A DNA stretch of 51,757 nt, taken from Squalus acanthias. Taxonomy: Eukaryota. The notes beneath the pieces were generated by a model, which was given only the letters and a program-made list of their open reading frames with translations, was not told where the DNA came from and ran no database searches. The stretch covers positions 496,001 through 547,757 of the forward strand of contig JASTWF010000323.1 in the NCBI GenBank assembly GCA_030390025.1, given 5' to 3'. Position 1 is the stretch's first letter. Every line of letters begins with the position of its first letter. This document shows, one piece after another, positions 1-51,757 of this stretch. The position numbers and the translations under genes are program-made.

Positions 1-325
1 CTGTTAAAAAAGCACATGGGAGCCTTGGCTTTATTAATAGAGTTCAAAAGCAAAGAAGTTATGCTACAACTTTAAAAACACTGGTGAGGCCTCAGCTGGA
101 ATTTTCTCTTCAAATCTGGGCACCACGCTTTAGGAAGAAAGACACGGCCTTGGTGAGAGTGCAGAATAGATTTACTAGAATGGTACCAGGGGTGAGGGAC
201 TTCATTTATGTGAAGAGACTGGAGAAGCTGGGATTTTTCTCTTTAGAGCAGAGAATGCCAAGAAGAGATTTGATAGAAATGTTCAAAATTATGAACGATT
301 TTGATAGAGTTCATCAGGAGAAAAC
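1..325 (+). mobile_element. CR1-type LINE ORF2 C-terminal fragment
   Basis: Translation RPQLEFSLQIWAPRFRKKD...RLEKLGFFSLEQR..R.DLIE.FKIM matches the CR1 ORF2 C-terminal motif (RPQLEYCVQFWSP) seen in other copies in this window. Confidence 0.9.
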
Positions 326-362
326 TTTAAAAAAGCCACATTGAAGGTGATAAAACCGCGCC

Positions 363-434
363 AAACACGGACGGGGGCCGAACCCATGATCTTCGGTTTA
401 TGAGACCGACGCCTTACCACTTAGCCACCGCGCC
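363..434 (-). tRNA. tRNA-Thr(CGT)-derived gene/pseudogene now carrying anticodon CAT
   Basis: Reverse complement GGCGCGGTGGCTAAGTGGTAAGGCGTCGGTCTCATAAACCGAAGATCATGGGTTCGGCCCCCGTCCGTGTTT has the vertebrate Thr-CGT body; T-loop/B-box and acceptor stem are mutated. Confidence 0.85.
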
Positions 435-597
435 GTCAGTGTCGTCTACATTCCAGCTTCCTGGGTAGCGAACTCTGAATCGTTTCAATTAGGTTGAAAT
501 AGCACAGCCACAAATACAGAAAAATAAAGCGGGATAGTGGAGCAGGCAACTGATCCGCCTCATTTGCATGAATACTTTCATAAAACCTTTCACACAA

Positions 598-865
598 ACA
601 TAGAATCATAAAACACAGAAGGAGGGCATTTGGCCCATCGTGCTCATGAAAGCGCTATCCAATTATTCCCAGCTCTTTCCCCATACCCCTGCAAACATTT
701 CCTCTTCAAGTATTTATCCAATTCCCTTTTCAAAGTTACTATTGAATCTGCTTCGACCGCCCTTTCAGGCACAGCATTACAGATCATAACAACTCGCAAC
801 GTAAAAAAAAATCTCCTCATCTTCCCTCTGGTTCTTTTGCCAATTATCTTCAATGTGTTTCCTCT
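598..865 (-). mobile_element. CR1 LINE 3' end
   Basis: CATAGAATCATA tail; minus-strand FFTLRVVMICNAVPERAVEADSIVTLKRELDKYL is the CR1 ORF2 end motif. Confidence 0.85.
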
Positions 866-869
866 TTTT

Positions 870-1087
870 TACTCTGGATGTTGCCAGGACTGGAGAATGT
901 TAGTTATGAGGTAAGATTGGATAAGCTGGGGTTGTTCTCTTTGGATCAGAGGATGCTGATGGGAGACTTAATTGAGTTGTAAAAATTATGAGGGGCCGAG
1001 AAAGAGTAGATAGGAAGGACCTATTTCCCTTAGCAGAGGGGTCAATAACCAGGGGGCATAGATTTAAAGTAGTTGGTAGAAGGATGA
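870..1087 (+). mobile_element. CR1 LINE fragment
   Basis: Encodes RVDRKDLFPLAEGSITRGHRFKV, a CR1 C-terminal motif. Confidence 0.85.
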
Positions 1088-1095
1088 TCTGTGGC

Positions 1096-1167
1096 GCCGT
1101 GATCTTACAGTTGTTAATACTCTGTGTTGTGTTTGCAGCAACCTCGGTTGGAATCCGAGTCACGGCA
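1096..1167 (+). pseudogene. tRNA-His(GTG) pseudogene
   Basis: GCCGTGATCTTACAGTTGTTAATACTCTGTGTTGTGTTTGCAGCAACCTCGGTTGGAATCCGAGTCACGGCA is colinear with vertebrate tRNA-His; A- and B-boxes are mutated. Confidence 0.85.
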
Positions 1168-1454
1168 CAACTTGCTTTGCATCTTCTGTCTCTTGCAGCA
1201 CCTGCTAATAAAACACAGAGTACCATCATTATTTATTAAAAGAAAAAATCTGTCTTGTTGGTGGTGAAAACCTATTTATTCCTTCAAAACCCCACGCTCT
1301 CACATACCTGCGCCTTATTCTCCATAATTCACACTCGCCTCTTACAGTTTTTCTTCCTTCCACAAGCAATAGCCCTTCTTCACTTTCCTCCTTTCATTTC
1401 ATTGTCACTTTCCCACGGTTTTCCCTTAATCTGATATTCACTTTTACCTACTTA

Positions 1455-1926
1455 GTGTCAGCTGTGGCTCAGTGGGTAGCACACTCGCCTCTGAGGCAGA
1501 AGGCCTTGGGTTCAGATTCTCCTGCAGGGACTAGAGCAGTGAAATCCAGGCTGTCCCTCCAGTGATGTACTGAGCGAGTGCCGGACTGTCGGTGGTGCCG
1601 TCTTTTGGATGTGACGTTAAATCGAGGCCCTGTCTGCTCTCTCAGGTTGACGTAAAAGATCCCATGGCAGTATTTCGAAGTAAGAGCAGGGGAGTATCCC
1701 CGGTGTCCTGGCAAATATTTATCCCTCAATCAACATAACAGAAACAGATTATCTGGTCATTATCACATTGCTGTTTGTGGGAGCTTGCTGTGCACAAATT
1801 GGCTGCCGCGTTTCCCACATTACAACAGTGACTACTTTTAAAATACATCTTCATCGGCTGTAAAGCGCTTTGAGACGTCCGGAAGTCGTGAAAGGTGCTA
1901 TATAAATGTAAGTATTTCTTTATTTT
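1455..1926 (+). mobile_element. Near full-length Deu-domain SINE (SacSINE1/AmnSINE1-like)
   Basis: tRNA-like head (TGGCTCAGTGG...GGTTCAGATTC), Deu core GGTGCCGTCTTTTGGATGTGACGTTAAA...AAAGATCCCATGGCA, L2-like tail AAAGCGCTTTGAG...TGCTATATAAATGTAAG. Confidence 0.85.
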
Positions 1927-2486
1927 ACGCCGTTAAGTTCTCTCTGCTACCAACGCTGTTCCTGGGGGTACATGTCCCATTCGCACGAATGCACATTAGT
2001 GCCTTGAAACCAGTCGATACGTTTAGATCTGCCGGACCGCTCGACAGACAAGCCCTGCAAAAGCAGGGCCAGACTTCGGAAGGACAGCGGCCCGATAGTT
2101 GACGAAATTTTCTTGGGGAATCTTGTGTTTGAGGGCCTGTTAACTGAAGAATTGGGCTTTTTTTCTATGCTGTTTGGCAATTTTCCCAAAAGAGTCGAAA
2201 TGCGTGAGCGACGGATTGCGCTACCTAGCTGGGAATGAGCATTTAAATGTGAAATATTGGCTCGCTTGTGCGGTGCTTTAAGATCGAAAGCGTTCCGCCT
2301 TAATCTTAACAGGTCTGTTGAAGTGTGCGACTGAAACACATAAAGGATAAAATAAAAGAGCGCTAGTGGGTGAAAGCATCAATTCCAGGAGGTTGGCCAT
2401 AATTGAAACGACTTTGAATGCCCGTGTCGCGGGACGCTGTGTTCTTTATGAAGAGCGGGAGCAGAATAAAGTTTAACAGGAATAAA

Positions 2487-3183
2487 GGCCCAGATATTCC
2501 GATCGCAGGCCTCCCGCGGGCAGAGGGCTGCGATCTGGAAAAATCTGCGCCCTAACCTGAGGGTTCCCGGGAGGGGCACAATTCCACTGCTGACGCTCTC
2601 CAAACTGCCGGTGCGCAGTGCCCAGGTATCCCAGAGGCGCAGGTAGTTCGCAGCGCCCCCTGGGATCACTTGGGCCATGGGGAGCCAATCAGAGAAGGGC
2701 TTCTTCCTGTCAAATATATGAATGGAGATCACCATCAAAACACAGTAAAACTTCAAATATATTTTTTTAAATCACATTGTTAAAATGATTTTAAATTACA
2801 ATAAATTAAGTATTTTAAACAAAACAAATATTTTTTGATAAAATAATTAAAGTTTTTAACGGGGCTAAAAATAAACGTACCTTTCTTTAAAGTATTTTTA
2901 AATGATAAATCGGTGGGAATTTTTTAAAAACTTTTTTCAACTCTTATCCTGGAAGAATTGTAAGTGTTTTCTGTGGGCGGAGGGTCTCCAAAAAAGCGGA
3001 ACTATCCGCCGGATGAGGCCCTTCTCCCCGGGCAGCCGCAGGATCTGTCAAGAGCTTTCTTGACAGATCGGAAATGCCGGTTTCCAGCGCATGCGCAGTG
3101 CATGCCTGAAACCGGCATTCCCGATGTCCCTACGGGTGAGTACACAGCGTGTACCCACCTGTAGGGATCGGAATTTCTGCACC
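2487..3183. mobile_element. Non-autonomous TIR element (MITE), PIF/Harbinger-like
   Basis: Terminal inverted repeats GGCCCAGATATTCCGATC ... GATCGGAATTTCTGCACC, AT-rich centre, subterminal palindrome; related copy at 26683-27257. Confidence 0.75.
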
Positions 3184-3669
3184 AATGTACAGACTTGGTG
3201 CCAATCGTAAAACTGCGCTTGTCTAAAATCGATAAAAAATTATGAAAATAAATTCATTTTCAATGGATAAAGTGAACCCTTTTTTCCAGCTTTTTTCGAT
3301 AATCTTTCAAGCGGTGTAAAGCCCGTGTAGATTGGAGTTCGCTCTCAGCTTTTTTCGCTGTTGTGAAAATTAAACAGGAGCTGGCGAGGGTTGCCCCGAA
3401 CAGCAGAGCTGGGCACTGACTCTATTTCTATTGCTGCAGGAGTTGTTCTGTTCCTCTAAAGAATCCCCTCACCATTGAAACGGCTGTTATAACTCACAGG
3501 CTTTAAATGGACAGTTTTATTATATGTTGGAGAGCTTTCAATCAAATAGATTTTAATAAATCTGCAAAAAGACGAGGTTAGGACTTGAACGGATAAGCTT
3601 TTGATCACTGAGTTAACATCAAAATCAGGCTCCTTGTCCAATAAGGCAGGAAACCGCGAACAAGGAAAG

Positions 3670-3915
3670 CAAGAAAGACTCGTATTTCCACAGCGCCTTT
3701 CATGGCTACCGGATGTTCCAAAGCGCTTTACAACCAATGAGGTACTTTTAAAGTGTAATCACTGTTGTAATGTCGGAACCGCGGCAGTCAATGCAAGAAG
3801 ATGAAGAAGAAAACTTGCATTTCTATAGCACATTTCACGACCAGCGGACGTCTCAAAGCGCTTTACAGCCAATGAAGTACTGTTGAAGTGGAGTCACTGT
3901 TGTAATTTGGGAAAC
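3670..3915 (-). mobile_element. Two tandem 3' tail fragments of the Deu-SINE
   Basis: AAAGCGCTTTACA.CCAATGA.GTAC...TCACTGTTGTAAT occurs twice and is the reverse complement of 1800-1920. Confidence 0.8.
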
Positions 3916-4475
3916 AGAAAGAAGAAAGGAAGGAAATATATGTCTCCAATCCGAGCTCTCTATTCGATCTTCATTCTATTAGAGTTGGGTGAAATATTAG
4001 TTTGAGAAAGTGGGAGAATTTTACACAACAGGGAGAGAAAAGATTGCCTAACTTGGGGACTGTAATATTTTCAGGCCAGGTGGATTAGTACTCTCTAAAC
4101 CTTAAACTCTCAGCCACCTCCATCTAATATTATTTTCCAAAGAGTGCAATCCAAAAATCACTTTTGTATCAATACTTAAGTTTCCAAACGGTAGAAACAA
4201 TGTTTAATAAATTCGCCTTCACTGCCTCTTCTTCCCGTGCTCCCAGATCGACAATGTGGAAAATGTGGAGCTGGCTTCTGGAAATAAACGGACTGTGACA
4301 TTTACCTCACATTTTCTGCACATCTGGACTGAAATCTAGCTTTTAAAAATGAACACGTGTGTTTTTGCGATATAATGGATTCAGGCTCTGCACTGATTTT
4401 CCAGCAATTATTAATTTGAAGAATTCTGCAATGTCTCCAGGCTGAGGAAATTGGTGAAGTTGGACTGAAGATTTA

Positions 4476-4540
4476 AGGCTCAGCCGGGATCAAGCGAAGA
4501 CATTTTATAAGCGAGAATCATATCCCTAGAGCAACGAGCC
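4476..4540 (-). pseudogene. tRNA-Pro pseudogene with disrupted centre
   Basis: Reverse complement GGCTCGTTGCTCTAGGGATATGATTCTCGCTT...ATCCCGGCTGAGCCT matches both ends of tRNA-Pro. Confidence 0.75.
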
Positions 4541-4719
4541 GCTAACAGTGAGCTTTTCAAAGCTTGGAATAATACAATCACAGAGCACTTAATGTGGAAA
4601 AAGAAAGGCATTGGGCCCATCAATGCCTGTGCCGGCTCTCTGAAAGAGCTGTGCAATTACTCCGCTTCCATGCTCTACCACACAGTCCTACCAATGTTTC
4701 CCATTCCAAGTATATCTCA

Positions 4720-5990
4720 GTAATATGAGCCGTGCCACGAGCTGAGTGCAGTAAGCTTGGGAGGAAAATGTGACTTTGGACTTGAGGCTCTGCAGGGTTT
4801 TTGTTTCAACTCTCCTCACTCTTTAGGGTAATCAAAGCTCAGATCAACCAAGGCTTTAAACTTTTCAAACAAATTGGATTTATTAATATTAAAATACAGA
4901 AAGCTTTGAACCTCCCCAGGCAAAACCGCGAATTTTAGATTCTAACGCCTTTAACCACTCGGCCGGCGCAGCTGTATAAGCGCAGCGTCCAGTTAAAATT
5001 CACAAACCGCTGACCCAGCACTGAGTGTTTAATCTCGGCAATGACCATTTCGCTGGTTTGGTGATATTCAATTTGCTGCAAATTCATAAAATTGAAAAGA
5101 GTCGCAGCGATCATTACAATAAACTAAACCCTCCAATATTTAAGAGGAATATTACACGTTGAGGACAGTATCCAATATTCTGCAGGATAATGAAAATAAA
5201 CAGCAGGAATATTGTGTTCTGCTCCCACATGACACAGATCAGACTCAGCCTCTGCTCCCTGCCTGCTGGCTGCTGAAGCCTTGTCTCCAGGTTATAAACT
5301 GATTCTAGTTTGGAGATAAATATTCAGGGTAGAGACTAAACACAGCGAGTGGGTTCAAATATATAAAGCAGTTATTTTAGACCAGTGACGGCGTTAAATC
5401 ACATATATTGCTCAAATGTAACAATGTGTGAATAAGACATTAAATGTGTTTAAATACAGTGGGGGGATTTAAAGCAGATTCGGGGCCAGTGGTTTCCAAG
5501 GTGATCTTACCTGTGACTCTCTTTCCTCTCTCTACCCTTCCTCCCACACGCTGCCGGTTTTTAAACCTTGTTTAAAATCTGCTGCTCTGGGCCAGTGCAT
5601 TCCACCGTCTCACACCCTTTCTACAAATACCGTCTCACTGCTTGACTTCTCTGTTTATTAGTTATGAATCACCTTGAGGTGCAATGGTGGCGTTTGTGAA
5701 GTCAGATTACAAGGCGGCCTATTGGAAACACAGTTGGGGTCACAGTTTCTTCTTGCACAGAATTGAACCTGAATCATTCAACGTGGAATATTGCATTTGC
5801 TGCATCACAACAAACATAATATTGTTATAAATGTTGGCTCATTAGTTCCGCAGTGTCAGAAGAAGAATTGTCTGATCTCCTCATTTATTACATGTAAGAC
5901 ACAAACACAGGTATTAATTTAGAATCAACCCACAGATTGTCGCAGATAATGCCATAGAGATACAGAGAGCATCGGGACATATGGCGGAAT
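4720..5990 (+). repeat. Segmental duplication copy of the tRNA-cluster spacer unit
   Basis: 5090-5990 is colinear with 15665-16560 (e.g. CTGCTGCTCTGGGCCAGTGCATTCCAC); 4720-4890 with 14755-14920. Confidence 0.9.
4905..4972 (-). pseudogene. Degenerate tRNA-Ser relic
   Basis: Reverse complement GCTGCGCCGGCCGAGTGGTTAAAGGCGTTAGA; same flanks as the Ser(TGA) copy at 15479-15560. Confidence 0.65.
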
Positions 5991-6345
5991 AGGAGCAGCA
6001 CAGTTAATGCCGAGAACAAATTAATCAGTAGCTCAAGCTGATGAACCTTGCACTGGTGAAAATCCTGGGTGGAGATTTAGAGGAAGCGACAGTGGGAAGG
6101 GCTGTACTGCGATTCTAACACTTCTCCAAGCACATTCCGGGGAAGTCATCGACAGTAAAAAGAGGATTGGAAAGGGAATGGAACTGCGGGCACACGTGAC
6201 AGGGCATTATTACTGGGAATGTAAAACTGCTGTCTCCAATACTCTGCTTATCTGAATCACTCAAAATGCAATGGACAATACATGACAAATCCATTGGATT
6301 TTACGTTTGATAACCAGTTGATTGGGTCTGTATTCCAGACAGCGT

Positions 6346-6408
6346 GACTCTTTAGTCTAGGGGTATGAATCTCGCTTTGGGGATTGTTGACTGAAATTTG
6401 CCAAAGGT
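6346..6408 (+). pseudogene. tRNA-Pro(TGG) 5' relic with possible intron-like insert
   Basis: GACTCTTTAGTCTAGGGGTATGAATCTCGCTTTGGG, then 17 nt, then TGCCAAAGGT (expected TGCGAGAGGT). Confidence 0.65.
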
Positions 6409-6930
6409 TTGTTAACGGCGACTTCTGATATTGTACTTGCGCTCAAAACTTTTTCCAATCCGCGTAAAAAATAATCGGTCAGGACCCAAATCATTCTCCA
6501 TCAATCTCCAGCGGCTTTGGAGGAAGATAAATGCAAACTGCCATGTAAATATCATGGCTTTAAAGACAATCAATTAAAGTATTTTTTAGCAATCAATCAC
6601 CTGTGATGGTTGTAAGTATATTTGGATGTGTCCATGTTGGAGACAAATGTATTTGTGAGTTGCTTTTGTGTTAGACGTAAATGCTTATGCGTCTCTGTTC
6701 GGTATAAATATATTTAGATATATCTGTGTCAGTTATAACTGTATTTCTGAGCGCTGCCAAATGTCCAGTCCGGCCCCATTCTACCATCTTGTTGCGCCCT
6801 CGTGGGACTCGACAGAACATCTGTTACATTCGGATTCAACTTTTGCTTTTATTAATATTCAGAATGTGTGAAGTTTAGAAAGTAATAAGTATGCATCCAT
6901 CAGCCTCTCTGATAGCTCCTGATAGGCGCT

Positions 6931-7268
6931 GAGCGTCCCTTACCTTGTCTGCTCCATCCGGAGCGTCCCTTACCGTTTCTGGTACATCCGGAGCGTCCCT
7001 TATTCTGTCTGACACATCCGGAGCATCCCTTACCCTGTCTGATACATCCGGAGCGTCCCTTATCCTTTCTTATACATCGGGAACGTCTCTTACCCTGTCT
7101 GATAAAACCGGTGCGTCTCTTACCCTGTCTGATACACCCGGTGCGTCCCTTACCCTATCTGATACATCCGGAGTGTTCCTTAATCTGTTTATTACATTCG
7201 GAGCGTCTCTTACCCTGTGTGATATATCCGGAGCGTCCCTTACCCTGTCTGGTACACCCTGAGCGTCC
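6931..7268. repeat. 30-bp minisatellite, about 11 copies
   Basis: Unit GAGCGTCCCTTACCCTGTCTGATACATCCG at exact 30-bp period. Confidence 0.95.
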
Positions 7269-7894
7269 ATTGTCATTTTTGATAAACAGTTTGCCAAAAT
7301 TGCATATTTCACCACTCAGTCGCAGCGATGTAGTTCTTTCGGTCACTCAAGCTCCTCAACGGTTTAGGGAAAAGCGCCAACTACCAGCTAAACAAAACCC
7401 AGTTCTGCAGTTAGCGTCCCTATTTCCCTTGATTTCCCAAGAAAATTTCCTGCACAATCGGGCTGCTTTGCTTCCGAAGGCCAGACTTGCTTTCGCAGAG
7501 CTTATCTGTTGAGCGGTCCCGCGGGTCTAAATATATCGACTGGTTTCACAGCACCAATTCAGATTGGGGCGAATGGGACATGCGCCCCCGTAACAGCGGT
7601 GGGAGCAGAGCACACTTAACGGTGTAAGTAGGTGAAAGTGAATGTTAGATTAAGGTAATACCGCAGGAAAGTGAGAATGAAGTGGAAGGAGGAAAGTAAA
7701 GGAGGGCTACTGATTGTGGAAGGAAGAAAACGCTGGGTTTGCATTATGGAGCATCAAGCTCAGGCATGTGAGAGCGCGGGGTTTTGAAGGAGTAACTAGG
7801 TTTTCACCGCCAACAAATAATATTTGTTCCATGCATTAATAATTCATTTATCGCTGTGTTCTATTAGCAGGTGCCGTAGATATAAAGCGAGCTG

Positions 7895-7967
7895 TGCCGT
7901 GACTCGGATTCGAAACGAGGTTCCGTGCGGCCACAACGCAGAGTAGTGTCAACCATTCGATCACGAC
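7895..7967 (-). pseudogene. tRNA-His(GTG) pseudogene
   Basis: TGCCGTGACTCGGATTCGAAACGAGG...GCGGCCACAACGCAGAGTA...CGATCACG is the reverse complement of tRNA-His with indels in the D arm. Confidence 0.85.
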
Positions 7968-8074
7968 GTCTCACTTCAGCTGCTGTAGCTTTACTCTGGC
8001 TACAGCAAAGTCATGCATGCTGAGAAAAGATGGATTTTTGTTGAAGAGGCCAAAATCAGCACCGCCAGAAATTC

Positions 8075-8127
8075 TAGCAGCGGTGGAATTCGACCCAATC
8101 CCCACAGTGATTGGAGCGTTAATCCAG
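8075..8127 (-). pseudogene. 5'-truncated tRNA-Leu(AAG) relic
   Basis: Reverse complement CTGGATTAACGCTCCAATC...GGGTCGAATTCCACCGCTGCTA. Confidence 0.7.
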
Positions 8128-8224
8128 AATGGGAACTAGTACAGCCGCAGTTACATTGAAAAGGATTGTGGCACTTTCACACGAGAAGAAACTCACCCCT
8201 GGAGGGTCAGAAAGACAATAAAAA

Positions 8225-8300
8225 GGGCCGCGCTGGGAATCGAACGCAGGATCTGCTTGGTTTACAAGACAGGCGCTTTGACCAACTAAGCCACGGAGCC
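8225..8300 (-). tRNA. tRNA-Thr(TGT), probably pseudogene
   Basis: Reverse complement GGCTCCGTGGCTTAGTTGGTCAAAGCGCCTGTCTTGTAAACCAAGCAGATCCTGCGTTCGATTCCCAGCGCGGCCC followed by a T-run; anticodon stem has an insertion. Confidence 0.85.
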
Positions 8301-8792
8301 AAATCTCGCCTGTAGTCGGTCGCTTCCCCTCGCTGATATCTACCAGCTACCTGGTACTGCCTCTTGGCGTCTGAGGCCGTTTTGTATTGATCCATCTCTC
8401 TTGTCCATTCCGCCATGTGTCCCGATGCTGTCTGTATCTCTCTTTGTTTATCTCAGTGTCAATCTGCGAGTTGATTCTGAATGAATACCTATGTTTTTGT
8501 CTTACATGAAATACATAAGGGGATCAGACAATTCTTCCTCTGACACTGAGGAACTAATGAGCCAACAGTTATAACAATATATTGTTTATTGCGATGCAGC
8601 AAATACAATGTTTAGCGGACGAGTTTCTCGGAGAGATGTGTCTGATCCTCTCATTGATGCGTTTGTACAATGTTGTGGAAAAGATGGAGGTGTAAATAAT
8701 TTACAGGGGAATCATCCAAACTTATCTCTAAGTATCGCGTTTACCCACAAAGAAGCACAAACTCACGTATTCAAAAAAGCTGACGTGTAATC

Positions 8793-8838
8793 AGCTCTGT
8801 GGTGCTAATGGACTCTGGTTCGAGTCCCACTGGAGTCG
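8793..8838 (+). pseudogene. Internally deleted tRNA-Arg-like relic
   Basis: AGCTCTGTGGTGCTAATGGA joined to GGTTCGAGTCCCACTGGAGTCG resembles the two ends of tRNA-Arg(TCT). Confidence 0.55.
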
Positions 8839-9076
8839 CTGTTCAATCAGGTTTCGGTGATGAAGTATTGCAGCAAAACCACAACTCGTTCATTGATGTC
8901 CTTCAGGGACTGGGAATCCCCAAAGAGGTCGTTTGAATTGATGATTAATTAACATTGAAATATGTTGTTTACTCCGCGTGTGTTGTGTCAACAAACCCTG
9001 TGCATTCTGTCCGCTCGAGCTCAAACATTCTCTGGAGAAAAGACATTCCAACCTTCTGGAACGCTAAAGAGACATC

Positions 9077-9151
9077 ATTTGATCCTGGGGACCTCTCCCA
9101 TATCAATCAATGAAACCCCCAAGCGAGAATCAAACCCACAGCCGAACAGCC
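9077..9151 (-). pseudogene. tRNA-Pro relic with 16-nt insert after position 37
   Basis: Reverse complement ...TGATTCTCGCTTGGGG[GTTTCATTGATTGATA]TGGGAGAGGTCCCCAGGATCAAAT. Confidence 0.65.
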
Positions 9152-9931
9152 ATCCTTTCAGACCGCTTCTGACCGTCCAATCTCGCTTTCTTATACGATA
9201 TACAACAGCATCAAGTTATACACGAAATAGTTATATTCAACAATATTAGCCTCACTTCACCGGATTCGTTCTGAAAGCCCGAATTATATTTTTCTGAATT
9301 ACTTTCCTTGCAGTCTCATTCATTATTTCTTTTTTTAAGCGTTTCTGCTGGTGTTGCAGGTTAGATCAGCCTTGGTTCAAGAAACCCTGCGAACTCCATC
9401 ATGGGAAAATCACAGAGAGACAAGAGACAGGGAGAGACAGAAATTTGCATGCAAAGAAAATTAAGATTACATATGACAAGTTCTGCGAATGGGCAGATTT
9501 AAGAATAGAGCTTGGGAGACACACCCTCCCGTGTCCTGAGATCCACTAACTATTTCAAATCAACAATATTAGACTCTCTTTACAAAGCTCGTTTTGAATC
9601 TACGACTTGTATTATCGAGTAAGACTTTTTAGAATGAATTGCTCTACATTGCCGTCCGCCTCGGCATCCTTCTATTATATACACTCTACCAGAAGTGGAC
9701 AGTAACCACATTGCTGCTTTCAACGGGAGAGCGAACAGATCTGAGTTTGGAGACAATAGCCAGGAATTCATTAGCTGGGCAGCAACTTTACTTTCATAAC
9801 CGTCTCAGTCTTACTTTACCTTTCTGTGCTGGGGTTGCTCGAGATGACTGAACAGTCCATCAGCGGAAAAGAAGAGACAGAGAGAGATGCAAAATAAAGA
9901 GAGTACATGTCTAGTTCTGAAACTCTGCGTT

Positions 9932-10238
9932 TATTGAGAGAAATGCAGGAAGCTCCCTATCAGTCCCGGGCGGGTTATCATTGGCAGCTGCGGGCTGTGT
10001 GTATTGAGAGAAAAGCAGGAAGCTCCCTGTCAGTCCCGGGCGGGTTATGATTGACAGCTGCAGGCTGTGTGTATTGAGATAAATCCAGGAAGCTCCTTGT
10101 CAGTCCCGGGCAGGTTATGATTGACAGCTGCAAGCTGTGTGTATTGAGAGTAATGCAGGAAGCTCCCTGTCAGTCCCGGGCGGGTTGTGATTGACAGCTG
10201 CAGGCTGTGTATATTGACAGAAATGCAGGAAGCTCCTT
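9932..10238. repeat. 70-bp tandem repeat, about 4.4 copies
   Basis: AGCTCC(C/T)T recurs at 9951, 10021, 10091, 10161 and 10231. Confidence 0.95.
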
Positions 10239-10249
10239 ACACTTCAACT

Positions 10250-10562
10250 CAATTTTGCCGCCTTTGCTCCATGTCCCTTGATATGTTCACCAAACATAAA
10301 TTTTTCGTTCCATCTTGCAACCTCCAATTGACCCCCAACACCCACAAGCTTTTCGCGGAAGAGAGTTCCAGATGTTCATTCCCATTTGTGTGAAAAAGTG
10401 ATTCTTGATTTTGCTCCTGAAGGGCCGAGCTCTAATTTGACGATTTTGTTCCCTTGATCTTGATTCACCCACCAGAGGAAATACTTTTTCTGTATCTACC
10501 CTATCCAAACTCTTTAACATTTTACACAGCTCGGTTAGGTCACCCCTCAATCTTCTTCTAGA
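10250..10562 (-). mobile_element. CR1 LINE 3' fragment
   Basis: RRLRGDLTELCKMLKSLDRVDTEKVFPLVGESRSR...FFTQ...WNSLP. Confidence 0.85.
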
Positions 10563-10569
10563 CTCAGAA

Positions 10570-11920
10570 CTAATCCAATTAGAAGTGAAGCAGTAAATCG
10601 GTCTAAGTAACACGGGCCATGAGACTGTGCAATGCACTGGCCCAGAGCAGATGATTTAAAACAGGAGTTTAATTACCGGCAGCGTGTGGGAGGAAGGGGA
10701 GAGGGGAGGTAGGGGAGTGAGAAGGAAGAGAGTCACAGGTAAAATTACCGTGGAAACCAGTGGCTCCGAATCTGCTTTGAATCCCTCCAGTGTATTGTAA
10801 ACACTTTTATTTTCATATTGAGACACTGATGTATTTGAAAGAAAATTAAATGAGATTTAACGCTGTCTCTGGTATAAGATAATTGTTTTATATATTTGAA
10901 CCCACCCGCTGTGTTTAATCTCTATCCTGAATGTTTAGCTGTAATTTAGAATCAGGTTATAATCTAGAGACAAGGTTTCAGCAGCCGGCGGGCAGGGAGC
11001 AGAGGCTGAGGCTGATCTGTGTCATGTGGGAGAACACAATATCCATGCTGTTTATATCCATTATCCTGCAGAATATTCAACACTGTTCTCAACATCTTAT
11101 ATTCCTCTTAAATATCGGAGGGGTTTACATTAATGTAATGATCGATACGATTCATTTCTATTTTATAAATTTGCATCTAATTTAATAAAACGAAACCAGC
11201 GAAATAGTCATTGCTGAGATTAAACACACACCTCGTTAGCGATTTCGGAAATTAACTTGTTGAACCCTGCGATGGCCGAGTGTTTAAGGCGTTGAAATTA
11301 ATAATCCCATTGGTGGAACCCTCTCTGTGTCGGATTCCTTGCGGACCCCAGTGTCGAACAAATAGTTCAATATTTATAATCCGCTCTGTTCAAGAATGCA
11401 TGCTGGGAGGCTTGGCCAAATTCCGAAAGTGTTCTAGACTCTCTGGAAGCTACAGATAAGTAGGCCTCGAGACACTGTGGGGAACTGTTGTCAACACCAG
11501 GCGCTGTCTGGTGGCATCAGTCTGTGTGACCATGGGAGAGAGAGAATGGAATTCACTGGAAAGCTTGTTTTTTGACAGCAGGAATGATCTAAAGCAGCCA
11601 TTCTAAAGTGAAAAAGCGAACACAGTCCACGGATAGTCCAGGAGACAGAGTAATGGAGAGGATCCCTCGAAGAGAGAAAAACAAAAACATCAAGGTTGAC
11701 AACAGCAAATAATGAACCTCTCCGTCTCCCAGAACAGAGGAATTGGCCATTCTGAGTTTCGAGTTGCACCGCTGACTTAAAGGATGTCCGAATCTCTATC
11801 TGTTAAACTTGTATTATACTGGGAGTAATACCATTTGTTAGAAAGTTTTAAAGCCTTGGTTCATCTTACCTCTGATTATCCTAAAGAGTAAAGCAAGTTC
11901 AAACAAAGTCACTAAAGAGG
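10570..11920 (-). repeat. Inverted copy of the tRNA unit (Ser half)
   Basis: Reverse complement is colinear with about 14810-16215. Confidence 0.85.
11266..11320 (+). pseudogene. tRNA-Ser relic
   Basis: CCTGCGATGGCCGAGTGTTTAAGGCGTTG; position is equivalent to 15479-15560 in the duplicated unit. Confidence 0.65.
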
Positions 11921-11944
11921 TATTCGCAGAATCATAGAATGATA

Positions 11945-12362
11945 CAACAACAACAGCAAACATTTGCAAGTATAGAGTTTATTTAATGTCGTCACACGGC
12001 CCAAGGCGCTTCACAGGCGCATTCTCAAACCAAATTGACACCGAGACACATGAGGAGATATCAGGGTAGATGACCAAAGGCTTGGTCAAAGAGGTAGGTT
12101 TTAAGGAGCAACTTGAAGGTGAAAGCAGAGGTGGAGAGGCGGAGAGGTTTAGGGACGCAATTGCAGAACTTAGGGTTGAGGCAGCTGAAGGCACATCCAC
12201 CGATGGTGGACTGATTGAAATCGGGGAAGATGCCAGAATTGGAGGAGCGCAGATATCTCGGAGGGTTGTAGGACTGGAGGCGGTTGGGAGAAGGGGAGGG
12301 GCGAGGCCATGGTGGATTTAAAAACAAGAATGGGAATTTTGAAATGGAGCGTTGGTTAACGG
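11945..12362 (-). mobile_element. L2 LINE 3' end
   Basis: Minus-strand FKLLLKTYLFDQAFGHL, followed by an L2-type 3' UTR and (TTG)n tail. Confidence 0.85.
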
Positions 12363-12372
12363 GGTATATATC

Positions 12373-14352
12373 TTCTTTTTCTCTTCTTAGGCAGTCTCTC
12401 GGAACCGAGGATGACTTGCTTCCACACTAAAAATGAGTTCTCAGGTGACTGATGAGTCCAATGCGGGACCTACAGTCTCTGTCACAGGTGGGGCAGACGG
12501 TGGTTGAAGGGGCAGGTAGGTGGGGTGTTGGGTTGAAGTGCTCTCCTTCTGCTGTTTGCGCTTGGCTTCCGCTTGCACCCTGCGAAGAGACTCGGGGTGT
12601 TCGGCGCCTTCCTGGATGCTTCTCCTCCACTTTGTGCACTCTTGGGCCACGGATTCCCAGGTGTCGGTGGGAATATTGCACTTTCGTAAGGAGGCTGTGA
12701 GTGTGTCCTTGAAGCGTTTTCTCGGCCCACCTGGGGCTCTCTTGCCGTGTCCGAGCTTCGAGTAGAGTGCTTGCTTTGGGCGTCTCGTATCGGGCATGCG
12801 GACGATGTGGCCCCTGCCATTGGAGCTGATCGAGCGTGGTCTAAGCTTCGATGCTGGGGATGTTGGCCTGAGCGAGAACACTGACAATGGATTTGCAGGA
12901 TCTTGCAGAGGCAACGTTGGTGGAACCTCTCCAGTGCTTTGTGTTGCCTGCTGTACATTGTTCATGTCTTTGAGGCATACAGGAGGGCGGGTATCACTGC
13001 TGCTCTGTAGACCACGAGCTTGATGAAGGGTTTGAGGTCCTGCTCTTCAAACACTCTCTTCCTCAGGCGACCGAAGGCTGCACTGGCACACTGAATGTGG
13101 TGTTGTACTTCGCCATCGACGTCTGCCTTTGACAGTCGGCTCCCGAGGTATGGAAAGTGGTCCACGTTGACAAGGCCCCGTCATGAATTTTGATAATCGG
13201 GGAGTAGTACTGTGTGGCGGAGGCAGGTTGTTAGAGGACCATTGTCTTCCGGATGTTTAGTGTAAGTCCCATGCTCTCGTATGCTTCAGTGAAGGTGTTG
13301 ACGATGGTTTGCAGTTCGGCCTCAGAGTGTGCGCAGACGCAAGCGTCGTCTGCATACTGTTATTCGATGACAGAGGATGGGGCGAACATGGAATGGAGGC
13401 GACGGAGATTCAACAGATTCCCGTTTGCTCTGTAAATTAGCTCCACTCCAGCGGAGAGCTTACTGAGGGTGAGATGGAGCATTGCAGGCAGGAAGATCGA
13501 GAAGAGCGTTGGTGCGATGACACAGCCATGCTTGACCCAGGTCCGGATGTGAATTGGGTCTGTTGTGGATCCATTGGTCAGGATCACGGCTTGCATGTTG
13601 TCGTGAAGCAGGTGGAGAATGGTGACAAACCTTTGAGGGCAGCCGAATTTGAGGAGGACACTCTATAATCCCTCACGGTTGACAGTGTCGAAGGCCTTTG
13701 TGAGGTCAAAGAAGGCCATGTACTGCGGTTGGTTCTGTTCCCTGCATTTCTCTTGTAGTTGACACGCGGTGAAGATCATGTCCATTGTGCCCCTTAGTGG
13801 GCGAAAATCCGCATTCCGACTCTGGGAGGAGCTCTTCAGCCACTGGGAGAAGGCGATTGAGGAAGATTCTTCCGATGACTTTCCCTGTGGCAGACAGCAG
13901 GGACCCTCCTCTGTAATTACCGCAATCTGACTTGACACCTTTCTTGAAGATGGTCAAGATTACGGCGTCCCTCTGATTCCCTGGTATGCTCTCCTCCTTC
14001 CCAATAAGAGAAATGAGCTCATTTATTCGCGCCAATAGTGCTTCACCGCCATGTATTAGCCTTCGGCGGGGATTCCATTTGCTCCTGAGGCCTTGTTGTT
14101 CTTCAGTTGTCGGATGGCCTTTCCAACCTTATGCTGGGCTGGAGTTGTGCTGAGGTGGTGGCGGGTAGCATGCTGCTGGATGGAGTTAAGGACACTCGCG
14201 TCGAAGACCGAGTATTGGTTAAGGAGATCTTCAAAGTGCTCCTTCCAGCGGGCACTGACTGCCTCCCTATCTTTGTTGAGTACCTCTCCGTTCTTGGTCC
14301 GCAGTGTGGTAGGACCTTGGGTGCTTGGGCCGCAGGTGGTCTTGACTGCGCA
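12373..14352 (-). mobile_element. RTE-clade LINE, 5'-truncated, frameshifted reverse transcriptase
   Basis: KKG..SDCGNYRG.SLLS..GK, AFFDLTKAFDTVNREGL, GCVIAPTLFSIF, QYADD, FPYLGS, RMPDTRRPKQALY and C-terminal CPTCDRDCRSRIGLISHLRTH; (AAG)n-like tail. Confidence 0.92.
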
Positions 14353-14561
14353 AAAGAATTAGTTATGTTTCTGCTCCCTAATCATTTGTTTCTTCCCGCT
14401 ACTCTTTCATTGGGTGTCAATATCTGAGGAAGGAAGAGAGAGGAAAAGGTGCATCTCCGATTCCTGATATCTGTTCTGCGTTCATGCAATGGTCCGTGTT
14501 TATTTTAGTATTGTATGAACAGCGCAGGGGCACAGACTGGAAAGCCCAGCGTGGACAGCAA

Positions 14562-14614
14562 TGATGAGGATGGGATTCGAACCCACGCGTGCAGAGCACA
14601 ATTTATCAGCAATC
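14562..14614 (-). pseudogene. tRNA-Ser(GCT) 3' half
   Basis: Reverse complement TTGCTGATAAATTGTGCTCTGCACGCGTGGGTTCGAATCCCATCCTCATC. Confidence 0.8.
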
Positions 14615-15478
14615 AGTCTTATGAATGTTCGGTTTTGAGCCAGATTCAGAGCAGAGAAGAAAAAGTGTCGCCCAGTGAGTTAAATGGCCGGCAATCTCTC
14701 CGCTGCTCTCCCCCATAGTCCTGCAAGTTTGTCCATTCCGGCTATCTATTGGTAAATTGAGCCATACCATGAGCTAAGTGTTGCATGCTTGTGAGGAGAA
14801 GGTGACCTTGGACAGAAGGATCAGTAGGGTTTTAGATTTAAATCTCTTCACTCTTTAGGGTAATCAGAGTTAAGATCAACCAAAGTTTTAAACTTTTTAA
14901 ACAATTAGTTATATTAACATAATAATACAAATTTTACAGAGAGAAATTTGTACAACCTTTAACTCAGTGGTGCAACTCGAAACTCAGAACAGTCAATTCT
15001 TCTGCTTCGGGAGTCGGAGAGATGAATTATGTGTTGGTGTCCTCCTTGGTGTTTTTCTGGTCGGTCTTCGCGATCTCCTCTCCGTTTGTCTCTCTCCTGG
15101 ACTGTATTCTGCTTTTTACTTTAGAATGGCTGCTCTTATACCATTGCTGCTGACAGAAACAAGCCTTCCAGTGACTTTCCATTCTCTCTCTCCCATATTT
15201 ACACAGACTGATGCTACCGGATAGCACCGAGTGTGTGCGAAGGTTACTCAGAGACTCTCGAGGCCTCCTCATCTGTAGCTTCCAGACAATCTGACGGACA
15301 CTTTTGGAATTAGGTCAGCAAAACCAGCATGCCTTCTTGAAGTAAGTAAGTGATCCAGGTCTCTCTCCAACCCTTTAGTTTCCTTAAAACCGGGATTGAA
15401 ATGTCAGAAATTCTTCCAGAGGGAGCAGATTGAAGAAAATAAATTATTTGAAGGAATTGATTCAATAATGAGAGAACC

Positions 15479-15560
15479 CGCTGCGAGCAGGGTTCGAACC
15501 TGCGCAGGGAAACCCCATTATATTTCAATTCCAACGCATTAACCACTCGGCCATCGCAGC
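15479..15560 (-). tRNA. tRNA-Ser(TGA), full length but with anticodon-stem mismatches
   Basis: Reverse complement GCTGCGATGGCCGAGTGGTTAATGCGTTGGAATTGAAATATAATGGGGTTTCCCTGCGCAGGTTCGAACCCTGCTCGCAGCG, 82 nt, A- and B-boxes intact. Confidence 0.88.
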
Positions 15561-16669
15561 TGTATGCGCACAGATTCCAACAAGTTAAATTCTCAAAAAG
15601 CTGACCCTGTTTATTATTGGTAATAACGGTTTCGTGACATTTAATTTGCGTCAAATTCAGCAAATCGAAAGAGTCGCAGCGATCGTTACAATAAAGGAGA
15701 ACTTCCGATATTTAACGGTAATGTAAGATGTTGAGAACAGTATGGAATATTCTGCAGAATAATGAAAATAAACAGCAGGAATATTGTGTTCTGCTCCCCC
15801 ATGACACAGATCAGCCTCAGTCTCTGCTCCCTGACCGCCGGCTGCTGAAACCTTATCTCCAGATTATAAACTGATTCTAGGTTGCAGATAAATATTCAAG
15901 GTAGAGCCTAAACACAGCGGGTGAGCCCAAATATATAAAGTAGTTATTTTATACCGGAAACAGCATTAAATCACATATATTGCTCAAATGTAAAAATGTA
16001 GGAATATGACATTAAATGTATTGAAATACAGTGGGGATTTAAAGCAGATTCGGGGCCACTGGTTTCCAAGGTGATCTTTCCTGTGAGTCTCTTGCCTCTC
16101 TCTCCCTTTCCTCCCACACGCTGCCGGTTTTTAAATCTTGTTTTAAATCTGCTGCTCTGGGCCAGTGCATTCCACAATCTCACAACCCTTTCTACAATTA
16201 CCGTCTCACTGCTTGACTTCTCTGTTTATTAGTTATGAATCACCTTGAGGAGCAATGGTGGCGTTTGTGACGTCAAATTAAAAGGTGGCCTTTTGGAAAC
16301 ACGTTGGGGTCACAGTTTATTTTTGCACAGAATTGAACCTAAATGATTCAAGATGGAATATTGTATTTGCTGCATCACAATAAACAATATTTTGTGCTAA
16401 ATGTTGGCTCATTATTTCCCCAGTGTCAGAGGAAGAATTGTCTGATCTCCTCATTTATTTCATGTAAGACACAAACACAGGTATTCATTCAGAATTAACT
16501 CAGAGATTGAAACAGAGATAAACACAGAGAGATAAAGACAGCATCGGGACACATGGCGGAATCGACAGGAGAGATGGATGAATACAAAACGACCTTAGAC
16601 TCCAAGAGGCAGTGACAGGTAGCTGATATATATCAGTGAGGAGAGAAACGCAACTCGCCGAAGGCATTT

Positions 16670-16743
16670 GGCTCCGTGGCTTAGCTGGTCAAAGCGCCTG
16701 TCTTGTCAACAGGGGATCCTGGGTTCGATTCCTAGCGGAACTC
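16670..16743 (+). tRNA. tRNA-Thr(TGT), near intact
   Basis: GGCTCCGTGGCTTAGCTGGTCAAAGCGCCTGTCTTGTCAACAGGGGATCCTGGGTTCGATTCCTAGCGGAACT followed by a T6 Pol III terminator. Confidence 0.88.
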
Positions 16744-16835
16744 GCGTTTTTTGCCTTTCTGACCCGACAGGGATGAATTACTTCTCGTGTGAAAGGGCCA
16801 CAATCCTTTTAACTGCGGATGCACTTGTTCCCATT

Positions 16836-16888
16836 CTGGATTAAGGCTGCAGTCGCTGCGGGGCCTGGGGTGAATTCCACCCCGGTCG
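16836..16888 (+). pseudogene. 5'-truncated tRNA-Leu(AAG) relic
   Basis: CTGGATTAAGGCTGCAGTC...GGGGTGAATTCCACC; same truncation point as 8075-8127. Confidence 0.7.
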
Positions 16889-17001
16889 TAATTTCTGGAA
16901 GTGCTGATTTTGGCCTCTTCACCAAAAATCCATCTTTTCCAAGTAGTGACGTGCGTGTCTTTACTGTGATCAGAGCAGAGCTGTAGTCGCTGATGTGTGG
17001 C

Positions 17002-17073
17002 GCCGTGATGATATAGTGGTTAGAACTCTGCCTTGTGGCCGCAGCAACCTCGGCCTGAATGCGAGTTGCGACA
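17002..17073 (+). pseudogene. tRNA-His(GTG) pseudogene
   Basis: GCCGTGATGATATAGTGGTTAGAACTCTGCCTTGTGGCCGCAGCAACCTCGG; B-box destroyed. Confidence 0.85.
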
Positions 17074-17506
17074 CAGCTCACTTTATATCTTCTGTTATCT
17101 GCGTTACCTGCTAATAGAAAACAGTAAGAAATCAATCTTTACTACATGAAACAATTATTATTTGTTTTCGGTGAAAACCTATTTACTCCTTCAAACTCGC
17201 CTCTTCTCCCCGCTTTTTCTTCCTTCTACAATCAAAAGTCCTCCTTTACTTTCCGCCTTCCATTTCATTGTCACTTTCCTGCGATATTACCTTATTCTAA
17301 CATTCACTTTCATCTATTGACGCCGTTAAGTTTGCTCTGCCACCACCGCTGTTCCTGGCGGCACATTTCCTAATCGCATCAATCTCAATTGCTGTTTTGA
17401 AACCAGTCGATACATTTAGACCCACGGGACCGCTCGACAGACAAGCGCTGCGAAAGCAGGGCCGGTCTTCTGAAGCAGAATACCCGGATTGAACACGAAA
17501 TTTTCT

Positions 17507-17560
17507 TGGCCTAACGGATAAGGCGTCTGACTTCGCTGATAATCGTAATCGGGATTGACG
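17507..17560 (+). pseudogene. tRNA-Arg(TCG) fragment
   Basis: TGGCCTAACGGATAAGGCGTCTGACTTCG matches the D and anticodon arms of Arg-TCG. Confidence 0.75.
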
Positions 17561-17653
17561 CCAGTTCCGGATCAATCTGTGTCTGTTTAAACCGGGAGTG
17601 CTCACAGACCCGGATGATTCTGTGTTCGTCTGTTTAAAAGGAGTGCGATTTCA

Positions 17654-17735
17654 GCTGTGATAACCGAGTTGTTAAGGTGTTGTGTTCGAAGTTACATTGG
17701 GTTTCTCTGCGCAGGTGCGAGCCCAGCTCGTTGCT
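17654..17735 (+). pseudogene. Degenerate tRNA-Ser(CGA)
   Basis: GCTGTGATAACCGAGTTGTTAAGGTGTTGTGTTCGAA...CTCTGCGCAGGTGCGAGCCCAGCTC. Confidence 0.7.
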
Positions 17736-17851
17736 CATCCGTTCATTAATTGGAAATATGATCATCTTTTCCTCAATCCACTCCTTTATATGAGCTGTTG
17801 CCCTGAATTTGCTGACAATTCTCCCACAACAAACACCCTGATGTTGGCTGT

Positions 17852-17937
17852 GGCCGGGTGGCTTAATGGGTGATGTGTCTGACTTTGGTGCTAGTTATGA
17901 CGTTATAAAAAATTTAGGTTCGAATCCTGCGAGGTTC
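17852..17937 (+). pseudogene. Degenerate tRNA-Arg(TCG) with about 13-nt insert after position 37
   Basis: GGCCGGGTGGCTTAATGGGTGATGTGTCTGACTTTGG[TGCTAGTTATGAC]...AGGTTCGAATCCTGC. Confidence 0.65.
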
Positions 17938-18173
17938 AAATCACTCATCGGGCGGTGCTATCTTTTTCTCTGCGCTGAATCTGTCTTCAAACCGAGCAGG
18001 CCCTCACCTGAAGTAACAGAAGACCTTTTGCTTACAGAAGCTGCTTGTACATTTTCAACATTGTAGATCTGGGTGCACGAGCAGAACAAGCGGTTAAGGG
18101 GAATTTCTTTCAGAGTATTTCTGTTTAGATGCAAATAGCAGGAAATAAAATGTCTAAAGTGGTCCTGGTAGGA

Positions 18174-18256
18174 GACAAGGTGGCCGTAGAAGTTAAGGCG
18201 ATGGACTGCAAATCCATTTGGGCTCTGCACGCCTGAGTTCGAATCCTATCCTCTTG
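18174..18256 (+). tRNA. tRNA-Ser(GCT)-derived gene/pseudogene with anticodon GCA
   Basis: GACAAGGTGGCCGTAGAAGTTAAGGCGATGGACTGCAAATCCATTTGGGCTCTGCACGCCTGAGTTCGAATCCTATCCTCTTG: Ser-GCT body with long variable arm. Confidence 0.8.
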
Positions 18257-18350
18257 ATATTGTGTCAAACTTTTGATGCTGATTAAAACTTGACAGCATT
18301 TCAATGAATCTAAAATAAGGTTTGGATTCCAACTCTTGTCAACACTGGGG

Positions 18351-19281
18351 ATCATAGAGTCATACAGCACATAAAGAGGCCCTTCGGCCCATCGTGTCCG
18401 CGCTGGCCATCAAGCCCTGTCTATTCTAATCCCATTTTCCAGCACTTGGTCCGCAGCCTTGTATGCTGTGGCGTTTCAAGTGTTCATCTAAATGCTTCTT
18501 GAATGTTGTGAGGTTCCTGCCTCTACCACCCTTTCAGGCAGTGAGTTCCAGATTCCAACCACCCTCTGGGTGAAAAAGTTTTCCCTCAAATCCCCTCTAA
18601 ACCTCCTGCCCCTTATCTTGAAACTATGCCCCCTGGTTATTGACCCCTCTACTCAGGGGAAAAATTTCTTTCCATCTACCCTATCTATGCCCCTGATAAT
18701 GTTGTACACCTCTATCAGGTTCCCACTCAGTCTTCTCTACTCTAAGGAAAAGAACCCCAGCCTATCCAGTCTCTCTTCATAGCTGAAACGCTTCAGCCCA
18801 GCTAACATCCTGGGGAATCTCCACTGCACCCTCCCTAATGCAATCACATCCTTCCGATAGTGTGGTGACCAGAACTGCACACAGTATTCCAACTGTGGCC
18901 TGACTTGCGTTTTGTACAGCTCCATCATAACCTCCCTGCTCTTATATTCTATGCCTCGGCTAATGAAGGCAAGTATCCCATATGTCTTCTTAACCACCTT
19001 ATCTACCTGTCCTGCTGCTTTCAGGAGTCTCTGTACATACACACCAAGGTCCCTCTGATCCTCTGGCCTTCCTAGGGTCCTACCATTCATTGTGTATTCC
19101 CTTGCCTTGTTAGTCATCCCAAAATGCATCACCTCACACTTTTCAAGGTTAAATTCCATTTGCCACTGTTCTACCCGTCTGACCAACCCGTCTATATCGT
19201 CCTGTAGCCTGAGGCTTCCCTCCTCGCTATTTACCACTCCACCAATTTTCGTGTCATCTGTGAACTTGCTGATCATACCTC
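18351..19281 (-). mobile_element. CR1 LINE 3' portion (RT C-terminus to 3' tail), cut by the LTR
   Basis: ORF 18737-19276 ISKFTDDTKIGG...WQMEFNLEKCEVMHFG...RPQLEYCVQFWSPHYRKD; ATCATAGAGTCATACAG tail. Confidence 0.95.
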
Positions 19282-20004
19282 TGAAGGATCCAGCTTGTTC
19301 CCAAAGAATTCTGGGATACTTGACTACTGCTGAAAAGGTTCAGCTTGTTTGCAATGAATTCTGGGATACTTGACTATGCAGGTTTGGCTGACTGAATCAC
19401 ATTTGCAGACAGCAAGGGGCCTCTTCTCTTATCAAACTTCGGAATGTGTGTGTATTCACAGCCTCAGTAGAGCCATTGTCAAAACACAGCCTGGCCTCCC
19501 AAGAGATAAGGGTGCAATTAACGACCAACACTGTTCCAGTCACTGAGCGCAAAAGCCATTACGGCCTTGAGCCATCTTGCTTGTTCGACAGTTAGCAATA
19601 AAATATGTTTTCTCAAACTATAAACTCTGCCTACAAAGGGGAAGAGATAACAGCAGCAATGTGGGGAGGAGGACGAGACAACCAACTTCTGTGGCTGGCA
19701 TGGTCAGGAGGTACCGGAGTTCAAGGGGATGTTCCGATAGTTGAGTGACTAACCACATAACCAAAAATAGTAACTGTAGTGATGCTGTTTGTACGTGTAC
19801 GCCCCGATTCTGTAGTAAGTGGGCGGTGCTTATAGAAGTGTATAACTTGAATGAACCGTTACTTGTCCCTCAGAGAGTGCACCCCTAGCCTAAGGAAGCT
19901 GATTGGCTCTCCCTTGTGCACAAGTCTTTTGTTTGTTTTAATAAATTCTGAACTTGTCCTCAATTCCGTCTTCGTCTGAGGTTTCTCCAAATTCGAATCT
20001 AACA
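19282..20004 (+). repeat. 5' LTR
   Basis: TGAAGGATCC...TCTAACA, AATAAA at 19940, followed by the PBS; direct repeat of 27352-28096. Confidence 0.95.
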
Positions 20005-20006
20005 GT

Positions 20007-20024
20007 TGGTGTCAGAAGTGGGAT
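20007..20024 (+). promoter_or_regulatory. Primer-binding site complementary to tRNA-Leu(CAA/CAG) 3' end
   Basis: TGGTGTCAGAAGTGGGAT, 18 nt, complementary to ...ATCCCACTTCTGACACCA; starts 2 nt after the LTR. Confidence 0.92.
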
Positions 20025-20299
20025 ACTGCAGGTAAGCACCATAGGAGTTAAAGACACTGGAAGTGACGGTTAAGGCGTGAACCCTGTCGTGTCCGAAGGG
20101 AAATCCAGAGTGAGGCTTCTAGGAGGAACACGGGAAGTTGTCGTGTCCTAAGGGGGGAGCCAGTGTAAGGCTTCTAGGAGGAACAAGGGCTCGCTCGTCA
20201 CCGGTGGGGCTAAAACCGTGTATGGGTCAGTCAGTATAAAAGTACCCACAAATTAAATTATTCCTCACGGACACCGTGGACTGATAGAATTGATTAGAC

Positions 20300-20403
20300 A
20301 TAAGTGTATATTTCTGATTTAGAGTGTTAGGTGATAAGTGTATATTTCTGATTTAGAGTGTAAGGTGATAAATGTATATTTCTGATTTAGAGTGTAAGGT
20401 GAT
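20300..20403. repeat. 34-bp tandem repeat x3 in the proviral leader
   Basis: ATAAGTGTATATTTCTGATTTAGAGTGTAAGGTG at 20300, 20334 and 20368. Confidence 0.9.
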
Positions 20404-20468
20404 TCGTTTTTGTCGATTAAAGTATAAGATAGAGTATAAGAATATATGTAACTATTAATACGGATCAC

Positions 20469-20780
20469 ATGGGTGACGAGAGGAGACCTCTTTCACCGGA
20501 CGTTCCGGCTATAGCCACCAGTGTCACTGTCGTTAAACAGTTCCGAGAGGCTAATTTGAAACTTCAAAGAGAAATGTTTAAAAAGGGGTGGAAAGAAACA
20601 AGCCCAGTAGTTAACCAAATAAAGTGGTGGGCGGAACAAAAGGTCGCCAAACAAGCCAAGTACGGGGTGGTTTTGTGTACTAGTTGGATGGATCAGATGG
20701 GACCTATAATCGTGGAAAAGGGGGGGAGACCGCCCCCGTTACAAGGATTCTTGAGACCCGTGCAGGAGGCTAAAGTCTAA
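20469..20780 (+). pseudogene. gag: Probable gag N-terminal remnant
   Basis: First ATG-initiated ORF after the PBS/leader (103 aa); assignment is positional only. Confidence 0.45.
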
Positions 20781-21684
20781 GTCAGTAATCTCCTGCACCT
20801 CAAGTCACCAGGGACTGAGAATCTAGACGACTTAAAAAACTGTGGTGACTTTGTCGTGGCTCTACAAAAAGAGACTCGAGACACGCCGACCTTAGATCCC
20901 AGCCCCCATCGGGGACCGTAGAGGTTCAACGAGTTGAGGCCACCCAACCCACGTGCCTCCCCCAAATACACTCGTATCTGTCCCGCTTCCATCTCGAGCA
21001 GGAAAAGCTGCTGAGACGCCTATGTAAAAAGAAAAAAAGAGAAATTTAAAGATTTATCGACATGGAAGTTATTAATGTCTGTGCCGAGACAAATAAAACA
21101 AGTAAAATCCAGGATTTGCTGAGTGAAAGGAATCTTGAAAGCAAAAGGAATGCTGAGATCTAAGTTTGGGTTAAAGTGTGGTTAAATAGTGAAAGTTTTC
21201 CTGACTGTGAATGTTTAAGAAGTTAGAGTATTTATTTTGTCTAAAAGTCTGTAAAAAAAATGTCTGACATTTTTGTTTCTGCTCCACCCACTCTTTTATT
21301 CAGACAGCTAAAAGCTGTTTAACCCTTTGAAGACTTGTCTTGAATGATGGAAAAGCGTGTGTTGTTTTATGTTTGTTAATTGTTTTACAAAACATAAGCT
21401 TCAGCCTTGAAGTCACAGTTGCCAATGTGCCTGGAAGAAAATGAATTTGAATGTTTACAAGGCATGGGTAATTGTTTCTTTGTTAACGTGGCTATGGTTT
21501 CTTTCTTTTCCAAGTGATACTGGTTAGTTTTTAAAAAATGATCTGGATTGAATTGGAGTTATTGAGGTTAATTAACCTATTAAAATCAGACTTTTATTGT
21601 GCATGGTGAAATTCTGGTTGGTGTAAATTTGTGTAGACCGCATTGAATAAGATATTTAATGGTCTGAAACCAGACTTTAAAATA

Positions 21685-22215
21685 TTTACAGTCTTGGATA
21701 CAGAACGGGTTCTGGTCCATACCATTGGCAGAGGAATCACAAGGGAAATTCGCCTTTACTGTCAGGGATAGACAGGATACATGGACCAGTGTCCCGCAGG
21801 GGTTGCACAATAGTCCAAATATATTCCACCAGGTACTGAGTCAAGCCTTACACGAGTTAGATCTATCAAAGTATCAGAGTGCCCTACTCCAATATGTCGA
21901 TGACATAATGATTGCATCAGAAGACGCCAAAATACACATGGGAGCATTACTAGCCACCCTCCAGACACTTAAGAAAGCTGGCTTTAAATTGAACCCAAAA
22001 AGGCACAGGTTGGACTGTCCAAAGTAAAGTATCTAGGACACGAAATTAACCAGGGGTATAAGGCACTCCTGCAGGAACAAAAGGCAGCCATAAAAGACAT
22101 GCCAAGGCCAGAGACCGTCCGGGGAGTGAGGTAAGTGTTGGGACTATTTAACTACTGCAGGAATTTTATATCAGACTTTGCAGGGAAAGCAGAGCCGATT
22201 CAACGGTTAGAAAAA
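21685..22215 (+). pseudogene. pol: Reverse transcriptase fragment
   Basis: DIQNGFWSIPLAEESQGKFAFT...VPQGLHNSPNIFH...LQYVDDIMIAS...GFKLNPK, then VKYLGHEI and LGLFNYCRNFI; frameshifted, RNase H region deleted. Confidence 0.93.
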
Positions 22216-22219
22216 GGGG

Positions 22220-22990
22220 GGAGAAATATTGCCTGGTAATAATTGACCAATTTACCAGATAGGTGGAAGCATTTGCCACCCGAGACTGCTCAGCAAGGAC
22301 AGTAGCACAAATACTGGCCAGTGAAGTAATACCCAGATAGGGAGTCACACTCCAAATTGACTCTGATAATGGTATGCATTTTTTAAAAAAAATAATGAAG
22401 GAAACTTGTAAGCTGTTAAATGTAACACAAAAATACCACCTACCATATCATCCCCAGAGCTCGGGGATGGTAGAAAGAATGAATAGGACACTGAAAAACG
22501 CGCTGACAAAAGCCATCCAAGAAACAGGGAAGGGATGGTCAGAATTACTACCCAGCATTTAATGAGGCTGCGAGCCACCCCAGGACGGACGACCGGACTG
22601 AACCCTTATGAATTAATGACAGGACGAGCGATGAGACTGCCGGAGGATCTGACTGGAGGGGTGGGAGAACCAGGACCAGTACAAGATAGATTAAGACGAT
22701 ATTTAGTACAACTAAACCAGGAGGTACAAGCACTAAATACAGAAGTAAGGAACCAGCAACAGATTAAAGATCTGGAGAGAAAAAATACTGGACTTAAACC
22801 AGAGGAGTTGCCCAAAATTGGCCAACAGTTAATGACACAAGTTATTGGAAGAAAGGGAATGGAACCTCGGTGGATGGGGCCATATACTGTATTAATGACA
22901 ATTGATACATGTGTTTGTCTACAGGAACCTCCGTTTGCCTACAGGAAAAAAAATGAATGTAAGATGGAGACACTGGAGCCAGACCAAGCC
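22220..22990 (+). pseudogene. pol: Integrase fragment
   Basis: KYCLVIIDQFTR*VEAF, QIDSDNGMHF, YHPQSSGMVERMNRTLKNAL, TGLNPYELMTGR and WMGPYTVL (GPY/F). Confidence 0.93.
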
Positions 22991-25569
22991 GTTGATGGGG
23001 CACGGGGAAGAGATTTCCCCATCTCTTGGGGACCCTATGATTAAAAGGAAATAATAACGAGTATTGACCTGTCTTTTCTCCCCTATATTTGATCAGGACC
23101 GGATTTCGAAGGGCTAAGTCGATTCTGCGGGTCACTATTTTACCTGTCTCTTTCTTACAGATGAGCGGGCCCAACCTCGGTACTGCCATCACTTCCGGGG
23201 ATGGGATCCTGCGAACTCTCATTACTATACGACTCTAACCTTCCCCGGGACTCACCCCTTGACTCTAGAGTTCCGATTATCTCCCTTTTGTGGTCGGACT
23301 ACCGGACCCCTCGCTCTACATCCCAACAGAACTCAGAATCTTTTATTCACCCTACACCGTGCAGTGAAGATTGACCGGTTCCGAGACACAGCTGCTCTTT
23401 GGGAACCGCTGGTGTCGGGACTGGAGGACGTTCCCCAGGGGATATCCACTTCCTTTTATAGGCCCTCCTACCTCCGAAGGAGGACAGTGCAACCTGTATT
23501 CACACATTCCCGTCCGACGGCTCCTAACCCTCACCGAATTATGTTAAGTCAGATATGTTACATTGAGCCACTGTCAGAAGGCCACCGCCTCCGTCTCAAT
23601 GTCACGTATGAAGTAGCCTTAACCCCTCTCCGAGCCTTGCGCACACGACTAATAGCAGGACAGACCCAAAGGGCGGGGGGGGGGGGGGGTGTGCAGAGAC
23701 AGGCAGAGAGAGAGAGAGAGAGCCTGCTAGTTACCACAAGCCAGTGCTGAGACTGTTAAACGAGCTGGACTCTTTATGCCTAGCGGTGATGTAGGATCCC
23801 GATGGGGTGGCTTATCATGGGAATGATAGGGTTACTGTTCGGGGAACAAACAACACCTACCACGGCGCTGGGGTTCTGCGTCGACCGGCCAGGAGCCCCG
23901 TTTTTCTGTGAGATGACCCAAAACACACAAGGGGGTCTGTGCCAGTAAAATCACAGGAAGAAAGGACAATATGAAATATGACGTAATTTGCTGTTTTCTG
24001 CAAGAATGTGCTATTTTGTTTTGTTTTATCTGTTGTGTTCGTGCTTAGTTAAAGTGTGAAAGTACAACAGTTTTTTTGGATCGGGAATTTTTTTTTAAAT
24101 TTATGTAAAGTGACGCAATTGCGTGCGCCTGACAATGTTTTGCTCCACCTTCTTAAAGACATGCGAAGGTGTTAACCCTTTTCACTGACAGCTGTTTAAG
24201 TTCACCGAGCAACAACTTTAGTATGACATTTAAAGATATTGGAAATTATTAAAGTTAAATTACTTAATTTTAATTTAACATTTCCCAGAAGGAAAATTAT
24301 GATTTGATAAATTAACCCCTTGGGCTTTAAGCAGAGTCACAATGGATTATCTTCTTTCTTTTGTTATATGGAAGTTACCTTGTAAACTAATTGCAGCACT
24401 TCTGTCTCCAATGTTAAAACACTGTGTAAGCCACCTAGCCTGGAAATCACTTGTTTCTGAAATTGGAATTGATAAGATAAATTGATAGAAATGAAATTGA
24501 ACTTTGACAAAACCTGTCAGTTCAACAGTACTGCTGTTTGGATTTCGGGATAATTTTGAAATGACAAAATGGACTCAGGCACTATATATTGGGTTACTTT
24601 TGGGAACATAAAAGATCCTCTAAAATAGTGAGAAATAAAAAAAACGTTAATAACTTGGACCAAGTGAGAACGTTTGATCTATGTTTTCAATCTTAAATAT
24701 TGTACTGGACAGTAAAGTTTCTCCAGGGCTCATGAATGAGATATGAATGGTAATTAAAGGGAAGTGATTGAAGGTGTAAGATTGAAACAGGAGAATTACA
24801 CCACTGAATAGGAATTTTATAAGTTTTCTAGTGAAAGTCAGGAAAGAGTAGCTAAGAATAGTAAATTGATAGCTTTCTCTTGGAGACATTTGTGTCCCTG
24901 CCTCTAATGAACCTTTTTAAGAAAACTGAATTTGATAGCCCGGCCACTACCCAAGACATCGGGACCAGGCAGAGGAAGATGAACAAAGACCTCCAGACAA
25001 TCTTTTGATAAGATACCTGAAAGCCCGAGAAAGGCACATGTGGCATGATATGGAGATACCGATATGAGTGTGCAAATGTGATTTGTTACGTATGAAGCAA
25101 TTACCATCCGCAAATGTATGTTGAATTTGCACTGAAGAACGGGTCTCAGACATGCTCAGTTACTTGACAACAGCAAGACATGAAATGATTAATTTGGCTC
25201 AGGAGAGCGAGACAACTTCCAAAGCATTGACACATACTCCATCGAGAAACTATCTAATTAATGAAACAATCAGAATAGAGTTAAACACACTGGTATCTGT
25301 TAGAAGGATTGAACATTGAAGTTGAAGTGGAGAGTTACCTGGAATCTGGATTGGGACAATTGAGGGCTAAGGAGAAATCATGTTTAGCAAGAATTATTCT
25401 CAAGATGGATACGAGTAAAAGAGAAATCTGGAGAATCTTTTAAGTCCATGATTTGTTGATTAGATGTTAAACTGTAATGTCGCTTGAAATGATTGTAAGA
25501 CTGAATTTAACTGTGACTGTAATGATTGTGTTTTGTAGGTAACAGAGCGTGGGAAAAACCAGTACGAAT

Positions 25570-25950
25570 CCAGTATGAGGTGATTTTGGTGGTGCCTCCT
25601 GTATCACTACTACCGCAACTACCATGCTTTATGGGTCTAACAGGACCTGTCCTATCAACCAACACGTTTTTAAGTATGAGCTGTACAATTATGTAGCACA
25701 AATCGAATACTACATTCCCCCGTTGTCTAAGGGTATCACTGAGCTCATGATACGACTGAACTCCTCCCTAAAGCATTTTTATGTTTTGGAGGAAGGTAAC
25801 TCGAGAATAGATATTGAAATTGACAGCATAGAGGACAACTCATACTGGTGGGATATTGGGCTTAATATATCAGCACTCCCTTATTTCACACGCTCTGGTA
25901 GTTCTCCAACTTGTAATGCTAGTGTATATGTAACCTATGTAGTAAGATGC
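25570..25950 (+). pseudogene. env: env C-terminal remnant of the first provirus
   Basis: ELYNY...IPPL...WWDIGLNI...ISHALVVLQLVM aligns with ELVNY...VPHL...LWDWGMNV...ISHILVIVQLVM of the env at 28937-30740. Confidence 0.75.
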
Positions 25951-26682
25951 ATAAGCCAATTGGGTACTCATGCCTATGACTAACCAGCACTAACAAATTA
26001 ATTGAGCACACCGAAAGAGAAGATCCGAAGCAAGGTAGAGGAGACCCCAGGCGTGGTAACATCAGGAAAGATAGAAGAAACAGAGGATACCCCAGGCAGG
26101 GAAGAATTGGAAAACCGGAACAGTGAATTGAATGTAATGATGGTGAAAGGTGACCACATGGGTGGTCATTTGGGACTGGGGACTAAAGACACAGATCCAT
26201 CCATGGATCCGACTGATTTCACATGTATGAGTCGTGGTGCAGTTAGTAATTGTCCTGACCTTGTTATGTATGACATGCAGGAAATGTAAACGGACTCGGG
26301 CGAAACAAATTGCAAAGCAAGTGGTTAAAACTGTTAATGCTTATATTGCTCCTACCCCAAGCATTTCAGATGATGACTTTAACAACTTGTTGGAAAAATC
26401 AAGTGTATGAATAATGAAGCATTTGTATAATGAATCGGGGAATGCCTAAATATTAACTTTACTCATCTGATGCTTACCTGCTGCCTAGACGGGAGGCCAC
26501 CCCGACAGGATTCACACTAGACCATATGCATCAAATGTGCGGCCTACCTGGAATAACCAAAGGACTGGGGGGAGGAGGAGTGTAGAACAAATTGGGGTGG
26601 GGGGGGGGGGGGGGGTTACAGGAAAAACCTTCATCATTCGTGCTGTTTGATCCGGGAAAACCTATATGCGTTTCTGATATAA

Positions 26683-27257
26683 TAGCCCAGAAATTGGCCT
26701 CTCCGGCTTGCTGCGGGGGTAAGGATCGCGCGCGATCTTACCTACCGCGCCTGCCGTTCTGTTCCGGGCCCACACGAACTTCGGGTCCCGGGCCTCTCCC
26801 TGGTGCCGGCGCGCAGTGTGTGCGTGTCGCAGAGGCGCAGTTAACCAATTGAAACAAAAATTTAAATATTTGCAAAAATTTAAATTCTTTTTAAAAGTTA
26901 TAAAAATAAACTTACCTTTCTTTAAAGTCTCTAAAAAGATAAACCTGTTGAAAAAAATTTAAAATAGTACTTAATTAACTACTTACCTTGTTAAAAGGGG
27001 GTCTTATGCCTCCTTTTTTCATTTGTAAAATCTTCCATACTTACCCTCGCGTTCAAACCTGAAAATAAACCTAAGTGTGCTGCATGCGCACAGCCTGTAG
27101 TGCGCACGTGGTTCACTTAGGAACCGCCCCCATCGCAATATCGGAAGTGCCGGTTTCCCGCGCATGCGCATTGCATGCAGGAAACCGGCACTTCGGGACA
27201 CAATACGGGTGAGTACACAGTGCGTAAGCTCCCGTATTCTGCCGAATTTCTGGGCCA
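26683..27257. mobile_element. Harbinger-like MITE nested in the provirus
   Basis: TIRs TAGCCCAGAAATTGGC / GCCGAATTTCTGGGCCA flanked by TAA and TTA; shares the GCCGGTTTCC..GCATGCGCA.TGCATGC..GAAACCGGCA palindrome with 2487-3183. Confidence 0.8.
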
Positions 27258-27339
27258 TTATACACTCACTAGCTTATCACACTATTTAGCGTAGAGAGCA
27301 CACTCTGCAACCCCCTTCAAGGTTACTTTCCGGGGGATT

Positions 27340-27350
27340 GGAAGGGGGGA
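27340..27350 (+). promoter_or_regulatory. Polypurine tract
   Basis: GGAAGGGGGGA immediately before the 3' LTR. Confidence 0.85.
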
Positions 27351-27351
27351 C

Positions 27352-28096
27352 TGAAGGATTCAGCTTGTACTGAAGGATCCAGCTTGTTCCCAAAGAATTC
27401 TGGGATACTTGACTATTTTAACTGAAAAGGTTCAGCTTGTTTCCAATGAATTCTGGGATACTTGACTATGCAGGTTTAGCTGACTGAAACACATTTGCAG
27501 ACAGCAAGGGGCCTCTTCTCTTATCAAACTTCGGAATGTGTTTGTATTCACAGCCTCAGTAGAGCCATTGTCAAAACACAGCCTGGCCTCCCAAAAGATA
27601 AGGGTGCAATTAACAACCAACACTGTTCCAGTCACTGAGCGCAAAAGCCATTACGGCCTTGAGCCATCCCGCTTGTTCGACAGTTAAGGATATAAAATGT
27701 TTTCTTAAACTATAAACTCTGCCTACAAAGGGGAAGAGATAAAAGCAGGAATTTGGGGAGTAGGATGAGACAACCAACTTCTGTGACTGGCATGGTCAGC
27801 GGGTATCCGAGTTCAAGGGGAGGGCTCGACAGTTGGGTGACTAACCATCTAACCAATAGAGATTAACTGTAGTGACACTGTTTGTATATGTACGCCCCAT
27901 TCTGAAGTAAGTGGGCGGTGCTTATAGAAATGTATAACTTGAATGAACCGTTACTTGTCCCTCAGAGAGTGAACCCCTAACCTGAGGAAGCTGAGTGGCT
28001 CTCCCTTGTGCACAAGTCTTTTGTTTGTTATAATAAATTCTGAACTTGTCCGCAATTCCGTCTCCGTCTGAGATTTCTCCAAATTCAAATCTAACA
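27352..28096 (+). repeat. 3' LTR
   Basis: TGAAGG...TCTAACA, colinear with 19282-20004, with a 19-bp duplication at its start. Confidence 0.95.
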
Positions 28097-28830
28097 CTGC
28101 CTAGTGATCATAGACCAGTTTACAAGGTGGGTGGAAGCATTCCCCCCTAGAGCCTGTAATGCTCAGACTGTGGCCCGAATATTTGCATACGACGTGATAC
28201 CGAGATGGGGGGTCCCGTTACAAGTAGATTCAGATCAAGGTACCCACTTTACGGGAAAGGTAAGGTACTGGGAGTAAGACAAAAGTTCCACATCCCCTAT
28301 CATCCGCAAAGCTCAGGCATGGTAGAGCGAATGAACAGAACCTTGAAAACAACCTTAAGCAAGGCCATAGCCGAAACCGGACAGGGATGGGTGGATGTCC
28401 TCCCGTGTACCTTGATGAGGCTGAAATCCACCCCAAACAGGATGAGCGGACTGACACCATATGAAATCATGACTGGACGAGCAATGCGTCTGCTGGAAGG
28501 AGTAGCATGTGGTAGCGAGGGACTAGGACTCTTAAAAGATAAAATTCGGAAATACGTACAAACATTGGATAAACAATTGAAGGAGCTCAAAAAAGAAGTC
28601 AAAGAACAGCAAGACATTAGAGATAAAAATACACAAAAGCAGGGGGCCTCGGAGCCCCTTCTCAAGGTGGGCGAGCAGGTATTTGTTAAAATATCGCCAG
28701 AGAGATCGGGATTCTCACTTAGATGGACCGGACCATTTGACGTTATCATGACCAGCGATACGTGTGCATGCATAGATATGAGGGGAAAGGGAGATGGAAA
28801 CATTGGACCGAACTGAAACGATACAACAAT
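28097..28830 (+). pseudogene. pol: Integrase of a second, related retroviral element
   Basis: CLVIIDQFTRWVEAFP, QVDSDQGTHF, YHPQSSGMVERMNRTLKTTL, GLTPYEIMTGR, WTGPFDV. Confidence 0.93.
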
Positions 28831-28936
28831 AACCCATCTGACCATAAATCCCACAGGAATAATGGAATAAACACCGGAGATAAACTAACATCTGGTGACG
28901 ACCAGGCTTCTGCTTAATTTACAGCGAAACTTCGCC

Positions 28937-30740
28937 ATGAAGATGGGATTACTGCTGGGAATCGTATGCATCACGAAATAAGTTAAGGGACATCGCACAT
29001 TACACGACAAGTATATAACGAAGAAGCACCATGTTTTAATGGAACAATCATATTCGGAGTCTCATCCACTGTCCCCAATACACAGAAAGAAGAGACAAGC
29101 GAACCGATGATGCTACAATGTCCAGATATGAAACCTGGACCCACGAATGGATTAGTATTATTTACCGAAGGAGAACAATTGTATGGTAACGTGAGACATG
29201 AAATTGTACCGGTACTAATGAACCTAACCATGTTACAATGGCCAGGATATTGTGAGAGGTTTAACAAAACCAAAGAATTGCATGCATATATGATAAAGAA
29301 TGTAATTAACCAAGCTGCTGATGCGACAGGGGCCATTAGTTTCAGTGGACATGCTGCATTCCACCAAAGGATTAAGAGGAGCTCAGGAACCGCCATACTC
29401 ACAGGAATAAACACAGGGACATCATTCATTAATGTCCCAGATATACAAGGAGTCCAGATTAGTGTGGAACGACTGCAAAGGGTAATACAGCAGATTTTAG
29501 AGAAGGAAACTGGTTTGGTTTGACAAGGATCAGAGTTAGGAGTTCATACGATAAGGAAATTACTCGAGGGAATCAAGTTTATAGAGGACCATGCTAGCAT
29601 TATCAACAAACTAAACCACAGAGGTGAGAAACAAGCAAAGGATGGGGTAGGGCGAGGCCTGTGTCATGCCTATGGCCAATGGATCATCGGACAGTTAAAA
29701 CATAATCTGGCACAGATACAGCGAGGCGAGGTACCAGAATGGATTAACAGCACACAGCTCCATGGCCTCAGCCAGAATCTAGGCCCTCTGAGTGCTTGAA
29801 CCCTCAAAGGAATGACCAGAGTATATCCGGTGATAGAAAAATGTAAAGCAGAAGTGACAGCAATGATAGGCATGGTACTCCTGATACCAGTGGTGGGACT
29901 AGACACGAGTTCATACCCACAGTACCAGGTAACAAATATAGGGATAGTGAGGGGTGAGACATACCTCCAATACTATCTGATTGATAGCTACGCCATCAGG
30001 AAGAATGGTACTATGAGAGGATTCTCCCTAAACGGATGCCACGGGAAAGGCACGCTTACGATATGCCCACATCCGGTAGGAGAAGGCCCTAAGGATGAGT
30101 GCAGCTATAATAAGACAGAGGGGTGTGTGTTGGAATTATGACATGTTGACCAACATCACACCGGCTCACGATACAGGGGAGAAGGGGAGTATTGTATAGC
30201 CACCAAAGAGACTGAGTACCAATATCGTAACCTTGTGTGTGCAATCACAATGCCCAACTTCTGCTTTACGCCAAAGATCCCTGTGACAATTGGACACACC
30301 AGATTGGAGTATGTACATTCAAGTGAGGAGATAAAACTCAATGTGTCAGATAATCTAAGGGACGAGTTGGTCAATTATGAAGATCCGGTAGGGGCCCTAG
30401 TACCACACCTGCAAGAGGATCTGCATGAAATGAAAGAGGATTTAAGTAAGATGGTGAAACAATACATAGTGTTGCAAAGGAATTTTGCAGAATTAGAAAA
30501 GGACATAGAGGTAGGGCTACAGGAATTCCCGTGGTGTGCGCAGCTGTGGGATTGGGGAATGAATGTCAACATATATCCATGGATCCGCATCATTTCTCAT
30601 ATATATTAGTGATAGTACAGTTAGTCATGGCTATAGGATGGGGAATAGCATCATGCACCGCTTGTAAAAAGAAACGGACCAAACAAAGAGCTAAAGCGAG
30701 CCAGAAAGAGCTGGAAAACGCAAGTTTGCTCAAAACATGA
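28937..30740 (+). pseudogene. env: Envelope/fusion glycoprotein gene of about 600 codons with 3 in-frame stops and 2 frameshifts; F-protein-like (lokiretrovirus-like)
   Basis: Splice acceptor TTTACAG at 28924, signal-like MKMGLLLGIVCI, furin site RIKR at 29368-29379, fusion-peptide-like stretch, heptad, Cys-rich domain, second heptad, TM and basic tail. ORFs 29107, 29812 and 30235 share one frame. Confidence 0.85.
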
Positions 30741-31119
30741 TGGGTATGCAGGGCCTCCCGAACCAGCGAACTGAGTACCACACATAGAACAGGATGGTCC
30801 CAGGCTCCATGCCTGCCTTGTACCCAGTGAGCTGCTTTCATCCAGTGTGGTTGAACGACACACACGTAGCAGGAAGATCCCAGCTGAGTGAGCTGCTCTG
30901 ACCCGGGACGATACTGTGGACCACGCACAATCCCAGATTCCATGCCCGGCCTGTGCCCAGTGAGCTGCCCTCTCTCACCCAGTGTGGTATTTTGCCCCAC
31001 TCACAAAGCAGGAAATCACAGGCTCCATGCTCGGTCTGTGTCCAGTGAGCAGTCCTCTCTCACCCGGTTGAATGTGGCCGGACTCTCAGGCTGACACCAG
31101 GAGTTTTGAAGAGTTGGTG

Positions 31120-31700
31120 CAGCGCCGCAACTGGCGGGAGCGGGGTGCTGCAGCGTGACATGTTTACATAGACAGCTCCTACTGGAACCCGTGAGTCGGG
31201 GATTTACACTCGGGCCTCGCGGGGATTCCCGGCCACAAACCCCTTCTTCCCTCCGGCGTTCCCCCGCTGGATGAGGAGCCACGGGCCGGGACATTGCCTG
31301 CCGCTGCCGCCCAACGCTGATCTAGCGACCACCGGCTCGCTGACAATCGCCGTCCTCTGAGGAGGCCTTGCGGCCAATCGGAGTCACCGCTGTGTGACCG
31401 ACAGCTGTCTCAGCCAATCAGAGCGCAGCGTAAACCGCGATGGACCAATCACAGCGGAACTGCGCGCGGACTTTGTGACGTTCAGCTCACCGAAACAATC
31501 GCTGAGCGCCGCTACCGCGCTATGACCAATCGGAGCACAGACGTGCGGTTTAATTCCGCACAGCGAAGTTGCGTCATTCTCCTCTCAGCGTCATTGCGTC
31601 CTTTTGCTTTGACAGACAGGCGAGTCATGCCGCTGCTATGCGCCGGTTCCAAAGAGAGAGAGGAGGCGGGACAGCGCTCTTAAAGCGGAGCCGCGCTGAA
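31120..31700. promoter_or_regulatory. CpG island promoter with CCAAT-box array
   Basis: High CpG density; CCAATC at 31374, 31414, 31445, 31526; TGACG sites; GC box GAGGCGGGAC near 31663. Confidence 0.7.
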
Positions 31701-31884
31701 AATTACAGTTGTGCAACTATATTTCACTGCTGATCATTAAAGCTGGAACCGGACTGCTGAAAGTCAGTGGGTGAAAGAGGAGGATCCCGGGGGATAGGAA
31801 GTGGGAAAGAAATGGCGAAGGGTTGGTGGGTGACGGGGAAATAAATGAGATAGGGGATCGAAATGGTGGGAAGGGAAATAAATA

Positions 31885-33212
31885 AAAAGGTGGAGAAGTT
31901 TAGGGAGGGAATTCAAGAGCTTCGGGCCTCGGCAGCTGAAGGCATGGCGGCCAATGATTGGACTGATTAAAATCGGGGATGCTGAAGATGCCAGAATTAA
32001 AGGAGTGCGGATATCTCAAAGTATTGTAGGGCTGAAGGAGGTTACAGAGATAGGGAGGGGCAAGGCCATGGAAGGATTTCAAAACAAGGATGAAAATTTA
32101 GGGAGCCGGACCAGGAGCCAATGTCGGTCAGCGAACACAGGGGTGATGGGTGAACGGGACTTGGTGCAAGTTAGGACACGGGCAACAGCGTTTGGATGAG
32201 CTAAAGTTTATGGAGGATGGAAATTGGGAGGCCGGCCAGAAGAGCATTGGAATAGTCGAGTCCAGAGGCGACAAAGGCATGGATGAGGGTTTCAGCAGCA
32301 GATGAGCTGAAGCAGGGGTTGAGTTGGGCGATGTTACATAGCTGGAATTAGGCGGTCTTGGTAATGGAGCGGATATGTCGTCGGAAGGTCATTTAAGTGT
32401 CACATGGGATACCAAGGTTGTGAATGATCTTGTTCAGCCTCAGACAGTGTCCAGGGAGAGGGATGGAGTTGGTGGCTAGGGAACGGAGTTTGTGGTTGGG
32501 ACCGAAGACAATGGCTTCCATCTTCCCAATATTTAGTTGGAAGAAATGTCTGCTCATCCAGTACTGGATGTAGGACAAGCAGTCTGACAATTTAGAGATA
32601 GTGAAGGGTTCGAGGGAGGTGGTGAGGTAGAGCTGGGTGTTATCAGCGTACATGTGTAAATTGCTACTATGATTTCAGATGATGTCGCCGAGTGGCAGCA
32701 TGAAGATGAGAAATATGAGGGTGCCAAGGATGGATCCTTGGGGGTCACCAGAGGTAATAGTGTGTGGGCAGGAAGAGAATCCCTTGCAGGTGATTCTCTG
32801 GTTATGGTTAGATAGATAAGAATGGACCAGGTGAGTGCAGCCCCACTCATCTGGGTGACGGAGGAGAGGCGTTGGAGGAGGATGGAATGGTCAACCATGT
32901 CAAAGTCTGCAGACAGGTCGAGAAGGATGAGAAGGGGCAGTTTTACATTGTCACAGTCACATAGGATGTCATTTGTGACTTTGATATGGGCCATTTCAGG
33001 GCTGTGGCAGGGGCGGCAACTTGACTGGAGTGCTTCAAACATTGAGTTGCACGAAAGATCGGCTTGGATTTGGGAGCTGACAATACATTCAAGAACCTTG
33101 GAGAGGAAACGGAGGTTGGAGATGGGGCGGTAGTTTGGAAGAACAGGGGGGGTCAAGGGTGGATTTTTTAAGAAGGGGTGATGACGGAGGATTTGAATGT
33201 GAGGGGGACAGT
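31885..33212 (-). mobile_element. L2 LINE reverse transcriptase fragment
   Basis: NYRPISNL.FLSKVLE, LLILLDLSA.FD.VDHSILL.RL, MYADNTQLYL, WMS..F.QLN..K.E, GLAPPYL. Confidence 0.92.
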
Positions 33213-33388
33213 ATCTCCTCTAAGATGCTCCTTAAAACCTGCCCCTTTGAACTAGCTTTCGGTCACCTGTCCTATTATCTCATTATGTGGCTCGGTGTTA
33301 AATTTTGTTTGATAATCGCTCCTGTGAGGTGCCTTGTGATGTTTTGTGACGTTAAAGGTGCTATGTAAAGGCAAGTTGTTGTTGTTCT
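33213..33388 (+). mobile_element. L2 LINE 3' end
   Basis: LLKTCPFELAFGH then GTTAAAGGTGCTATGTAAAGGCAAG(TTG)n. Confidence 0.8.
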
Positions 33389-34054
33389 TGATGATAGGTA
33401 TGTATATCAATGTTAGAGAGTTCAATTAAGTATCCACAGCGTATAATTTTTATAATTTTATAATTTTTAATGTTTATATGAATACTTCCAATCAGCATTT
33501 ATATAATTCAAAACATTAAGTATGAATGAAATGGCCTATCTAGAACTCACAAGATTAGAAACATAAATCCAAGCCACATGTATATAATCTAAGGCAGCCT
33601 GTGTACAATGTAACCGGGTATACTTATCTCTCAACATAACATATTCCTGCAATATTGTATTTATAAGCTAACATTATTAGTGGAAACGTTATACATGCGT
33701 GTGTGTCATTTAATGCAACATTTCTATATATTGAAATGACATATCTAAAATTTCAGAAAACAAGTATAACATTAAACAGTGGATGAATAATTTAAAACCA
33801 TAAATGTATTAAAACAGTTTGTGCCTATTTAAAGTAGCTTTCTTGAAAGCGAAAGCATTCACATTTACACACCATATCCGTCATTTAAAATAGCATGTGC
33901 CTATCGATTGATATCATCTCATTTCAAAATACTTATTCCAGTGTTTCTTCCTCTTTATATGCCCATGTTCAAGGCCACAGGACATTGACCGTTTCAATGG
34001 GAACTGGAGAGAACGGGTGACTTTAAAATGGGGATTCAATTTTCACCCCCTCCA

Positions 34055-34298
34055 ATAACAGGGAGATGATGAGAATTGTTTTTAAACAGCGAATTATTAT
34101 GATCTGGAATTTACTGCCAGAAAGGGCGGTGGAAGTAGATTCAGTCGCAACTTACAAAAGGGAATTGGATACATACTTGAAAGGGGGAAATTGACAGGGC
34201 TGTGGAGAAATAGCAGGGCAGTGGGTCGAATTGGAGAGCTCTTTCAAAGAGCCGGCACAGGCAGGATGGGCCCAATAGCCTCCTCCTGTGCTTTGTCA
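34055..34298 (+). mobile_element. CR1 LINE 3' end
   Basis: Reverse-complement match to 598-865 (GATCTGGAAT..ACTGCC.GAAAGGGCGGTGGAAG). Confidence 0.85.
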
Positions 34299-34629
34299 TT
34301 CCAGGAATTTTGAGGTATAATACTCCCTGGTAGCAGGAGGTGGCGCCATTGCCTAAATCATCCCCAATCCACCAAGAAGCCTGTTGCTGAAATGCAGCCA
34401 GCATTGACCCTCCCATTTAACAGTAACTCTGGTAACATTAGTGATGAATTTACATTGATCTCTCATTTCTTTCTGCCCCCCTCACCCTCCGCAGGTACAG
34501 ACTGTCGCTGAGGGTCGGGATCCACAGAGCTGGGCTGCATCACTGGTACCTCACCCCAAGGGCCTGCTCTCCTGTGTCAGCCCAGACACTCAGTGAAAGC
34601 ATCTACCAGCAGGTAGAACTGCTGACCAG

Positions 34630-35420
34630 GGAGAGCCAGAGAGGGAGAAAGAGTGAGAGAGCGAGAGAGGGAGAGAGAGAGAGACGGAGACTAGAGGGGG
34701 AGACACAGGAAGACAAAGATAGAGGACAGTGAAAGAAAGAGTGGGGGAGAGAGAGATGGGGCAGCGAGAGAGATAGAGAGAAAGTGACAGAAAAAGAGAC
34801 AGAGCGAGACAGAGAGAAATGGAGATAGAGAGAGGGGCAGGAAGTGAGACAGATAGAGAGAAAGTGAGACAGTGAGAGATAAAGAGAGTGAGACAAAGCG
34901 AAATGGAAATCGAGAGTGGTGAGAATGTGGAACTCGTTACCACAGGGAGTCGTTGAAGCGAATAGTACAGATGCATTGAAGGGGAGGCGAGATAAGCCGA
35001 TGAGGGAGAAAGGAATAGAGGGCTAGGCTGATAGAGTTAGATGAGGAAAGACGGGAGGAGGCTCGAGTGGAGCATAAACGCTGGCATGGACTTCTTGGGC
35101 CGAATGGCCAGTTTATGTGCTGTATATCCTATGTAATCTTATGTGGAGTGAGAGGGGCTGGGAGAGAGACAGATAGAGAGAAAGTGAGACAGTGAGAGAG
35201 AAAGAGAGAAGAAATGAGAGAGATAGAGAGTGAGGGGCCTAAAAGTAGAGACAGAGAAAGATAATGGGGGAGAGGGAGACATGTAAACAGGGAGAGAGAG
35301 AAAAAAGCAAAGAGACAGACAGAGAGTGGAGGAGAAGGAAAAAGAGACGGAGTGGCAGAGACAGAGAGAGAGGAGAGATAGATGGCAACAGACAAAAGAG
35401 GAGATGGAGACAGAGGGAGA
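34630..35420. repeat. GA-rich low-complexity tract with an embedded CR1 3' end (about 34912-35135)
   Basis: Purine-rich GAGA/GACA tracts; internal GAGAATGTGGAACTCG.TACCACAGGGAG...GGGCCGAATGGCC. Confidence 0.85.
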
Positions 35421-35714
35421 TGTGCTTCCCTCTTTGTTCTCTAAATTCCTGTGTGCTGTGGGCCCTGTCAACCATTAATGATCCTTTGACAGAATGATAT
35501 TTAATACTGAGTGTAATCTCAGGTCTTTTATCCACAATAAGTGCTGAGCTGTTGACAGCTAAACAGAAGACACTTGTTGGCAGATCAATGGATTTGTTCC
35601 AGGAAGAAAGTGGATTAATTTAAATACTCTGGGTGGTATGAGTAAAGCAGGAATTGATGTCCCGAGAGGGAGGCGGTATCACAGAGTGGAGAAGTGCAAC
35701 TGAACGCATCCCCC

Positions 35715-36310
35715 AGGATCTGTGGGAATCGGCTCAGTCCCACACACACCCTGGGGTTGGGACTCAGTCCCATACGCACCCTGGGGGATAGTTTTAGTCC
35801 CACACACACCCCGGGAGATGGACTCCGGCCCGCACACACCCTGGGGGTTGGACTCAGTCCCACACACACCCTGGGGGTTGGCTCTCAGACCCACACAAAC
35901 CCCGGGAGATGTATTTTAGTCCCGCAAACACCCTGGGCGATAGGGCTCATTTCCACACACACCCTGGGAGGTTCGGTTCCAGTCCCACACACACCCCGGG
36001 AGATGGTTTCAGTCCCGCACACACCCTGGGGGATGGATGGAGTCCCACACACACCCAGGGGTTTTGTTTCAGACCCACACACACTCTGGGAGATGTCTGT
36101 CAGTTTCGCACACACACTGGGGGCTGGAACTCAGTCTCACACACACCTTGGGCGATGGGTGACAGTCCCAAACACAACCTGGGAGATGGTATTCAGTCCC
36201 GCACACATCCTGAGGCATGGAATCAGTCCCTCACAGACCATGGGGGTATGGGACTCTGTTACACACCCTGTGAGATGGAATTCAGTGCCACACATTCCTT
36301 GGGGTTGGAG
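35715..36310. repeat. Diverged ~30-34-bp minisatellite
   Basis: Core CAGTCCCACACACACCCTGGG repeated about 18 times. Confidence 0.9.
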
Positions 36311-36604
36311 TCATTCTATCCGGCCCGCTGGACGGGGCCAGAAATAGATCGCGAGTCGGAGCTCGAGCTGCATATCAGTCTGTCAACTTTCACTTCTCGT
36401 GAGTCAGAGACCGACTCGAACTGCAGCCAGGGAACACACATTAATACTTAATTCAATTTATCAATTTGTAAAAGTGATTCTCCCCAGCCTGATCTTAAAA
36501 GTATCCGTTCCGTGATCCTGGGCCCCAATGGCGAAGGTCCGTACCCAATATGCCCTGTCCATTTTAGAGTCGAGTCACATCTGCTCATCTCGATCACACT
36601 TTCA

Positions 36605-36721
36605 CTGAAGAAAGAGAGCGGCATTGCGTCTTTCTTCTCCCGGTACCCAGAGTACGACGGCAGGGGGATTTTCATCGCCGTCGAAGACACGACAGTGAAT
36701 CCTGGAGTACATGGATTCCAG
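36605..36721 (+). pseudogene. TPP2: Orphan fragment of tripeptidyl peptidase II N-terminus
   Basis: [39 protein letters not shown] versus recalled TPP2 [39 protein letters not shown]; similarity is absent on both sides. Confidence 0.85.
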
Positions 36722-37014
36722 ATAATGGCACGCGATTGTAGTTCAGGCCTTGCAAGGCCTCGGGCTCGCGTACTCAGCATGCTGAATAGAGAAAACCTTT
36801 TGTATGGGAGGCCACGCAGAATCGAGCCGCTCTGCCAAACAGTCACGTAGACTTTTAGTACAACATATAATCGATCGATCAATCATTTAATTAATTTAGT
36901 AACAGAATATTTGACTTGACATTGCGTGTATGTAAGATAGCATCTGACGATTATCTGAATTTATTTTTTCAGGCGGCAGCAGTTGATGATTCTGCCATCC
37001 CCATTTGCAGCATT

Positions 37015-37265
37015 TAATCTCTCCTGCCTTCAATTCTAGTAGACTGGCCCTTCAGTTCCTTCCTCCCCTCCCCACCTTTCCCTGCCTCTGCAATTGCTTA
37101 AAACCTGTGACATCTCCAACGTTTTCCAATTCTGACGAAGGGTCACAGACCTGAAACGTTAAATCTGTTCCTCTCTCCACAGATGCTGCCTGGCCTGCTG
37201 AGTGTTTCAAGCATTTTCTGTATTTATTTCAGATTTCCAGCATCCGCAGTATTTTGCTATTGTAT
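37015..37265 (+). mobile_element. Penelope-like element terminal (pLTR) fragment
   Basis: TCTGACGAAGGGTC...GAAACGTT...CCACAGATGCTGCCTGGCCTGCTGAG...CAGATTTCCAGCATC; related to 45723-45824. Confidence 0.75.
37128..37164 (+). ncRNA. Minimal type I hammerhead ribozyme motif (degenerate stem I)
   Basis: CTGACGA-A-GGGTC(ACA)GACCT-GAAA-CG-TT. Confidence 0.6.
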
Positions 37266-38128
37266 TATTTTTATGATTATTGGGAGGGTAGAAGTGGGAC
37301 TCATGACCAAAACTATGAGTTGCCCTGTTTCACATTTACCAATTTAACTCTTTGCTCTCACCAATGAATGTTAGTGGGGTCAATAATTCTTGCAAAATTA
37401 TTCACCCGTTTTATTATCCCACTTAATTAGCATAACGGGCATAACTAAACGGACCCGGGTATATTGGACATTGCACTCGCTGTTTATAATTTAAGCCCTT
37501 TTTCCCTTTGCCATGAACAATTTATGTTTGTCATGACTGGAAGAAGGTTGGAGAGATTTATGTCGTTGGCCAGTCCCAATATTAAATAGCACTCGGGGAT
37601 GAACTGTGCATTATAATGGTGCATTACTTGTGGCCATTCTCAAGTGAAAGTTCACAAAACTTATCAGCATCTTGGCTATTCTCAGGAGTGATCGCACGTT
37701 GACAATGAACAAGCTCAATTTTGATGGCTGACCTGGGACGCAATCTGCGGATTAAATCATTTTCAGAATCACCTCATTATTTCTCAGCGAGGTTTCAAAA
37801 GCATCAAGTAGCACTTTCAGGTGCAATTTTTAAAGGTTGTATCAATGATTTTATCCCTGATTGTGCCTTATACCATGGTTATAATTGCCAGCGGAAGCAG
37901 AGTCGATCGCTCATTTTCCACTATAAGACTGAATTGAGACCATTTGGAATAAACAGACCGAGCACTTTTCAAAGTGACTCGTGAACCTGCATCATGTTGG
38001 TTAGCCTGTTAATAAGTGTTGTTATTTTTAGTCAGTGTGGAAACGGCATGAAGGGTTCTTTATACAATAAATGCCAGAACTAATTTTAATGGTAGCTGTG
38101 GTGAACACAATTCATTTTATTTGTGCGG

Positions 38129-38263
38129 CAATGTTCCCTCTAATTATTTTTTGTGCGCGGTCCCTTTAAATTTGCTGTATCTCTTCCAGCGGCAGGAGCT
38201 GGTGAGCGGCCTGCACGTGACCTCGCCATTGGTCCGCGGCCGCGCACCTTCGGGGGAACATTG
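38129..38263. mobile_element. 135-bp hAT-like MITE
   Basis: TIRs CAATGTTCCCTCTAA / TTCGGGGGAACATTG; 8-bp TSD TTGTGCGG / GTGTGCGG. Confidence 0.8.
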
Positions 38264-38329
38264 GTGTGCGGCCCTCAACAGCTCAACAAAACTTGTTAAC
38301 TGGCCCTCCAGCACAAATAATTGCCTGCC

Positions 38330-38422
38330 CCTGCTCTGCACTGTCCCATCAAAGACTCCCAGGGGTAGTTATAGTACGGATTAGATACAGAGTAAAGCTT
38401 CCTCTGCACTGTCCCATCAAAC
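38330..38422. repeat. ~65-bp CTGTCCCATCAAAC satellite, about 1.4 units
   Basis: Same unit as 45265-45455. Confidence 0.8.
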
Positions 38423-38722
38423 GGTCTGTGGGTCTAATTCAAAGTTGGCCGCTTCCAATCTGCCTGAACAAACCCGTCCAACTGAGATATCTTGAACCCC
38501 GACCGGCCAGAATGTTGACACTCTGGGACACCTGTCTTATCTCAGTACCTTTCTGAATGTATTAGGCACTTGCAGAGATTCCCTGCAGCGGTTTCCTATT
38601 CCCATTTCTTGCGATTTTCAAATCTTCTCAGCCTCATTCCACCCCCGAACCCCTACCCTCGGGCACACTCATCCTAAAAAGAAACAAGATACGGATCTGA
38701 AGCTGTGATCAATGCAGTCAGT

Positions 38723-38728
38723 TTTATT
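38723..38728 (-). terminator. Polyadenylation signal of the beta-defensin gene
   Basis: AATAAA on the minus strand about 150 nt after the stop; conserved in the paralogue near 46752. Confidence 0.7.
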
Positions 38729-38880
38729 TCTGATTACAGCCCATTATTCTGATAGCAGTAATACAGGGGCAGGGGGAACGGGACCTAAACAATCAAACAG
38801 AGCCTGCTTCCCGTGAAGGAAGGTTTCATTCAGTGAGAACGTGGAGAGCTCGGGCTGGTGGGAATCCATCACTGGATCTT

Positions 38881-38996
38881 TCACTGTTTCGGAAAGCAAC
38901 ATCGGACCCCAGGGTAGCAGCCTAGGTTTCTGGCATGCACCTCGCTTGTGTTACAGTCGCCCTCACGACACTCTCCTCCATACCAGTTGCAGAGCA
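38881..38996 (-). CDS. Beta-defensin exon 2 (mature peptide)
   Basis: Acceptor TTTTGTATTTTAG, phase 1, then (V)LCNWYGGECREGDCNTSEVHARNLGCYPGVRCCFPKQ*; Cys spacing C-x6-C-x4-C-x11-C-x5-CC. Confidence 0.92.
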
Positions 38997-39339
38997 CTAA
39001 AATACAAAATGATGAATTGATTAATGGTTCTTTACACAGAGGGAGGGAGAACAATGAGAAAACATGACGCTGAGTCTGTCAGTGTTACTGGGACTGACTC
39101 TGGACCACACATGAACCTTAACTCTTCTATGATTAATGAAACTCCACACCACTCCCCCTCGCCTGACATGTACAGGCTCAATATTTGTCCTGAAGCGCAG
39201 CCCAAGGGGTTTTCCTCAGAATGGAGTCCACCACACCCGCTATCTGAGACCAGGGACACAGAGAATTAGGATCTGACATTGATATAGAAACTTTCCCGGC
39301 ACCAGAAGGGCCTAAAGAGATTCACAGACAATGGATTGG

Positions 39340-39680
39340 TTCTGAAGTGCCGACACTGTTCTGTCGGAAATGCGGCAGCCAATTAGCTCACAGCAAAGTC
39401 CCACAAACAGCAAATGAGATTTGACAGTATGGGGAGTCTCTGCTCATGTTGGTTGAGAGAGTGATGTTGGTCCAAGACACCGGGAGAACTCCCAGCTCTT
39501 CAAATAATGCCATCAGGTGTTTCCTGCCCCATGAACAGGTAGAGTGTCGCCGTTTAACATTTCATTTCCAACATGACACCTCAGACAGTGCAGCACTCCC
39601 CCAGTGCTGTCTGTTTGTACTGGACTGGGGCATCAACCCACAACTTGTTCACTCAACTCCCAACTGAGCCAAACTGACAC
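39340..39680 (-). mobile_element. Degenerate Deu-domain SINE in the defensin intron
   Basis: GCGGCAGCCAATT...CCCACAAACAGCAA...GACACCGGGAGAACTCCC...GACAGTGCAGCACTCCC is the reverse complement of parts of 1455-1926. Confidence 0.7.
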
Positions 39681-40374
39681 CCAGCTACTGACAATTGATC
39701 ATTTCACCGCTTGCCTCCTCTACTTAGACCATGTTCTCAAATCCCGATCTCCATGAAGGTTGCAGAATTATTCCAATTAAATAAACCTGTTTTGAAACCC
39801 TTTTGATCCCATTCCCTGCAGTCATGTTATGAAAAGCTGACTCATGTCTGGGGACCGGTTCCACAGACACCTCCAGTATCGCTCCCAATTCACCATTCTT
39901 CATCTGTGAGACTGGACAGTGAGTGTGGGGGAGAGGGACTGAAGGAACTCCCGCTCCTGTCCTCACAGAGTCCGCACACTCACACTTTGCAGCAGGTAGC
40001 AGTGATTGAGAGCAGCAACTGGGAGTTTCCCCTCCGTATTACCCGGGTACTGAGGCCAATTACAGACTCACCCAACCGGGTCCATGCTCCGGCTGAGATC
40101 CGCCCACTCGGCCCCGGCCAGTAATTTGTGCTTTTATTGCTGGTCTGTTTGGATCAGCAAACACCCACCATTCCCTCGACCCACTGAGGTTCCCGCTGAA
40201 TGTTCGGGGGATTTACCCGTGGAACTGGTTCAGATTAAATTCTTCAGACTTTCTTACAATCTCACAATCACCTTCACTCAACCAATCAAACCGTGACATT
40301 CAAACAGAGAGTAAAATAGTTTTAAAAATTAAAGCTGTCTGAACACTGGTTGCTGATAGACCGGATAAATGTAC

Positions 40375-40456
40375 CTCTAGGATGCTCCCCCATAGCAGGG
40401 CTGGGCTGAGTCAGCACCAGGAATCCAAGAAGCAAGAGGAGAGCTTTCATCATCAT
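40375..40456 (-). CDS. Beta-defensin exon 1 (signal peptide and short pro-piece)
   Basis: MMMKALLLLLGFLVLTQPSPAMGEHPR plus 1 nt (82 nt), GT donor, phase 1, in frame with exon 2. Confidence 0.88.
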
Positions 40457-40531
40457 CTTCTGTGGCATTTTCCAGAGTCCGGTTCAGGCGGCTGGAGAAA
40501 TGTTCTGACTCCGGACTCAGAGTTTGCTGCA

Positions 40532-40537
40532 TTTATA
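40532..40537 (-). promoter_or_regulatory. TATA box of the beta-defensin gene
   Basis: TATAAA on the minus strand about 76 nt upstream of the first ATG. Confidence 0.7.
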
Positions 40538-40734
40538 ATCTCACACACACGGGGAGTGGCTCTGCTCTCTGGAAATATCCTGGGAAAAGGCGTTTTCTTT
40601 CTGTGTGACGTGGATCAGTTGGCAGCTGGACCCAGTTGGCAGTTCTCGATCTTTCAGAAGACAAGGTTGTGTGTTTGGGCTGAACTCCAGGACTTAACTC
40701 CTGAGCTCAGCTGGCATGATGCGGCAGGTACACA

Positions 40735-40866
40735 AACATTATGGGAATCAGGCGGGGAAGTGGAGTTGAGGTCGAAGATCAGCCATGGTATTATTGAATG
40801 GTGGAGCAGGTTCGAAGGGCCGTATGGCCAACTCCTGCTCCTAATTCTTATCTCCTTATGTTCTTA
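40735..40866 (+). mobile_element. Short CR1 3' UTR fragment
   Basis: GATCAGCCATG..TTATTGAATGGTGGAGCAGG.TCGA.GGGCCG.ATGGCC.ACTCCTGCTCCTA...TATGTTCTTA. Confidence 0.75.
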
Positions 40867-40891
40867 ACAGGACATTTAACCCATCAAACCT

Positions 40892-42130
40892 AGGCCTAGA
40901 AATTGGATATGGCCCGAAAATGGGCGGTGTCATGGCCCAGTGCTGTTTGGCTGCGCCCGTTCAAAGTGGTCCAGGCAGACTGCAAAATTCATGCTGCCTG
41001 CTCATTTACATGATTGTAGTGCTGATGTCAGCGCTAAACGCGCTGCTGATTGGCTTACCACTCAACAGCTGGGCTAATATCGGGTGCAGTCTAATGGCCT
41101 GTAATGTCTGGCCCCGTCTTTCTGCACTACTTAAAGGGGAGGTGCTTTGATGCAGCAGCAGCTCCTTGTCACTGCAGTAGGAGTTGGAATTGCAGTAATG
41201 AGAACGAGCCACAAGGTCCTCCGATTCGGTTCTGGAGGCATTGGTCGTGGCAGTGGAAGGAGGCGGGCTGACCTGTTCCCGCAGGGTGGCAGGAAGCCAT
41301 CAGTGCACACTTCCAGAAGGCTGTGACAGGAGATAGCTGGGTACGTCACGGCCAACAGTGTCGTGTCACGGCCAACAGTGTCGTAGCATGAACATGGACC
41401 CACTGCCGCAAGAAGATTAATGACCTCACAAGGCAGGTCAAGGTGAGTGAAGGCTTCAGCAAATTCCATATCCCACCATCTGCACCACAAGCCTCAGACA
41501 CAGCTCAATGCACCACACCCCCATCACTCACCTACCTACCACCACTCAGACCCCACAATCATAGCTTCACTTCACCCTCACAACCTTACCACTGCTGCAA
41601 CACTCACACCCACATCTCACACCTTGCACACACCGACAGCTATTCAACTATGGCAGGCACATCACCCAAACACTCACTGACACACTTTCCCTTCTCTTGC
41701 AGGCCAAGGTGGCTCACAACCGCCGCAAGCAGCGGCAGACGGGAGACGGCCAAGCCGCTGTACAGACCTCTGCCAACTGGAGGAGACAGTGCTCGACATC
41801 ATTGAAGGGGAAGTCACCGAGGCCGCGACAACGCGATGTTGAAGCCCTTGGGGACAATAACGCTATGCTCATTCCTAATCCTTCTTCTCATATCCCACAT
41901 CCCCTCATCCCTCAACCTCTTCTCACTGACTAGCTGCTGATGCTGTATACAAGGAGATCTTGCTTTCCCCCTCCCCTCACCATAACCCGACTCTTGTGTC
42001 TGTCTGCTTTCAGATGAACAAGATCTGCCACCCGCATAGCCTGTCCCCGAAGTATTGGAGATGAAGAAGGTGGCACACGACACTGCATCTGACACAAGAC
42101 ACCAGCTCAGAAACTGGCACTGCACAGAAG
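40892..42130 (+). mobile_element. PIF/Harbinger-like transposon fragment with spliced Myb/SANT-like gene relic
   Basis: Left end AGGCCTAGAAATTGG resembles the MITE TIRs; SDSVLEALV...RRADLFP...QEIA..V...TWTHCRKKINDL, intron 41443-41702 (GTGAGT...TTGCAG), then AKVAHNRRKQRQTGDG. Confidence 0.75.
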
Positions 42131-42552
42131 GTAGAGGGCAATATAGATGCGGGATATGCACATGGTGCCAAGAAACACACACAAACATGTACAGACATTG
42201 CTATGCATACATGTACAGACAGTCACATACACAGGCTCGTCCAGATAGGCACACACAGACTGAGCAGGAGGGAGAGGGTTAAGGTTGTAGGTGGATTGAA
42301 ATCAGTGACAGAGAGATTTTAAACAGGCTTCTAAATGCACTTGTTTGGCACGTAACAGTCAGTCTGCCGATTTAGGGCCCAGTGTGGTACAAATCTGACC
42401 TCTCACTGAGGACTGTGTTTGAACTCCCCACATTCATTTTACACAAGATCTTCAGATCAGTAGGGGTGAAAGGTCAGAGTTTTGACCCTCTGACACCCAG
42501 CCCAATGCTGAAGATTATTTCGAGTGCTGTACCGTGTCCAGTCAGAATTCAC

Positions 42553-44450
42553 CGTAGAATTACATCAAATTTACAGCACAGAAACAGGCCATTCAGCCCA
42601 ACAGGTCCATGCCGGTGTTTATGCTCCACACGAGCCTCCTCTTCCCTTACTTCACCTCACCCTATCATATCCTTCGATTCATTTCTCCCTCATGTACTTA
42701 TCTAGCTTCCCCTGAAAGGCACTCTGCTATTCAACTCAACTACTCCATGTGACAGCAAGCTCTACATTCTGACCACTCTCTGGGTGAAGCGGTTTCTCCT
42801 GAGTTCATTATTGGATTTATTAGTGACTATCTTATGTTTATGACCCCTAGTTTTGGATTCCCCACACATGGTAACATCTTTTCTACATCCACCCTATCAA
42901 ACCCCTTCATAATTATCAAGATCTCTATTAGATCATCGCTCAGCCTTCTCTATTCCAGAGAAAGAGCCCCAGCATGGTCAGTCATTCTGGATACTTGGAA
43001 CCTCTCAGTTCTGGTATAATGCTTGTAAATCTTTTTTGCACCTTCTCCAGTGTCTCAATATACTTTTCGTAATATGGAGACCAGAACTGTACACAGTACT
43101 CCAATTGTGGTCTAACCAAGGTTCTATACACGGTTAACATAACTGCTCTGCTTTTCAAATCTCTTATTCTAGAAATGAACCCCAGTGCTTTGCTTGCATT
43201 TTTATGGCCTTGTTAACCTGATTTTAATGATTTGTGCATCTGTTCCTCTAGATCCATTTACTCCTTTACCCCATTTAGACACTTACTATCCAAGGAGTGT
43301 GTGGCCTCCTTATTCCTCCTACCAAAATGCACCACCTCACACCTCTCTATATTGAAATTAATGTGCCATTTACACGCCCATCATCCAAGTTTAACATCTT
43401 GTATTGTCACAATCCTCATCAGTATTAATTAAAATACCACATTTGGGGTCATCCACAAATTTTGAAATTGTGCCAACAATTCAGAGTAAATATATTGGTG
43501 CCTCTGCTATCTCTTCCCTTGCTTCGTTTAGTATGTGTAAATTAATGCATCCAGACCTGCCATTTTATCCTCGCTAACTTTTGCTAGTTTATCAATTCTT
43601 TTTCCCTTTCAATTTTAAAGGTCTTGATATCTTTTTTGATCTCTTCTTGCAACATCATATCCACCTTGTTCGTCGACCAGGTTAAAAACTGAGGCATTTT
43701 CTGCCATTTCGCTGTCATTACCGGAGAGTTTATCTTGTGCATCTTTTAGTGGTTCTGTCCCTATCCTGTTTTATCTTTTGTTTTGTGTGTCTGTAGATTA
43801 TTTTTTACTATTTATTTTTATATTACTTGATAATTTAATGTTGCAGTTTCTTTTCGCCTTCCTAATTGTTTTTTTTTTTTTACTTCTTTCCCAACCTCTT
43901 CCTATTCCCTTTTGTCATCCTTTCATTTTTGATCACTGTACTCAGTGTCTGCCTTTTTCTTTAATTTTAATTTTGCCCATATCTCTTTATTCATCCCTGG
44001 TGTTTCATTATTGGTCAGTTTGATCTTGTTCATTTTAGTGGAATATATTTCTCCTGAATTCTATTGATCACATTTTAAATATTTCCCACTGCTGTTCTCT
44101 CTCATTGTCTGTCTCTTCCGTTCCAGCTTATCTTCACTGCTCCATTCACATCACCTCAATCAGCTTTTTCCAAACGATTATTTTGTCTTTCTCAATCATT
44201 ATTACTAAGTTGTGATCGATACTCTCCAGATTTTCACCTAAGCTCACTTCTCTTATCTGCTCTGGTTCATCTCCCATTATAGATCCATCAGTGATTCCTC
44301 TCTTGTTGGGCTTCTTACGTACTGGGTAAGAAAGGAGTCCTGAACACACTGTAAATACTCCATTCCCTTTTCCCCTTTCCCTACCTCTTCTTGACAGATT
44401 ATTTGGTGTTGTTTAAATCTCCTATGATTATTATATGTATTTTACACATT
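42553..44450 (-). mobile_element. Old, deleted CR1 LINE
   Basis: 3' tail TAGAATTACATC; contains CCAGAACTGTACACAGTACTCCAATTGTGGTCT (RPQLEYCVQFW reversed); upstream part is highly degenerate. Confidence 0.8.
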
Positions 44451-44464
44451 TGATAGGTTTTTAC

Positions 44465-44840
44465 AGACACAGGCTGACAAAAATATTGAAAAACAAGGCC
44501 CAGTAGATTTAGAGAGGAGCACATCAGAGGCAAAGTGCACATAAGCGGGCGGAGAAGTCAGTGGACGATGACATGTAATAAAATGAATTCAGGAGAAGGG
44601 CTGAATGCGATATGGCGGCAGAGGTGCAGCAGAAGTTAGAACCAAAAGCAAGCTTCCCTCTCGATTATCAAATCTGGCAAATCCTGGACAGCTCCTTTTA
44701 AACCTGGAGGTGCAGAAGCCGTGATCAGCTCATGTAATGTGTTCAGAGCACAGGCCGGGCTCTGTGTTAAAGTGGTTGTGTTCAGATAGTGCTGGTACGT
44801 GAGGAATCTAGACTGAGAAGGTAGAAACTGAGAGGGGGAG
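44465..44840 (+). repeat. Segmental duplicate of 51320-51700
   Basis: TGAAAAACAAGGCCCAGTAGATTTA...GCAGAAGC.GTGATCAGCTCATG.AATGTGTTCAGAGCAC is shared. Confidence 0.9.
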
Positions 44841-44955
44841 GGGGGGAGGAGGGAGACTGAGAGTCAAAAAGAGGGACCAAGTGGAAGTGAAGAGAAAGGC
44901 TGAAAGAGTAAAACACCGAGGCAGAGAGAAAGATGAGAGAGGTAGAGCAAGGGTG

Positions 44956-44958
<3 letters not shown>

Positions 44959-45019
<61 letters not shown>
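44959..45019. repeat. (GA)n microsatellite
   Basis: About 30 perfect GA units. Confidence 0.97.
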
Positions 45020-45020
<1 letters not shown>

Positions 45021-45264
45021 CATAGTAAAAGAGAAAGAGTCTGAGAGAGAGATTTGTTTTAAATCGCTACTTCTCTGTTCAGTTTAATATTTCTCGAAGT
45101 TTATATTATGCTATAATATGAGATCGATGTCAGGTTATATTCACTAACTTTAAAGCAATGAGATTTTGTTCAGTCAGTACAGGTTTTGAGACCGGGACTG
45201 ACTTCAGAGCAGGTGATCCAGCAGATCCGAGTTATACTGCCAGCTTCACATGGGTCTCTGGTCA

Positions 45265-45455
45265 AACTCCCTCTACACTGTCCCATCAAACACTCACAGG
45301 GCAGGCACTGCACGGGACAGATACAGAGTAAAGCTCCCGCTACACTGTCCCATCAAACACTCCCAGGGCAGGTACAGCACGGGTTAGATACAGAGTAAAG
45401 CTCCCTCTATACTTTCCCATCCAACACACCCAGGGCAGGCACTGCACGGGTTAGG
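45265..45455. repeat. 65-bp satellite, about 3 units
   Basis: CTACACTGTCCCATCAAACACTCCCAGGGCAGGTACAGCACGGGTTAGATACAGAGTAAAGCTCC. Confidence 0.9.
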
Positions 45456-45722
45456 TGCAGTGTCTGTAAGTCTAATGTAGATCATGTCTCATTCCAGTCT
45501 GCCTCAAGAAACCCATGAAATTGGGGATACAGTGCAGAATTTAGAAATGTACAGATGACACGTAACTTGGAAGTGTAGTAACGAGTGAGGAAGATAGTAA
45601 ACTTCAAGATGATATAGACAGGCTGGAATGGCGGACGAAGTTCAACGCAGAAAGAATGAGGAGAGACAATACAAGCTAAATGTTCCAATTTTACAGGGGA
45701 TGCGAGAACAAAGAGACTTGGG

Positions 45723-45824
45723 AAATAACAACAGAAAACGCTGGAAAAACTGAGCAGGCCAGGCAGCATCCGTGGAGAGAGAAAGAGAGTTAACGTTTCA
45801 GGTCGATGACCTTTCGTCAGAACT
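45723..45824 (-). mobile_element. 102-bp Penelope-derived insertion with 10-bp target-site duplication
   Basis: Flanked by GAGACTTGGG at 45713-45722 and 45825-45834. Confidence 0.85.
45788..45824 (-). ncRNA. Minimal type I hammerhead ribozyme motif
   Basis: Reverse complement AGTT-CTGACGA-A-AGGTC(ATC)GACCT-GAAA-CG-TT-AACT: perfect stems I and II, palindromic ACGT helix III. Confidence 0.75.
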
Positions 45825-46908
45825 GAGACTTGGGGTTGCTTGTGCACAAATCTTTGGGGGCAGGACAGGTTAACAACAGTCAGAACGTTATGTTTAACCT
45901 ATATAAAACACGAGTGCGGTCCCAGCTGGAGTATTGTGTCCAATTCTGGGCACCACACTTTAGGATGTTTTGGAGAGGGTACAAAGGAGATTTACTAGAA
46001 TGGTTTCAGTGATGAGGGATTACTGTTACATGGATAGACGAGAGATGATGGGATTTTCTCCTTGGAGCAGGAAAGGCCAAGAGGAGATTTGATAGGTGTT
46101 TAAAATCATGAAGGGTTCAGATAGAGTCAATAATGAGAATCTGTTTCTAATGGCTGAAGCGTCGATAACCAGAGGGCACAGGTGATTGGCAAAAGAACCA
46201 GAGGAGACATGAGGAAAAACGTGTTTATGCAACGAGTGGTTAGGATTTAGAATGACTGACTGAGGGTGCTGGATACAGATTCAATAATAGCCTTCAAAAG
46301 GGAATTGACTAAATACGTGAAGGAGAAATAATTGCCGTGATAGGGGGAAAGAGCGGGGGAGGGGGACTAACTGGATTGCTCTTCGAAAGAGCAGGTGCAG
46401 AGTCAATCGGCCGAAGGGCTTCCGTCTGTGCTGTATTATCACAGAATATATCACAGAATATCACAGAATCTATGATTATTATTATCATTCTATGATTCTG
46501 TAAGTGAGATATCTTGAACCCCGAACGGTCAAAGTGCTGCCACTCTGGGACACCTGTCTTATCTCAATACTTGTCTGAATGTGTTATTAGGCACTCACCG
46601 AGATTACCTGTAGCAGTCTCCTCTTCCCATTTCCTACGATTCCCAAATCTTCTCCCAGCCTCATTCCACCCCAAAACACCTTGTCCTCGGACACAGTGAT
46701 CCTAAAGAGAAACAAGACACGGATGTGAAGCTGTGATCAATGCAGTAAGTTTTATTTCTGAGTACAGCCCATTATTCTGACAGCAGTAATACAGGGTCAG
46801 AGGTTACGGGACCTAAACAATCAAACAGAGGCTGCTTCCCGTGAAGGAAGGTTTCATTCAGTGAGAACGTGGAGAGCTCGGGCTGGTGGCAATCCATCAC
46901 TGGATCTT

Positions 46909-47012
46909 TCACTTTCAGTCTGCAACATCCGAACCCACCGGGGAAGGATAGTGGGACAAATTTCAGGTTCGTGTTACAGGGGCCCTCACGATACAGTGTA
47001 CAAAGCCCTCTT
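46909..47012 (-). pseudogene. Degenerate beta-defensin exon 2 paralogue
   Basis: CTLYREGPCNTNLKFVPLSFPGGFGCCRLK; REG.CNT and CC retained, Cys2 and Cys4 lost, stop out of frame; 46503-46930 duplicates 38482-38905. Confidence 0.8.
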
Positions 47013-47089
47013 CTGCAAGAATATCAATCTAATTTTAATTCGCTTCTAGTTCAGACAAATAAGGGATTGTTGGGACAGAGAAATCCTAC

Positions 47090-47460
47090 CCGCGCCAAGG
47101 ACAACACCCCCTCCCCGTTCACACTGCCCGAGACCCCCGCACCCTCCCCGGTGCCCCTCCCCTCACCACGCCCGGGCAGCCCTCAGTCCCAGGACACTAA
47201 CCCTCAAAACCCAAGGCCGCGGTACGCGCTCTGCCCCGACTTCCGGCTCACTCAGTTTCGGTCATTTTTTCCTTTAACCAACTGCCTCCATCCAAGGACT
47301 TTCAATGGACATTTCTGTCCGCCCATTCTATTGGCTGAAAACAGGTGATTAACATCCCGCCCAGCAATCGATGCCCGGCGCGCTCGATCCAACCCCTCCG
47401 GCCGCCCGCTTTATAAATCGGAGATCAGGCAGCTGACCTTAGCACGAGCCTGGCAGAGCG
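47090..47460 (+). promoter_or_regulatory. CpG-rich promoter-like segment
   Basis: ACTTCCGG (ETS-like), several CCGCCC, ATTGG at 47330, TATAAA at 47412. Confidence 0.5.
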
Positions 47461-47461
47461 A

Positions 47462-48389
47462 GTGTGACCTCAGCAACCCGGCCACACGGGCCGTGTGACC
47501 TCAGCAACCCGGCCACACGGGCCGTGTGACCTCAGCAACCCGGCCACACGGGCCGTGTGACCTCAGCAACCCGGCCACACGGGCCGTGTGACCTCAGCAA
47601 CCCGGCCACACGGGCCGTGTGACCTCAGCAACCCGGCCACACGGGCCGTGTGACCTCAGCAACCCGGCCACACGGGCCGTGTGACCTCAGCAACCCGGCC
47701 ACACGGGCCGTGTGACCTCAGCAACCCGGCCACACGGGCCGTGTGACCTCAGCAACCCGGCCACACGGGCCGTGTGACCTCAGCAACCCGGCCACACGGG
47801 CCGTGTGACCTCAGCAACCCGGCCACACGGGCCGTGTGACCTCAGCAACCCGGCCACACGGGCCGTGTGACCTCAGCAACCCGGCCACACGGGCCGTGTG
47901 ACCTCAGCAACCCGGCCACACGGGCCGTGTGACCTCAGCAACCCGGCCACACGGGCCGTGTGACCTCAGCAACCCGGCCACACGGGCCGTGTGACCTCAG
48001 CAACCCGGCCACACGGGCTGTGTGACCACATTAACCCGGCCACACGGGCTGTGTGATGTCAGCAACCCGGCCACACGGTATGTGTGACGTCAGCAACCCG
48101 GCCACACGGGCTGTGTGACCTCAGTAACCCGGCCACACGGGCTGTGTGACCTCAGCAACCCGGCCACACGGCCCCACGGTCTGTGTGACCTCAGCGATCC
48201 GGCCACACGGGCTTTGTGACCTCATTAACCCGGCCACACGGGCTGTGTGACCTCAGCAACCCGGCCACACGGGCTGTGTGACCTCAGCAACCTGGCCACA
48301 TGGGCTGTGTGACCTCAGCAAACTGGCCACACGGGCTGTGTGACCTCAGCAACCTGGTCACACGGGCTGTGTGACCTCAGTAACCCGGC
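47462..48389. repeat. 31-bp GC-rich tandem array, about 30 copies
   Basis: Unit GTGTGACCTCAGCAACCCGGCCACACGGGCC; the first ~17 copies are identical. Confidence 0.97.
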
Positions 48390-48456
48390 AATTGGTTCTG
48401 GACGAGTGCACGAGCTGACTGATAGAATGGGCGGGACTAGCTCAGTGATGGACATG

Positions 48457-51066
48457 GCACCAACCTCACAGGATGGCCGTGTACCGAGCCCGGCCCCAGG
48501 GGCAGGGAGGGCACCAACCTCAAGGATGGCCGTGTACCGAGCCCGGCCCCAGGGGCAGGGAGGGCACCGACCCCACAGGATGGCCGTGTACCGAGCCCGG
48601 CCCCAGGGGAGGGGACCGACTCCACAGGATGGCCGTGTACCGAGCCCGGCCCCAGGGGCGGGGAGGGTACCGACCCCACAGGATGGCCGTGTACCGAGTC
48701 CGGCCCCAGGGGCAGGGAGGGCACCGACCCCACAGGATGGCCGTGTACCGAGCCCGGCCCCAGGGGCGGGCACCGACCCCACAGGATGGCCATGTACCGA
48801 GCCCGGCCCCAGGGGAGGGGACCGACCCCACATGATGGCCGTTTACCGAGCCCGGCCCCAGGGGAGGGCACCGACCCCACAGGATGGCCGTGTACCGAGC
48901 CCGGCCCCAGGGGAGGGCACCGAACCCACAGGATGGCCGTGTACCGATCCCGGCCCCAGGGGCGGGGAGGGCACCGACCCCACAGGATGGCCATGTACCG
49001 AGCCCGGCCCCAGGGGCGGGGAGGGCACCGCTCCCACAGGATGGCCGTGTACCGAGCCCGGCCCCAGGGGAGGGCACCGACCCCACAGGATGGCCGTGTA
49101 CCGAGCCCGGCCGCAATGGCGGGGGAAGGGGAGGGCACCGACCCCACAGGATGGCCGTGTACCGATCCCGGCCCCAGGGGCGGGGAGGGCACCGACCCCA
49201 CAGGATGGCCATGTACCGAGCCCAACCCCAGGGGCGGGCACTGACCCCACAGGATGGCCGTGTACCGAGCCCGGCCCCAGGGGCGGGGAGGGCACCGACC
49301 CCACAGGATGGCCGTGTACTGAGCCCGGCCCCAGGGGAGGGCACCGACCCCACAGGATGGCCGTGTACCGAGCCCGGCCCCAGGGGCGGGGAGGGCACCG
49401 ACCGCACAGGATGGCCGTGTACCGAGCCCGGCCCCAGGGGCGGGCACCGACCCCACAGCAAGGCCGTGTACCGAGCCCGGCCCCAGGGGAGGGCACCGAC
49501 CTCACAGGATGGCCGTGTACCGAGCCCGGCCCCAGGGGCAGGGAGGGCACCGACCCCACAGCAAGGCCGTGTACCGAGCCCGGCCCCAGGGGAGGGCACC
49601 GACCCCACAGGATGGCCGTGTACCGAGCCGGCCCCAGGGGAGGGCACCGACCTCACAGGATGGCCGTGTACCGAGCCTGGCCCCAGGGGAGGGCACCGAC
49701 CCCACAGGATGGCCGTGAACCGAGCCCGGCCCCAGGGGAGGGGACCGACCCCACAGGATGGCCGTGTACCGAGCCCGGCCATAGGGGCGGGGAGGGCACC
49801 GACCCCACAGGATGGCCGTGTACCGAGCCCGGCCCCAGGGGAGGGCACCGACCCCACAGGATGGCCGTGTACCGAGCCCGGCCCCAGGGGCGGGGAGGTC
49901 ACCGACCTCACAGGATGGCCGTGTACCGAGCCCGGCCGCAGGGGCGGGGGGAGGGGAGGGCACCGACCCCACAGGATGGCCGTGTACCGAGCCCGGCCCC
50001 AGGGGAGGGCACCGACCTCACAGGATGGCCGTGTACCGAGCCCGGCCCCAGGGGAGGGCACCGACCCCACAGGATGGCCGTGTATCGAGCCCGGCCCCAG
50101 GGGCGGGCACCGACCCCACAGGATGGCCGTGTATCGAGCCCGGCCCCAGGGGCAGGGAGGGCACCGACCCCACAGGATGGCCGTGTACCGAGCCAGGCCC
50201 CAGGGGCGGGGAGGGCACCGACCGCACAGGATGGCCGTGGACCGAGCCCGGCCCCAGGGGCAGGGAGGGCACCGACCCCACAGGATGGCCGTGTACCGAG
50301 CCCGGCCCCAGGGGCGGGCACCGACCCCACAGGATGGCCGTGAACCCAGCCCGGCCCCAGGGGAGGGCACCGACCCCACAGGATGGCCGTGTACCGAGCC
50401 CGGCCCCAGGGGAGGGCACCGACCCCACAGGATGGCCGTGTACCGAGCCCGGCCCCAGGGGAGGGCACCGAACCCACAGGATGGCCGTGTACCGAGCCCG
50501 GCCCCAGGGGCGGGGGAAGGGGAGGGCACCGACCCCACAGGATGGCCGTGTACCGAGCCCGGCCCCAGGGGCGGGGAGGGCACCGACCGCACAGGATGGC
50601 CGTGTACCGAGCCCGGCCCCAGGGGCGGGGAGGGCACCGGTCCCACAGGATGGCCGTGTACCGAGCCTGGCCCCAGGGGAGGGCACCGACCTCACAGGAT
50701 GGCCGTGTACCGAGCCCGGCCCCAGGGGCAGGGAGGGCACCGACCTCACAGGATGGCCGTGTACCGAGCCCGGCCCCAGGGGCAGGGAGGGCACTGACCT
50801 CACAGGATGGCCGTGTACCGAGCCCGGCCCCAGGGGCAGGGAGGGCACTGACCTCACAGGATGGCCGTGTACTGAGCCCGGCCCCAGGGGCGGGGAGGGC
50901 ACCGACCCCACAGGATGGCCGTGTACTGAGCTCGGCCCCAGGGGCGGGGAGGGCACCGACCCCACTGGATGGCCGTGTACTGAGCCCGGCCGCAATGGCG
51001 GGGAGGGCACCGACCCCACAGGATGGCCCTGTACCGAGCCCGGCCCCAGGGTCAGGGTGGGCACCG
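48457..51066. repeat. 49/54-bp GC-rich VNTR, about 50 copies
   Basis: Unit GCACCGACCCCACAGGATGGCCGTGTACCGAGCCCGGCCCCAGGGG(CGGGG)AGG. Confidence 0.97.
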
Positions 51067-51319
51067 GGTTCAGTTGAAATCACCCAGGATTATGTTGTTA
51101 TGTAATTTACTCATTTAATAGATTTGCTCCAATTTTCATTCCAGTGTTAGGTGGTCTGTATGATAACCTTTTTAGCATTATTTTAACGTGACTGGGAACC
51201 CTGCTCTCCCGAGGCATGTTTTTCCTAAATGGAAACACGCTCAGATCAGCAGGAATCGCTTGCCAATTATTCAAAACTTTCAGATACATTTACAAAACGA
51301 CAAAACAGATTCAATTACA

Positions 51320-51700
51320 GAGACAGGCTGTCAAATATAATGAAAAACAAGGCCCAGTAGATTTACAGCGGAGCGCATCGGAGGCAATGTATACGTAAGC
51401 GGGTGGATGCGTCACTGGACGATGAAATGTAATAAAAAGTGTTCAGGAATGGGGCTGGATGAGATGTGGAGGCAGAGGTTAGAACCCAAAGCCAGCTTCC
51501 CTCTAGATTAACAGCGAAATCGTGCAGGACTCCAAGCCACTGGTGGGTTCCAACACATCCTGGGCAGCTCATTTTAAAACTGGGTGTGCAGAAGCTGTGA
51601 TCAGCTCATGCAATGTGTTCAGAGCACGGGCTGGGCTCAGTGTTAAAGTGTTTGTGTTCAGACAGTCCTGTTAGATCAGGAATCTTGAGAGAGGGGGAGA
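51320..51700 (+). repeat. Segmental duplicate of 44465-44840, running into a G/A-rich tract
   Basis: Colinear with 44465-44840. Confidence 0.9.
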
Positions 51701-51757
51701 GGCGGAGGGAGGGAGGGGGGAGAGGGAGGGAGGGGAGGAGGGAGGGGGGGAGGGAGG

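Follow-up and report, generated by a model that had tools for sequence, protein, structure and literature searches.

Reviews give the range of beta-defensins as "from teleosts to mammals" (PMC7203481), and the teleost genes comprise three exons, with Cys5 and Cys6 encoded on exon 3 (PMC3636224, PMC8231796, PMC11541337, and PMC3978493). In cod Defb, the cysteines stand at residues 31, 38, 42, 54, 60, and 61 and the conserved glycines at 36, 50, and 53 (PMC3636224). Fish beta-defensins mostly carry a charge of +1 to +5, those of flounder being anionic (PMC3978493), and for the non-cationic ones bacterial inhibition, leukocyte attraction, and increased phagocytosis are reported (PMC8698591 and PMC3978493). 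The family also includes mammalian sperm isoforms and a grouper isoform specific to pituitary and testis (PMC3978493). Two further systems are relevant, namely the big defensins, which have in common with beta-defensins a phase-1 intron just 5' of the cysteine module (PMC7203481), and the tick carboxypeptidase inhibitor, in which a beta-defensin-like fold occurs in two tandem domains (PMC6339383).

Among antimicrobials isolated from sharks and skates, a 2019 review names only transferrin, squalamine, and kenojeinin (PMC6795676), and the cartilaginous fish row in a table of a 2025 review holds kenojeinin only (PMC12734493). A shark skin proteome paper has defensin only in a reference (PMC10707392), and PMC10303038, PMC13337447, and PMC4364288 add no shark defensin. 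We found no published description of a cartilaginous-fish defensin in a search outside of which lay most subscription journals and the RefSeq shark models, so that an earlier account of a shark defensin, or a RefSeq model of one, may exist.

Here, we analyzed a 51,757-nucleotide stretch of the Squalus acanthias genome (contig JASTWF010000323.1, positions 496,001 to 547,757; hereafter, the window). On its minus strand, an initial annotation had placed a TATA box, two exons, a splice donor, a phase-1 intron, an acceptor, and an AATAAA signal, and we recovered all of these at the same positions (Table 1, copy A). The spliced frame is open, and re-splicing returned the proposed 65-aa product with identical residues. 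The annotation had also suggested that such a gene could easily be missed by automated methods; indeed, its product is absent from the protein collections that we searched. On the sequence evidence, copy A is a real, apparently intact, unannotated gene of beta-defensin type in a multicopy shark family.

Table 1. Coordinates of copy A, of its decayed paralogue copy B, and of the neighboring CpG-rich stretch within the window
Feature	Position	Strand	Basis
Copy A, kappaB-like 10-mer, ~35 nt upstream of TATA box (lead only)	40571-40580	-	regex scan with consensus
Copy A, TATA box TATAAA	40537-40532	-	read from sequence
Copy A, in-frame upstream ATG + 3 codons, candidate start	40468-40457	-	sequence; usage putative
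Copy A, coding exon 1, predicted signal peptide + short spacer	40456-40375 (82 nt)	-	sequence, hydropathy, -3/-1 rule
Copy A, phase-1 GT-AG intron	40374-38997 (1378 nt)	-	sequence
Copy A, coding exon 2, entire six-cysteine module + stop TGA	38996-38881 (116 nt)	-	sequence
Copy A, 3' UTR to AATAAA (38728-38723)	38880-38723	-	sequence; 150/158 identical to copy B
Copy A, downstream flank, duplicated along with copy B	38480-38722	-	209/243 identical; blastn
CpG-rich promoter-like stretch, where copy B intron would stand	47013-47460	.	CpG statistics
Copy B, exon 2, decayed	47007-46909	-	alignment to copy A
Copy B, 3' UTR (AATAAA 46756-46751) + downstream flank	46908-46502	-	blastn, alignment

The donor of copy A reads GAG/GTACAT and the intron ends in TTTTAG, preceded by an acceptor tract that is 65% pyrimidine over positions -30 to -4, with branch-like words (CTCAT, TTAAT, and TTCAT) upstream of it. 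The intron contains one old dispersed repeat (~39273-39605). Since the ATG at 40468 is the earliest past the expected transcription start and carries an A at -3, the precursor may extend to 69 aa if that codon is used. The kappaB-like word was the one match among 8 patterns in a regular-expression scan of 40457-41000 that had no chance control.

A search of all six frames found one six-cysteine motif of the copy A kind in the window. When bases 1-47400 were simulated 150 times under a third-order Markov model, the expectation for a loose form of the motif was 0.02 per window, and the strict form arose in 0 of 150, as opposed to one observed in each case. Such an arrangement could in principle be assembled by chance in repeat-rich DNA, a reading with which the results of the homologue and fold searches below would agree, as they returned neither a database homologue nor a fold match. 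Nonetheless, the expectation of 0.02 applies before the splice sites, signal exon, TATA box, and polyadenylation signal are counted, and both a paralogue and cross-species copies exist, so chance is all but refuted.

The cysteines of the copy A precursor lie at 30, 37, 42, 54, 60, and 61, which gives a spacing of 6-4-11-5-0 and a terminal CC. Its predicted signal peptide reaches a 9-residue hydropathy peak of 3.3, and by the -3/-1 rule the likely cleavage site follows Ala21 or Gly23, which would give a mature peptide of 42-44 residues. The predicted cut is separated from Cys1 by 6-8 residues, and the phase-1 intron falls two codons before Cys1. A phase-1 intron before the cysteine module also occurs in amphioxus and molluscan big defensins (PMC7203481), but the N-terminal hydrophobic domain of those proteins is absent from copy A.

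Several characters are shared with teleosts (cod Defb, PMC3636224; sea bass defb1/2, PMC8231796; seabream defb2, PMC11541337), including a precursor in the range of 63-71 aa, the x11-x5 spacing over Cys3-Cys4-Cys5, glycines before Cys2 and Cys4, and a low charge (+1 in cod). Cys4, Cys5, and Cys6 even occupy the same positions as in cod Defb (PMC3636224), whereas the Cys2-Cys3 gap is 4 in copy A as opposed to 3 in cod Defb and sea bass defb2. The two glycines of copy A stand two residues before Cys2 and one before Cys4, and the third fish-conserved glycine site is taken by an arginine at 50. Unlike the teleost genes, copy A has two coding exons with all six cysteines on exon 2, and in this single-exon module it resembles mammals (PF00711) and birds. 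The initial annotation likened the entire x6-x4-x11-x5 spacing, including the x4 between Cys2 and Cys3, to that of zebrafish defbl1. Mammalian beta-defensins have an x9-x6 spacing, from which the x11-x5 of copy A differs; copy A also departs from them in that it does not match PF00711 and is not cationic. It agrees with the mammalian genes in its two-exon layout with a separate signal exon, in its phase-1 intron, and in having clustered, fast-diverging copies (PMC4364288). Collectively, the cysteine spacing, the conserved intron position, the gene anatomy, and two of the three conserved glycines make beta-defensin descent of copy A highly probable, and its peptide is likely a shark beta-defensin.

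The initial annotation had regarded the product as a functional beta-defensin. Its type is borne out by the spacing, the signal exon, the intron, and two of three glycines, but the peptide is not cationic. More specifically, the predicted mature peptide has 5 acidic residues, 5 basic residues, and 2 histidines, which gives a net charge of 0 whichever of six cut sites is assumed (a charge of +2 would require both histidines to be protonated) and a pI of ~6.7-7.1. It is thus without the net positive charge of classical cationic membrane-lytic defensins. One N-x-S sequon is present, at Asn43. Olive flounder beta-defensins, which are likewise non-cationic, could serve as a functional model for copy A by their description only, and they differ in their pI of ~4 and their proregion (PMC8698591).

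Profile searches, proposed as a check of the defensin assignment, gave it only sub-threshold support, through a protein of beta-defensin-like fold; exon 2 matched neither Pfam PF00711 (Defensin_beta) nor PF13841 even at E 10. The sole Pfam match of copy A was I68 (PF10468), the tick carboxypeptidase inhibitor, with an E value of 0.023 and 15.6 bits against a cut-off of 25 bits, and NCBIfam yielded no match. Its PDB sequence matches, which included no vertebrate defensin, were 2k2z (E 0.07) and 1zlh (E 0.58), both of them the C-terminal domain of the same inhibitor. Since these are the best Pfam and PDB sequence matches (E 0.02-0.6) and the six cysteines align without a gap, copy A might be considered a secreted protease inhibitor built on a beta-defensin-like fold. 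We find this very improbable, because the matches are sub-threshold and consist mostly of a G-G-E-C word and the cysteines, copy A has a single domain whereas the arthropod enzyme inhibitor has two in tandem, and the gene structure of copy A is of the vertebrate defensin type.

In the ESM Atlas, the Defensin_beta (PF00711) cluster ranked first at 0.77, which we treat as a lead only, and 8 of the 10 best named matches fell in the Defensin_beta family or clan; when that family was skipped, the Atlas gave no usable match. No protein homologue was found in a set of 5.8 billion sequences using exon 2, exon 1, and the alignment of copies A and B (lengths of 17-97 aa), nor among 1.84 billion representatives. 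The exact exon-2 peptide was likewise absent from the protein collection, as expected for a peptide that is a fragment. AlphaFold2 was run twice on the 37 residues of exon 2 and gave a weak model each time (pLDDT 63, pTM 0.27-0.28); both place strands at Cys4 and at Cys5-6, and the second adds bridges near Cys2. Four fold searches (Foldseek, VIA) with both models returned no defensin match. Their sole row, a spider-toxin knottin at E 7.6, was dismissed as noise. The two models, both of low confidence at a pLDDT of 63, do not confirm a fold for copy A.

The initial annotation had further seen copy A as the only apparently intact host protein gene in the window. Indeed, the 30 stretches submitted to Pfam in search of other host genes (2 from copy B and 28 of 84 frames) gave only retroelement domains. 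However, copy A is not alone, as a decayed paralogue lies ~8 kb away at ~47007-46502. A blastn comparison showed 87% identity between bases 38480-38911 and 46502-46937. Copy B keeps Cys1, Cys3, Cys5, and Cys6; Cys2 is lost in a 12-nt in-frame gap, Cys4 is missing, and a frameshift beside the stop leads to a 77-aa read-through ending at 46772. Its acceptor is weak (46-50% pyrimidine vs 65% in copy A), it has no Pfam match, and its only PDB match is granulin at E 4. The window yielded neither a signal exon nor a promoter for copy B, nor any relic of its intron. These characters indicate that copy B is most likely a pseudogene fragment.

Copy B may once have encoded a four-cysteine peptide, because its internal gaps are in frame and the two lost cysteines, Cys2 and Cys4, bond with each other in beta-defensins. 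The chance that two lost cysteines form a bonded pair is 1 in 5, and a Cys2-Cys4 bond occurs in alpha-defensins too. The distance between Cys3 and Cys5 is 16 in copy B and 17 in copy A, and 16 would fit the x9-x6 spacing of mammals.

The divergence of the two copies is uneven. Over the coding exon, 69 of 96 positions are identical (72%), while the 3' UTRs are 95% identical and the flanks are 14% apart (counts in Table 1); Fisher tests gave p values of 7e-7 for coding vs UTR, 0.004 for coding vs flank, and 0.004 for UTR vs flank. The gap between coding exon and UTR, read from a single pair of which one member is decayed, would be consistent with a mature peptide that changes at an accelerated rate; gene conversion or constraint on the UTR could also contribute.

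The stretch where the intron of copy B would stand (47013-47460) has a CpG observed/expected ratio of 0.88, vs 0.58 for bases 1-47000. It appears unrelated to the copy A intron, given an intron-end identity of 56% vs 54 ± 6% for random pairs, and matches nothing elsewhere in the window. Its promoter-like motifs include CCAAT and CCGGAAGT (~47245), and a good donor, GTTAGT, stands at ~47200. If transcribed, this stretch could splice into the copy B remnant and use the copy B polyadenylation signal.

We also compared related sequences in public sequencing runs. Eight runs matched, none of them recorded as RNA, and four were compared, representing two organisms and two studies. In these, the contigs extend over the intron and the upstream flank as well as the exons, mostly at 90-95% identity. 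Exon-only cover, which a word share of 13-31% in the runs had suggested, was ruled out by the contig layout. The copy A joint 40375-38996 was not seen among 15 joints listed of 21, in runs that read as DNA-like. The four compared runs are therefore best read as DNA, silent on splicing either way and uninformative on the expression of copy A, since their contigs cover the intron and flank like the exons.

The number of contigs overlapping position 38893 was 5, 6, 7, and 12 in the four runs, and in one run (X1) the stretch 39133-39417 occurs in two versions (8 and 23 differences). Collectively, the contigs indicate several related copies in two other organisms and hence a multicopy family, an indication taken from contig layout, with depth figures not used as copy numbers; by comparison, teleost species have ~1-7 beta-defensin genes in the papers cited. 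A contig from organism B spans 38804-38991, and so all but the ends of exon 2 upstream of the stop is covered, gap-free and with 16 differing letters. Among 12 indels listed of 23, one, of 3 nt, lies in coding sequence. A letter variant at 38946 (runs X2, X5, and X6) changes Ser45 to Gly, so the sequon is not conserved. At 40322-40406, several X2 and X5 contigs match on both sides but not across, and the sequence around the exon 1 donor, on its exon and intron sides, accordingly varies strongly among related copies. Loose contig ends at 38890 (X1 and X2) resemble the tail of copy B but have a normal stop (agreement of 0.73-0.74). We had considered these ends as a four-cysteine subfamily devoid of Cys4, an idea that was dropped, as the 30 letters end where an x6-spaced Cys4 could sit.

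The broken copy B shows that copies in this family die, and the intact frame of copy A may therefore be that of a young silent duplicate which has not yet decayed and from which no peptide is made. Such a fate would suit a multicopy family with a dead member 8 kb off, in a window that is otherwise made up of retroelement pieces and satellites. Yet the TATA box, Kozak context, splice sites, and polyadenylation signal of copy A are all intact, the exon-2 contigs of another organism are gap-free with the sole listed coding indel in frame, and the 14% separation of the flanks implies that the frame has been kept at least since copies A and B split. Given these data, we consider a silent copy unlikely and hold that copy A is probably expressed.

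Other elements of the window were surveyed as well. Broken retrovirus-like pieces occupy ~20400-30600 on the plus strand, with a reverse transcriptase at 21668-22024, integrase-like frames at 22487-23041 and 28160-28813, and possible envelope-like frames that have no Pfam match; 19281-20004 and 27370-28096, which are 92% identical, may be LTRs. Two adjacent GC-rich satellites, at 47462-48389 (31-bp unit, ~30 copies) and 48456-51066 (54-bp unit, ~50 copies), create long spurious frames at the window end (47462-51066). A 67-bp repeat at 45267-45454 is presumably an elasmobranch repeat. Four tRNA-like sequences were found at 363-434 (Met), 8225-8300 (undetermined), 15479-15560 (Ser), and 16670-16743 (Thr), three of which lie in or beside long dispersed repeats and may belong to duplicated units or SINE heads. 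A second CpG-rich stretch (31000-31700; GC 0.60, CpG observed/expected 0.98) has no gene identified beside it, and at 36451-36882, in DNA that looks non-repetitive, two open frames (132 and 144 aa) overlap on opposite strands, neither of them with a Pfam match. A 400-bp element occurs twice (44461-44855 and 51315-51732, 75% identity), each time adjoining a purine-rich microsatellite. Because the first of the two is situated on the downstream side of copy B, the window may be followed, just past its right edge, by another duplicated unit that might include one more defensin copy.

As to what copy A may do, we postulate that its TATA promoter would be transcribed and that one splice would give a prepeptide, from which cleavage after Ala21 or Gly23 would release a secreted peptide of 42-44 residues. 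The mature form would be expected to fold into three strands with disulfides 1-5, 2-4, and 3-6. Its net charge of 0 would make for poor binding to bacterial membranes in salty shark fluids, and because of this we favor a leukocyte-directed role, in which, by analogy, the peptide would attract leukocytes, stimulate phagocytosis, and modestly inhibit growth rather than cause strong charge-driven lysis. Such activity would resemble that described for the anionic flounder (PMC8698591) and the +1 cod beta-defensins, the mode being borrowed from teleost peptides. Taken as a whole, the statement that copy A is an intact secreted beta-defensin serving host defense through leukocyte recruitment or priming and modest growth inhibition has, in our view, the balance of probability somewhat in its favor.

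An expressed peptide of beta-defensin fold could also act outside immunity, for example by coating sperm or by serving the reproductive tract as a ligand for a receptor. A net charge of 0 and an N-x-S sequon are ill-suited to membrane lysis, reproductive proteins too are generally known for fast coding divergence, and sperm isoforms in mammals and pituitary/testis isoforms in grouper provide precedents (PMC3978493). Still, we view such a role as quite improbable, given that immune activity is described for non-cationic fish beta-defensins (PMC8698591), that the sequon, by the Ser45 to Gly change, is not conserved among related copies, and that the kappaB-like word near the TATA box gives a weak hint of inducibility.

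Returning to the host-defense reading, copy A would belong to a duplicating family in which the mature peptide evolves fast and copies are born and lost. More tentatively, and with considerable doubt, we envisage a large, unannotated, fast-evolving shark family in which the one-exon cysteine module is ancestral and the teleost three-exon gene derived, fish-like x11-x5 and tetrapod-like x9-x6 spacings are mixed, the peptides have shifted from cationic charge in fluids high in salt and urea, and a four-cysteine offshoot without the 2-4 disulfide arose, of which copy B would be a remnant.

Copy A adds a member to the known beta-defensin family, in a lineage for which we found no published member. 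The presence of beta-defensins in sharks was already predicted by big-defensin ancestry, and a shark gene would date the family to the jawed-vertebrate ancestor. With big defensins as the outgroup, the one-exon module of copy A suggests that the intron splitting the teleost cysteine module was gained later, this being the simplest reading. In addition, copy A would supply peptides with which to probe how uncharged defensins act in salty, urea-rich fluids.
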